Assembly: GCA_965370265.1 (NCBI GenBank)
Contig: CBDUSL010000002.1
Coordinates: 1-41,439, forward strand
DNA: 41,439 nucleotides
Reading direction: 5' to 3'
Origin: an uncultured bacterium
Lineage (GTDB): Bacteria > Patescibacteriota > Patescibacteriia > JAXHNJ01
Positions within the stretch are counted from its first letter, which is position 1, and each line of letters begins with the position of its first letter. A model generated the notes under the pieces. It was not told the DNA's origin. It saw nothing but the letters and a program-made list of their open reading frames with translations, and ran no database searches. Below are positions 1 through 41,439 of this stretch, in pieces. Both the position numbers and the translations under genes were made by a program.

Positions 1-380
1 TAAAAAAACCAAAAATATCTGTTAAAATAAATATTAAGGAAATTCAAAAACCAAATCTTAATGCCCAGATAATCTGCAATAATATGATTGAACAGATTGA
101 AAAAAGAATTCCCTTCCGTCGGGTGATGAAACAAACTATTGATGGTGTGATGAAGGCGGGAGCCAAGGGGGTTAAAGTTTCAGTGGCCGGACGTTTAAAC
201 GGAGCCGAAATTGCAAGAACAGAAAAACTGGCTACTGGCCAGCTTCCACTCCATACCTTAAGAGCTGATATAGATTATTCACGCGGCGTGGCCGCTACCA
301 CATATGGAGCTATAGGAGTTAAGGTTTGGGTTTATAAGGGTGAGGTTTTTGCTGATAAAAAAGAAGACAAAAAGATTTAA
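1..380 (+). CDS. rpsC: 30S ribosomal protein S3, C-terminal part (5' end lies upstream of the window)
   Basis: The frame is open from nt 3 to the stop at 378-380. ...KEIQKPNLNAQII..MIEQIEKRIPFRRVMKQ..GAKGVKVSVAGRLNGAEIARTE..LHTLRADIDY..GVKVWVYKGE is the conserved S3 C-terminal domain. It sits directly upstream of L16. Confidence 0.92.
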   Translation, partial: KKPKISVKINIKEIQKPNLNAQIICNNMIEQIEKRIPFRRVMKQTIDGVMKAGAKGVKVSVAGRLNGAEIARTEKLATGQLPLHTLRADIDYSRGVAATTYGAIGVKVWVYKGEVFADKKEDKKI

Positions 381-398
381 TAAAGGAGTATTTTAATA

Positions 399-806
399 AT
401 GTTAATTCCCAGAAAAGTAAAACACCGAAAATGGCAAAAAGGCCGACAAAGGGGTAATGCTACCTCAGGGAACAAGGTTTCTTTTGGCCGATATGGATTA
501 AAGTCTTTAACGGCCAAATGGATAACTGCTCGCCAGATTGAAGCGGCTAGAAGAGCAATTACCCGATATTTACAAAAAGGCGGTAAAATATGGATTAGGA
601 TTTTTCCTGATAAACCGGTTACCGCTAAAAGTGCTGAGGTGCCAATGGGGGGAGGAAAAGGGGCGGTTGACCATTTTGTGGCCGCAGTTAAACCGGGTAC
701 CGTTATTTTTGAGCTTGATGGCATTTCCAAAGAATTAGCAAAAGAAGCCTTAAGGCGAGCCTCTTTTAAACTGCCGATTAAAACTAAATTTGTTGAAAGA
801 ATCTAA
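399..806 (+). CDS. rplP: 50S ribosomal protein L16
   Basis: [44 protein letters not shown] matches L16. AAGGAG lies about 9 nt upstream of the ATG. Confidence 0.96.
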
Positions 807-807
807 T

Positions 808-1086
808 ATGAAATATAGTGAATTAAAAGAAAAATCAGTTGGTGAGTTAAACAGTCTTTTAAAAATTTCCAGAGAAAGATTGCGTGATTTAAGATTTAAA
901 GTTGCCTCAAAACAACTCAAGAATATAAGAAAGATAAGAGAAGAAAAAAAATTAATTGCGAGAATATTAACTTTATTTAAAGAAAAACCTCAAGAAATTA
1001 ATAAAGACAAATCACCGCAAAGCGGAGTCTCGTCTGCGGAGAAAGTAAGATCTGATTCTAAAGAAAAAAGTAAGGAGAAAAAATAA
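808..1086 (+). CDS. rpmC: 50S ribosomal protein L29 with a K/E/S-rich C-terminal tail
   Basis: The ATG at 808 follows the L16 stop (804-806). [35 protein letters not shown] is the L29 core. The track start at 790 is a TTG inside L16. Confidence 0.85.
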
Positions 1087-1349
1087 TGGAAAAAGAAAAA
1101 CAACCCGAGAAAACAAAAAAAAGAATTCTAAAAGGAGTAGTTGTTTCCGATAAAATGGATAAAACAATAGTGGTTAGATTGGAAAAATTTAAAATGCATT
1201 CAAAATATCATAAAAGATACAAGACTTCTGTTAAATATAAGGCTCATGACCCAAAAAACGCTTTTCATAGCGGAGATAAGGTTGAAATAGAGGAAATGAA
1301 GCCAATGTCTAAAGAAAAGCGCTGGAAAGCAATTAAAAAAATCTCCTAA
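1086..1349 (+). CDS. rpsQ: 30S ribosomal protein S17
   Basis: [57 protein letters not shown] matches the S17 OB fold. TAATG overlap with L29. Confidence 0.9.
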
Positions 1350-1353
1350 AAAT

Positions 1354-1725
1354 ATGATTCAACCTCAATCAATGTTAAAAATAGCCGATAATAGCGGAGC
1401 CAAAAAAATTAAATGTATTCGAGTGCTTGGCGGTTATAAAAAGCGCTATGCCCGGATAGGCGATATTATCACAGCTTCAGTTAAACAGGCTGAGCCTCAT
1501 TCAATGGTAAAAAAAGGTGAAGTTGTTAAGGCGGTTATTGTCCGTTTAAGAAAGGAAACCAGAAGAAAAGACGGTTCGTATATTCGATTTGATGAAAATG
1601 CGGCGGTGATTGTTGATCCCAAGTCAAAGGAACCAAAAGGAACCCGAATTTTCGGGCCGGTAGCCAGAGAACTAAGGAATAAAGGTTTTATGAAAATTAT
1701 TTCATTAGCCCCGGAAGTTTTATAA
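1354..1725 (+). CDS. rplN: 50S ribosomal protein L14
   Basis: [53 protein letters not shown] is highly conserved L14 sequence. Confidence 0.97.
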
Positions 1726-1729
1726 GCAT

Positions 1730-2035
1730 ATGAAAATAAAAAAAGGCGATACAGTAAAAATAATAAACGGAAAAGATCGGGGCAAAAAAGGCAAAGTCAC
1801 CCAAGTATTGGTTAGTCATGGAAAAATTGTGGTAGAAAATATTAATACAATGATAAAAAATGTCAGGCCTAAAAAATCAGGTGAAAAAGGGGAGAAAGTA
1901 GAATATTCATCCCCGCTTGATGTTTCCAATGTTATGATTATCTGCCCTAAATGTTCCAAGGCAGTCAAAATCGGTCACAAAGCTCTTGAGAAGGAAAAGA
2001 TTAGAATTTGTAAAAAGTGCAAAGGACAAATATAA
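1730..2035 (+). CDS. rplX: 50S ribosomal protein L24 (C-terminal CxxC..CxxC variant)
   Basis: KOW motif MKIKKGDTVKIINGKDRGKKGKV and ..SPLDVSNVMII. Four cysteines at C72, C75, C94 and C97 (CPKC..CKKC). Confidence 0.9.
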   Translation: MKIKKGDTVKIINGKDRGKKGKVTQVLVSHGKIVVENINTMIKNVRPKKSGEKGEKVEYSSPLDVSNVMIICPKCSKAVKIGHKALEKEKIRICKKCKGQI

Positions 2036-2595
2036 TGTTAACTTTTAAGGAAAAATATAAAAAAGAAGTAGTCCCTAAAATGATGGAATTATTCGGTTTC
2101 AAAAATCAATTAGCCGTTCCTAAAATAATAAAAGTAAAAGTTAATGTTGGTATTAATGCGCAAAATTCAAACGACGAAAAATATAAAGAAACAATCGTAA
2201 ATACTCTTACCAGAATTACCGGACAAAAACCTGTTTTTACCAAAGCTAAAAAATCTATTTCTGCTTTTAAAATCAGGGAGGGAATGACTGTTGGCTTGAT
2301 TGTTACTCTTCGCGGCCAGAGAATGTATGATTTTGTTGATAAACTGGTTAATGTTTCTCTGCCTAGAGTCCGTGATTTTCGCGGCTTGGAACCAAAATCT
2401 TTGGGCAATTCAAAAAGCCTTACAATTGGTTTTAAAGAACATGTGGTTTTTCCGGAAATTCAATCAGACGAAGTGGAACGGATACATGGTCTGGAAGTGA
2501 CAATTGTTACCAACGCCGAAAATGGAAAAGAAGCCTTTCAGCTTTTTAGTCTTCTCGGCTTTCCTTTCAAAGAAAACGAGCAAAAGAAAAAATAA
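2035..2595 (+). CDS. rplE: 50S ribosomal protein L5
   Basis: ATG 2035 overlaps the L24 stop (TAATG). MLTFKEKYKKEVVPKMMELFGFKNQLAVPKIIKVKVNVG.. matches L5. Confidence 0.95.
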   Translation: MLTFKEKYKKEVVPKMMELFGFKNQLAVPKIIKVKVNVGINAQNSNDEKYKETIVNTLTRITGQKPVFTKAKKSISAFKIREGMTVGLIVTLRGQRMYDFVDKLVNVSLPRVRDFRGLEPKSLGNSKSLTIGFKEHVVFPEIQSDEVERIHGLEVTIVTNAENGKEAFQLFSLLGFPFKENEQKKK

Positions 2596-2616
2596 TTTAT
2601 CAAATAATAAACTTAT

Positions 2617-2802
2617 ATGGCCAAAAAATCAGTTATAGCCAGAGCAAATAAAACTCCTAAATACTCGACTCGGATAGTCCGTCGTTGCTGGCGTTGTGGC
2701 CGAAAAAGGGGATATATGAGAAAGTTTAATCTCTGTCGGATATGTTTCAGGGAATTGGCTAATAGAAATGAAATTCCCGGGATTAAAAAATCATCGTGGT
2801 AA
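2617..2802 (+). CDS. rpsZ: 30S ribosomal protein S14, short zinc-ribbon type Z (61 aa)
   Basis: ..[27 protein letters not shown] carries the CxxC..CxxC of type-Z S14. Canonical position between L5 and S8. Confidence 0.95.
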
Positions 2803-2840
2803 AGAAAATTAACTAACTATTTAAAAAATTAATTAAATTT

Positions 2841-3230
2841 ATGACTGACCCCATTGCTGACATGTTAACAAGAATAAGAAACGCTCTTATGGTTCAAAAA
2901 ACAGAAGTGCTTGTTCCCTTTTCGCGTCTTAAATTTGAAGTGGCTAAAATTCTGGAAAAAGGGAAATGGATAGAAGCGGTTGAAAAATTAGAGGAAAATT
3001 TTGGCCAATTAAAAATTACTCTAAAGTATAACGATAAAAAAGAACCGGCTATTACCTACATAAAGAGGATAAGCAAACCTGGTCGACGTGTTTATGTCGC
3101 CAAAAGCGAACTTCCTATTGTTCTAAATAACTATGGTGAGGCGATAATATCAACTTCACACGGGATTATGAGTAATAGGGAGGCAAGAAAGAAAGGTGTA
3201 GGCGGCGAAATTATTTGTGAAATTTATTAA
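2841..3230 (+). CDS. rpsH: 30S ribosomal protein S8
   Basis: MTDPIADMLTRIRNA.. to ..GGEIICEIY matches S8. Confidence 0.96.
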   Translation: MTDPIADMLTRIRNALMVQKTEVLVPFSRLKFEVAKILEKGKWIEAVEKLEENFGQLKITLKYNDKKEPAITYIKRISKPGRRVYVAKSELPIVLNNYGEAIISTSHGIMSNREARKKGVGGEIICEIY

Positions 3231-3234
3231 AATT

Positions 3235-3801
3235 ATGTCCAGAATAGGAAAATTACCCATTATCATTTCAGATGAAGTAACAGTTACTCTTGATAATAAA
3301 GACCTAAAGATTAAAGGTCCCAAGGGGGAGCTAATCCAAAAAATGCATTCCCATATTAATCTTGACCTAAAAGAAAAGGAAATTAATGTTACGGTCCACA
3401 ATCCTGAAGAGAAAAAAGATCGGGCGCTTTGGGGGCTTTTTCGCGCCTTAATTAATAATATGATGGTTGGGGTAACTAAAGGCTTCGAAAAAAAGTTGGA
3501 GATTAATGGTGTCGGCTACAAGGCCCAGGTTTCCGGAAAAAAAATTATTTTAAATCTGGGTTATTCTCATACTATTGAATATGATATTCCGGAAGGGATT
3601 GAAGTTAAAGTTGATAAAAATTTAATAATTATTACCGGCATTGAGCGACAAAAAGTAGGTCAGGTAGCGGCAGAAATACGCAATTTCAGAAAACCAGAGC
3701 CTTACAAAGGAAAAGGCATTAAATACATTGACGAGGTAATTAGAAGGAAGGCGGGCAAAGCGGCTAAAACTGGGGCCGAAGGAGCCGGAGCCTCTGGCTA
3801 A
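3235..3801 (+). CDS. rplF: 50S ribosomal protein L6
   Basis: ATG at 3235, MSRIGKLPIIISDEVTVTLD..IKGPKGEL.. matches L6. The track start at 3217 lies inside S8. Confidence 0.95.
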   Translation: MSRIGKLPIIISDEVTVTLDNKDLKIKGPKGELIQKMHSHINLDLKEKEINVTVHNPEEKKDRALWGLFRALINNMMVGVTKGFEKKLEINGVGYKAQVSGKKIILNLGYSHTIEYDIPEGIEVKVDKNLIIITGIERQKVGQVAAEIRNFRKPEPYKGKGIKYIDEVIRRKAGKAAKTGAEGAGASG

Positions 3802-3810
3802 TAAAAAATT

Positions 3811-4191
3811 ATGATTACAAAGACAAGTAACAAAAGAATAAAAAGGCAAAGAAGACGAATTAGTTTTAGGCATAAAGTAAAAGGCACAATCAAACGGCCC
3901 CGTTTGTCTGTTTATCGGAGCTCGAAGCATATTTATGCCCAAATTATTGATGACGTAAAGGGAGTGACTCTTACTTCTTCTTCTGACATGAAAATTGATA
4001 AAAAAACCATAAAAGCAGACAGTAAATTGAAAGCGCAGGAAAAAGTAGCCTTTGCCACGGGAGAGTTATTGGCTAAAGAGGCGGCAGGAAAAAAAATCAC
4101 CAAAGTAGTTTTTGATCGAGGCGGATTTAAATATCACGGGAGAATAAAAGCTCTGGCTGAAGGAGCAAAAAAAGGAGGACTAATATTTTAG
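3811..4191 (+). CDS. rplR: 50S ribosomal protein L18
   Basis: ..RPRLSVYRSSKHIYAQIIDD..VVFDRGGFKYHGRIKALAEGAKKGGL matches L18. Confidence 0.93.
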   Translation: MITKTSNKRIKRQRRRISFRHKVKGTIKRPRLSVYRSSKHIYAQIIDDVKGVTLTSSSDMKIDKKTIKADSKLKAQEKVAFATGELLAKEAAGKKITKVVFDRGGFKYHGRIKALAEGAKKGGLIF

Positions 4192-4203
4192 TATTAAAAA
4201 TAT

Positions 4204-4755
4204 ATGAGAAGAAATACTACTAGGCAAAAAAAAGATTTCATGCGGGAAAAAAGAGAATTTGAACAAAAGGTTATTGATATAGCCCGGGTGACTCGGGTAA
4301 TGGCCGGCGGAAAAAGAATGAGTTTTCGAGCTTGTGTCGTTATTGGGGACATGAAAGGAAAAATTGGAGTAGGAGTGAAAAAAGGAGCAGACGTAAGCTT
4401 GGCCATGAATAAGGCCGTAAATTCAGCTAAGAAAAATCTTATAAAAGTTAAAACAATTAATGACACGATTCCTCACGAAGTAAGAATTAAACATAAATCA
4501 GCAATATTATTAATTAAACCGGCTCCCGAAGGAACGGGTATTATTGCCGGAGGTCCGGTCAGGGCCGCTTTAGAGGTTTCAGGCATAAAAAATATTGTCG
4601 CTAAAATGATTGGTTCGAAGAATAAAATTAATAATGTGAGAGCGCTTATTGAAGCTTTTAATAGATTAAAAGAACCCAGACCAGCTGTTAAAAAAGAAAA
4701 AAATCTGACCAAACCCGAAAATATTGAAGAATCAAAAAAGAAGGATAGAAAATAA
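4204..4755 (+). CDS. rpsE: 30S ribosomal protein S5 (Lys-rich C-terminal tail)
   Basis: ..VIDIARVTRVMAGGKRMSFRACVVIGDMKGKIGVGVKKGADV.. matches S5. Confidence 0.95.
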   Translation: MRRNTTRQKKDFMREKREFEQKVIDIARVTRVMAGGKRMSFRACVVIGDMKGKIGVGVKKGADVSLAMNKAVNSAKKNLIKVKTINDTIPHEVRIKHKSAILLIKPAPEGTGIIAGGPVRAALEVSGIKNIVAKMIGSKNKINNVRALIEAFNRLKEPRPAVKKEKNLTKPENIEESKKKDRK

Positions 4756-5213
4756 TGGTTATTAGTTTATCAAATTTAACAAACAAAAATAAGAAAAAAA
4801 GAAAAAGAGTCGGACGCGGTAATGCTTCAGGTTCTGGTAATTATTCGGGAAGAGGACAAAAGGGCCAGCGTTCCCGTTCTGGTGGGCGCAAAGGCTTAAA
4901 TAAACTTGGTCTCAAACAAACCCTGAAAAGGATTCCGAAGAAAAAAGGCTTTAAAAGTATGCATGCAAAAATGTCTACCGTTAATATTGAGCTTTTAAAT
5001 AAATATTTTGCTGATGGCAACATAATTACCTTCAAAAAATTAATGGATCTAAAGGTGGTCAGATTTTCGCCTTCCGGCCTTAAGGTATTGGGTAAAGGCA
5101 AAATAAATAAAAAATTAACTATTAAAGCAGAAAGCTTTTCTAAATCAGCGAAAGAAGCTATAGTTAAAGCAGGCGGTAAAGCAGAAATAATAAAAACCCA
5201 AGAAAAAGAATAG
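4755..5213 (+). CDS. rplO: 50S ribosomal protein L15
   Basis: ..KRVGRGNASGSGNYSGRGQKGQRSRSGG.. matches L15. The ATG overlaps the S5 stop (TAATG), so there is no room for an L30 gene. Confidence 0.92.
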   Translation: MVISLSNLTNKNKKKRKRVGRGNASGSGNYSGRGQKGQRSRSGGRKGLNKLGLKQTLKRIPKKKGFKSMHAKMSTVNIELLNKYFADGNIITFKKLMDLKVVRFSPSGLKVLGKGKINKKLTIKAESFSKSAKEAIVKAGGKAEIIKTQEKE

Positions 5214-5217
5214 ATTT

Positions 5218-6489
5218 ATGTTTGAAAAAGTATCTCAAATCTGGAAAGTCAAGGAAATCAGAAATAAGATTCTTTATGTCTTGTTTATACTTTTTATATT
5301 TCGAATGGCGGCTCATATTCCTATTCCGGGAGTTAACGTTGCGAATCTAAAAGCATTTTTTGAGTCAAATGAACTTTTTGGTTTGGTTAATGTTTTTTCC
5401 GGCGGAGCAATGAGCAATTTTTCGGTCGTTATGCTTGGTATCGGTCCGTATATTACCTCTTCAATTATTTTTCAGCTTTTAACCATTATTATTCCTAAAC
5501 TGGCTGAACTCCAGAAAGACGAAGCTGGCCGGCAAAAAATGAATCAATGGCAAAGGTATATGACTATTCCTTTAGCGATAATGCAGTCTTACGCCACTAT
5601 TACTATATTAAAGCAACAAGGCCAGGGCATTGTTAATGACATGTCTGGTTTTGACCTTATTTCCGCTATAATTACTATTACCGCGGGCAGTATTTTCCTG
5701 ATGTGGTTGGGAGAACTGATTTCAGAAAAGAAAGTAGGGAATGGCATATCACTTTTAATTTTCGCCGGTATTATTGCCCGTTTTCCTGAACAAATCCGCC
5801 AAACTATCGTCAGTTTTGACGCCTCAAATGCAATTAATATCGTTATCTTATTGGCTATAGGTCTTGTTACTATTGCCGGCGTAGTCTTTATTACTCAAGG
5901 GCAGCGCAATATTCCCGTTTCTTATGCCAGAAGAATAAGGGGTAACCGGATGTATGGTGGGGTAAATACCCATCTTCCCTTAAAAGTTAATCAGGCCGGG
6001 GTAATTCCCATTATTTTTGCTATTTCTATTGTTTTAATTCCTCCTTTGATTGCCCAATTTTTTATAAAAAGCGGAAATTACTGGGTTGCTACAATTGCAG
6101 AATGGGTGGTAATTAATTTTAAAGGCGGCGTGATTTATGGAGCTTTATATTTTGTGCTGGTAGTTGCTTTTACTTTTTTCTATACGACAGTTGTTTTTCA
6201 TCCAGACCAAATCTCCGAAAATCTGCAAAAACAAGGCGGTTTTATACCCGGAATAAGGCCCGGCCGAAACACAACCGAATTTTTAAGCTATGTTTCTAAC
6301 CGGATTATTCTAGCCGGGGCCCTTTTCTTAGGCACTATTGCCGTTTTGCCGACTGTTATGCAGTCTGCCACTAATATTGGCACTCTAATGATCGGTGGTA
6401 CTAGTCTTTTGATTGTCGTTTCGGTTGTAATTGAAACTGTTAAGCAAATAGAATCACAACTGGTAATGCGTGATTACGAAGGTTTTTAA
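5218..6489 (+). CDS. secY: preprotein translocase subunit SecY
   Basis: 423 aa multi-pass membrane protein. ..GIGPYITSSIIFQLL.., ..WLGELISEKKVGNGISLLIFAGI.. Canonical position after L15. Confidence 0.97.
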   Translation: MFEKVSQIWKVKEIRNKILYVLFILFIFRMAAHIPIPGVNVANLKAFFESNELFGLVNVFSGGAMSNFSVVMLGIGPYITSSIIFQLLTIIIPKLAELQKDEAGRQKMNQWQRYMTIPLAIMQSYATITILKQQGQGIVNDMSGFDLISAIITITAGSIFLMWLGELISEKKVGNGISLLIFAGIIARFPEQIRQTIVSFDASNAINIVILLAIGLVTIAGVVFITQGQRNIPVSYARRIRGNRMYGGVNTHLPLKVNQAGVIPIIFAISIVLIPPLIAQFFIKSGNYWVATIAEWVVINFKGGVIYGALYFVLVVAFTFFYTTVVFHPDQISENLQKQGGFIPGIRPGRNTTEFLSYVSNRIILAGALFLGTIAVLPTVMQSATNIGTLMIGGTSLLIVVSVVIETVKQIESQLVMRDYEGF

Positions 6490-6515
6490 TGATTAATAAA
6501 TTTTGTAAGAAACTC

Positions 6516-6541
6516 AAAAAGTGGTCAAACCACTTTTTTTA
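6516..6541 (+). terminator. intrinsic terminator after secY
   Basis: AAAAAGTGGT-CAA-ACCACTTTTTTT: a short hairpin followed by a T-run. Confidence 0.55.
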
Positions 6542-6555
6542 AAAAATGAATTTTT

Positions 6556-6564
6556 TGCTATAAT
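6556..6564 (+). promoter_or_regulatory. extended -10 element (TGCTATAAT) upstream of adk
   Basis: TGcTATAAT lies 7 nt before the adk ATG region. No clear -35. Confidence 0.4.
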
Positions 6565-6570
6565 AAAGCT

Positions 6571-7218
6571 ATGAAAAACATAAAAAATATTCTTGTTTTC
6601 GGCCCCCAGGGTTCAGGCAAAGATACCCAGTCAGAAATGCTTTCACGTTATTTAAACATACCCTCTGTTGTTATGGGCGATCTTATTAGAAAAGAAATTA
6701 AGGAAATGACAGAAGTTGGCCAAAAGGTTTCGGAGTTATATAAAGAGGGAAAATTAGCGCCAGACGAAATAGCTTTAAGTCTTCTAAAAAAAATGATTAC
6801 GAGTGAAGACACTGAAAATGGATGCATTCTAAATGGATTTCCCAGAAATTTAAAACAAGCTAAAGCCTTGGAAAAAATTACTCATATTGATTTGGTAGTT
6901 GAACTTTATATTTCGGATGAAGAAGGTATTCAGAGACTTTCCGGCCGCCGAGTTTGTCCAGACTGCGGGACCACCTTTCACTTAAAATTCAAACCATCCA
7001 AGAAAGAGGGAATTTGTGATCGTTGCGGAGAAAAATTGATTATTCGTGAGGATGATAAACCGGAAGCGATAAAAAAGCGCCTTGCCATATATCATCAGGA
7101 AACAGAACCTCTTCGCGAGTATTATAAGGAAAAAGGAATATATCTAAAGATAAATGGCGAACAGTCAATTCCGGATGTCTTTGAAGAAATAAAAAATAAA
7201 TTAAAATCTTTAAAATGA
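6571..7218 (+). CDS. adk: adenylate kinase (zinc-lid type)
   Basis: P-loop FGPQGSGKDTQ, ..GFPRNLKQA.., and lid CPDCGTTFH..CDRCGEKLIIREDD. Confidence 0.95.
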   Translation: MKNIKNILVFGPQGSGKDTQSEMLSRYLNIPSVVMGDLIRKEIKEMTEVGQKVSELYKEGKLAPDEIALSLLKKMITSEDTENGCILNGFPRNLKQAKALEKITHIDLVVELYISDEEGIQRLSGRRVCPDCGTTFHLKFKPSKKEGICDRCGEKLIIREDDKPEAIKKRLAIYHQETEPLREYYKEKGIYLKINGEQSIPDVFEEIKNKLKSLK

Positions 7219-7961
7219 TAATAATAAAAACCGGAAAAGAAATTGAAATAATGAAAAAAGGCGGTCATCATTTGGCAGAAATTGTTAAAGAAGTCTCCTT
7301 AAAGGCAAGACCAGATATATCAACGGCTGAATTGAATGAATTAGCGGAAGCTATGATTACAAGAATTGGAGCCAGACCTTCATTTAAAGGATATAAAGGT
7401 TACCCTGCGGCTATTTGTGCTTCTGTTAATGACGAAATTGTTCACTCTATTCCTTCAGAAGAAAAAATCTTAAAAAACGGAGATATTCTCGGATTGGATA
7501 TTGGCCTTGAATACGAGGGAATGTACACCGATATGGCGGTGACTGTACCAGTGGGGAAAATATCAAAGCAGGCTAAGAGGCTTATTAATGTGACCAAAAA
7601 AGCTCTTGAACTTGGATTACGTGAAGTAAAACCGGGTAAGCAAATAGGAGATATTTCCTATGCTATCCAAAACTACGCCGAAGCTAACGGCTATAATGTA
7701 GTAAGGTGTTTAGTGGGCCATGGAGTAGGCAAAGAAGTGCACGAAGAACCAAAAATACCAAATTATGGTGAATCAGGCACTGGCCCTATTTTAGAGCCGG
7801 GTATGGCTATCGCCATTGAACCAATGGTTACAATCGGCTCTTCTGAAGTTATTACCGATGATGACGGATGGACCGCCAGAACCGAAGACGGATCTCTGGC
7901 TGCTCATTTTGAAGTAACCGTGGCTATCACCAGAGAAGGGCGTTTAGTAATTACCAAATAA
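7215..7961 (+). CDS. map: type I methionine aminopeptidase
   Basis: ..FKGYKGYPAAICASVNDEIVHSIP..GDILGLDIG..YTDMAVT..GHGVGKEVHEEP..IEPM..HFEVTVAIT. ATGA overlap with adk. Confidence 0.95.
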   Translation: MIIIKTGKEIEIMKKGGHHLAEIVKEVSLKARPDISTAELNELAEAMITRIGARPSFKGYKGYPAAICASVNDEIVHSIPSEEKILKNGDILGLDIGLEYEGMYTDMAVTVPVGKISKQAKRLINVTKKALELGLREVKPGKQIGDISYAIQNYAEANGYNVVRCLVGHGVGKEVHEEPKIPNYGESGTGPILEPGMAIAIEPMVTIGSSEVITDDDGWTARTEDGSLAAHFEVTVAITREGRLVITK

Positions 7962-7965
7962 AAAA

Positions 7966-8385
7966 ATGGGCAAATATTTAGGCATTGATTATGGAACTAA
8001 AAGGGTGGGAATAGCTGTTTCTGATGATGACAAAACTTTTTCTTTCGCCAGGCGTACTCTGGAAAATAAAGATATAGAAAGTTTAACCAGCGAGATAAAG
8101 GAAATATGCCATGAGGAAGAGGTAGAGAAAATAATTTTAGGGCTGCCAGTAAATATGAAAGGGGAAAGAACTCCCTGGACCAAAAAAGTAGAAGCTTTCT
8201 CGGTTTTTTTAAAAAATACTTTAAATATTTCAGTTGAATTTCAAGATGAGCGACTTACTTCTCAAATGAGCTATAGTTTATTCCGGGATAAAAAATCAGA
8301 GCAAAAAATGACAAAGTGTGAAATTGATGAACAATCAGCCCGAATTATTTTGCAAGATTATATTGATCGAAATAGTTTAAAATAA
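7966..8385 (+). CDS. ruvX: YqgF/RuvX-family putative pre-16S rRNA nuclease
   Basis: YLGIDYGTKRVGIAVSD..ILGLPVNMKGE..DERLTS..A..ILQDYID matches YqgF. Confidence 0.85.
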   Translation: MGKYLGIDYGTKRVGIAVSDDDKTFSFARRTLENKDIESLTSEIKEICHEEEVEKIILGLPVNMKGERTPWTKKVEAFSVFLKNTLNISVEFQDERLTSQMSYSLFRDKKSEQKMTKCEIDEQSARIILQDYIDRNSLK

Positions 8386-9489
8386 ATGGATTATCAATTT
8401 TACATTTACGCTTTTCTGGCCGCTCTTATTTTTTCCGTATTTTTTACTTTTTTAGCCAGAAAAATTGCCTTAAAAAAACAGATAGTTGACCGTCCGGAAG
8501 AAGATCTGGGCAGAAAAATTCAAACAAAAGCAATTCCTTTGCTCGGCGGTCTAGCTGTTTTTTCCGCTTTTTTCATTACTGTTCTGATATTTAAAAACCA
8601 AATTATAAGTGATTATATTTTGCCGAAATATCTCTGGGGGATTTTTATCGGCTCCTCTCTTCTTATGTTGGGCGGTTTTTTAGATGATCGCTATAAACTC
8701 AAAGCCAAGTTTCAAATTATCTGGCCTTTTTTAGCTGTTTTGGCTGCAATTGTGGTTGGGATTGGTGTTAAATATATAACCAATCCTTTTGGTGATGTTA
8801 TTTGGCTGGATAAAATTCAGTTTGATGTAATTTCCTTTGGCCAAACGGCTTATCAGATCATTCTGCTGGCCGATATTTTTGCTTTTATTTGGCTGATAGG
8901 AATGATGTATACGACTAAATTTTTAGACGGTCTAGACGGTCTTCTTTCCGGAATCACTGTTATTGGCTCGGCCGTAATCTTTTTTATGAGTCTTAGCCAG
9001 GATGTTTCCCAACCGGCCACAGCCTTAATCTGCTCAATTTTAGCCGGTTCGGCTCTCGGCTTTTTAATTTTTAACTGGCACCCGGCCAAAATATTTCTGG
9101 GGGAAGGGGGCAGTCTTTTCTGCGGCTTTATGCTTGGCATTTTAGCGATTATCTCCGGCGGAAAAATCGCCACTGCTTTATTAATAATGGGTATCCCTAT
9201 CTTGGATGTTATCTGGGTAATTATCAGGCGGCTTTTTTTACAAAAAGGGAAAGTGGCCACCGCTGACCGGAAGCATCTTCATTTTCGGCTTTTGGATGTC
9301 GGTTTTTCTCATCGGGGAGCAGTAATATTTCTATACATATTAACCATTATTTTCGGTTCAACAACCCTGTTTTTTAAAGGTTTTGAAAAACTTATCAGTC
9401 TGGTGGTGCTGGCTTTCGTTATGCTGATTTTGGGGATAGTATTAGTTTTAATGTATAAAAAAAAGAGGTCTGACTGGCAGACCTCATAG
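8386..9489 (+). CDS. glycosyltransferase family 4 (MraY/WecA superfamily), WecA/TagO-like polyprenyl-phosphate HexNAc-1-P transferase
   Basis: Multi-pass membrane protein with ..IPLLGGLAVF.., LGGFLDDRYKL, TKFLDGLDGLLSG, FLGEGGSLFCGF and ADRKHLHFRLL. It lacks the MraY-type HHHFE motif. Confidence 0.85.
   Translation: MDYQFYIYAFLAALIFSVFFTFLARKIALKKQIVDRPEEDLGRKIQTKAIPLLGGLAVFSAFFITVLIFKNQIISDYILPKYLWGIFIGSSLLMLGGFLDDRYKLKAKFQIIWPFLAVLAAIVVGIGVKYITNPFGDVIWLDKIQFDVISFGQTAYQIILLADIFAFIWLIGMMYTTKFLDGLDGLLSGITVIGSAVIFFMSLSQDVSQPATALICSILAGSALGFLIFNWHPAKIFLGEGGSLFCGFMLGILAIISGGKIATALLIMGIPILDVIWVIIRRLFLQKGKVATADRKHLHFRLLDVGFSHRGAVIFLYILTIIFGSTTLFFKGFEKLISLVVLAFVMLILGIVLVLMYKKKRSDWQTS
9457..9485 (-). 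terminator. intrinsic terminator for the minus-strand orphan transcript
   Basis: On the minus strand: GAGGTCTG-CCAGT-CAGACCTC followed by T8 (complement of the A8 at 9457-9464). It is embedded in the last codons of the + strand GT4 gene. Confidence 0.65.
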
Positions 9490-9502
9490 GTACTGTTCTT
9501 TA

Positions 9503-9784
9503 TTATCCTCTTTTCTTAAGGAGGTTCTGATGCATCATGTGAATGTTGGGAAAACTTCCCATTCCGATCTCGGTAGCCTGTTCTTCGGCCTCTTCCCGGC
9601 TGCACTGACAGGGAGCAGGAGACTTTGTTCTTCCCGAACATCCATTACCGTAGATCTGAAAGCCTCCGCACATTTCGCATATTTCCTCTTCGGTCGCAAC
9701 AATCTTACCCATATCGAGTAAGGCACTGCTTACCTTTTTGGCATTTCTATGTCTTGCCGCATGAATTCCACTTTTCGAAGACAA
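9503..9784 (-). CDS. orphan Cys-rich small protein (93 aa from TTG 9784; alternative ATG start at 9712 gives 69 aa)
   Basis: - The minus frame is open across a locally GC-richer island.
- Purine- and G-rich first codon positions, with GAA/GGA usage like the rest of the genome.
- AAAGGGGA lies 6 nt before TTG 9784.
- Own promoter and terminator.
- Cys pattern CEMCGG-x8-C-x9-CQC.
- No family recognised. Confidence 0.45.
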   Translation of the reverse strand: MSSKSGIHAARHRNAKKVSSALLDMGKIVATEEEICEMCGGFQIYGNGCSGRTKSPAPCQCSREEAEEQATEIGMGSFPNIHMMHQNLLKKRG

Positions 9785-9865
9785 TGGCGATCCCCTTTCT
9801 TGCCCAACAAGTATATACAGGAGATGTTTTTCTAAGGTGCTTTTCTGCTTAAATTGTAACAAATA

Positions 9866-9894
9866 AATATAGCTTATAAAAGAATTTTTGTCAA
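9866..9894 (-). promoter_or_regulatory. near-consensus sigma70-type promoter (minus strand)
   Basis: Minus strand: TTGACA (9894-9889), 17 nt spacer, TATATT (9871-9866). Confidence 0.6.
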
Positions 9895-9993
9895 GCCTTC
9901 GCCCCTTCGGAGCTTCGGCTTGCAGGCAAGCCTTCCCGCCTTCATTTTATTACGGCGGACAAGCTACTCCGCATTTAAGTATAATGGGCGGAG
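9892..9993. repeat. cluster of GC-rich hairpin modules (repeat family, copy A)
   Basis: - CAAGCC-TTC-GCCCC..GGAGC-TTC-GGCTTG (9892-9922).
- GGCTTG-CAGG-CAAGCC (9917-9932).
- CCGCC..GGCGG (9936-9958).
- CTCCGC..GCGGAG (9967-9993).
- The arms 9889-9902 and 9909-9922 are identical to 38151-38164 and 38180-38193. Confidence 0.6.
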
Positions 9994-10028
9994 TTTACAG
10001 GCAAGTTATTAAAAATTAAAAAATAAAT

Positions 10029-10511
10029 ATGAAATTAATAATATTAATAATTTTCGCCATTTTTTTCGGGACTATATTTTGGGCCATCGGCGGTCATGAA
10101 ATACAAGAAGAGATTCCTTTTTATTGGCAAAAAATTATCGGAAAAACAGTTACCGTAGAAATAAACGGCCATAAAATTCAGGCAGAAATAGCCAAAACAT
10201 CTTCCGAAAAACAAAAAGGTCTTTCGAACAGAGAAAAGATGGAAAGAGATAGGGGTATGATATTTGTCAATGAAAAAGAAGGAATGTATTCATTTTGGAT
10301 GAAAGAGGTTAATTTTCCCTTGGATATTATCTGGATAAAAGGTAATGAAATAGTTGGTATTACCGAAAGAGCGGCTATTGAACCAGGGCCTGAATATAAA
10401 AATTATTTGCCGCCTGAACCAGTGGATAAAATTTTGGAAGTATCCGGGGGTTGGGTTTTTCGTCACGGAGTGGAAATCGGCCAAAAAGTAAAATTTTCCA
10501 AGGAATTATAA
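10029..10511 (+). CDS. DUF192-family protein with N-terminal membrane anchor
   Basis: ..KGLSNREKM..RGMIFVN..FWMKEVNFPLDIIWIKGNEIVGI.. is the DUF192 (COG1430) signature. Confidence 0.8.
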   Translation: MKLIILIIFAIFFGTIFWAIGGHEIQEEIPFYWQKIIGKTVTVEINGHKIQAEIAKTSSEKQKGLSNREKMERDRGMIFVNEKEGMYSFWMKEVNFPLDIIWIKGNEIVGITERAAIEPGPEYKNYLPPEPVDKILEVSGGWVFRHGVEIGQKVKFSKEL

Positions 10512-10518
10512 GCTCTTG

Positions 10519-10549
10519 ACCTGCCTTTGCCTTTCAGGCTTCGGCAGGT
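10519..10549. repeat. GC-rich hairpin (ACCTGCC..GGCAGGT), possible family member or terminator
   Basis: 7 bp stem with loop ..CAGGCTTCGGC.., which resembles the family core. No T-run follows. Confidence 0.4.
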
Positions 10550-10601
10550 AAACTCAAATTAAACTCATTTAGTTATATTTTTGAAGTAAAGCATCTTCTT
10601 C

Positions 10602-10630
10602 TTGACTAAATAATATATATGCGGTATTAT
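10602..10630 (+). promoter_or_regulatory. sigma70-type promoter upstream of rplU
   Basis: TTGACT (10602-10607), 17 nt spacer, TATTAT (10625-10630). Confidence 0.5.
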
Positions 10631-10658
10631 ATTACTTATTAATAATTATTAAAAAAAT

Positions 10659-10970
10659 ATGATTGCTATAATAAAGACCGGCGGAAAACAATACAAAGTA
10701 AAAAAGGGCGATAAGCTTAAGGTTGAGAAACTAAACAAAAAAGAAGGGTCGGAAATAACGCTGAATGAAGTCCTGCTTATCTCTGAGGCCAAGAAAACCG
10801 AAATCGGCCAGCCAAAAGTAAAAAATGCCAAAGTAACTGCTAAAATTTTAAAACAAGGAAAAGCCAAAAAGATAGAGGTAATTAAGTATAAAAACAAGAC
10901 TCGTTACCGCAAAAAAATCGGCCATAGGCAGAATTACACGGAACTGGAAATTATCGCGATAACCGCTTAA
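10659..10970 (+). CDS. rplU: 50S ribosomal protein L21
   Basis: MIAIIKTGGKQYKVKKGDKLKVEKL..KVTAKILKQGKAKKIEVIKYKNKTRYRKKIGHRQNYTELEI matches L21. No L27 gene follows. Confidence 0.93.
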   Translation: MIAIIKTGGKQYKVKKGDKLKVEKLNKKEGSEITLNEVLLISEAKKTEIGQPKVKNAKVTAKILKQGKAKKIEVIKYKNKTRYRKKIGHRQNYTELEIIAITA

Positions 10971-10987
10971 ATTTTATAACAAAAAAA

Positions 10988-11021
10988 ACGGAACTAAATA
11001 CAGCATGAGTTTCGTTTTTTT
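10988..11021. terminator. bidirectional intrinsic terminator between rplU (+) and recR (-)
   Basis: A8-ACGGAACT..AGTTTCGT-T7: a hairpin flanked by A-run and T-run. Confidence 0.6.
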
Positions 11022-11024
11022 ATA

Positions 11025-11624
11025 TTAGACTTTCTTTCTTTCTTTGAGAGCGCTCGATAAAGTTACTTCGTCCGCGTATTCAAGTTCAGTGCCCATAGCC
11101 AGACCTCTGGCCAGCTTAGTTATTTTGAGGGAAAAGGGAGAGAGAAGTTTTTTTATATGGAGAGAGGTTGATTCTCCTTCAATATCGGGATTTAAAGCGA
11201 GAATAATTTCTTTTATCCCGTCTTTTTTTACCCTCTCAAGAAGCGGGTTAATTTTTAATTTATCCGGAGTAACACCTTCAACAGGTTTTAGGAGGCCGTG
11301 AAGAACATGGTAGAGGCCGTTATATTCACCGGTTTTTTCGATGGAAATTACATCCTGGGGTTCTGCGACCACACAAATAGTTTTTTGATCGCGGCTTTTA
11401 GAACTGCAAAGGGAACAGGGATCGTTTTCTGAAAAATTTTGACACGCTTGGCATATTTTAATTTTATCCTTTAGATGTTCAATTGCAAGCCCAAGCTTTT
11501 CCAGTTCTTGTTTGGGTTGCTTAAGAAGATAAAAAACAAAACGCTCCGAAGTTTTCCCGCCAATTCCCGGAAGTTTGTTAAACTCAATTATAAGTTTTTC
11601 GATTGCTTCTGAATATTTGGGCAT
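11025..11624 (-). CDS. recR: recombination protein RecR
   Basis: ..LIIEFNKLPGIGGKTSERFVFYLL.., zinc finger CQACQNFSENDPCSLC, and Toprim ..VVAEPQDVISIE.. Confidence 0.95.
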   Translation of the reverse strand: MPKYSEAIEKLIIEFNKLPGIGGKTSERFVFYLLKQPKQELEKLGLAIEHLKDKIKICQACQNFSENDPCSLCSSKSRDQKTICVVAEPQDVISIEKTGEYNGLYHVLHGLLKPVEGVTPDKLKINPLLERVKKDGIKEIILALNPDIEGESTSLHIKKLLSPFSLKITKLARGLAMGTELEYADEVTLSSALKERKKV

Positions 11625-11627
11625 TTT

Positions 11628-11930
11628 TTACATTCCCGGCATATTAAAACCGCCCATACCTCCCATTCCCTGCATTCGGCGAGCCGCGGCCATCTGGGCT
11701 TTTTTAACAGTTTCGTTGAAACATTCTTTCAAGCCTTTTTCCAGTTCTTCTTTTTTATCGTTATCAAGGAGTTCCGGTTCAATATCGATACTTACAATTT
11801 TCTGGTTTCCGTCCATAACCATATTGATTTTGTGGTGCCAGTCACCGTTAACAGTCTCCTGGCCCAATTCATCCTGCAGTCTTTTAGCCTGATCTCTTAA
11901 TTCTTTAATCTGTTTAAGTTTGCTGAACAT
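11628..11930 (-). CDS. ybaB: YbaB/EbfC nucleoid-associated protein
   Basis: ..LKQIKELRDQAKRLQDEL..V.MDGNQKIVSIDIEPELL..D..ELE..L....N.....A matches YbaB, with an MGGMGG tail. Placed upstream of recR as usual. Confidence 0.9.
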   Translation of the reverse strand: MFSKLKQIKELRDQAKRLQDELGQETVNGDWHHKINMVMDGNQKIVSIDIEPELLDNDKKEELEKGLKECFNETVKKAQMAAARRMQGMGGMGGFNMPGM

Positions 11931-12026
11931 AAATAAGTAAGTTAATTATTAACACGTTTTTAAATTATATCATAATAAAAGTATAAAAAAAAGAGAATTA
12001 CACGTCCTCATTTTTAAAAAAGTTAA

Positions 12027-13409
12027 TTAAAACGGCGCTTCTTCTAAGTGTCTTTCCAGGTTTTTAAAGGAAACGCGGCCTTCGTCAAAGAATAATTCTA
12101 CTTGGCCCGTAGGTCCGTTTCTGTGTTTGGAGATTAGAATTTCTGCAATGCCTTTTTTATCTGTATCTTTTTTATACATATCTTCACGATAAATAAACAT
12201 AACCACATCAGCATCTTGCTCAATGGAACCTGACTCACGCAAGTCTGATAGTTTAGGAATAGGCGGAGTTCTTGCTTCAGTAGCTCGGGAAAGTTGAGAA
12301 AGACAAAGAACGGGAACATTAAGCTCCTTGGCAATACCTTTTAAGCCTCTGGTAATTTCTGCCACTTGTTGAACCCGGCTTTCTGCTGCTGTTCGGCCTT
12401 CCATTAGTTGAAGATAATCAATAACCAAAAGCCCAAGGCCATGTTCAGTTTGAAGACGCCTTGCCTTAGTTCTTATCTCCATGACGGAAGTGATAGAAGA
12501 GTCATCAATAAAAAGAGGAGCTTCGGCCAAAACGCCCATAGCATGTCCGATTCTGGGAAAATCATCATCTTCATCACTTTCCGAGAGTTTTCCGGTTCTG
12601 AGTTTCCAAAGATCAACCCCTGCTTCCGCACAAAGCATGCGATCGACCAGTTGCTCTTTTGACATTTCCAAAGAAAAGAAACCAACCGGTATTTTCGCTT
12701 TGCAAGCGACTTGCCTGGCTATATCAAGAGCAAGAGATGTTTTACCGAGAGAAGGCCTGGCCGCTAAGACAACCAAATCGCTTTTTTGAAGGCCAGCTAG
12801 TATATTATCCAGGTCTTTAAAGCCGGTGGGAATCCCGCGGAGTTTCCCTTTTTCTTTGTGAAGTTCGTCAATCCGGTCAAAGGCTTCCGTAAGAACATTT
12901 TTAATAGGGATGAACATGTGACGGAGGTGTTTTTGGGAGACATTAAATACAGCTTGTTCTGCCCGGTCTAAAACTTCATCAATTTCTTCAGTTTCAGCAA
13001 AGCCAAGTTTAGCAATTTCAGAAGAAACACTAATTAATCTCCTTAAAGTCGATTTTTTCTGGACTATATTGGCATAATTAACAACATTAGAAGCTGTTGG
13101 TACTTTGTTAGCTAGGTCGGCTAAGTAACCCTGACCGCCGATTGTTTTGAGTTGTTTTTTTTCTTTAAGTTTATTAGAAAGAGAAAGAATATCAATCGGT
13201 TCGCGTTTTTCATAAATTGCCAGCATTGCTTCAAAAATCATTTTATGAGTGTCTTTGTAAAAGTCATCCGGTTTAACAAGATCAGCAATTTTTACGATGG
13301 CGTCTTTATCAATCAGAAGAGAACCCAAAACAGATTGTTCTGCCTCATTATTTTGAGGGGGAATCTTGCCGATCTGGATCATTTCTTCTTTATTTTTTTC
13401 TTCAGCCAT
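12027..13409 (-). CDS. dnaB: replicative DNA helicase DnaB
   Basis: ..PPQNNEAEQSVLGSLL.., Walker A ARPSLGKTS, ..LVIDYLQLM.., ..LSQLSR..E.R.....LSDLRESGSIEQDADVV. Confidence 0.96.
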   Translation of the reverse strand: MAEEKNKEEMIQIGKIPPQNNEAEQSVLGSLLIDKDAIVKIADLVKPDDFYKDTHKMIFEAMLAIYEKREPIDILSLSNKLKEKKQLKTIGGQGYLADLANKVPTASNVVNYANIVQKKSTLRRLISVSSEIAKLGFAETEEIDEVLDRAEQAVFNVSQKHLRHMFIPIKNVLTEAFDRIDELHKEKGKLRGIPTGFKDLDNILAGLQKSDLVVLAARPSLGKTSLALDIARQVACKAKIPVGFFSLEMSKEQLVDRMLCAEAGVDLWKLRTGKLSESDEDDDFPRIGHAMGVLAEAPLFIDDSSITSVMEIRTKARRLQTEHGLGLLVIDYLQLMEGRTAAESRVQQVAEITRGLKGIAKELNVPVLCLSQLSRATEARTPPIPKLSDLRESGSIEQDADVVMFIYREDMYKKDTDKKGIAEILISKHRNGPTGQVELFFDEGRVSFKNLERHLEEAPF

Positions 13410-13434
13410 TTATTTGTCCGTTTTAAGTCTAATA

Positions 13435-13463
13435 ATCTTATCAGATTGCGCAGTACTTGCCAA
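13435..13463 (-). promoter_or_regulatory. candidate promoter for dnaB
   Basis: Minus strand: TTGGCA, 17 nt spacer, TAAGAT. Confidence 0.35.
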
Positions 13464-13514
13464 GACTCTTTTTAACACCATTTTCCCTTTCTTTTCCACA
13501 AAATTGGGTATATC

Positions 13515-13543
13515 TTGATAAAATTAGGCTAATATGCTATTAT
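13515..13543 (+). promoter_or_regulatory. sigma70-type promoter positioned for the tRNA-Lys fragment / tRNA-Lys transcript
   Basis: TTGATA (13515-13520), 17 nt spacer, TATTAT (13538-13543). GGGCGC.. begins 12 nt after the -10. Confidence 0.5.
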
Positions 13544-13555
13544 ACTCAAAGTTAT

Positions 13556-13623
13556 GGGCGCATAGTCCCGACCCGTAGGGTCGAGGATCCACGTCCCCGC
13601 TTAAGCGGGGACGGGACTCAGTT
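13556..13623 (+). pseudogene. duplicated 5' fragment of tRNA-Lys (17 nt) split by a 51-nt GC-rich palindromic insert
   Basis: - GGGCGCATAG (13556-13565) plus CTCAGTT (13617-13623) equals nt 1-17 of the intact tRNA at 13682-13698.
- The insert is 13566-13616.
- With the flanking AG/CT it forms the stem AGTCCCG..CGGGACT.
- That stem encloses ACCC-GTA-GGGT and the 20-nt palindrome GTCCCCGCTTAAGCGGGGAC. Confidence 0.55.
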
Positions 13624-13681
13624 CTTATCAAAATAAAATTGTTAGAAAAAACTATAATATTAGACGTAATATTATCTCTAC

Positions 13682-13758
13682 GGGCGCATAGCTCAGTTGG
13701 TTAGAGCACCTGCCTTTTAAGCAGGGTGTCGGGGGTTCGAGTCCCTCTGCGCTCACCA
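13682..13758 (+). tRNA. tRNA-Lys (anticodon UUU), CCA encoded
   Basis: The cloverleaf folds by hand:
- Acceptor GGGCGCA/TGCGCTC.
- D stem GCTC/GAGC.
- Anticodon stem CCTGC/GCAGG with loop CTTTTAA.
- T arm GGGGG-TTCGAGT-CCCTC, then ACCA. Confidence 0.95.
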
Positions 13759-13790
13759 AAAACAGACAAGTAAATTCTTGCCTGTTTTTG
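13759..13790 (+). terminator. hairpin plus T-run after tRNA-Lys
   Basis: AAAACAGACAAG-TAAATT-CTTGCCTGTTTTTG (one mismatch in the stem). Confidence 0.5.
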
Positions 13791-13890
13791 TTACTATGCA
13801 ATTTGAAATAAATTGCTTTAATTTGTTTTACAAACAGAAAGTTGATATTAAAATTTTGTTTATAATCTTATCTGGAGTCCTTAAGAGCTA

Positions 13891-13917
13891 ACCCCGAATT
13901 CATTTCGGGGTTTTTTT
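13891..13917 (+). terminator. strong intrinsic terminator immediately upstream of the P-type ATPase ORF
   Basis: ACCCCGAA-TTCAT-TTCGGGGT followed by T7. TATAAT lies at 13861-13866, 25 nt upstream. Confidence 0.65.
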
Positions 13918-13940
13918 ATTTTATGGTAAAATATACTAAT

Positions 13941-16652
13941 ATGATTGAAACAAAATGGTATAAATTAAGCGCCGAAGAAACCCTTAAAAAGCTTAATTCC
14001 TCTGTGCATGGCCTGACCAAGGAAGAGGTAGGAAAAAGAAAAAAAGAATACGGCAAAAATGAATTACCAAAGGAAAAGCAAATGCCTTGGCTGGCTTTGT
14101 TTTTTAATCAGTTTAAAAGTTCGTTGGTCTACATTTTGCTGTTTGCCACAGTAGTTAGCTTTCTTCTGGGTGATTATTTAGACGGATATATAATTTTAGC
14201 GGCCGTAATCGTTAATGTTGTTATCGGTTTTTTTCAGGAACGAAAAGCCCAGACAGCCCTAAAAAAACTCAAAGAAATAATTACTCTTCGGACTCTGGTT
14301 TTTCGCGGTGGTCAGGAACAACAGATTAATGTCGAAGAATTAGTGCCGGGAGATGTGATTGTCCTTTATCCGGGTGACAAAATTTCCGCTGATGCCAGGG
14401 TTATTTCCGCCAAAGACTTAAAAGTTAACGAATCAAGTCTGACCGGTGAAGCTTATCCGATAGATAAATTCAGCCAGAAAATCACCAAAGAAAAATCCTT
14501 GCCAGACCGACAAAATATGGTTTATATGGGAACCGTGGTTTCCGAGGGGAGCGCCAGGGCGGTGGTTGTTGATACCGGTCATACCACCGAATTTGGCCGA
14601 ATTGCCAAGTTGGTTAAAGAAACCGTACAGGACAAAACACCTCTTCAGGTCAAACTTGCCCGTTTTTCCCGTCAGCTGGCCGTGATTATTCTGGTTCTCA
14701 GCGGTCTTTTAATGGCGGTGGGTCTTATGATGGGCCGGGAGTTTATAGAAATGTTTACTACGGCGGTGGCCATAGCCGTTTCTGCCATTCCGGAAGGTCT
14801 TCTTATTGCGGTGACCCTTATTTTAACCGTTGGAATGCAGAGAATATTAAAGCAAAATGCCTTAGTCAGAAATTTATTATCAGCTGAGACTCTTGGCTCA
14901 ACAACCGTAATTTGTACCGACAAAACAGGTACTTTAACCGAAGGAAAAATGAATGTTTCCCAGATTATCACCCTGAACCATGATTTCTCCACGGAACATA
15001 ATCAAACTCCTATCAATAAAGAAAGCATAGAAAGCTTTATTTTCGCCCTCAAGATCGGTATGCTTTGTAACGACGCTTTTGTGGAAAATGAAGACGAGGA
15101 ATTAAAAAGCTGGAAAATAGCCGGGGGTAATCCCACGGAACGGGCTCTTTTGAATGCGGGGGTAAAGCTGGGCTTGAGAAAAAGTGAACTGGAAAAACAA
15201 TACAAAAGAATAGATGAAATTCCCTTTGATTCAAAAATAAAATATATGGCTACTCTTCACCATTACACCAAAGAACAAAACATGATTCTCGTCAAAGGAG
15301 CGCCGGAAAAAATACTAGCCATGTCAAAATATGTTGATGATAACGGGAAAAAAGAGAAAATGACTCCTCAGAAAAAAAAGAAGTTTGAAAAAATGTTTGA
15401 ACAGCTCTCAAACAAAGGTCTTCGCATCCTCGCTTTTTCCTACCAGAGAGTGAATAACGAATTAAGTTCTTTGGAAGAATTCGAAAAGGAAGAGGAAAAA
15501 AACTTGATTTTTGTCGGCTTTATGGCCTTGAAAGATCCTTTGCGCCCGGAAGCTAAAGAAACAATCAGACAAGTTCAACGGGCAGGTATTAAAGTAGTGA
15601 TGATTACCGGTGACCATAAGCTTACGGCCCAGTCTATTGCGGAAGAACTAGGCTTGCCGGCTAAAGCCGAAAATATTCTGGAAGGCGAGGAACTTCAAGA
15701 GATGACTGAACATGATTTAAAAAATAGAGTTAGAGATATCTCGGTTTACGCCCGAGTTTCACCGGAAGACAAATTAAGAATTGTTGACGCCTGGCAGGCT
15801 AATAATGAAGTCGTAGCGATGACCGGGGACGGGGTGAATGATGCCCCGGCTCTTAAAAGCGCTAATATTGGGATTGCTCTGGGATCCGGGACAGATGTGG
15901 CAAAGGGAACAGCCGGCTTAGTTCTTCTTGATGATAATTTTAAAACTATCGCGAAAGCAGTGGAGCAAGGCCGGGTTATCTTTGATAATATTAAAAAAGT
16001 AATTCTCTATCTTCTTTCAGACAGCTTTGCCGAGATTATTATCATTGGCGGGGGGCTTATCTTGGGCTATCCCTTACCTATGCTGGCGGCTCAGATTCTC
16101 TGGGTTAATTTAGTGGATGATACTTTTCCGGCCTTGGCTATGGGGGTGGAACCGGAAGAAAAAGAAATAATGAACAAAAAGCCGGAAGGTCTGGTAAGCA
16201 CTGTTTTAGATAAAGAAATGAAAGTTTTAATTGGCATAATTAGCTTGGTAAGCGGAATTTTTTGCCTGATTGTCTTCGCCTACTTTAATAATAAAACGAA
16301 TGACTTAGTCTTGGCCCGTTCAATTACTTTCGTTCTGTTGGGAATGATAACTCTTTTTTACGTTTTCAGTGTTCGAAGTCTAAGACATCCAATCTGGAAA
16401 AAAAATCTATTTCGTAATAAATTTCTCATACTTGCCGTGTTAGTAAGTGCCGGACTTCAAGCAGCCGCAGTTTATGTTCCTTTTCTCCAGCGCGTATTAA
16501 GAACAACTCCTTTAAGTCTTTATCATTGGATTTTTATTATTATTGTCTGTCTCATCATAATGATAATAATTGAAATTACTAAACATTTCTTTTTTGCCAA
16601 ACAAAAGAAAGAAGAAAATAAAATAGAGATAAATGAGCAAAAAACTAAATAG
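13941..16652 (+). CDS. P-type cation-transporting ATPase (type IIA, Ca2+-ATPase-like)
   Basis: - ..TGES/TGEA.. actuator region.
- Phosphorylation motif CTDKTGTLTEGKM.
- ..KGAPE.. and ..MITGDHKLTA..
- Hinge motif ..MTGDGVNDAPALK..
- The start at ATG 13941 (MIETKWYKLSAEETLKKL) is preferred over 13923. Confidence 0.93.
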   Translation: MIETKWYKLSAEETLKKLNSSVHGLTKEEVGKRKKEYGKNELPKEKQMPWLALFFNQFKSSLVYILLFATVVSFLLGDYLDGYIILAAVIVNVVIGFFQERKAQTALKKLKEIITLRTLVFRGGQEQQINVEELVPGDVIVLYPGDKISADARVISAKDLKVNESSLTGEAYPIDKFSQKITKEKSLPDRQNMVYMGTVVSEGSARAVVVDTGHTTEFGRIAKLVKETVQDKTPLQVKLARFSRQLAVIILVLSGLLMAVGLMMGREFIEMFTTAVAIAVSAIPEGLLIAVTLILTVGMQRILKQNALVRNLLSAETLGSTTVICTDKTGTLTEGKMNVSQIITLNHDFSTEHNQTPINKESIESFIFALKIGMLCNDAFVENEDEELKSWKIAGGNPTERALLNAGVKLGLRKSELEKQYKRIDEIPFDSKIKYMATLHHYTKEQNMILVKGAPEKILAMSKYVDDNGKKEKMTPQKKKKFEKMFEQLSNKGLRILAFSYQRVNNELSSLEEFEKEEEKNLIFVGFMALKDPLRPEAKETIRQVQRAGIKVVMITGDHKLTAQSIAEELGLPAKAENILEGEELQEMTEHDLKNRVRDISVYARVSPEDKLRIVDAWQANNEVVAMTGDGVNDAPALKSANIGIALGSGTDVAKGTAGLVLLDDNFKTIAKAVEQGRVIFDNIKKVILYLLSDSFAEIIIIGGGLILGYPLPMLAAQILWVNLVDDTFPALAMGVEPEEKEIMNKKPEGLVSTVLDKEMKVLIGIISLVSGIFCLIVFAYFNNKTNDLVLARSITFVLLGMITLFYVFSVRSLRHPIWKKNLFRNKFLILAVLVSAGLQAAAVYVPFLQRVLRTTPLSLYHWIFIIIVCLIIMIIIEITKHFFFAKQKKEENKIEINEQKTK

Positions 16653-17238
16653 AATATTATTTTACTTAAGCATTTTTTCATTAGTGGTTTTATTTTTTAT
16701 TGAAATATTTTCTAATTATGACACCACTACCAGACAGATAGCTCTTTCTTTAACCTGTGCAGCCGTCATTATTATCCTACTTATTATCTTTAGAGTAGTT
16801 AGATCAAAGCTAAATATTGAACTGCCTTTTTATGTTGCTTGGGTGGCGGCTGTAGGAGTTTGGTTTGACGCCCTTGGCAATTTTGCCGGTCTTTATGGAA
16901 AGATTATCTGGTGGGACAAACTTTCTCATGCCGTGGGTTCCGGGGCTATGGCCATTGCCTTGTTTGTTATTTTTTACGAATTGAATAAACAAGGAAAAAT
17001 AAAACTAGGCCGTTTTAATCTTTCTCTTTACATTGTTTCTTTGACTACTTTTCTTTCGGCTGTTTATGAAGTGACAGAATATCTGGGTGACCTATGGTCT
17101 GAATCTATGAGAGTTACTGATTTATATGATACCTGTGATGATTTGATGTGGAATATTATCGCGACTGTGATTATCGTCCTAATTCTGAACATAATAAAAA
17201 AGCCCGATAATAATTTACCGGGCGCGAATAGCTCTTAA
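16633..17238 (+). CDS. multi-pass membrane protein of unknown function
   Basis: 201 aa with about 5 hydrophobic segments. It overlaps the ATPase 3' end by 20 nt. No family recognised. Confidence 0.65.
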   Translation: MSKKLNRILFYLSIFSLVVLFFIEIFSNYDTTTRQIALSLTCAAVIIILLIIFRVVRSKLNIELPFYVAWVAAVGVWFDALGNFAGLYGKIIWWDKLSHAVGSGAMAIALFVIFYELNKQGKIKLGRFNLSLYIVSLTTFLSAVYEVTEYLGDLWSESMRVTDLYDTCDDLMWNIIATVIIVLILNIIKKPDNNLPGANSS

Positions 17239-17241
17239 GGC

Positions 17242-17400
17242 CTATTTGCCAATGGCGACGTATTCTGGTCCACATTCTTTGTGGACTTTTTCGTTGGCTT
17301 CGATCAGGCTTTTGGCCCTTACGTTTGACATTTTTGGGGGATTACAGTTTTCGCAGCCACCCCTTCTTTGAACCTCAAAATCCCTCTCTTTTTCCATCAT
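17242..17400 (-). CDS. orphan small protein, 52 aa (below the ORF-track cutoff)
   Basis: Minus strand: GAGGAGGG then ATGATGGAA.. The product is MMEKERDFEVQRRGGCENCNPPKMSNVRAKSLIEANEKVHKECGPEYVAIGK, with TAG at 17244-17242. It has its own promoter. No family recognised. Confidence 0.5.
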   Translation of the reverse strand: MMEKERDFEVQRRGGCENCNPPKMSNVRAKSLIEANEKVHKECGPEYVAIGK

Positions 17401-17432
17401 CCCTCCTCGATAAAATGAACCGCTATTTCCCC

Positions 17433-17462
17433 ATTTTAGCGGAAAAACGAGGTTGATGTCAA
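17433..17462 (-). promoter_or_regulatory. near-consensus promoter for the 52-aa ORF
   Basis: Minus strand: TTGACA (17462-17457), 18 nt spacer, TAAAAT (17438-17433). Confidence 0.5.
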
Positions 17463-17474
17463 TGTAGGATATTT

Positions 17475-17503
17475 TTGACTAAACTTCAAAAAATAGTTAT
17501 AAT
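17475..17503 (+). promoter_or_regulatory. sigma70-type promoter upstream of asnS
   Basis: TTGACT (17475-17480), 17 nt spacer, TATAAT (17498-17503). Confidence 0.6.
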
Positions 17504-17547
17504 AAAAACATTATAATTATGCTTTAGGGGGCGTTAAACCGCTTAAA

Positions 17548-18834
17548 ATGCCTTATATTTCAGAAATTCAAAAACATTTAGGAAAAGAAGTGCTTCTCAA
17601 GGGATGGATTTTCAATGTCCGCTCCTCTGGAAGCATCTTTTTTTTACAATTCAGGGATGGAACCGGAGAAATACAGGCAATTATCTCCAAAAATGATATT
17701 TCAGAGGAAATGTTTAAAAAATGTGAAAATTTGGGTATAGAATCTTCAGTAGAAATAAAAGGTCAGGTGGTTAAGGAAAAAAAATCACCCTCCGGCTTTG
17801 AACTTCATGTTACTGGCCTAAAAGTTATTCAAGCGGTTCAGAATTACCCAATTGCCAAGAAAGAACACGGTCCGGAATTTCTGATGAACAACCGCCATCT
17901 TTGGCTCCGTTCTTCCCGTCAAAGAGCTATTTTAAAGATCCGCGACGGGGTTATCTGGTCAGCAAGAAAGTTTTTTAAAGACGAAGGTTTTGTTTTAACT
18001 GATTCGCCGATTTTAACCCCTACTGCCTGTGAAGGAACGACTACTCTTTTTAAAACCAAATATTTTGAAGAAAATGCTTACCTGGCTCAGTCAGGCCAGC
18101 TTTATATTGAGGCAACGGCCGCTGCTTTAGGTAAGGTGTATGACTTTGGCCCTACTTTTCGGGCCGAGAAATCAAAAACCCGAAGGCACTTGATGGAATT
18201 TTGGATGCTGGATGCGGAAGCTGCTTTTGTAGAACATGAAGAAAATCTGGAAATTCAGGAAAATATGATCAGCGCCATTTTTAAATATATTTTAGAAAAT
18301 CATAAGAAAGATTTAGAAGTTTTAGAAAGAGACGTTAAACCGCTCGAAAAAATTACTGCTCCTTTTTATCGCAAGAAGTATGAAGAAGTAATAAAAGATT
18401 TAAATAAAAAAGGATTTAAAATGAAGTTCGGCGATGATTTTGGAGCCGAACATGAAACGGCTATTTCCGAAGATCTGGACAAACCAGTTTTTGTTACTCA
18501 CTGGCCAAAAGAAACCAAGCCATTTTATATGAAGCAGGATCCAAAAAATAAAAAATTAGTCTTGAATGCGGATTGTATTGCCCCGGAGGGCTTTGGTGAA
18601 ATTATTGGCGGGTCCCAACGGGAAGATGATTATGAAATCTTAAAAAAGAATATGGAAAAAGCCAAAATCCCCATTGATGACTACCAGTGGTATCTGGACT
18701 TAAGAAAATACGGCACTTTCCCTCATTCGGGATTTGGTTTGGGAATAGAAAGAACGGTGGCCTGGATTTCCGGACTTAAACATATTCGGGAAACTATTCC
18801 TTTTCCCAGAATGCTTAACCGATTAAGACCCTAA
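17548..18834 (+). CDS. asnS: asparagine--tRNA ligase
   Basis: Class IIb aminoacyl-tRNA synthetase. N-terminal OB fold, motif 2 FGPTFRAEKSKTRRHLMEFWMLDAE (AsnRS-type), and motif 3 GFGLGIERTVAWI. Confidence 0.92.
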   Translation: MPYISEIQKHLGKEVLLKGWIFNVRSSGSIFFLQFRDGTGEIQAIISKNDISEEMFKKCENLGIESSVEIKGQVVKEKKSPSGFELHVTGLKVIQAVQNYPIAKKEHGPEFLMNNRHLWLRSSRQRAILKIRDGVIWSARKFFKDEGFVLTDSPILTPTACEGTTTLFKTKYFEENAYLAQSGQLYIEATAAALGKVYDFGPTFRAEKSKTRRHLMEFWMLDAEAAFVEHEENLEIQENMISAIFKYILENHKKDLEVLERDVKPLEKITAPFYRKKYEEVIKDLNKKGFKMKFGDDFGAEHETAISEDLDKPVFVTHWPKETKPFYMKQDPKNKKLVLNADCIAPEGFGEIIGGSQREDDYEILKKNMEKAKIPIDDYQWYLDLRKYGTFPHSGFGLGIERTVAWISGLKHIRETIPFPRMLNRLRP

Positions 18835-18838
18835 AATT

Positions 18839-19456
18839 ATGGAAGAAGAAAATTTTAATCAACCAACAGAAAAAAGAAGAAGCAGTAAATTAATAATTCT
18901 TATAGTTATTTTGACTATTCTGGTAGCCGGGGCTTTTGGTTGGTACTTTTTTATTTTAGAAAAAAATTCTGAAAGTGATACGAGCAGTAGCCAGGATTTG
19001 AATACTAATTCAGAAGTAGAACAGTTAACATATACTTCTGAAGATTATGGTTATTTACTAAAATACCCTTCGGACTGGGAATACACTGATGATGCCGAAG
19101 GAAATCCGGCCATGTTTTACGACCCGACCGGTTTAGCCCAAATCATTGAGGGGACAGAGCTTTTACAGGGAACCAAAATGGAAATTTATGTTTCGGAAGA
19201 CATAGAAATGACTTTGGATGAGATGGTAAAAGAAAGGGATATAGAGTTTGAAATCTTGAGTGAGGAAGAAATTGAAGTGGGTAAGGTAAAGGCAATCCGA
19301 AGAATAGTCAATGGCATGGGTTATATGAATGTGACTTATGTCGTTAACGAAAATAATTTTTACTCTATTATTCAATATATTCCTCAGGAAAAATACCGGT
19401 CAATATACACTGGGTATTATGATTCTATCTTAGAGAGTTTTGAGTTTATTAATTAA
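18839..19456 (+). CDS. membrane-anchored surface protein 1 (TM helix, S/T/N linker, globular head)
   Basis: KLIILIVILTILVAGAFGWYFFIL anchor, then ..SESDTSSSQDLNTNSE... The head starts with TYTSEDYGYLLKYPSDW, a motif shared with the next two genes. It begins 4 nt after asnS. Confidence 0.75.
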   Translation: MEEENFNQPTEKRRSSKLIILIVILTILVAGAFGWYFFILEKNSESDTSSSQDLNTNSEVEQLTYTSEDYGYLLKYPSDWEYTDDAEGNPAMFYDPTGLAQIIEGTELLQGTKMEIYVSEDIEMTLDEMVKERDIEFEILSEEEIEVGKVKAIRRIVNGMGYMNVTYVVNENNFYSIIQYIPQEKYRSIYTGYYDSILESFEFIN

Positions 19457-19466
19457 TGATTACACT

Positions 19467-20219
19467 ATGAATCAAAAAGGACTCACCCAAATATTAACCC
19501 TCGGCTTGATTGCGGCCCTGCTTATTGCCGGAATTAGCTTTGGGTATGTGAAGTATTTTAAAAATGAAAATGAGAATGAAAGCAGCAACACTAATACAGT
19601 GGTTGAGGTTAACGAAAACGAAAATACGAATCTAAACACTAATTCTTCAGTCAACACTAACACTTCGGTTATAGAAACCGCCTGTTCAGACGGCTGGTCT
19701 ACTTATACTAATGAGAATTATGGTTATAGTGTAATGTATCCTCCGACGGGCACTCTAAGTTTTTTAGAAGAAAATTCTTTTAGTCTTTCCATGGAAGAGC
19801 AAGCGGCCGGGATAACTTTTGCCGAGAAGTTTGCCGAATACGGAACGAATTTATGCGTTTCTATTAAACTAAATGATTCTGCTTATGTCACGATTGCTGC
19901 GCCTGAAAATGCTGAGGCCGGGGTAATCTGCCATCGGTCAGGAGTTGGCGTTTATATTGAGAATATCGAGCGTACGGATTCGTTGATTATCGATGGAGCA
20001 AATTATACCGGCACGGGTGATATTTATATTTCTGAAGATCCCTCGACTGGTGTGGCCGGCACTACTCTTATGTATCATAACGAAACAAACCATGTCACTT
20101 TGAGTGACAGTACCAGTATCGAATACGGCTCTACTCCAGCCGAAGATATTTTATATACCGAATATGAATCGCTTCGTGACATTCTGATTTGTATTATGGA
20201 ATCATATAGCTCGACCTAA
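19467..20219 (+). CDS. MNQKG-leader surface protein 2 (TM, Asn/Thr stalk, head paralogous to protein 1)
   Basis: ATG 19467. MNQKGLTQILTLGLIAALLIAGISFGYVKYF, stalk ..NTNTVVEVNENENTNLNTNSSVNTNTS.., head TYTNENYGYSVMYPP.. Confidence 0.8.
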   Translation: MNQKGLTQILTLGLIAALLIAGISFGYVKYFKNENENESSNTNTVVEVNENENTNLNTNSSVNTNTSVIETACSDGWSTYTNENYGYSVMYPPTGTLSFLEENSFSLSMEEQAAGITFAEKFAEYGTNLCVSIKLNDSAYVTIAAPENAEAGVICHRSGVGVYIENIERTDSLIIDGANYTGTGDIYISEDPSTGVAGTTLMYHNETNHVTLSDSTSIEYGSTPAEDILYTEYESLRDILICIMESYSST

Positions 20220-20241
20220 TAAATTATTAAATAATAAATTT

Positions 20242-20988
20242 ATGAACCAAAAAGGCACAAAACAAATTCCTCTCTTAATCATTATCGCCGTGGTTTTGAT
20301 TGGGGCAATAGTCTATGGCTATTTCTTTTATAACAAAGACGAAGAGGCGTCAAAGAATACAAATACAGGGGAAAAGAATGCCAATATTACTGTAACCAAT
20401 ACAAATAAAAACGCAAATTTAAACACTAATGTCAGCGTGAATGAGAATGTAAATGTGAGTTCAAACACAAATGCTACGATTAACACGAATACCAATACCC
20501 CAATACCAGTTCCGGAGGTAGAAGAAATAGTGGTCGATAATACTTATACAAATAGTGAATGTGGGTATTCATTGACCTTGCCTGATGGCTGGTATGCTTA
20601 TGACCAAACGAACGGAGTATTATTCCTGATGTCGGCAACTTTGCCGTCAGTTGGTGCGACCGAAGGTTACGCCTACGGCACCCAGTTTTCTATCGCTTGC
20701 GGCGATATATCTGAGGCTGGCGCTATAACATCGACCGAGTATCTAGATGCGATGATCGGTAACCTTGATGCTTATGACAATCCGATCGTCAGGCAAAACG
20801 TGGTCCGCAACGGGCTAAATATGGTCAGGTTTACGATGTCGGCAGCCGGTGCCGACGGAACGATTCTTAATTATTATTATTTCAATGGCACTACCTATTA
20901 TGATCTGTCACATTTTTCGTATGACCAGGCAACAACAGCATCGCAGGATTTTGAAGCTGTCTTGAACACTTTTAGTATTACACCATAA
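20242..20988 (+). CDS. MNQKG-leader surface protein 3
   Basis: MNQKGTKQIPLLIIIAVVLIGAIVYGYFFY, long N/T stalk, head TYTNSECGYSLTLPDGW.. Confidence 0.8.
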   Translation: MNQKGTKQIPLLIIIAVVLIGAIVYGYFFYNKDEEASKNTNTGEKNANITVTNTNKNANLNTNVSVNENVNVSSNTNATINTNTNTPIPVPEVEEIVVDNTYTNSECGYSLTLPDGWYAYDQTNGVLFLMSATLPSVGATEGYAYGTQFSIACGDISEAGAITSTEYLDAMIGNLDAYDNPIVRQNVVRNGLNMVRFTMSAAGADGTILNYYYFNGTTYYDLSHFSYDQATTASQDFEAVLNTFSITP

Positions 20989-20992
20989 AAAT

Positions 20993-22093
20993 ATGAACCA
21001 AAAAGGATTTAATTTAATTCTGTTGATTATCATCATTGCTGTGGTTGTAATTGGAGGGGGAGCATACTTGTACTTTTATTATTTGCCGGACAAAGAAGTG
21101 AGTGAAAATACGAATACATTAGTAAATAATGCCAATGTTAATGATAATACTAATGCTAATTTGAACGTTAATACAAACGAAAATAATAATTTAAACACAG
21201 ATTTAAGTAGTAATTGTAATATTTCACTCCCTTCAGTGCTTGAGCCATTAACTACTTGGAATACGGAATGGCGCAGCGATCCAATATATTTGACTACTAT
21301 ACCTTCTTCTGTTAATGAAGCTCTGGAGGCTTGCGAAGAAAAAGAACATTTATCATCCCGTAATTATTGTTTTTTAGAAATTGCGACCGCTTTTCGTAAT
21401 CCCTTATATTGCGAAAAAATAAATCAAAATGTACTTGAAGAAGAAACAGGGAGTAATACTAACGGTTATCAAGTTGAAGATATAGCTTATGAGGTAGGTT
21501 TAACTACTCCCCAAGAAGACGCAATTGAATGTATTGAGAATTTTATGAAAGAGTATGGTATTTATGACTGCCAGATTCATGAAAGCGATCAGTTTAAAGA
21601 CTATTGTTATTATAATGCGGCCGTTTCAGTATATTTGCCTGAAGAAAGAAATCTAAACTGCTGCCTAATTAAAGACACATCTCTGAATGAGAGGTGTGTA
21701 GAAGTGGCAGAGGGCTGGACTGAACTTGAGGAGCAATTTGGTGAAATAGAAGAAGATTTAAACAGTCTGGAAGTAGCCTATAATTATATTATAAAGCTTA
21801 CTTGTTATGCTAAAGATCACCCGGAAATATTAAATAAATTTCCAGCCGGAGATATCAGGGAAGAAATAAGAGAAGATTCAGAAAATTATACTGATTGTGA
21901 GGTATTAAGTTCTGAAGAAATTGAGAAATTATTAACTTACGTAAATACTGACTCAGACAATGACGGTCTCAATCTATTATTGGAAAGTTTATATCTTATT
22001 GATGACACGAATACCGATACAGACGGCGACGGCTATGATGATTTAACGGAAGTCATTAATGGCTATAATCCAAACGGAGAAGGTGAATTATAG
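20993..22093 (+). CDS. MNQKG-leader surface protein 4: Cys-rich head with C-terminal thrombospondin-type-3-like Ca-binding repeats
   Basis: MNQKGFNLILLIIIIAVVVIGGGAYLYFYY and an N-rich stalk. The head carries many cysteines. The C-terminus has DSDNDGLNLLLE and DTDGDGYDDLTE (DxDxDG loops). Confidence 0.8.
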   Translation: MNQKGFNLILLIIIIAVVVIGGGAYLYFYYLPDKEVSENTNTLVNNANVNDNTNANLNVNTNENNNLNTDLSSNCNISLPSVLEPLTTWNTEWRSDPIYLTTIPSSVNEALEACEEKEHLSSRNYCFLEIATAFRNPLYCEKINQNVLEEETGSNTNGYQVEDIAYEVGLTTPQEDAIECIENFMKEYGIYDCQIHESDQFKDYCYYNAAVSVYLPEERNLNCCLIKDTSLNERCVEVAEGWTELEEQFGEIEEDLNSLEVAYNYIIKLTCYAKDHPEILNKFPAGDIREEIREDSENYTDCEVLSSEEIEKLLTYVNTDSDNDGLNLLLESLYLIDDTNTDTDGDGYDDLTEVINGYNPNGEGEL

Positions 22094-22108
22094 ATTAATA
22101 TAAATTCT

Positions 22109-23401
22109 ATGAATCAAAAAGGAATAACAAATATATTAGGATTAGGAATTGTATTAGCGATTGTAATTCTTGGATTTTCTTTGGGGTATGTTTATTTAAA
22201 ACCAGAAGAAAAGACAAATAGCAATGTAAATATAAAAATAAATACTAATACCACAACTAATACAAATTCAGCGTCCTTAGTGCCAGTCGATACGGTGGCT
22301 GAAGCCCATACAAATTTTGGCTTAAATATTTTAAAAGAACTTTATAATAGTGATAAAACCGAAAATATATTTATTTCCCCGACCAGCATTGCTCTGGCTC
22401 TTTCCATGGTTTATAATGGGAGCGACGGAGAAACAAAAACTGAAATAGCCGAAGCCCTTGAGGTCTCCGGTATTTCTCTTGAAGAACTAAATCAACAGAG
22501 CCAAAGCCTTATTACTCAATATTCAAATATTGATCCGAAAGTTGAAATAGCGATTGCCAACTCAATCTGGACTCGTGAAGGTTTTAACCCAAAATCAAGT
22601 TTTATAAACCTTTTAGAAAACTGGTATCTTGCCCAAGTTAAGGCCCTTGATTTTGACAAAGAAGAAGCGGTTGATGAAATTAATGAATGGGTAAAAAATA
22701 ATACCCAGGAAAAAATCGAAAGTATTGTTGATTACCCTATTTCCTCAGATGTAATAATGTATCTTATCAACGCCACATATTTTAAAGGAACTTGGACAAA
22801 TGAATTTGACCCGGAAGATAATAAAGAACGTATCTTTACTAATGGCGATAGCTCACAGGAAGATCACATTATGATGTATCGTCACGACAATTTTTCATAT
22901 CTGGAAAATGACGACTTTCAGGCCATTAGTCTGACTTATGGAGAAAACGAACGCTTAAGTATGTATGTTTTTTTACCAAAAGGTGAACTTGAATTATTTA
23001 TGGCTAAATTGAATTCCGAAAATTGGAATAATTGGTTAACAAATTTTCAAAGCGAAAAAGGGACCATATATTTGCCAAAGTTAAAACTTGAGTACGAAAA
23101 AAGTCTTAATGAATATTTAAAAGCGCTGGGCATGAATTCAGCTTTTAAAGAATCGGCAGATTTTTCAGAGATTGCCCCTAATATTTTCATCAGTGATGTA
23201 AAACATAAAACATTTGTTGATGTAAATGAAGAAGGGACTGAAGCAGCCGCAGTGACGAGTGTTGAAACGGAACTTACTTCGGTAGGAAATCCAGAAGAGA
23301 CTTTTTATATGGAAGTTAATAAACCCTATTTCTTTGTTATTCGGGACAACGATAATGGAGAAAATCTTTTTACCGGAATAATAAATAATCCAGAAATTTA
23401 A
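22109..23401 (+). CDS. MNQKG-leader, membrane-anchored serpin-family protein
   Basis: MNQKGITNILGLGIVLAIVILGFSLGYVYL plus stalk, then the serpin core: ..NIFISPTSIALALSMVYNGSDGETKTEI.., ..YFKGTW.., hinge EEGTEAAAVT, ..NKPYFFVIRD.. Confidence 0.9.
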   Translation: MNQKGITNILGLGIVLAIVILGFSLGYVYLKPEEKTNSNVNIKINTNTTTNTNSASLVPVDTVAEAHTNFGLNILKELYNSDKTENIFISPTSIALALSMVYNGSDGETKTEIAEALEVSGISLEELNQQSQSLITQYSNIDPKVEIAIANSIWTREGFNPKSSFINLLENWYLAQVKALDFDKEEAVDEINEWVKNNTQEKIESIVDYPISSDVIMYLINATYFKGTWTNEFDPEDNKERIFTNGDSSQEDHIMMYRHDNFSYLENDDFQAISLTYGENERLSMYVFLPKGELELFMAKLNSENWNNWLTNFQSEKGTIYLPKLKLEYEKSLNEYLKALGMNSAFKESADFSEIAPNIFISDVKHKTFVDVNEEGTEAAAVTSVETELTSVGNPEETFYMEVNKPYFFVIRDNDNGENLFTGIINNPEI

Positions 23402-23468
23402 AAAACATATAAAAAAAATCCTTTCTACTTTCCAATTCACGGAATAAGATTATAAATTATTAATTATT

Positions 23469-24857
23469 ATGGACAGAATTTTTACGACCGAAACATTAAA
23501 TCAAATAGACAAAAAAGTTAAATTAGCCGGATTTGTTCAGAGTATCCGGAAAATGGGCTCAATTGTTTTTGTTGATTTACGCGATAAAGAAGCGATAATC
23601 CAGGTCGTTTTTGACAAAGGTTTTAAGGAAGCAAAAGACTTAAAACCAGAATATGTAATTGAACTGGAGGGTAAGATAGTCAAGCGAAGCGAAAATAATA
23701 TTAATCCAGAAATTGCTACTGGCGAAGTAGAGGTGCAGGCGACCTCGCTCAAAGTATTATCCAGGGCCGAAACTCCGCCTTTTGAAATCGAAAACGAAGA
23801 CCGGCAGGCAAATGAAGAATTGCGGCTCAAGTATCGTTATCTTGATTTACGCCATGAACGAATGAAAAAGAATATTATTTTAAGACACAAGGTAACTAAG
23901 TTTATTCGCGATTGGTTGACCACCAGCGGTTTTACGGAAATCGAAACTCCGCTTTTAACCAAAGGAACACCGGAAGGGGCCAGGGAATACATTGTTCCTT
24001 CCAGGAATTTTCCAGGCGAGTTTTATGTTCTTCCCCAGAGTCCGCAACAGTTTAAACAACTACTGATGGTGGCCGGCTTTGAAAAATATTTCCAAATTGC
24101 CCGGTGCTTTCGGGATGAAGATGCCAGGGGGGACCGGCAAGCTGAATTTACCCAACTTGACTTGGAGATGTCTTATGTAGAACAGGAGGATATTTTGAAG
24201 CTGACCGAGGAATTATTTATTGACCTGGTAAAAAATGTTTGTCCAGATAAAAAAATCTCAAAACTTCCTTTTCCGCGGCTCACTTATGACGAAGCAATTA
24301 AAAAATATAAGAGTGACAAGCCTGATTTAAGAAAGGATAAAAAAGATAATAATGAACTGGCCTTTTGCTGGATTATTGATCCCCCTCTTTTTGAAAAATC
24401 AGAAACTCAAAATAAGTATGTTTCCGTCCATCACCCTTTTACAGCGCCAAAGGAAAGCGACGAAAACAAGCTGGATAAAGACCCTCTTAAAGTAAAAGGG
24501 CTCTCTTACGATTTGGTTTTAAACGGTTTTGAAATCGGGGGTGGGAGCATAAGAATCCATGACCAAAAAATACAACGGATGATATTTGAGATTTTGGGCC
24601 TTTCTGATGAAGAAATTAAAAAAAGGTTCGGCCATATTCTGGAAGCCTTTAAATACGGAGTTCCTCCGCACGGAGGTATCGCTCCTGGTATTGACCGGAT
24701 TGTAATGATCTTGGCCGGAGAACCCAATATCCGGGAAGTGATTGCTTTTCCTAAAACTGCTGAAGCCAGGGATTTGACAATGGGGGCACCGTCAGAACTG
24801 CCGGAAGAACAGTTAGGAGAAGCTAATATAAAAATTAATAAAAATGAAAATCTCTAA
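23469..24857 (+). CDS. aspS: aspartate--tRNA ligase, bacterial type but lacking the GAD insertion domain (462 aa)
   Basis: OB fold at the N-terminus, QSPQQFKQLLMVAGFEKYFQIARCFRDEDARGDRQAEFTQLDLEMSY, ..SDKPDLR joined after about 12 aa to ..FCWIIDPPLFE.., HHPFTAP, and GGGSIRIH..PPHGGIAPGIDR. Confidence 0.93.
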   Translation: MDRIFTTETLNQIDKKVKLAGFVQSIRKMGSIVFVDLRDKEAIIQVVFDKGFKEAKDLKPEYVIELEGKIVKRSENNINPEIATGEVEVQATSLKVLSRAETPPFEIENEDRQANEELRLKYRYLDLRHERMKKNIILRHKVTKFIRDWLTTSGFTEIETPLLTKGTPEGAREYIVPSRNFPGEFYVLPQSPQQFKQLLMVAGFEKYFQIARCFRDEDARGDRQAEFTQLDLEMSYVEQEDILKLTEELFIDLVKNVCPDKKISKLPFPRLTYDEAIKKYKSDKPDLRKDKKDNNELAFCWIIDPPLFEKSETQNKYVSVHHPFTAPKESDENKLDKDPLKVKGLSYDLVLNGFEIGGGSIRIHDQKIQRMIFEILGLSDEEIKKRFGHILEAFKYGVPPHGGIAPGIDRIVMILAGEPNIREVIAFPKTAEARDLTMGAPSELPEEQLGEANIKINKNENL

Positions 24858-25158
24858 ACTCCAGAAATTTATTTTAGTTACGGCCTATACCAATCGAGCC
24901 AAAAAAATCACCCGTCGGGGCTTCGACAAATTTTATAAAGACCAGAAGAAAAAACCGAAAAAAGATGATGTAAAAAATATTATTACCAAATCTATTGAAA
25001 GGCTGATTGACAAGGAAATGCTTATCGGTTACGGACGCCGAACCCCTCATAAATGGTTTATTAACGACATCCAGTTAACGGTTAAAGGAAGAAAGACGGC
25101 AAAAAAAATGCTTGGGGAACAGCAAAAACTACCTTTTAAAAAAATTAATAAAAAATAA
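24844..25158 (+). CDS. small basic protein, possible winged-helix DNA-binding protein
   Basis: 104 aa, ..IERLIDKEMLIGYGRRTPHKWFINDIQLTVKGRKTAKKM.. resembles a MarR-like wing. It overlaps the aspS end by 14 nt. The assignment is tentative. Confidence 0.55.
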   Translation: MKISKLQKFILVTAYTNRAKKITRRGFDKFYKDQKKKPKKDDVKNIITKSIERLIDKEMLIGYGRRTPHKWFINDIQLTVKGRKTAKKMLGEQQKLPFKKINKK

Positions 25159-25160
25159 TT

Positions 25161-25715
25161 ATGACTGACCATTTTATCTCTCCCATAAGCGAGGAGGAAA
25201 AGGAGGAGAAGGCTAAGCTAGAGCAAAAAAAGAAAAAGAAACCAAAAAATGAATTTTCTGCCTGGGGCATTTTCTTTGGAATATTGCTATTCGCCGTTTT
25301 ATTAACCATGTGGGAGCTGGGATTTAGTGATTTGCCTAAGTTTTTCAGTCCTTATTATGATGTCTGCCGGAATGCCAGCCCAATTATTATCCAGCAGCAG
25401 TGTAACATGAAGCAGTTCGACATAGTTAACCTCCTTTTACATATTAGTCTTCTGATTCCTTTGTTGCTTGTGGCGGTATCTGTTTCTTACGCTAATTCCG
25501 GCAAAAAAATGCAAAGTCATAATAAAATAGTTCTAGTCGCTTATTTATTTTCCGTTTTAATTCTCTCTATTCATTTATTTATTGAATTTGCCAGATATCT
25601 TTTTGAATATTATCGAGAGGTTGGCGATTATGTGATTCTAACCTGTATTGCCCTTGCTTTTATTGGTTTTATTATTTATCTTCAAAAAAGGTTTAATCGG
25701 CCTAAAGAAGTTTAA
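25161..25715 (+). CDS. membrane protein of unknown function (about 4 TM)
   Basis: Charged N-terminus followed by four hydrophobic segments. No family recognised. Confidence 0.6.
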   Translation: MTDHFISPISEEEKEEKAKLEQKKKKKPKNEFSAWGIFFGILLFAVLLTMWELGFSDLPKFFSPYYDVCRNASPIIIQQQCNMKQFDIVNLLLHISLLIPLLLVAVSVSYANSGKKMQSHNKIVLVAYLFSVLILSIHLFIEFARYLFEYYREVGDYVILTCIALAFIGFIIYLQKRFNRPKEV

Positions 25716-25732
25716 TCATTAAATTAAAAAAA

Positions 25733-26263
25733 ATGTCTATTCCCGCCAAAATTAAAAATTACCTGACCAAAAATAAACTTAAGTTTGAAATTATTAAGCA
25801 CAAAACTGTTTTTACCGCTTATGACTTGGCTCAGACTACCCAGTTAAAATTAAATCAGATTGGCAAAACACTTTTTGTTAAAGCAGATAAGGATTATTAT
25901 CTTATTCTCTTGCCCGGAAACAGAAGGCTTAATATTCCCAAGCTCAAAAAAATTCTAAAAGCTAAAAAGGTCAGCATAGTCAAAGAAAAAGAAATGGCTA
26001 AAGAGCTGAAAATTAAACCAGGGGCGATCACTCCTTTTGGTAGCTTATATAAAGTCGGGGTGGTAGTTGATAATTCTCTGACCAAAGTAACAGACGCTCT
26101 TTTTGGAGCGGGCAGCTTCACAGAGAGTTTAAGGATAAAACTTAAGGACTATTTGAAAATGGAAGAGCCGGTCAAAGGCGATATTGGTGAAAACGCCGGC
26201 CTTAAAATCCAGAAAAACCCGGCTGCCTCTAAGAAAAAAAAGGTAAAAAGCAAAAAAAAATAA
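25733..26263 (+). CDS. YbaK/ProX-type aminoacyl-tRNA deacylase domain protein with Lys-rich tail
   Basis: ..FEIIKHKTVFTAYDLAQ..IGKTLFVKADKDYYLILLPGNRRLN..KLKK......V......E......K.GAITPFG.. matches the YbaK/EbsC fold. Confidence 0.78.
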   Translation: MSIPAKIKNYLTKNKLKFEIIKHKTVFTAYDLAQTTQLKLNQIGKTLFVKADKDYYLILLPGNRRLNIPKLKKILKAKKVSIVKEKEMAKELKIKPGAITPFGSLYKVGVVVDNSLTKVTDALFGAGSFTESLRIKLKDYLKMEEPVKGDIGENAGLKIQKNPAASKKKKVKSKKK

Positions 26264-26278
26264 TCTAAATACTTCCGC

Positions 26279-26304
26279 AGGCCGGCAGTTTTCTGCCGGC
26301 CTTT
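26279..26304 (+). terminator. GC-rich hairpin after the YbaK-like gene
   Basis: AGGCCGGCAG-TTTT-CTGCCGGCCT followed only by TT(T). 10 bp stem with a short U tract. Confidence 0.5.
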
Positions 26305-26313
26305 AGTGAATTT

Positions 26314-27024
26314 ATGTACAAAATTAAAGTTGAAAAATTTGAAGGCCCTCTTGATCTGCTTTTAAGTTTAATTGAAAAAGAAAAGTTGGATATTACCCAG
26401 GTCTCTTTGGCAGGCGTTACAGAGCAGTATATTCACTTTATTGAAGAATCAGAGTCGATCTCTCCGGAAGAGCTGGCTGATTTTTTGGTTATTGCCGCCA
26501 AACTTCTTCTTATTAAGTCAAAAATTCTCCTTCCTTATCTTCAACAAGGAGAAGAAGAGGACTCTGGTCTTGAACTTGAACAGCAGCTTAAGATGTATAA
26601 ACTTTTTGTGGAAGCTACGGCCAATGTAGAAAGATTATTAAAAAAAAGGAAATTTTCCTATTTTCGTGAATCAAGTAAAATGTTTGAAGCAATTTTTATT
26701 CCCCCGAAAAATATTAAAAAGAGCGATTTACGGAATGTATTTTACGCCATTATTAAAGGGATTGAGCCGGTTATTACTTTTATAAAACGAGCGGTTAGAA
26801 AATCTATTTCTCTAAGGGAAAAAATATTTCATATAAAAGAAATTTTAATGAAAGCCGAAGAAAGTAATTTTAATGAACTACTTTCCCAGGCAAAATCCAA
26901 AACAGAAATTATTATCACTTTTTTGGCGCTCTTGGAGCTGGTTAAACAGCGGGATATCGCTGTGATGCAGGATGATATGTTTTCTGATATTACTATAAAA
27001 AAAATTAACGAATATAAAAAATGA
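26314..27024 (+). CDS. scpA: segregation and condensation protein A
   Basis: ..KFEGPLDLLLSLIEKEKLDITQVSLAGVTEQY.. and ..IITFLALLELVKQ.. match ScpA. Confidence 0.9.
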   Translation: MYKIKVEKFEGPLDLLLSLIEKEKLDITQVSLAGVTEQYIHFIEESESISPEELADFLVIAAKLLLIKSKILLPYLQQGEEEDSGLELEQQLKMYKLFVEATANVERLLKKRKFSYFRESSKMFEAIFIPPKNIKKSDLRNVFYAIIKGIEPVITFIKRAVRKSISLREKIFHIKEILMKAEESNFNELLSQAKSKTEIIITFLALLELVKQRDIAVMQDDMFSDITIKKINEYKK

Positions 27025-27605
27025 GTATAAAATCAAAAATAGAAAGCTTGCTCTTTGTCTCTATTAATCCTCTTTCTACCAAAAAAATTGCCAGTTTGCT
27101 CAAAAGCGATCCGGATAAAGTAAAAACCGCTCTTTATGAACTTGGAGATGATTTAAAAAACCAGGAAAAGGGAATTCACCTTATGTCTGTCGGGCAGAGC
27201 TGGCAGCTGGCCACCAACCCTGATAATTCTTCTTTGATAAAAGAATATTTAAAAGATGAACAAAAAGGGGAGTTATCCCGCCCCTCACTTGAAACTCTTA
27301 CTATAATTGCTTATCGCGGCCCGATAGCCAAGTCTGAGCTTGATATTATACGGGGGGTCAATTGTTCTCTTATTTTAAGAAATTTAATGATAAAAGGTTT
27401 AATTGAAGCCAGGGAAGATAAAGCAAAAATGCAGACTTTTTATCAAGTAACTTTTGATTTTTTAAAATTTCTCGGCCTTTCTAGGGTAGAAGATTTACCT
27501 GAGTTTAAAGAATTAAATAATGATGAAAACCTAGCCAAACTACTTCACCCGGAAATGAACGAAGAAGAGGAAAAAAACGACGAAAAAGAACAAAATGAAG
27601 GTTAA
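27021..27605 (+). CDS. scpB: segregation and condensation protein B
   Basis: ..IESLLFVSINPLSTKKIA.., ..LSRPSLETLTIIAYRGPIAKSELDIIRGV.. ATGA overlap with scpA. Confidence 0.9.
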   Translation: MSIKSKIESLLFVSINPLSTKKIASLLKSDPDKVKTALYELGDDLKNQEKGIHLMSVGQSWQLATNPDNSSLIKEYLKDEQKGELSRPSLETLTIIAYRGPIAKSELDIIRGVNCSLILRNLMIKGLIEAREDKAKMQTFYQVTFDFLKFLGLSRVEDLPEFKELNNDENLAKLLHPEMNEEEEKNDEKEQNEG

Positions 27606-27635
27606 TTTTTATTTACAATTAGGTAAAAATATAGT

Positions 27636-28133
27636 ATGTTAAATGTAGATTATGCCGGTATTTTTAGTAATTTTTCTCCGGAATTTGTAACTGTTTTAGT
27701 GGCCATGATTCCTATTGCTGAGCTGAGAGTATCCCTTCCTTTGGCCCTGGGTACTTATGACTTATCCCTCTTTTCGGCTTTTTTCTATTCGTTCATTGGC
27801 AACATGATTCCCGTTTTCTTTATCCTCTGGTTTTTAGAACCCGTTTCTAATTTTCTTATTAAACATTCCCGTTTCTTCCGCAAATTTTTTGACTGGCTTT
27901 TTGAAAGAACCCGTCGCCGCTTCAAAAAGAGTTCTAAGCGCTATGGGGTATTAATTGCCTTGATGTTGTTTGTTGCTATTCCCTTGCCGGTCACCGGTGC
28001 TTGGACCGGCTCGGTTGCCGCTTTTCTTTTTGGTGTGTCTTATCGCAAGGCCATTCTAGCCATTGCTCTGGGCGTAATAGTAGCGGGGATAATTGTCAGT
28101 TCAGTTTATTTTGGAACAATAAGTCTAATATAA
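27636..28133 (+). CDS. small membrane protein, COG2426 (putative small multidrug export protein) like
   Basis: ..MIPIAELRVSLPLAL.. and ..IPLPVTGAWTGSVAAFLFG.. resemble that family. The function is unproven. Confidence 0.65.
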   Translation: MLNVDYAGIFSNFSPEFVTVLVAMIPIAELRVSLPLALGTYDLSLFSAFFYSFIGNMIPVFFILWFLEPVSNFLIKHSRFFRKFFDWLFERTRRRFKKSSKRYGVLIALMLFVAIPLPVTGAWTGSVAAFLFGVSYRKAILAIALGVIVAGIIVSSVYFGTISLI

Positions 28134-28140
28134 ATATTTA

Positions 28141-28944
28141 ATGGCAAAAAAGAAAATCGCGCCCAGCGCGAAAAAAGCCAAAAAATTTGAACCGATTATT
28201 GTCGGCAACTGGAAAATGAATCTTTTTTATCAGGAAACAGAAGATTTGATTGCCGGTCTTAAGGAGAATTTAAAAGTATTTCGTAAAGACGCCACCATTA
28301 TCGTTTGCCCTTCTTTTCCTTATCTTGATCGGGCGCATGAACTTTTAATCGCTTCTAAAATAAAATTGGGAGCCCAGGATGTTTTTTGGGAGAAAGACGG
28401 TAACTTTACCGGCGAAGTTTCTGTTAAAATGCTAAAAGAACTTGGCTGCCAATACGTTATCATTGGTCATTCCGAAAGAAGGGGATTCCTTGGTGAAACA
28501 GATGAAATGATTGACCGGAAAGCAGTTAGTGCCTTACGCAGCAAACTCACTCCCATTATCTGTGTCGGAGAAACCAAGGAAGAAAGAAGACAGGGCATTC
28601 ATTATATGATTATTCATGACCAGGTTAAAAAAGCTCTTCGCTATGTCAATCCGGTATTTCAAAATGAAAGATTAATTATCGCCTATGAACCTGTCTGGTC
28701 GATTTATCCGGGCCAGCCCTGCGAACCAAACCAGGCCAAAGAGTTCGCTATGGTGATTCATCAGGCCCTTATAGATTTATATCCTCACGAAGTGGTTGAA
28801 AAAAGTTTCCGAGTTATCTATGGCGGAAGTATTAATGAAAAAAACGTCTTAGATTATGTAGATGGTGAGCATTTTTCCGGAGTTTTAGTCGGCAACGCTT
28901 CTTTAGATGCAGATAGCTTTACTAAAATAATAAAAAAGTTTTAA
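28141..28944 (+). CDS. tpiA: triosephosphate isomerase (Lys-rich N-terminal extension)
   Basis: ..IVGNWKMN.., ..VIIGHSERR.., ..ICVGE.., ..IAYEPVWSI.., ..YGGSI.. Confidence 0.93.
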   Translation: MAKKKIAPSAKKAKKFEPIIVGNWKMNLFYQETEDLIAGLKENLKVFRKDATIIVCPSFPYLDRAHELLIASKIKLGAQDVFWEKDGNFTGEVSVKMLKELGCQYVIIGHSERRGFLGETDEMIDRKAVSALRSKLTPIICVGETKEERRQGIHYMIIHDQVKKALRYVNPVFQNERLIIAYEPVWSIYPGQPCEPNQAKEFAMVIHQALIDLYPHEVVEKSFRVIYGGSINEKNVLDYVDGEHFSGVLVGNASLDADSFTKIIKKF

Positions 28945-28949
28945 CCCCC

Positions 28950-29831
28950 ATGCTTGTCTTATTAAAAGATTTAGTGGAAAACGCTCAGAAGCATAAATAT
29001 GCGGTGGGCGCTTTTAACACATCCAATCTTGAAGTTACCTTAGGTATTGTTCAGGCCGCGGTTGAAAGTCAGGCTCCGATAATAATTCAGGTTTCAGAAT
29101 CAGCGATTAAATACGCCGGCCTAAAACCAATTACCCACATTGTGGAAACAATCGCCAAAAATGAAGCCGTTAATATTCCGGTTGCTCTTCATCTTGATCA
29201 TGGCAAAAGTTTTCGCTCGGTAGCCGAATGCATTGAAGCTGGTTTTTCCTCAATAATGATTGATGCTTCGAATGTTCCTTTTGACGAAAATGTGGCGATT
29301 ACCAAGCAATCAGTTGATTACGCTCATAAATATGGTGTCTGGGCCCAGGGAGAACTCGGCCAAATAAGTGGTTCAGAAGATTCGGTGGTAGTTGAGGATA
29401 AAGACGCTTTTTTAACAGATCCCGAAGAAGCAAAACGGTTTGTTAAAGAAACCAAAGTTGATACGCTGGCTGTTTCCGTCGGTAATGTTCACGGTATTAA
29501 TAAACTTCGTAAGGGAGTGCCAAAAATTAATCAGCAGCGCCTTAAGGAGATACACGCCGTAATTCCCGATATGCCTTTAGTTTTACACGGTGCCTCGGGT
29601 TTGCCTGAAAATGACATAGTAGAAGCGATTAATAACGGCATTAGAATTATTAATATCGACACTGAATTGCGGCTGGCTTTTACTGAAAAAATAAGAGAAA
29701 CTGTAAAAAAGGATAGAGATGAATATGATCCAAGAAAAATTCTCCAACCCTCGATAGACGCGGTTAAAAAAATAGTTGCTCATAAGATTGAAATATTTCA
29801 GTCGAAAAATAAAGCAAAAGATTTTCAATAA
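28950..29831 (+). CDS. fba: class II fructose-bisphosphate aldolase
   Basis: ..YAVGAFN..NLE.., ..PVALHLDHG.., ..SSIMIDAS.., ..GELG.., ..LAVSVGNVHG.., ..LVLHGASG.. Confidence 0.92.
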   Translation: MLVLLKDLVENAQKHKYAVGAFNTSNLEVTLGIVQAAVESQAPIIIQVSESAIKYAGLKPITHIVETIAKNEAVNIPVALHLDHGKSFRSVAECIEAGFSSIMIDASNVPFDENVAITKQSVDYAHKYGVWAQGELGQISGSEDSVVVEDKDAFLTDPEEAKRFVKETKVDTLAVSVGNVHGINKLRKGVPKINQQRLKEIHAVIPDMPLVLHGASGLPENDIVEAINNGIRIINIDTELRLAFTEKIRETVKKDRDEYDPRKILQPSIDAVKKIVAHKIEIFQSKNKAKDFQ

Positions 29832-29844
29832 TTAATTTAATAAT

Positions 29845-30852
29845 ATGACCAAAAAAATAGCAATCAATGGCTTTGGCAGGATTGGCCGGACAACTTTCAA
29901 AATACTTTTTGAAAAAAAAGGAGTGGAGATAGTAGCGGTCAATGATTTAACTGATGTCAAAACTCTGGCTCATCTTTTAAAATATGATTCTACTTACGGC
30001 ATATATAATCATGAAGTGAATTATGACCATGAAAATATTATTATTGATAATAAAAAAGTAAAAGTATTATCAGAAAAAGATCCTGGTAAACTGCCTTGGC
30101 AGGGAATGGAGATTGAGGCTGTAATTGAATCAACCGGTTTATTTCAAGAATACGAAAAAGCCAAGATGCATTTGGAAGCCGGAGCAAAAAAAGTGGTTAT
30201 CTCTGCCCCTTCGCCTAGTGAAAATATAAAAACAATAGTTTTGGGCGTAAATGAAGATCAGTATGAAAAAGATAAAGATTTGATTATTTCAAACGCCTCT
30301 TGCACCACTAATTGTTTGGCCCCGGTTGTCAGTGTATTGCACAAAGCGTTAACTATTGAAAAAGGGTTAATGACTACTGTGCACAGTTATACCAATGATC
30401 AGAAACTTCATGACTTGCCTCATAAAGATTTGAGAAGAGCAAGAGCCGCCGCTGTTAATATTATCCCTACTACCACAGGGGCTGCTAAGACGGTGACTAA
30501 GGTTATTCCAGAACTAGAGGGCAAATTAGACGGAATGGCTTTTCGGGTCCCTACAGCGGTAGTTTCAATAGTAGATTTTGTGTGTAAAGTATCAAAGGAA
30601 ACAAATAAAGAAGAGGTTGATAAAATATTCATTGAAGCTTCAAAAGAAAAAAGATTAAAAGGCATACTGGGTGTTTCCAACGAAGAACTTGTTTCCATTG
30701 ATTATAAAGGCAACCCCTTTTCCGCAATTGTCGATCTGCCTTTAACTATAGTAACTGGAAATAATCTCATTAAAGTAGTGGCTTGGTATGATAATGAGTG
30801 GGGGTATGCGGCCCGTTTGGCAGAACTGACAGAATTAGTTTTAAAGAATTAA
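29845..30852 (+). CDS. gap: type I glyceraldehyde-3-phosphate dehydrogenase
   Basis: INGFGRIGR, active site SNASCTTNCLAP, ..WYDNEWGY.. Confidence 0.96.
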   Translation: MTKKIAINGFGRIGRTTFKILFEKKGVEIVAVNDLTDVKTLAHLLKYDSTYGIYNHEVNYDHENIIIDNKKVKVLSEKDPGKLPWQGMEIEAVIESTGLFQEYEKAKMHLEAGAKKVVISAPSPSENIKTIVLGVNEDQYEKDKDLIISNASCTTNCLAPVVSVLHKALTIEKGLMTTVHSYTNDQKLHDLPHKDLRRARAAAVNIIPTTTGAAKTVTKVIPELEGKLDGMAFRVPTAVVSIVDFVCKVSKETNKEEVDKIFIEASKEKRLKGILGVSNEELVSIDYKGNPFSAIVDLPLTIVTGNNLIKVVAWYDNEWGYAARLAELTELVLKN

Positions 30853-30887
30853 TAAAAATAAATATCGAAAGGAGGTGAATTACCTTG

Positions 30888-31064
30888 ATGAAATTTAACA
30901 ACAAAGTATTGGGAGAAAGTCTTTGGTGGTTTGGTATTGTTTGCGCTGTTTTTGGCGTTGTCACCGAAATTTCCGGACAACAAGTTTATCTTTCTTCTTA
31001 TTTTTATCTTGAAATGGCAGTGGTCGCCTTTTTAGCCGGAATTTATGTGGTTCATAAGAGATAA
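30888..31064 (+). CDS. small 2-TM membrane protein, 58 aa (below the ORF-track cutoff)
   Basis: GGAGGTGA lies 8 nt before ATG 30888. The product is MKFNNKVLGESLWWFGIVCAVFGVVTEISGQQVYLSSYFYLEMAVVAFLAGIYVVHKR, with TAA at 31062-31064. Confidence 0.5.
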   Translation: MKFNNKVLGESLWWFGIVCAVFGVVTEISGQQVYLSSYFYLEMAVVAFLAGIYVVHKR

Positions 31065-31137
31065 ATAAATAAAATGATTTTTTTCATTTTTTAGCTGCTT
31101 AGGTTCTTTTGATGTTTTTTTAAGTTAGCCACTGATA

Positions 31138-31165
31138 TTGACTTATTTTTTGTCTTCAGTAAGAT
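31138..31165 (+). promoter_or_regulatory. candidate promoter upstream of the tRNA-Glu leader
   Basis: TTGACT, 16 nt spacer, TAAGAT. Confidence 0.35.
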
Positions 31166-31210
31166 TCTATAAGTAAAGAAAAGACAGAAATTTTCCGTAT
31201 CTTTAGCAAT

Positions 31211-31256
31211 CGTCGCCCATCCCTTAGGATGTGATTCGGGGTCGGAGTTTCGGCGA
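31211..31256. repeat. GC-rich structured island upstream of tRNA-Glu
   Basis: TCGCC..GGCGA encloses CATCC-CTTA-GGATG and TTCGGGGTCGGAGTTTCGG (TCGG three times), followed by AATATTTTT. Confidence 0.3.
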
Positions 31257-31287
31257 ATATTTTTAAAGAGTTTATTGTAAATTATTT

Positions 31288-31365
31288 GCCGCCTTCGTCT
31301 AGCCCGGTCCAGGACGTATCCCTCTCACGGATGAAACACGGGTTCAAATCCCGTAGGCGGTACCA
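31288..31365 (+). tRNA. tRNA-Glu (anticodon CUC), CCA encoded
   Basis: GCCGCCT..GTCT-AGCCCGGTCCA-GGAC..TATCC-CTCTCAC-GGATG..ACGGG-TTCAAAT-CCCGT-AGGCGGT-ACCA. It closely parallels bacterial tRNA-Glu. Confidence 0.92.
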
Positions 31366-31403
31366 CGCCTTCGCCCTTCGACTTCGCTCAGGGCTACGGC
31401 GTG
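31364..31403. repeat. GC-rich repeat family copy C, abutting or overlapping the tRNA-Glu CCA end
   Basis: CACGCC-TTC-GCCC-TTCGACTTCGCTCA-GGGC-TAC-GGCGTG. It shares GCCTTCGCCC..TTCG with copy A, and TCGACTTCGCT (31378-31388) with 41194-41204. Confidence 0.5.
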
Positions 31404-31495
31404 CAAGCGTTTTAAAAGCATAAGATAAAAATTAATTTACCCCTAGCTTTAGCATAAAAGGGTGTGTGAACGTTAAATTAATAAATACCAAGTTC

Positions 31496-31524
31496 TTGTT
31501 TTACTGTTAGATTTAAAGTATAAT
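31496..31524 (+). promoter_or_regulatory. sigma70-type promoter upstream of 31552
   Basis: TTGTTT, 17 nt spacer, TATAAT (31519-31524). Confidence 0.5.
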
Positions 31525-31551
31525 ATATTTGTAATTAATTAATTGGAATAT

Positions 31552-32109
31552 ATGAAAAAATACATAATTTATGGCGGTATAATTGTGGTTGTAGTAGGAG
31601 GTTTTTTGTCAGTATTTTATTTTTACCCGGATCTTTTTAATTTTGGAGATGGGGATGAGGAAGCGATAAGCAGTAATGATAATGCAAACACAAATACGAC
31701 TAATATAAACACCAGCCCAAGTATTAATCTTAATCTAAGCGTAAGAACAGGTGAAACAGAAGTGAATAAATCAATTACTTATCAGGACATTATTTTTAAG
31801 GTAATGACCGCTGACAAAAAAGATAACTTTGAAAGTTTAACTGCAGAAGAAGACAAAACTTTTATAATTTTATATCTCGATAAAATTAACGAAAAAACAG
31901 CCCCTGAGATTTTGCCTGTGGTTAAAAACGATGTAAATCTTAAAAGTAATGAAAATGAGTATTCTGTTAAAACAATGAATATCGCCGGAGCTAACTCGGC
32001 TGATTATGCGACCAGTTATTTTATTTTTGAAGTGAATAAAGATGAGGGCGAATTTACCCTCAATTTTGGGGCAGGGGATAGTTTACAGACCATGGAGATA
32101 GGTTTATAA
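31552..32109 (+). CDS. membrane-anchored protein with N/T stalk and beta-rich head (DUF4352-like, tentative)
   Basis: ATG 31552. MKKYIIYGGIIVVVVGGFLSVFYF, stalk ..SSNDNANTNTTNINTSPSINLNLS.., head ..KTFIILYLDKINEK..YFIFEV.. Confidence 0.72.
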   Translation: MKKYIIYGGIIVVVVGGFLSVFYFYPDLFNFGDGDEEAISSNDNANTNTTNINTSPSINLNLSVRTGETEVNKSITYQDIIFKVMTADKKDNFESLTAEEDKTFIILYLDKINEKTAPEILPVVKNDVNLKSNENEYSVKTMNIAGANSADYATSYFIFEVNKDEGEFTLNFGAGDSLQTMEIGL

Positions 32110-32165
32110 TTAATTTTTATCAAAACTATCCTCTTAATAATGGATAGTTTTAATATTATTTGAAT

Positions 32166-33290
32166 ATGAAAATCGGGATTGTTACCCAGAGTTATTACCC
32201 AATTAAAGGTGGGGTGGCCGAGCACGTCGATGCTCTTTACTCGGAAATGGAAAAAAGAGGCCACGAGGTGGTTATTGTAACTGGTAATTTTACCGGCTTT
32301 GATGATAATTACGGCCGTAATGTTATAAGGATTGGGCGCGATCTGACTGTTCTTACTAACGGCGCTTTTAGTAATGTTACCGTTGGTCTCCAGTTTAAAG
32401 AACAGATAAGAAAAATTGAAGAAAAAGAAAAGTTTGATATTGTTCATATTCATCAGCCTATTGATCCGGTTTTACCCCTGTTTTGCACTAAATACTTTAA
32501 AGCCCCCAAGATTGGCACTTTTCATACTTACGCTGAGAGTAATTTTTGGCTTTCAAGTCTCAATAATAAAGCCATGGCCTATTTTAAAAGACTTGATGGC
32601 TTGATTGCCGTGTCTGAACCAGCTAAAGAATATATTACTCGTTTTTTTCCTGGCGAATACAAGGTGATTCCCAATGGTATAGACACAAAGCGCTTTTCTC
32701 CGGAAGTTAAACCTTTTGAAGAATATGAAAACAGCAAAGACTTTAACATTCTTTTCCTGGGTCGGATGGATCCGAGAAAAGGTTTTAAGTATATGCTTCG
32801 GGCCTTTCCCTTGATTTATCAAAAGTTAACAGACGTCCGTTTGATAGTAGTCGGTAATGGGATTTTGAGGCACTGGTATAATTTGTCTCTTCCCTCAATA
32901 TTGCGTTCCCGGGTAGATTATAGGGGTTTTGTTCCTCATGACCATGTCCCTAGCTATTATGCCGCTTGCGATGTTTTTTGCTCACCGGCGACTATGGGTG
33001 AGAGTTTTGGTATTGTTCTTCTGGAGGCTATGTCGTCTGGAAAAGCAGTTGTTGCTTCTGATATCACCGGTTATAATTCAATAGTAGAGAACAATAAAGA
33101 AGGTATTCTGGTTAAGAAAAAAGATCCTTTAGCCATTGCCGAGGCAATAATAAGTTTAGCTAAGGATAAAAAAAAGAGAGAAAAAATGGGCCAGCTCGGC
33201 CGTGAAAAAGCCCTTAATTTTGACTGGCATAAAGTTGCTGACGAAATAGAAGAGTATTATTTTGAAGTAATAAAAAAGAAAAAAAGTTGA
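32166..33290 (+). CDS. GT-B glycosyltransferase, family 4 (PimA-like)
   Basis: MKIGIVTQSYYPIKGGVAEHV.., ..FLGRMDPRKGF.., ..GESFGIVLLEAMSSGKAVVASD.. (E-x7-E region). Confidence 0.9.
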   Translation: MKIGIVTQSYYPIKGGVAEHVDALYSEMEKRGHEVVIVTGNFTGFDDNYGRNVIRIGRDLTVLTNGAFSNVTVGLQFKEQIRKIEEKEKFDIVHIHQPIDPVLPLFCTKYFKAPKIGTFHTYAESNFWLSSLNNKAMAYFKRLDGLIAVSEPAKEYITRFFPGEYKVIPNGIDTKRFSPEVKPFEEYENSKDFNILFLGRMDPRKGFKYMLRAFPLIYQKLTDVRLIVVGNGILRHWYNLSLPSILRSRVDYRGFVPHDHVPSYYAACDVFCSPATMGESFGIVLLEAMSSGKAVVASDITGYNSIVENNKEGILVKKKDPLAIAEAIISLAKDKKKREKMGQLGREKALNFDWHKVADEIEEYYFEVIKKKKS

Positions 33291-35173
33291 TGATAAATAG
33301 TAAAAAGATAATTAAGTATTTTATTTGGGGCATTACTTCTGTATTGCTCCTTTTTGGAGTGGCCGTTATTTTTATAACTCTTGTTTTAGAGCCCAACCCG
33401 AACTTAGCTCTGGAAAAATCAGGAGAAAGAACGAAAGTAAATTCGGCAATTACAATTAATTTTCTTTGGCCGGTTGACCGTGAAGCAGAAATTGAAATTT
33501 TTCCGGAAGTTTTTGGTTCTATTACTTATGAAAACAAAGTAATTAAGGACCACCTGGTCCGGACTATCAAGTTTACTCCCGAACTTAACTGGTGGCCGAA
33601 TACCCAATACACTCTTACTCTTTCTAATGTAAAAAGCGCTTTGCCTACTTTAAACAAAGCCAAAACATATTCCTTTACATTTTTAACGGAAAAGAGCCCG
33701 GAAGTTGCCTCTATTTCCCCTGATAGCGAAGAGGAAATTCTGGCTGATACATTTTTTGTGATTAATTTAGATAAAGCAAATAACAATCTTTCAAAGTATA
33801 GTTTTTCTCTTTCTCCGGCTATAGATTTTGTTACCCAGCTTAGTGAGGACAAAAAATCCTATACACTTATTCCAGATAAATCTCTTTCTCAAGGATCAGA
33901 GTATGATTTAAAGGTGATTAAAAAAGACATTCGTCTCTATTTCGGATCAGACGAAGTGGCTTTTCAAGATTCAGAAGAAAAAACATGGCAGAAAAAATTT
34001 ACAGTTAGAAAAGCCCCTTATATTGATTCGTTTTCACCGGAAGGAATAAATGTTGAGTTAACAGAAAAAATTAAGATTATTTTTAGCGAAGAGATTAAAA
34101 CAAATTCTTTTTTAGAAAAAATAACTATTAATCCGGATATCACCGGCCAATGGCAAGCAGAAGATAGTAAGACTTATATTTTTACACCAGAACAGGAAAT
34201 GACAAAAGATACTTCTTATACGGTTAGTCTTACAGAGGGAGTAAAAAGTTTAGCTGGAGGATATTTCGAAGAAGCGGCTACTTACAGTTTTTCCACCAAA
34301 GGACCGGTTAAAATGGTCAGTTCTTCTCCTTTAGCCGGAGATACGGGAATAAGTATTGATAGCCCAATTAGAATTGACTTTAATGGTACTGTCGATCATG
34401 CGTCAGCGGAAAGTAAGTTTTCTATTTCCCCTTCAAAAGAAGGCAATTTTTCCTGGGAAGGAAATACTTTAATTTTTAGGCCTTCTACCCCCTTCGACTT
34501 TAATCAAACATATACGGTTAGCCTGGAACCGGGAATAAGCTGCCCGAATAGGTATTCTTCAGAATGTGAGTATTCTTTCAGTTTTTCTACCGAACTTTCT
34601 GTAACCAGGCTAAATGTAACTTTTCATCGCCAGGAACATAGTCTTTCTTGTGAAGTGGCCACTCTGGTTATGGCCCTGTCTTATCGAGGGTTGAATATTT
34701 CAGAAGCGGAATTAATTAATTTTATCGGCTTTGATCCTACCCCTAAGGCAAACGGAGTGTGGGGAAACCCTCACATTGCCTTCGTCGGCGATATAGACGG
34801 CCACCAGCCTTCAACCGGCTATGGGGTTTATTGGCAGCCGATTGCCTCGGCTGGCAATCAGTACCGGCCAACCGGCTGGTTTACGGATGGTAATCTAGAA
34901 ATGATTACCGGCGAAATTAAAAAAGGCAACCCGGTTATTATCTGGGGAACGGCTGGTACGGGTCGAAGAATAGACTGGCTTACCGCCGAAGGCGGCAATG
35001 TAGTAGCGATTACTGGTGAGCATACTATGATTGTAACCGGTTTTATGGGTTCGGCTTCAAATCCCACTAAAATAATTGTTCTGGATCCTCTTTTTGGCGA
35101 AAAAAGTTTTACCCAGAATTCATTTTTATGGAACTGGGGGCTTTTGAATAGAAGCGGAGTAATAGTAGAGTAG
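33290..35173 (+). CDS. membrane-anchored protein: repeated SbsA/Big_5-like Ig domains plus C-terminal C39-like (papain-fold) peptidase domain
   Basis: ATG 33290 overlaps the GT4 stop (TGATG). Repeats of the type SP..G......I.I.FS..I. The C-terminus reads ..FHRQEHSLSCEVATLVMALSYRG..GVWGNP..GEHTMIVTG.. Confidence 0.82.
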   Translation: MINSKKIIKYFIWGITSVLLLFGVAVIFITLVLEPNPNLALEKSGERTKVNSAITINFLWPVDREAEIEIFPEVFGSITYENKVIKDHLVRTIKFTPELNWWPNTQYTLTLSNVKSALPTLNKAKTYSFTFLTEKSPEVASISPDSEEEILADTFFVINLDKANNNLSKYSFSLSPAIDFVTQLSEDKKSYTLIPDKSLSQGSEYDLKVIKKDIRLYFGSDEVAFQDSEEKTWQKKFTVRKAPYIDSFSPEGINVELTEKIKIIFSEEIKTNSFLEKITINPDITGQWQAEDSKTYIFTPEQEMTKDTSYTVSLTEGVKSLAGGYFEEAATYSFSTKGPVKMVSSSPLAGDTGISIDSPIRIDFNGTVDHASAESKFSISPSKEGNFSWEGNTLIFRPSTPFDFNQTYTVSLEPGISCPNRYSSECEYSFSFSTELSVTRLNVTFHRQEHSLSCEVATLVMALSYRGLNISEAELINFIGFDPTPKANGVWGNPHIAFVGDIDGHQPSTGYGVYWQPIASAGNQYRPTGWFTDGNLEMITGEIKKGNPVIIWGTAGTGRRIDWLTAEGGNVVAITGEHTMIVTGFMGSASNPTKIIVLDPLFGEKSFTQNSFLWNWGLLNRSGVIVE

Positions 35174-35175
35174 GC

Positions 35176-35204
35176 TTGACAAAAGCAGAAATTTAGGATA
35201 ACCT
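35176..35204 (+). promoter_or_regulatory. candidate promoter (GGCTTGACAAA context as in repeat copies A and B)
   Basis: TTGACA, 17 nt spacer, TAACCT. The ATG at 35214 lies about 10 nt after the -10 and has no SD. Confidence 0.35.
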
Positions 35205-35213
35205 CCCAAAGTT

Positions 35214-35981
35214 ATGAGAAGAAAAACAATTACTATATTAATAATAATCATTATCGGTTGCGGACTTTGGTTTAGCCGTCACCGGATTTTGACTGTCTGG
35301 GATTCCTGGATTGCTGAGCCTATTCCTGATGTTACGACTAAGGATGAAATAATAAAAAACGAAAATATAAATGAAAATACTAATACGGTTGTAATAGAGG
35401 AGCCGGTTATTCTGCCCGAAGAATTTAATTTGGCTGTTCCCTTTACTACTCAGTCACCTTTTGCCGAGTGGACAGAGCAGGATAATGAGTCCTGTGAAGA
35501 AGCAGCCATTTTAATTGCCCATTACTATTATCAGGATAAGACTTTTACAAAAGAGACAGCCAAACAAGAACTGCAAACCATTGTTGATTTTGAAATGGAT
35601 TATTTTGGCTTCTATAAAGATACAACGGCCGAAGAAACAGCGGAATTGGCCCGAGAAATATGGGGCTACGAAAAAGTAGAAGTAATCTATGATTTTACCA
35701 TGGAAGACATCAAGACCCATATATACCAGGGTCGACCCGTAATTTTGCCTACCGCTGGAAGAATGTTGGCCAATCCAAATTTCCGGGCGCCGGGACCTCT
35801 TTACCATATGCTGGTGGTAAAAGGCTGGAACACAGAAAATATTATTACTAATGATCCAGGCACCCGAAAAGGAGAAAATTATCAGTATTCACCTGATGTT
35901 TTGTTTGAAGCTATTCATGACTGGAATGACGGAGATCCGGCCAACGGGCAGAAAGCAATTATCGTAATTTATCCGAATTAA
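35214..35981 (+). CDS. membrane-anchored C39-like (Peptidase_C39_2 / YvpB-like) domain protein
   Basis: TM helix plus ..NENINENTNTVV.. stalk, then ..PFTTQSPFAEWTEQDNESCEEAAILIAHYY.., ..HMLVVKGW..NDPG.. Confidence 0.78.
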   Translation: MRRKTITILIIIIIGCGLWFSRHRILTVWDSWIAEPIPDVTTKDEIIKNENINENTNTVVIEEPVILPEEFNLAVPFTTQSPFAEWTEQDNESCEEAAILIAHYYYQDKTFTKETAKQELQTIVDFEMDYFGFYKDTTAEETAELAREIWGYEKVEVIYDFTMEDIKTHIYQGRPVILPTAGRMLANPNFRAPGPLYHMLVVKGWNTENIITNDPGTRKGENYQYSPDVLFEAIHDWNDGDPANGQKAIIVIYPN

Positions 35982-36032
35982 CAAAAAGAAAACCAATTAT
36001 TAAACCTATTTTAAGAGAGTATGGGATTATAT

Positions 36033-36060
36033 TTGACCCCTGTTTTTTTTGTGCTATAAT
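36033..36060 (+). promoter_or_regulatory. heat-shock operon promoter
   Basis: TTGACC (36033-36038), 16 nt spacer, extended -10 TGcTATAAT (36052-36060). Confidence 0.65.
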
Positions 36061-36063
36061 GAA

Positions 36064-36090
36064 TTAGCACTCTAATGGTGAGAGTGCTAA
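36064..36090 (+). promoter_or_regulatory. CIRCE operator (HrcA binding site)
   Basis: Perfect TTAGCACTC-N9-GAGTGCTAA starting 4 nt after the -10. Confidence 0.92.
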
Positions 36091-36155
36091 TTAAAAGAAT
36101 ATAATTATCATAGTTATTGGTGAAACACCCCTTAAAAACCCATAACAAGGCCAAA

Positions 36156-36863
36156 ATGCTTAATAAACGGCAAAAAAACCTATTTAGCGTGATTGTGCAG
36201 GAACATGTAAAAAACGCCCATCCTGTGGGTTCAGGCATGGTTGTGGAAAAGTATTTAAAAGATGTTTCTCCGGCGACTGTAAGGAATGAAATGAAGGTTT
36301 TGGAACACGAGGGTTATATTTTCCAACCCCACACTTCCGCCGGCCGTATTCCCACCGAAAAGGGCTGGCGCTATTATCTTGATAATTTTATCTCCGAAAA
36401 AAAATTAAGCCGGAAAGAAATAGAGGAACTGGAAAACGCTTTTAAAACTCAAAGCCAGGACAAAGAAATAAGAATAAAGAATCTAGCCAAGAAAATGGCC
36501 GACCTTTCCAGGGAAACAATTATTGTTGGTTTTAGCCCGGAACATATTTATTATACTGGCCTTTCCAATTTATTTCGTCAGCCGGAATTTGAGAAACATG
36601 ATTTGATTTGTAATATTTCCGAGATAATTGATCATTTAGATGAAGTTATTTTAAGTCTTTTTGAAAAAGTGAAAGTAGAAGAAACAAAAATTATAATTGG
36701 CGAGGAATCACCTTTTGGCCAAGTCTGCGGGGCGATCGTTTCCAAATATAAGGACAGCCAGGGAAAAGAAGGAATTTTTACCCTTTTAGGCCCCAAAAGA
36801 ATGGCGTACGAAAATAATTTAGCGTTGCTAAAATATTCTCATTCATTATTAAGAAGTATATAA
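36156..36863 (+). CDS. hrcA: heat-inducible transcription repressor HrcA (short, 235 aa)
   Basis: ATG 36156. MLNKRQKNLFSVIVQEHVKNAHPVGSGMVVEKY..SPATVRNEMKVLEHEGYIFQPHTSAGRIPT.. and ..LLGPKRMAYE.. The CIRCE element lies upstream. Confidence 0.88.
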   Translation: MLNKRQKNLFSVIVQEHVKNAHPVGSGMVVEKYLKDVSPATVRNEMKVLEHEGYIFQPHTSAGRIPTEKGWRYYLDNFISEKKLSRKEIEELENAFKTQSQDKEIRIKNLAKKMADLSRETIIVGFSPEHIYYTGLSNLFRQPEFEKHDLICNISEIIDHLDEVILSLFEKVKVEETKIIIGEESPFGQVCGAIVSKYKDSQGKEGIFTLLGPKRMAYENNLALLKYSHSLLRSI

Positions 36864-36866
36864 AAG

Positions 36867-37364
36867 ATGACTCATAAAAAAACAAATCATACTCAGCACG
36901 ATGAAGTTGAAAAGAAAGAATCCTTGGACTTTTGGAAGAAAAAAGCGGAAGATCATTTACATGGTTGGAAGAGGGCCAAGGCAGATTATATTAATTTAAA
37001 AAAAGAAACCGAAAAGCAAAGAGATGAATTAGTTAAATTTTCCAACGCCGCTCTCATTATTGAAATCTTGCCTATTTATGATCACTTGAAAATGGCCTTT
37101 GATCACTTGCCGAAGGACTTGGAAGACAATGAATGGGTCAAAGGAATTGAAGGCATCAAAAAACAAACCCAAAATTTTCTGGAAGCAGTCGGGATTAAGG
37201 AAGTTGAAACAACTGGTAAAAAGTTTAACCCCGAGTTTCACGAAGCCGTTGCTCATGAGAAAAAACAAGGTTTCAAAACTGATATAATTTTCGCCGAAAC
37301 CAAACCGGGATATACCTTACATGAAAAAGTCCTGTATCCAGCAAAAGTGAAAGTAGCGAAATAA
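36867..37364 (+). CDS. grpE: nucleotide exchange factor GrpE
   Basis: ..LHGWKRAKADYINLKKETEKQ.. and ..FNPEFHEAVAHE..GYTLHEKVLYPAKVKV matches GrpE. Confidence 0.93.
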   Translation: MTHKKTNHTQHDEVEKKESLDFWKKKAEDHLHGWKRAKADYINLKKETEKQRDELVKFSNAALIIEILPIYDHLKMAFDHLPKDLEDNEWVKGIEGIKKQTQNFLEAVGIKEVETTGKKFNPEFHEAVAHEKKQGFKTDIIFAETKPGYTLHEKVLYPAKVKVAK

Positions 37365-37395
37365 TTGATAAATAACTAATAAGAAAAATAAACCT

Positions 37396-37809
37396 ATGGC
37401 AATTATTAAATACAGTCCATTTTTACCGGAATTTGATGAGGAGTTTTTTAACCTCCCCTCTGAAATGTCTAAATTCACTCCAGCCGTAGATATTTATGAA
37501 GATAAAAATAATCTTATTGTTGAAGCTCCGTTAGCCGGTATAAATCCGGAAAAAGTAAATATAGAAATTGAAGATAACCTTCTGAAAATTTCCGGCCAGC
37601 AAGAGAAAAAAACAGAAGTTGATGAAAAGGAGTATTATCGGAAAGAAATTCGTTCAGGATCTTTTTACCGGGCTATAGCTCTGCCTAAGGCGGTAGATGG
37701 TGACAAAGCAAAGGCTGAGTTTAAAGATGGTATTCTTAAAGTTATAGTTCCTAAAAAAGAAGAGGCTAGACCTAAAAAAATTACAATTAAGGTCGAAAAA
37801 GGCGAATAA
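37396..37809 (+). CDS. Hsp20/alpha-crystallin family small heat-shock protein
   Basis: ..FTPAVDIYEDKNNLIVEAPLAGINPEKVNIEIEDNLLKISG..RSGSFYRAIALP..A.FKDGILKVIVPK. Confidence 0.93.
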   Translation: MAIIKYSPFLPEFDEEFFNLPSEMSKFTPAVDIYEDKNNLIVEAPLAGINPEKVNIEIEDNLLKISGQQEKKTEVDEKEYYRKEIRSGSFYRAIALPKAVDGDKAKAEFKDGILKVIVPKKEEARPKKITIKVEKGE

Positions 37810-37845
37810 AAAAAAGAAGCGGCTTGCAATATTGCTTACCGCTTC
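37808..37845 (-). terminator. intrinsic terminator for the minus-strand 70-aa ORF (its hairpin may also end the hsp20 transcript)
   Basis: GAAGCGG..CCGCTTC (37816-37845), with A8 on the + strand, which reads as T8 after the hairpin on the - strand. A second hairpin GTCGAG-CTAAA-CTCGAC lies at 37850-37866. Confidence 0.55.
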
Positions 37846-37865
37846 GCTTGTCGAGCTAAACTCGA

Positions 37866-38078
37866 CTAGTTGGAACTGAGATTCCTGGGGTATGGTCCGG
37901 GTAAACGCCGGAGATTAGCGGTTACGGAGATTTCTCCCCGACCACAGCTGTCCTGAGGATGAAAGGAAATCTTTCCGTCAGAGACCCTGTCCAAAATTAA
38001 TGGACCATTCTTTTCTCCCTTCGGAGAAATATGCCAGAATCTTGTTCCGCCTCCCCAATTGACTGGACTTAATTTCAT
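37866..38078 (-). CDS. orphan small protein, 70 aa
   Basis: AAAGGAG lies 7 nt before the ATG, and the ORF has its own near-consensus promoter and terminator. It is locally GC-rich relative to its neighbours. MKLSPVNWGGGTRFWHISPKGEKNGPLILDRVSDGKISFHPQDSCGRGEISV.. No family recognised. Confidence 0.55.
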   Translation of the reverse strand: MKLSPVNWGGGTRFWHISPKGEKNGPLILDRVSDGKISFHPQDSCGRGEISVTANLRRLPGPYPRNLSSN

Positions 38079-38127
38079 CGCTTCGCTCCTTTGTCCAGTA
38101 AATGCAGAGAAGAGAAAGAGCTAAAAA

Positions 38128-38156
38128 ATATTATCATATAAATTAATATTTGTCAA
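38128..38156 (-). promoter_or_regulatory. near-consensus sigma70-type promoter (minus strand), -35 fused to repeat copy B
   Basis: Minus strand: TTGACA (38156-38151), 17 nt spacer, TAATAT (38133-38128). Confidence 0.6.
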
Positions 38157-38193
38157 GCCTTCGCTCCTCAACTTTGCTCGGAGCTTCGGCTTG
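38154..38193. repeat. GC-rich hairpin repeat, copy B
   Basis: CAAGCC-TTC-GCTCC-(12 nt loop)-GGAGC-TTC-GGCTTG. Both 14-nt arms are identical to copy A (9889-9902 and 9909-9922). Confidence 0.65.
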
Positions 38194-38255
38194 TAAACAT
38201 TCCTTTCAGTGCTAGTTAATAAACTTAATCCCTCAATTACTTAATAACTTAACAT

Positions 38256-38597
38256 ATGTTTAAAAATAATTTCAACTCAAAAAATCCAGGTTTTCAGCAG
38301 ATGAAAATCGGCGGGCGATGCCCCATTTGCCAGGCGATGTATGATTTTCAGAGCCTTCAGATTTTAGGGGAAAAAGACCATTCTATTCTGGTATTTATGC
38401 AGTGTCATGTTTGCCAGGCTTCAATTGTTTCCATTCTTTCTCTGGATCCAAGAGGGATGTCTGCTCAGGGTATGGTGACCGATCTTACCCCGGAAGAAAT
38501 AATAAAAGCCGGATTTACGGAATCAGTTTCTGTTGATGATGTTCTGGAGATGCATATAGTTCTAAAAAAAGAAGAACCGGTTGATAATTTTATTTAA
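38256..38597 (+). CDS. hypothetical zinc-ribbon protein (113 aa)
   Basis: CPICQAMYDF..(22 aa)..CHVCQASIV gives a CxxC..CxxC pattern. No family recognised. Confidence 0.55.
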   Translation: MFKNNFNSKNPGFQQMKIGGRCPICQAMYDFQSLQILGEKDHSILVFMQCHVCQASIVSILSLDPRGMSAQGMVTDLTPEEIIKAGFTESVSVDDVLEMHIVLKKEEPVDNFI

Positions 38598-38599
38598 CT

Positions 38600-38745
38600 G
38601 TCACTGCGAGGCCAAAGGCCGCGGCAGTCCCGATAATATACTTATTTAGCTTTTTGTCGGGATCGCCACGTCCCCTTCGGTGCCACTCAGGCCTACGCCT
38701 GCCGAAGCAGGCTACGGCCTGCGAAGGCAGGGTCCTCGCGATGAC
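38600..38745. repeat. 146-bp GC-rich MITE-like element (copy E) with imperfect terminal inverted repeats
   Basis: - Terminal repeats: GTCACTGCGAGG (38600-38611) against CCTCGCGATGAC (38734-38745), 10/12 complementary.
- Internal modules AGTCCCGA..TCGGGA and GGATCGCCACGTCCCC are shared with the tRNA-Lys insert.
- AGGCC-TAC-GCCTGC-CGAA-GCAGGC-TAC-GGCCT.
- GCCT-GCGA-AGGC. Confidence 0.5.
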
Positions 38746-38761
38746 AAAAGGTAATAACCAT

Positions 38762-38935
38762 ATGAAAAAAGGATCATGGAAAAAAGAAAGAACCACCGGC
38801 CGAAAATACTGTAAATCTGATGTTCACCCGGCCCCAAAAGCAAAAACTCGTCAGAAAATCTGGGTCTCAGCCTTCACGCGCAAGGAAAAAAAGATAAAAG
38901 GATATTTTCGGAAGAATCCGTATTATAGAAAATAA
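38762..38935 (+). CDS. very basic small protein, 57 aa (alternative in-frame ATG at 38741 inside the repeat terminus)
   Basis: MKKGSWKKERTTGRKYCKSDVHPAPKAKTRQKIWVSAFTRKEKKIKGYFRKNPYYRK. The N-terminal 36 aa of the track ORF (38654-) are a read-through of repeat E and were trimmed. Weak SD. Confidence 0.4.
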   Translation: MKKGSWKKERTTGRKYCKSDVHPAPKAKTRQKIWVSAFTRKEKKIKGYFRKNPYYRK

Positions 38936-38949
38936 ATTTTAGATAACAT

Positions 38950-39020
38950 GTCACCCTGAGGCTTTCGAAGAGTGATAAATGTCCACTGTCTATACTTCGA
39001 CAGGCTCAGCATGACAGTGG
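38950..39020. repeat. GC-rich MITE-like element (copy F)
   Basis: GTCACCCTGAGG (38950-38961) against GCTCAGCATGAC (39004-39015), 9/12 complementary. CCACTGTC..GACAGTGG stem (38983-39020). The core CTTCGACAGGCTCAG resembles copy C. Confidence 0.45.
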
Positions 39021-39090
39021 GTAAAGATTTAGAATAACAATTAATTTAAATTAATTTAATTAACTTAAAGAAATAAGGAGATATAAAAAA

Positions 39091-41091
39091 ATGGGAAAAA
39101 TTTTAGGAATTGACCTGGGAACAACTAACTCCGCCATGGCGATTATTGAGGGTGGTGAACCTAAGGTCTTGGAAAACAAGGAGGGAAACAGAACCACGCC
39201 GTCTATCGTGGCCATGTCTAAGACAAACGAAAGATTGGTCGGGCAAGTGGCTAAAAGGCAAGCGGTGACCAATCCGGAAAACACTTTGTTTTCAATTAAG
39301 CGATTAATCGGCCGCCACTTTTCTGACGAAGAAGTTCAGAAAGATATAAAAAACATGCCGTTTAAGATAAAACAAGCGGGTGAAGGCATTAAAGTGGAAA
39401 TGGGTGGAAAAGAATACACCCCCCAGGAAATTTCAGCTATGGTCTTAGGCAAGATGAAAGCGGACGCCGAAGATAAGCTGGGTGAAAAAATTACCGAAGC
39501 GGTTATTACCGTGCCCGCTTATTTTGACGACTCGCAAAGACAGGCAACTAAAGATGCCGGTAAAATCGCCGGTTTTGAGGTTAAAAGACTCATTAATGAA
39601 CCGACCGCGGCCGCTTTTGCCTATGGATTTAATAAAACTAAACAAAATCATAAGATTGCTGTTTATGATTTAGGTGGTGGAACATTTGATATTTCAATTT
39701 TAGAAATAGATAAAAATGAAGACGGTAATACAGTTGAGGTATTGTCCACTAACGGAAATACTCATCTTGGCGGGGAAGATTTTGACCATCGAATAATAGA
39801 CTGGATGATTGAAGAATTTAAAAAAGACCAGGGCATTGATTTATCTAATGATCAAATGGCTTTACAAAGACTTAAGGAATCAGCCGAAAAAGCCAAACAC
39901 GAACTTTCTACAGTCACCGAAACCGAAATCAACCAGCCGTTTATAACGACTGATACCTCCGGGCCAAAGCACTTGCAGCTAAAAATGAGCCGAGCCAAGC
40001 TGGAAGAACTAGTCGGTGACTTAGTAGAAAAAACTAAAGAATCTATGGAAATGGTATTAAAAGATGTGGGGAAAAAGAAGGGCGAAGAATTCAAGGTTTC
40101 AGATATTAATGAAGTAATCCTGGTCGGCGGACAAACCAGAATGCCGTTAGTTCAGAAAATGGTGGAAGAATTTTTTGGTAAAAAACCGAATATGAGCGTT
40201 AACCCAGACGAAGTAGTGGCCTCAGGGGCAGCCGTTCAAGCTGGAATGATACAAGGTGATTTAGGAGATGATTTATTATTAATGGATGTGACTCCTTTAA
40301 CCTTAGGCCTTGAAACACTGGGTTCGGTAAGAACTCCGTTGATTGACCGAAACACGACTATCCCTACTTCAAAAACTCAAGTATTTTCTACAGCCGCTGA
40401 TAACCAGCCTTCCGTGGAAATTCATGTGCTTCAGGGTGAACGGCCGATGGCGACTGACAACAAAACATTGGGAAGATTTATGCTTACCGGCCTTCCGCCG
40501 GCCCCAAGAGGCGTGCCCCAAATTGAAGTCAGCTTTGATATTGATGCTAACGGCATTTTAAATGTCAAAGCCAAAGACAAAGGGACTGGTCAGGAACAAT
40601 CTATTACCATTACTGCTTCTACTTCTCTTTCTAAAGAAGAAGTGGAGAAAATGAAAAAAGAAGCGGAAGTCAACGCGGAAGCAGACAAAAAAAAGAAAGA
40701 ATTGATTGACCTGCAAAACCAGGCTGAAACTTTAGTCTTTACCTCAGAAAAAGCGCTCAAAGACGCGGGCAAGAAAGTACCGGATAAGGATAAAAAAGAA
40801 ATTGAAGAAAAGCTGGAAGCTTTAAAGAAGGTTCAAAAGTCGGAAAAATTTGATGAAATCAAAAAGGCAGTAGAAGAGCTAAATGCGGTGGTTCAGAAAA
40901 TTGGCGAAGCGATGTATAAAAAACCCGCCGAAGGCGGGCAGGGAACGCCAAAAGGTGGCCCTCAACCTGGTGGACAAGCAGGTCCTCAGGGACAACCAGG
41001 TGCAAAACCAGGTCCAGATGCACCAAAAGAGGAGAAGAAAAAAGACGACAAAGGACCGGTGGATGCGGATTATGAAGAGGTTAAAAAGTAA
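39091..41091 (+). CDS. dnaK: molecular chaperone DnaK (Hsp70)
   Basis: [18 protein letters not shown].., ..[12 protein letters not shown].., ..[11 protein letters not shown].., and a G/P/Q-rich tail ending ..[15 protein letters not shown] lies upstream. Confidence 0.98.
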
Positions 41092-41104
41092 ATATATTTA
41101 AATA

Positions 41105-41140
41105 GGGCGGGCTTTCCAGCCCGCCTGAAATATTTTTTGA
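41105..41140 (+). terminator. intrinsic terminator after dnaK
   Basis: GGCGGGC-TTTCCA-GCCCGCC, then TGAAATATTTTTT. Confidence 0.7.
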
Positions 41141-41148
41141 AAAATAAA

Positions 41149-41231
41149 TCCACCTTTGCTCATTGCGCGTCGTTCAGGGCGGGCACCACCGCTATCGACT
41201 TCGCTGATTGAGTATGACTGGCGCGCGCCTT
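41149..41231. repeat. GC-rich repeat family copy D
   Basis: The GC island shares TCGACTTCGCT (41194-41204) with copy C. Flanking GCGCG..CGCGCGC. Confidence 0.35.
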
Positions 41232-41318
41232 TGAAAAAAGAGATTGATAGTATTCTAAGGAAATAATAATTATTATGCCCACTCCCCAAAAAATCACCGA
41301 CCAACTAAATATAAAAAA

Positions 41319-41439
41319 ATGAAAACTTTAATCACGGCTTTACATCTAAAACAAAAAATAAGTGATTCTGGCAAAGACTGGCATCATCATTGTTTGCCCA
41401 AGACTTGTTTTAAGAATGACACAGGGAAAGATATTATTT
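41319..41439 (+). CDS. 5' end of an ORF running off the window (hypothetical)
   Basis: ATG 41319, MKTLITALHLKQKISDSGKDWHHHCLPKTCFKNDTGKDII.. The frame is open to the window end. No SD and no family recognised. Confidence 0.3.
   Translation, partial: MKTLITALHLKQKISDSGKDWHHHCLPKTCFKNDTGKDII

Follow-up and report, generated by a model that had tools for sequence, protein, structure and literature searches.

A small GC-rich hairpin in a Patescibacteria-type contig is joined base for base to a predicted sigma-70-type promoter at two places, each time at the head of a small-gene unit that lies antisense inside a conserved operon. We interpret this arrangement as a dispersed palindrome welded to an ordinary promoter, with the resulting block reused before unrelated small genes in antisense units inside conserved operons, and give this reading a probability of about 55%. 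The hairpin itself is not the promoter and is very unlikely to be a repressor site. The spread of the block as one unit and any mechanism of mobility are inferred. The window, which is the whole stretch of DNA analysed, is 41,439 nucleotides long, has a GC content of 37.5% and carries the S10/spc ribosomal operon, secY-adk-map and the hrcA-grpE-hsp20-dnaK operon. Together with 10 kb of flank, about 51 kb of the genome was visible.

Under the preferred reading, the hairpin would be one copy of a set of dispersed small GC-rich palindromic elements, REP- or MITE-like in kind, whose CAAGCC/GGCTTG subfamily would have been fused base for base with a sigma-70-type promoter in this Patescibacteria lineage. 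The block would form the upstream border of self-contained small-gene units, and normal -35/-10 recognition would place the transcription start about 7 nt beyond the -10 element. The promoter would work without help from the hairpin, which would most likely be a copied or recombined part, or a passenger. Patescibacteria (CPR) genomes are small, and little has been described of their promoter architecture or mobile DNA. If the reading is true, a structured repeat plus promoter heading antisense small-gene units would show how new genes are wired into ribosomal-protein, heat-shock and ATP-synthase operons.

Predicted promoters at the foot of the hairpins

The foot of the hairpin supplies the -35 element in both copies, as the initial annotation had stated: the stem ends on the TTG with which TTGACA begins. 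For unit A, the promoter scan placed the -35 TTGACA at 9889-9894 and the -10 TATATT at 9866-9871 on the minus strand. For unit B, it placed TTGACA at 38151-38156 and TAATAT at 38128-38133, also on the minus strand. Both spacers are 17 nt long, in agreement with the earlier description. Promoter A (9894-9866) scored 11/12 and was among the top three sites in 20 kb; promoter B (38156-38128) scored 10/12 and has a TG directly before its -10. The two predicted promoters have the sigma-70-type layout of a TTGACA-like -35 and a TATAAT-like -10 that are 16-18 nt apart. Their activity is a prediction from the sequence, with transcription expected to start at about 9859 in unit A and about 38121 in unit B.

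The string GGCTTGACA occurs three times in the window (9889-9897 and 38151-38159 on the minus strand, 35173-35181 on the plus strand), against an expectation of 0.16, and 0/100 shuffles reached three. The third site, GGCTTGACAAA at 35171-35181 on the plus strand, had been listed as a further copy before 35214, where an ATG lies. The site is present and has no hairpin, as described, but its -10, TAACCT, is weak (3/6) and the promoter scan did not report it.

Structure of the two hairpin copies

Copy A (CAAGCC/TTC/GCCCC-loop-GGAGC/TTC/GGCTTG) spans 9892-9922, with the GAA.GAA version on the minus strand, and was recovered by covariance model R1 with 28.8 bits (E 1.7e-05). Copy B (CAAGCC/TTC/GCTCC-12 nt-GGAGC/TTC/GGCTTG) spans 38154-38193 and was delimited by folding and the covariance model. 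Two 14-mers are shared exactly, as had been noticed initially: TGTCAAGCCTTCGC at 9889-9902 and 38151-38164, and GGAGCTTCGGCTTG at 9909-9922 and 38180-38193. No further exact copy of either was found. The repeat finder aligned 9861-9906 with 38123-38168 at 78% identity over 46 nt, ungapped. The loops of the two copies differ, but the claim that nothing else does has to be amended, as a base of the upper stem is C at 9903 and T at 38165. The C at 9903 in copy A gives a C.A mismatch on the plus strand and a G.U pair on the minus strand.

Both copies fold into a 6-bp basal stem, a 3x3 internal loop and an upper stem of GC(C/T)CC/GGAGC, with z-scores of -2.0 to -4.5. Folding also retained the TTC/TTC pattern of the internal loop in both, as previously proposed. 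The loop measures 9 nt in copy A and 12 nt in copy B, compared with 3-18 nt elsewhere in the family, and the arms are 19 and 28 nt apart, respectively. The alternative pairing suggested for copy A, of GGCTTG (9917-9922) with a downstream CAAGCC (9927-9932), exists and competes in the plus-strand ensemble. This third arm is followed by a degenerate hairpin of the same architecture (CCGCC/TTC/AT-TTT-AT/TAC/GGCGG), the whole covering 9927-9960 (covariance model 16.1 bits, E 0.065). Two family hairpins are clustered at 9892-9960.

The strand that reads GAA, on which units A and B are encoded, folds better than its complement, by 3-4.5 kcal/mol as RNA and by 1.3-1.6 kcal/mol as DNA. It has UUCG, CUUG or UACG as apical loop with a closing C-G pair, and the predicted stability of the single-stranded DNA hairpin is -6 to -10 kcal/mol. 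The two arms have their TTC on one strand, so that the duplex offers no two-fold symmetric site. Because both arms carry same-strand TTC and the loop length varies, a single-strand fold is favoured. The TTC/TTC pattern would then be kept by selection for the fold of a single strand, either RNA or single-stranded DNA, and not by a dimeric protein that binds double-stranded DNA.

The hairpin was also considered as an intrinsic terminator and as a known RNA element, and both candidates were rejected. After the stem, the plus strand continues with CAGGCAAG in copy A and TAAACATT in copy B, and the minus strand with ACAAAAAT and ACAAATAT, respectively. There is no U-tract on either strand, and the hairpin is absent from the terminator scans of the window. 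In searches against Rfam 15, only tRNAs reached the gathering score, and nothing credible appeared up to E 10 near the two copies, nor in 20 related loci, which rules out a known noncoding RNA or riboswitch at these thresholds.

The hairpin-promoter module at four loci

Promoter fusion was found only in the CAAGCC/GGCTTG subfamily, at four loci comprising the two window copies and two others. One of these is a GOS contig (L076), in which the unit lies between atpG and atpD and is antisense to both. It combines the hairpin (293-318) and TTGACA-17-TTAAAT with a Shine-Dalgarno sequence, an orphan, Cys-rich ORF of 150 aa and a terminator. The other is a Patescibacteria metagenome-assembled genome (MAG; L063, identical to L071) with the order hairpin, TTGACT-17-TATACT, leaderless relB/relE-like pair and groES.

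The junction is identical at 4/4 loci, with zero distance, the hairpin upstream on the GAA strand and the TTG of the stem serving as the TTG of the -35. The orientation of the hairpin relative to the promoter is likewise the same in all four, and A and B have the same TGT flank. The 17-nt spacers are also similar, at 12/17 positions between A and B and 13/17 between B and L076. Among 85 promoter-like sites in the window taken as background, 0.17% of the pairs reached 12 identities, and 0.03% of the alignments reached 13 when gaps were allowed, which puts the similarity at a P of about 1e-3 or lower. The genes downstream of the fused modules are unrelated, and no relatedness was found among ORF A, ORF B, the 52-aa ORF described below, the 150-aa ORF of L076 and the 85-aa ORF of a related genome (L183). 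The conserved unit is therefore the hairpin plus the whole promoter, about 65-75 bp, and extends beyond a -35 alone.

These similarities bear on the possibility that selfish palindromes landed independently beside existing promoters, the TTG overlap being meaningless. Such a coincidence would fit the presence of the same promoter hexamers without a hairpin in L183 and of family hairpins at many non-promoter sites, and AT-rich intergenic DNA has few harmless places for a GC-rich hairpin. It does not account for an identical zero-distance junction at four loci, the significant similarity of the spacers, or the shared TGT flank and uniform promoter orientation, and we regard it as unlikely.

The module was seen in two copies only within the 41-kb window and its 10-kb flank. 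A search for module B in the three source metagenome assemblies recovered only locus B, so the module is not a high-copy element here.

A dispersed hairpin family

The hairpin is not promoter specific and belongs to a dispersed family whose structure is conserved. The family architecture is a variable, covarying basal stem, TTC, GC-loop-GC and TTC, with GAA/GAA on the other strand. At an E of 0.26 or better, the covariance model detected five members in the window, besides one degenerate candidate at 9934-9960. Apart from copies A and B, motif search and the covariance model located one hairpin 3' of the DUF192 gene at 10519-10549 (CCTGCC/TTT/GCC-loop-GGC/TTC/GGCAGG, with a different basal stem) and another directly 3' of tRNA-Glu at 31364-31404 (CACGCC/TTC/GCCC...GGGC/TAC/GGCGTG). 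A further hairpin, at 38697-38732, has the opposite orientation, with GAA on the plus strand and a UACG tetraloop (CCTGCC/GAA/GCAGGC-UACG-GCCUGC/GAA/GGCAGG). A conserved element that lies upstream of dnaK has this hairpin as its expanded apical stem. No promoter was found at the foot of these three hairpins or of the degenerate candidate.

Beyond the window, the pattern CAAGCCTTCGC-N3-30-GCTTCGGCTTG was scanned over one genome per species and over the JGI metagenomes, yielding 56 and 113 DNA stretches, respectively. The exact identity of the arms across phyla is partly imposed by this search pattern, and some of the matches, in coding regions of GC-rich genomes, are due to chance. The remaining groups include multicopy Bacteroidota repeats (..atgtactcatcccc-HAIRPIN-caaagcc..), tRNA-operon spacers (L045, L047, L118 and L171), and Patescibacteria and Saccharibacteria contigs. 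Another group lies directly 3' of tRNA-Met in low-GC MAGs (L052, L081, L122 and L175) and shows compensatory changes in the upper stem. Viral contigs gave 0 matches to the hairpin, and a phage origin was rejected on this ground.

A count free of the pattern was obtained in 1.1 Mb of fetched loci from hairpins whose 3x3 loop had not been imposed by the search. TTC/TTC together with GAA/GAA was the top class, with 13 of the 203 hairpins, while four shuffles gave 0-1. Nearly all of the 13 read TTC-GC-N4-GC-TTC, and they have nine different basal stems. In an alignment of 11 members, double changes were observed at 5/6 basal-stem pairs, as expected of covariation.

Some copies lie in frame within protein-coding genes, which is a mobility-like trait. 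One is a 27-nt insert inside AspRS of L015 (QAEALAKAW), where there is no TTGACA. Another, at the N terminus of GrpE in L184 (SFAKASE), adds 5 residues relative to 4 orthologues, and a third lies inside an ORF of L186. A weaker model match at 220-247 of L076 (19.2 bits, E 0.017) falls in the N-terminal coding region of atpD, with the frame judged by eye.

The wide distribution of the architecture also argues against the initial suggestion of a conserved operator for a small regulon, in which a DNA-binding regulator would recognize the inverted repeat and coregulate the orphan genes. The 14 + 14 nt identical in two promoters of one genome do lie in the zone between -35 and about -70, in which both activators and repressors bind, and a GCTTGCAAGC palindrome adjoins the hairpin in L063 and L076. 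The arms, however, form no true palindrome, as they share one strand for their TTC, an arrangement conserved across phyla. Their spacing differs by 9 bp between A (19 nt) and B (28 nt) and by more elsewhere, along with the variable loop, and a palindromic operator on double-stranded DNA was rejected on these grounds. The same architecture occurs inside ORFs, after tRNAs including tRNA-Glu, at the DUF192 gene and dnaK, and in the Bacteroidota repeats. An operator is therefore very improbable.

A literature search with the CAAGCC/GGCTTG hairpin strings returned only unrelated papers (primers) and no description of the element. For the family, with its conserved GAA.GAA loop, its occurrence across phyla, its position next to tRNAs and its in-frame copies in ORFs, this search thus gave no description, and Rfam gave no match. 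The covariance model built here makes further members easy to find. A GCTTG target-site duplication around the core was considered and rejected; it is seen in L045, L063 and L076, is imperfect in A and B and is absent where the basal stem differs.

Antisense units and related genomes

Unit A is complete and comprises the predicted near-consensus promoter, a leader of about 75 nt, a Shine-Dalgarno sequence, a small ORF and an intrinsic terminator. ORF A (9503-9784, minus strand) encodes 93 aa, is Cys-rich and has a UUG start behind AAAGGGGA; the gene call in L006 has 93 aa, and the mechanical ORF would be 119 aa (9503-9862). No homologue was found among 5.8 billion proteins. The terminator, GAGGTCTGCCAGTCAGACCTC followed by T8, was identified by the terminator scan at 9457-9485 on the minus strand (stem 9485-9465) and runs into the 3' end of the glycosyltransferase gene on the plus strand.

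Unit B has the same parts, namely the predicted near-consensus promoter, Shine-Dalgarno sequence, small ORF and intrinsic terminator. ORF B (37866-38078, minus strand) encodes 70 aa behind AAGGAG-7 nt-AUG and weakly resembles BACON-type repeats. Its terminator (GAAGCGG...CCGCTTC followed by T8; 37808-37845, minus strand) abuts the stop codon of hsp20. An exhaustive HMMER search found a 70-aa homologue with 61% identity in another metagenome (L188), in the same genomic place, convergent to hsp20-grpE. The initial annotation had spoken of two unrelated orphan ORFs; the two are indeed unrelated and ORF A is an orphan, but ORF B is not. Unit B and L188 share 70% nucleotide identity with a 3-nt indel, and the terminator is conserved, in a comparison from which the promoter-proximal end is excluded, as the L188 contig stops 19 nt before ORF B. 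Unit B folds with a z-score of -4.1 on both strands, and 2/3 population single-nucleotide polymorphisms change A-U to G-U. A structured noncoding RNA of about 300 nt is nevertheless ruled out by the 61%-identical 70-aa homologue, the 3-nt indel and the good Shine-Dalgarno sequence of that homologue.

Both units have a higher GC content than the window (45-48% versus 37.5%). Unit A lies antisense inside the ribosomal-protein operon and unit B antisense inside hrcA-grpE-hsp20-dnaK. The arrangement would amount to built-in convergent transcription against essential operons and may matter for the regulation of dnaK or atpD. The window has a single CIRCE operator, at 36064-36090 upstream of hrcA, which rules out control of copy B by CIRCE/HrcA. 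Because the sole CIRCE sits there, transcription of dnaK presumably runs through unit B from the opposing direction.

The position of the hairpins in these operons raises the question of a role in RNA. On the sense transcript of the operon, the UUC/UUC hairpin could be a 5' stabilizer or processing signal that rescues expression of the downstream gene once the antisense unit has been inserted, or the GAA strand could be a protein-binding stem-loop. In A, B and L076, the interrupted operon has the TTC strand as its sense strand, and the hairpin precedes the next start by 107 nt in A (DUF192), 63 nt in B (113-aa gene) and 16 nt in L076 (atpD). In addition, family members in tRNA-operon spacers and 3' of tRNAs are certainly transcribed, and there are tetraloops typical of RNA and an asymmetry of G.U versus C.A. 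The more stable GAA strand, however, is not the operon sense strand at any of these three loci, members occur in both orientations relative to transcription, and neither a U-tract that would make a terminator nor an Rfam family match is present. An RNA-level element is for these reasons an unlikely explanation.

Relative to related genomes, units A and B are lineage-specific antisense insertions into conserved operons. The gap between the glycosyltransferase and DUF192 genes is 20 and 84 nt in L182 and L181, respectively, with no minus-strand unit in between. The gap from hsp20 to the gene for the 113-aa protein is 100-230 nt in L184, L186 and L187, which lack unit B, versus 446 nt in the window. 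No pair of filled and empty sites at base resolution, no target-site duplication and no mobilizing enzyme were found.

The promoter and the hairpin are separable. In L183, the same glycosyltransferase/DUF192 site carries an 85-aa minus-strand ORF that differs from ORF A and has a terminator of its own. The promoter of this ORF, CTTGACAAA-N-GCTATATT, aligns with that of unit A (CTTGACAAA...GCTATATT.AT.TGT), and there is no hairpin upstream. A third antisense unit of the window (17462-17202, minus strand) is likewise without a hairpin and consists of TTGACA-18-TAAAAT, a Shine-Dalgarno sequence, a 52-aa Cys-containing ORF (17242-17400) and a terminator. Because both have the hexamers without a hairpin, the hairpin is not needed to supply the -35. 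The idea of a portable promoter, put forward initially, is consequently borne out in part: the fixed junction at four loci, the similar spacers and the unrelated cargo agree with it, whereas these two hairpin-free promoters do not.

The hairpin-free promoter of L183 also bears on a supercoiling switch, in which extrusion of a cruciform would hide the -35 TTG in the stem. The -35 does overlap the foot of the stem in 4/4 modules. The stem, however, is short and broken (6 bp, a 3x3 mismatch and 2-5 bp), its stability of -6 to -10 kcal/mol is unfavourable for extrusion, and the hairpin is dispensable in L183. Such a switch is extremely unlikely.

Comparison with known elements

Two classes of folded recombination site were rejected. 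Integron attC sites are marked by R''/R' boxes (RYYYAAC...GTTRRRY) and extrahelical bases and lie near an integron integrase or a cassette array. Here, the arms are CAAGCC/GGCTTG, and there are no GTTRRRY boxes at the stem and no integrase or array in the window. IS200/IS605 elements have subterminal hairpins at both ends that are recognized by TnpA, and tnpA or tnpB within the element. A left end of this type does not fit, as the hairpins at the far side of the units are terminators unrelated to it and no transposase domain is present in the cargo.

Rickettsia palindromic elements (Ogata et al. 2000) are reportedly inserted in frame into protein-coding genes in some cases. GC-rich hairpin elements are present in AT-rich mitochondrial genomes; PMC2800124 deals with repetitive hairpin-forming elements. 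The family resembles both in being a GC-rich hairpin repeat in an AT-rich reduced genome and in having in-frame copies (L015, L184 and L186, with L076 atpD as a candidate). It differs in that its sequence is unrelated and much shorter and in its tie to a promoter, which none of those elements is known to have.

Extended to mobility, the reading would make the TTC/TTC (GAA/GAA) hairpins an undescribed mobile miniature class of Patescibacteria and Bacteroidota that uses a single-stranded intermediate and can land in frame inside genes, with one promoter-carrying lineage heading antisense cassettes in essential operons. We consider this extension doubtful. If it is true, reduced symbiont genomes would have in it a way of acquiring and expressing new small proteins.

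Repeats mobilized by RAYT (REP, BIME and REPIN) are similarly imperfect, GC-rich palindromes of 20-40 nt that are intergenic, sometimes clustered and fold as single strands (PMC3733652, PMC3116915). REP and REPIN sequences are defined by a GTAG or CGTC tetranucleotide at one end (PMC3733652). GTAG, CTAC, CGTC and GACG are absent from the stem ends on both strands, the flanks being TTTGT before CAAGCC and, after GGCTTG, CAGG in A and TAAA in B. No RAYT or other transposase gene is among the genes called in the 51 kb. Unlike REP sequences, the hairpins described here also occur between divergent genes and in frame in ORFs, and their TTC/TTC mismatch is common across phyla.

The dispersed palindrome with a promoter at its edge, as we read it, is also comparable to the Correia elements (CREE) of Neisseria and other promoter-bearing MITEs. 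As summarized in PMC2649163 and, for Siddique et al. 2011, in PMC3575422, these are small noncoding inverted-repeat elements whose end supplies or creates a sigma-70-type promoter for any adjacent gene and of which some copies reach into ORFs. By the same accounts, CREE are about 100-150 bp long, have 26-bp terminal inverted repeats and an IHF site, duplicate a TA target and are present in hundreds of copies. The element in the window is instead a single hairpin of 26-40 nt with a 3x3 mismatch, shares the whole promoter and has a low known copy number; the shared block of 57-66 nt has neither terminal inverted repeats nor a TA duplication.

Hybrid promoters at the ends of insertion sequences are alike in that an outward-facing -35 at the edge of the repeat is followed by a resident or attached -10 at 17 nt (PMC9330008). 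They differ from the module described here, which has no transposase gene or insertion sequence body and in which the spacer and -10 are conserved between copies as well. Putative mobile promoters are similar stretches of upstream DNA before nonhomologous genes, within and across genomes, and were defined by at least 80% identity over at least 50 nt (PMC3575422). The match between A and B, at 78% over 46 nt ungapped, lies just under this threshold and is distinguished by the structured repeat at the upstream edge of the block.

Antisense units and the dnaK operon

The perfect CIRCE operator upstream of hrcA (TTAGCACTC-N9-GAGTGCTAA, window 36064-36090) is the sole CIRCE operator within the window. 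The expression of dnaK is therefore probably dependent on read-through across unit B, the minus-strand antisense unit within the hrcA-grpE-hsp20-dnaK operon. The ORF of this unit, ORF B (70 aa, window 37866-38078), shows weak similarity to individual repeats from very large surface proteins of the BACON- or PKD-repeat type (P0021-P0027), with which it shares the pattern W.IS..G...G.ISVTAN...LPGPY. ORF B may be a free-standing piece of a BACON/PKD-type repeat.

The gap between the 113-aa gene and dnaK holds a conserved structured element (window 38597-38745; GTCAYTGCGAG...CCCG..CGGGATCGCCACGTC...CTCGCGATGAC), for which an Rfam match was not found. The element is also present in the relative L187 (735-822), and the copy in the window has an apical stem enlarged by the GAA-type hairpin.

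A third self-contained antisense unit, without the hairpin, is located on the minus strand at window 17202-17462, between the DUF2238 and Asp/Asn-tRNA synthetase genes. It comprises a predicted promoter (TTGACA-18-TAAAAT), a GAGGAGG-AUG start, a 52-aa ORF containing CxxC and a strong terminator, and it stands back-to-back with a predicted plus-strand promoter, TTGACT-17-TATAAT, at 17475.

Predicted promoters of the DUF192 gene

For the DUF192 gene, the promoter predicted on the plus strand is CGGACA-18-TATAAT (window 9961-9995). Its -10 falls in a hairpin loop closed by a 7-bp stem (ACTCCGC...GCGGAGT), and the promoter lies inside a block that is missing in the relative L183. At L183 9955-10003, the -35 of the minus strand (CTTGACAAA) shares bases with a TTGTCA-17-TAAGAT on the plus strand, and the DUF192 ATG follows 6 nt after the plus-strand -10. 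This arrangement suggests that the DUF192 mRNA of L183 is leaderless and that the -35 is shared and bidirectional.

Related hairpins and other observations

In four low-GC MAG contigs (L052, L081, L122 and L175), a CAAGCC hairpin begins right at the 3' end of a tRNA-Met gene, and its upper stem carries compensatory changes between the contigs. The small gene after this hairpin in L052 appeared GIY-YIG-like by eye. Two oppositely oriented hairpins of the family are found between rplO and secY in Chitinophagaceae/Sphingobacteriales (L036 6257-6339 and L046 1066-1148); over the inner 20 nt, each is the exact reverse complement of the other, and the pair resembles a REPIN-like doublet in layout. 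Nested GC-rich hairpins of another type (GTCCCGACCCGTAGGGTCGAGGATCCACGTCCCCGCTTAAGCGGGGACGGGAC) occur upstream of tRNA-Lys (window 13556-13625) as a further structured repeat in this AT-rich genome.

At the start of the window, only the C-terminal portion of ribosomal protein S3 is called as a gene (84-380). Between rplV and this fragment are approximately 520 nt with no called gene, immediately before position 1 of the window (L064 9163-9686), and rpsC could be interrupted or unusually organised.

Follow-up and report, generated by a model that had tools for sequence, protein, structure and literature searches.

In single-membrane bacteria, signal anchors of the FliL, TagU/LCP and YidC N-terminus type share a short positive N-terminus and an uncleaved hydrophobic helix, which a flexible linker connects to an extracytoplasmic domain. 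Type IV prepilins (PilA-type, ...QKG-FTLIE) have a Q-K-G leader of 5-6 residues, a hydrophobic residue at +1 (mostly Phe) and a hydrophobic stretch some 20 residues long, and they combine conserved N-termini with variable C-terminal domains and occur in tight tandem arrays. Class III signals are also found on archaeal non-pilin proteins, and the minor pilins GspK and ComGG lack Glu5. Among the serpins, miropin of Tannerella forsythia is surface-associated by means of a lipoprotein tether.

Here, we describe five genes (p1-p5) located between asnS and aspS in the genome of an uncultured, ultra-small member of the Patescibacteria (Kerfeldbacteria-like), within an analysed window of 41 kb and 48 genes. 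We consider it probable that the array is a lineage-typical surface-display island of signal-anchored proteins that is co-transcribed with asnS. The array proteins share the features listed above with both the signal anchors and the prepilins. They differ from the signal anchors in their spacer, a low-complexity tract with alternating Asn, and in that an x-N-Q-K-G leader and the helix are conserved over more than 100 clusters whose heads are unrelated, which is unusual for a passive anchor.

Gene layout and the asnS-aspS junction

The five genes lie on the same strand (Table 1), and the ORF coordinates confirm the tight packing reported in the first-pass annotation, with spacings of 4 nt (asnS/p1), 10 nt (p1/p2), 22 nt (p2/p3), 4 nt (p3/p4) and 15 nt (p4/p5); p5 is separated from aspS by 67 nt. 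When genes were called independently on three metagenome contigs with an identical array, the coordinates of p1-p5 came out unchanged. In a consensus scan of positions 16600-25200, the best and sole near-consensus promoter-like site was located upstream of asnS, and the count of promoter-like sites within the array was no higher than in shuffled sequence. This site is likely to be the promoter of asnS and the array, and to judge from the spacing and the promoter scan, the array is most likely co-transcribed from it. The array had been described as having neither a promoter nor Shine-Dalgarno sites of its own. The former agrees with our scan, but the latter is a genome-wide trait and nothing special to the array, since even a 4-mer match is present in just 6 of the 48 genes in the window.

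Table 1. Positions of the array genes, their parts and neighbouring features in the window.
Feature	Position	Strand	Description
Promoter-like site	17475-17503	+	TTGACT-17-TATAAT; 11/12 consensus matches; ~45 nt upstream of asnS
asnS	17548-18834	+	Asparaginyl-tRNA synthetase; tRNA-synt_2 (9e-75) and OB anticodon-binding domain; upstream island boundary
p1	18839-19456	+	205 aa; long leader without MNQKG, helix ~aa 18-40, short S/D/N-rich linker, PsbP_2
p2	19467-20219	+	250 aa; MNQKG leader (19467-19481), helix aa 6-30
p2 spacer	19557-19682	+	N-x-N, aa 31-72
p2 head		+	Divergent PsbP-like, aa 73-250
p3	20242-20988	+	248 aa; MNQKG leader, helix aa 8-30
p3 spacer	20332-20532	+	Disordered N-x-N, aa 31-97
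p3 head		+	PsbP/Mog1 fold, aa 98-248
p4	20993-22093	+	366 aa; MNQKG leader, helix aa 3-30, N-x-N spacer aa 32-74
p4 head		+	Cys-rich, mainly helical, aa 75-316
p4 repeats	21941-22090	+	Two TSP3-type DxDxDG calcium-binding repeats, aa 317-366
p5	22109-23401	+	430 aa; MNQKG leader, helix aa 6-31, spacer aa 32-58, serpin aa 66-428
p5 hinge and reactive-centre loop	~23228-23299	+	EEGTEAAAVTSVETELTSVGNPEE
aspS	23469-24857	+	Aspartyl-tRNA synthetase; tRNA-synt_2 (2e-120); downstream island boundary
p6	31552-32109	+	Anchored protein apart from the array; MKKY leader, helix, N/T spacer with NTNT
p7	35214-35981	+	MRRK leader, helix, short NTNT spacer, Peptidase_C39_2 (PF13529, 1.5e-9)

Orthologues of asnS with 51-81% identity were present in 80 loci of the Patescibacteria, and the gene order asnS-[gap]-aspS-g104-ybaK-scpA is kept in 55 related loci; the conserved string 3' of aspS is g104-ybaK-scpA-scpB. 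The distance between asnS and aspS is less than 100 nt in 13 of the 55 loci and 0.2-6.6 kb in the other 42, and the larger gaps hold differing anchored-protein genes, the content of which differs even at 80% AsnRS identity. Since some loci have the two genes side by side and others accommodate as much as 6.6 kb of differing anchored-protein genes between them, the junction is a variable surface-protein island. The first-pass annotation had proposed this comparison of synteny. In one relative (L086), similar genes are wedged between split transketolase genes, and in L006 and L008 pilins are wedged between fba and gap.

Head domains of the array proteins

The heads of p1-p3 share one fold, according to Foldseek and hhalign. 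The p1 protein scores 30.5 bits against PsbP_2 (PF18933; cut-off 27) over profile positions 2-184 of 184, whereas p2 and p3 have diverged too far to pass the threshold of this model (E = 0.38 and 0.12); the p3 homologues P0062 and P0063 carry the PF18933 annotation. In hhalign comparisons with the p3 family, the p1 head reached a probability of 82% and the p2 head 56% (P = 1e-4). L004_11532 carries, as its second head, a domain with 61% identity to that of p2. The AlphaFold model of p3 has a pLDDT of about 85-95 in the head and below 50 in the spacer, and its Foldseek matches are PsbP (1v2b, 2vu4 and 4rth), CyanoP, Apa, LpqN, Tsi3 and DcrB (E 7e-6 to 1e-3). Of the Mog1-PsbP-like superfamily members compared (PsbP, CyanoP, Apa, LpqN and MTC28 of M. 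tuberculosis, DcrB, Tsi3 and EagT6), PsbP, CyanoP, Apa and LpqN can be superposed with the p3 model, but the array has no photosystem context. The TYT motif noted earlier in the first three proteins (TYT..YGY..YP) is the first strand of the PsbP_2-type domain, and relatives also have the first-strand motif W-x-T-Y-x-N-x-x-Y-G-[YF]-S...YP..W and the ...F-x-F end.

The heads of p4 and p5 are not PsbP-like. Thus, the earlier description of the heads as unrelated holds for at least three kinds (PsbP-like in three proteins, Cys-rich with TSP3 repeats, and serpin), but not for p1-p3 among themselves. As previously noted, p4 is Cys-rich and ends in DxDxDG loops, and these correspond to TSP3_bac repeats; p4 itself scores 11.6 bits with the TSP3_bac model, under the cut-off of 25, and its homologues are annotated with PF18884. 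One full-length homologue was identified, P0002 (57% identity), which likewise starts with MNQKG, and about 50 other matches are confined to the C-terminal PF18884 repeats. AlphaFold gave a poor, all-alpha model of p4 (pLDDT 49.6), for the head of which structure searches returned no match. Proteins with a transmembrane helix, a linker and TSP3_bac repeats in other Patescibacteria (P0004 from Kerfeldbacteria, P0013, P0014 and P0034) resemble p4 in the helix, the N-x-N linker and the DxDxDG C-terminus, but they have Pro-rich cytoplasmic N-termini of 70-100 residues instead of MNQKG and lack the Cys-rich helical domain.

The assignment of p5 as a serpin is confirmed, with E = 3e-108 against PF00079 over profile positions 2-370 of 370. 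Among solved structures, miropin ranks first (5ncs, 2e-66); its hinge EEGTEAAAVT, typical of inhibitory serpins, is identical to that of p5. Like miropin, p5 would be an envelope-tethered serpin, but with an N-terminal helix and an Asn/Thr spacer in place of the lipid anchor, and the reactive-loop residues are ETELTS in p5 and EMVKTS in miropin. From these sequence features, p5 is predicted to be a miropin-like inhibitory serpin.

The leader-helix-spacer module

The first-pass annotation had drawn attention to the start shared by the last four genes. Indeed, p2-p5 open with an identical 14 nt encoding MNQKG, and the window contains ATGAAYCAAAAAGG in exactly four places, all of them these starts; with up to two mismatches there are six matches against 2.1 expected. 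The identity results from five conserved residues and AT-rich codon choice, and past the shared 14 nt the DNA identity of p2-p5 falls to 61-75%. Each of p1-p5 reaches a Kyte-Doolittle value of 2.2-2.9 over a 19-residue window within the first 30-36 residues, and AlphaFold models the hydrophobic segment as a single helix in p3 and p4. The aromatic G-Y-x-Y/F end, the acidic patch and an Asn/Thr spacer with NTNT are present in p2-p5 and, as had been suggested, also in p6 and p7. The claim that NTNT is always present does not extend to p1, the leader of which is different and longer (MEEENFNQPTEKRRSSK) and the spacer of which has only 'NTN'. The spacers follow a theme of alternating Asn (N-x-N) and not of N-glycosylation sequons.

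The proteins p6 and p7 have the same design as the array proteins, but without the MNQKG leader. The p6 head is unrelated to the p3 family (hhalign, probability 1%), and the p7 helix contains a lipobox-like IIIGC. The helix and N/T stalk are also found behind long Pro-rich leaders, and in a GC-richer relative the stalk is S/T/P-rich instead. The N/T stalk is generic to the Patescibacteria, and the anchored design is common in this lineage; weak N-terminal NCBIfam matches are to classic N-in anchors (FliL, the YidC N-terminus, RodZ and TagU). The conserved x-N-Q-K-G leader motif, on the other hand, has not been described.

Beyond the window, a profile of the leader and helix identified 109 protein clusters among 1.84 billion (E <= 1e-3), which align nearly all from residue 1 with the motif x-N-Q-K-G followed by F, I or L. 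The module proteins have leaders of 5-6 residues, with Gly at -1 in 110 of 111, Lys or Arg at -2 in 93, Gln at -3 in 83, and F, I, L, Y or V at +1, counts that are partly circular since the members were picked with that same profile. The FTHWVIVILIS-type helix subtype is borne by 17 unrelated head types and the p2-type helix by at least five, and in 39 clusters whose heads are unrelated, the helix retains an identity of at least 60%. For example, the first 56 aa of L005_11959 and L005_13260 are 82% identical, but the heads that follow are unrelated. With a widespread module, many heads per helix and a variable junction, the reading of the first-pass annotation withstands the checks of spread, head diversity and synteny that it had itself proposed. 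The module reuse is real but old, with DNA identity of only 61-82%. The conservation of Gly(-1), Gln(-3), Lys(-2) and the helix suggests that the N-terminus is recognised by something. A plain anchor leaves these conserved residues and the helix identity unexplained.

Evolutionary origin and possible functions

One hypothesis, which we regard as rather unlikely, is that the leader is a class III (prepilin-type) signal that is cut by PilD after Gly5, with the conserved hydrophobic N-terminus then taken over by a type IV pilus-like machinery or another dedicated sorter, a situation comparable to that of the archaeal class III substrates or of GspK and ComGG. This would fit the residue counts given above, within their partly circular selection, and the Gly retained in independent p3 homologues in which the other leader residues vary (MNNQRG, MNKPKG and MTTRQG). 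Furthermore, [KR]G directly precedes the helix in 25 of 52 anchored ORFs in asnS-aspS gaps versus 3 of 172 outside (Fisher 1e-15, without phylogeny correction), and an unusually conserved N-terminal helix with variable heads is a pilin-like pattern. Related genomes hold canonical pilins (KG-FTLIELL) and a PilD-like gene, four members weakly match the class III signal domain TIGR04205 (best E = 0.005), and PilD is widespread in CPR bacteria (PMC6744442). However, Glu at +5 is absent in 110 of 110 proteins, and neither N_methyl/TIGR02532 nor any other model of bacterial pilins was matched in HMM searches of the array and module proteins. The p3 model does not have the pilin 'lollipop' with its helix-packed globular domain, but a disordered spacer of ~67 residues between helix and head, and residues +1/+2 of p3 are Thr-Lys. 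In close relatives of the p2-type helix, another residue takes the place of the Gly (KKT-LAP, KKS-LAP and QKS-LAP), and no pilus genes are present in the window. In support of the signal-anchor reading, long K-rich leaders without Gly are found on the same helix-spacer design within the same arrays (p1, L004_12840 and L005 genes).

The adjacency and common fold of p1-p3 would also be expected from plain tandem duplication of one anchored ancestor, without modular exchange or a signal, and with a leader that was inherited or kept for initiation without Shine-Dalgarno sites (A-rich 5' coding sequence). Gene-start and spacer DNA repeat families follow the same order across p2-p5, and since the genome largely lacks Shine-Dalgarno sites, the first codons may matter for initiation. 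We nevertheless find this improbable, because p4 and p5 have other heads and one helix subtype occurs on many unrelated heads, both within and between genomes. Moreover, genomes that differ in composition keep the motif in the protein sequence, the window itself has synonymous differences (AAT/AAC and GGA/GGC), and an A-rich codon preference does not account for the GGN codon. It is very improbable that programmed recombination, gene conversion or a retroelement actively swaps heads or modules within a cell line, even though junction content differs between genomes at 80% AsnRS identity, low-complexity linker DNA offers microhomology, and L086 has bAvd and a reverse transcriptase ~9 kb from such genes. 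Repeats in the array do not exceed 51 nt and reach an identity of only 61-82%, the array is identical in three independent metagenome assemblies, and no recombinase, reverse transcriptase or other retroelement, inverted-repeat switch or long repeats were found in the window. The head shuffling is evolutionary rather than active recombination, so that the earlier notion of a modular cassette system stands as one module with many heads, but not as an active exchange system.

We therefore return to the interpretation of a surface-display island, in which the array would have been inserted at the ancestrally tight asnS-aspS junction and each product would be exported as a bitopic, N-in/C-out signal-anchored protein. 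The five-residue MNQKG leader would remain cytoplasmic, a single helix of ~25 residues with an aromatic belt at its end would retain the protein in the membrane, and the acidic patch and disordered alternating-Asn spacer (27-67 residues) may carry the folded head through the wall. The heads are PsbP/Mog1-like putative binding domains in p1-p3, a Cys-rich helical domain with TSP3 calcium-binding repeats in p4 and a serpin in p5. The leader, helix and spacer represent a homologous module that in the course of evolution was combined with many kinds of head, probably via duplication and recombination within low-complexity linker DNA, and the gene content of the junction is replaced rapidly among relatives. 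With its head exposed in this manner, the miropin-like serpin p5 would inactivate serine proteases on the cell surface, and the proteins of the island may have a role in host contact.

The asnS-aspS array and its transcription

The window belongs to an AT-rich Patescibacteria genome (about 37% GC) and carries ribosomal protein genes, secY, dnaB, glycolysis genes and dnaK. The array of five genes, p1 to p5, that lies between asnS and aspS (Table) was found to be identical over its 4.6 kb on three metagenome contigs that were assembled independently. The first-pass annotation had described these genes as membrane-anchored surface proteins forming a modular system; the observation itself is confirmed, and the interpretation is partly supported.

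Table. Coordinates of the genes and segments discussed, in the window and in related Patescibacteria loci (L numbers).
Feature	Sequence	Position	Strand	Length	Description
GC-richer segment	window	9490-10028			GC 0.43
doubtful ORF	window	9503-9862	-		sole ORF of the segment
promoter-like site	window	17475-17503			upstream of asnS
asnS	window	17548-18834			upstream flank of array
p1	window	18839-19456	+	205 aa	PsbP-like head
p2	window	19467-20219	+	250 aa	PsbP-like head
p3	window	20242-20988	+	248 aa	PsbP-like head
p4	window	20993-22093	+	366 aa	Cys-rich/TSP3 head
p5	window	22109-23401	+	430 aa	serpin
aspS	window	23469-24857			downstream flank of array
tRNA-Glu	window	31288-31365			precedes p6
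p6	window	31552-32109			anchored protein outside array
Big_5 protein	window	33287-35173			envelope protein
p7	window	35214-35981			anchored protein outside array
pilin gene	L006	20277-20786			between fba and gap
pilin gene	L008	17379-18427			between fba and gap
pilin and PilD-like genes	L048	15067-16603			adjoining
Sec-signal paralogues	L085	11256-13160			Kerfeldbacteria MKparc4
bAvd and reverse-transcriptase fragments	L086	1-1074			diversity-generating retroelement-like

The intergenic gaps from asnS to p5 measure 4, 10, 22, 4 and 15 nt, followed by 67 nt between p5 and aspS. Since these gaps are small and the sole near-consensus promoter-like site is located upstream of asnS, the array is likely to be co-transcribed with asnS and translationally coupled. 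Promoters and terminators inside the array were no more frequent than in shuffled sequence, and scanning the window for Rfam families and tRNAs returned two tRNAs only, neither bearing on the array. The absence of Shine-Dalgarno sequences, noted earlier for the array, is genome-wide, with even a 4-mer match in front of only 6 of the 48 window genes.

A segment of higher GC content elsewhere in the window, which separates a glycosyl-phosphate transferase-like gene from the one that follows, gave no Rfam match at the gathering threshold.

Anchor, spacer and head domains

Near its N-terminus, each of the five proteins has one stretch of strong hydrophobicity (hydropathy of 2.2-2.9 across 19 residues), which forms a single helix in the AlphaFold models of p3 (residues 8-30) and p4 (residues 3-30). 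As expected for a signal anchor, there is one such helix of ~20-25 residues with basic residue(s) ahead of it, and it is followed by an aromatic G-Y-x-Y/F end and an acidic patch, without an AxA signal peptidase site. The acidic patch leads into a low-complexity spacer, 27-67 residues long, with alternating Asn as its theme (4-12 N-x-N pairs per stalk), and in p3 this spacer (residues 30-97) is predicted to be disordered (pLDDT <50). The exception is p1, whose K/R-rich leader is 17 residues long and lacks Gly, and whose linker is a short one of S, D and N. We also considered N-glycosylation as the logic of the NTNT stalks and rejected it; there are merely 0-4 sequons per stalk, and the stalk of a GC-richer relative is rich in S, T and P. 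From the latter we conclude that the Asn/Thr composition tracks base composition. The combination of helix, N-x-N linker and domain is widespread in Patescibacteria, where it also occurs behind cytoplasmic, Pro-rich N-termini of 70-100 residues, and transmembrane helices were predicted in 76 of 106 CPR-enriched families (Méheust et al., PMC6744442).

The motif TYT..YGY..YP shared by p1-p3 proved to be the first strand of a PsbP-type domain. The Pfam gathering cut-off for PsbP_2 (PF18933; 27 bits) is exceeded by p1 (30.5 bits), with the heads of p2 (11.2) and p3 (12.8) scoring below it. Profile alignment to the p3 family with hhalign gave probabilities of 82% for the p1 head and 56% for the p2 head, versus 1% or less for the control heads of p4 and p6, and PF18933 is annotated on two p3 homologues (P0062 and P0063). 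The p3 head was modelled with a pLDDT of about 85-95, and its model matches PsbP (1v2b, 2vu4, 4rth) and CyanoP (2xb3) with a probability of 1.0 and E values of 4e-5 to 3e-4, and also M. tuberculosis Apa, LpqN, MTC28, Tsi3, EagT6/SciW and DcrB. As modelled, the p3 head thus has a Mog1/PsbP-like fold, an alpha/beta sandwich that can be superposed on PsbP. The first-strand motif recurs, often in tandem, in proteins of the relatives (W-x-T-Y-T-N-x-x-Y-G-Y-S...YP..W ... ILSTFKF).

For p4, a single full-length homologue was found (P0002, 57% identity), which also starts with MNQKG. About 50 further matches align only to the C-terminal DxDxDG repeats and are annotated as TSP3_bac (PF18884); p4 itself reaches 11.6 bits for this family (cut-off 25), and the calcium-type motifs are visible in its sequence (NTDSDNDGLN, DTDGDGYDDLTE). 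The Cys-rich helical middle gave no usable match in Foldseek and PDB sequence searches, the underlying model being built on three sequences only (mean pLDDT 49.6).

The last protein, p5, is a full-length serpin (PF00079; E = 3e-108, profile positions 2-370 of 370). The nearest solved structure is the bacterial serpin miropin (2e-66), which has the same inhibitory-type hinge, EEGTEAAAVT. Small hinge residues at P15-P9 permit loop insertion in serpins, and these positions are G-T-E-A-A-A-V in p5. A helix-tethered, miropin-like serpin, predicted to be of the inhibitory type, is new in a Patescibacteria genome. The array thus contains three kinds of heads (PsbP-like, Cys-rich/TSP3 and serpin), as the first-pass annotation had it in part, and not five unrelated ones, because p1-p3 appear to share a fold.

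Anchored proteins were also observed outside the array. The head of p6, which has an N/T spacer, showed no Pfam, NCBIfam or PsbP-family similarity. Farther along, p7 and its neighbour are envelope proteins with a Peptidase_C39_2 domain in each; in p7 it is accompanied by a lipobox-like IIIGC and a short spacer with NTNT, and in the neighbour by an N-terminal helix and three Big_5 Ig-like domains.

Reuse of the module and turnover at the junction

The 14-nt sequence ATGAAYCAAAAAGG opens all four of p2-p5 and has no further exact copy in the window; beyond it, the DNA identity within the array drops to 61-75%. This pattern is explained by five conserved residues combined with AT-rich codon choice, and the shared starts contain synonymous differences (AAT/AAC, GGA/GGC). 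At the protein level, the first 42-57 residues are 33-62% identical within the array while the heads differ, and the spacer motif N-x-N-x-N-L-N-T-N keeps its order in p2-p5; the DNA repeat families in the array likewise mark the gene-start regions. Similar combinations were identified in related loci: two adjoining genes in L005 are 82% alike over their first 56 residues and have unrelated heads, the p2 helix precedes a different head in L004_13913 (about 87% identity), and the second of the heads in L004_11532 corresponds to that of p2 (61% identity). A word-indexed search with the aligned N-terminal modules (46-55 aa) as the query returned no match at E <= 10. An exhaustive search of 1.84 billion representative proteins with a 37-position profile of leader and helix retrieved 109 matches at E <= 1e-3, 48-697 aa long and nearly all aligned from residue 1, which shows that the MNQKG-helix module occurs outside the window.

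Among the resulting 111 module proteins, Pfam identified PsbP_2 in 19 and beta-propeller, BNR, BON or signal-peptidase domains in a few; p5 is the only serpin, and the majority have no Pfam domain. When the mature helices were grouped at >=60% identity, one group of 39 proteins carried 17 head clusters, and the p2-type group of nine proteins carried five. Leader, helix and spacer thus are a module in the evolutionary sense, and a conserved x-N-Q-K-G leader and helix common to >100 protein clusters with diverse heads is a new feature. Since N/T linkers are also placed between domains (L004_11532, L004_13913), recombination within low-complexity DNA fits as the shuffling route. Recent recombination or active cassettes were considered and rejected, as the array contains no long or high-identity repeats. 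Hence, of the proposed modular cassette system, the reuse of the module with varied heads is supported and the active mechanism is not.

Two small, unannotated Cys modules were also observed in many module proteins, immediately behind the spacer, with the consensus sequences C..AG.P.MESYPRQC..G.TF.EV and AK.CPDGS.V.R.GP.CEF..CP (L012_12286, L016_13026 and P0066; P0107, P0133, P0142 and L005_14189).

An AsnRS scan of GTDB genomes yielded 80 Patescibacteria loci, the nearest at 80-81% identity and one located in a complete Kerfeldbacteria chromosome. The order asnS-[gap]-aspS-g104-ybaK-scpA is kept in 55 non-identical loci, with a gap of <100 nt in 13 and of 0.2-6.6 kb in the remaining ones. The gap contents of the window, L004 and L005 are unlike each other despite ~80% AsnRS identity, and in Kerfeldbacteria-like relatives the gap usually encodes small anchored proteins, namely a Cys-rich family of 130-145 aa, a PsbP_2-like family of about 200 aa, and larger proteins in which N/T spacers are combined with other heads or with one to four PsbP_2 domains. 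The junction is therefore an old, fast-evolving island for predicted surface proteins, and such a variable island at this position is new.

The 130-145 aa family, which is absent from the window, is the first gene after asnS in seven loci (L009, L012, L016, L020, L022, L029 and L083). It has a [KR]G↓hydrophobic N-terminus (arrow, end of the leader or signal), as in DNRG↓ITAYSIMLLALLVL...NG, which recalls minor-pilin or PilX-type proteins, and no Pfam match.

Other housekeeping strings are split in the same way. In L086, PsbP-like genes with [KR]G leaders are inserted between two transketolase genes, ~9 kb downstream of the retroelement-like fragments, and L006 and L008 have canonical type IV pilin genes (KG↓FTLIELL) interposed between fba and gap. 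A pilin gene adjoins a PilD-like gene in L048. In the window, fba and gap are adjacent with no pilin between them.

The leader as anchor or processing signal

Numbered from the first helix residue (+1), the module proteins have Gly at -1 (110 of 111), K/R at -2 (93), Gln at -3 (83), Asn at -4 (90) and F/I/L/Y/V at +1 (nearly all), although these counts are partly circular because the proteins were picked with this same profile. In the independent p3 homologues, the Gly is kept and the other leader residues vary (MNNQRG, MNKPKG, MTTRQG). A [KR]G directly before the helix was found in 25 of 52 anchored ORFs inside asnS-aspS gaps versus 3 of 172 elsewhere in 1.34 Mb of related loci, which are not phylogenetically independent.

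The classic type IVa prepilin leader reads ...QKG↓FTLIE. The resemblance of the x-N-Q-K-G leader to it, the short basic leader of p2-p5 with Gly directly before the hydrophobic segment as in class III signals, and the canonical pilins and PilD-like gene of the relatives would fit processing by a PilD-type peptidase. However, the Glu at +5 is missing, with no acidic residue there in 110 proteins and L, P, L and L in p2-p5, and neither PF07963 (N_methyl) nor TIGR02532 was matched by the window proteins or the 111 module proteins in Pfam and NCBIfam searches. TIGR04205 gave only four weak matches among the 111 (best E = 0.005), and matches to archaeal Pilin_N (E = 0.08-0.4) were taken as noise. 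Nor is there a pilin "lollipop," since 67 disordered residues separate helix and head in the p3 model. In three relatives with a p2-type helix the Gly is replaced by Ser or Thr, array neighbours combine a long leader lacking Gly with the same downstream design, and pilus assembly genes were not found in the 41 kb window. For lack of Glu5, a pilin HMM match and a lollipop, and given the Gly-less relatives and neighbours, we favor a plain signal anchor as the probable explanation and rank PilD-type processing second, as a rather unlikely one.

Canonical Sec signals (…VNA↓A) are present on other proteins of a relative. In L085, the p3 homologue P0059 is adjoined by a pair of nearly identical paralogues that carry a classic cleavable Sec signal (…IVNA↓ATSH) and lie just downstream of an integrase and a GIY-YIG gene; both types of export signal therefore coexist in one cluster.

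While preferring the plain anchor, we tentatively put forward a less probable hypothesis, namely that the leader and the conserved helix would be an undescribed sorting signal of Kerfeldbacteria-like Patescibacteria, prepilin-like and without Glu5, by which PilD or a dedicated machine would process non-pilin cargo and place it on the surface. Such cargo may include PsbP-like binders, the serpin, beta-propellers and Cys-rich modules, and the signal would be a bacterial counterpart to that of the archaeal exoproteins with class III signals. A literature search for class III signals in Patescibacteria, the NQKG motif and CPR serpins gave nothing specific. The anchored display design, the N/T stalk, the lack of Shine-Dalgarno sequences and the PsbP-like, TSP3 and serpin domains are ordinary.

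Patescibacteria are found attached to other microbes, and less is understood of their surface proteins than of any other side of their biology. A role of the array in host contact is plausible, and three PsbP-like binders and a tethered serpin are candidate host-interface proteins; the latter, if it spans the wall, could blunt proteases of the host or of competitors. The leader and helix provide a search handle that retrieves >100 otherwise unannotated surface-protein families from metagenomes, and the asnS-aspS junction and similar gaps in housekeeping operons provide a genomic address where such genes turn over. Should the leader prove to be a processing signal, a major bacterial radiation would have a new route of export or sorting; should it not, what has been described are anchored proteins typical of the lineage, which is useful but ordinary.
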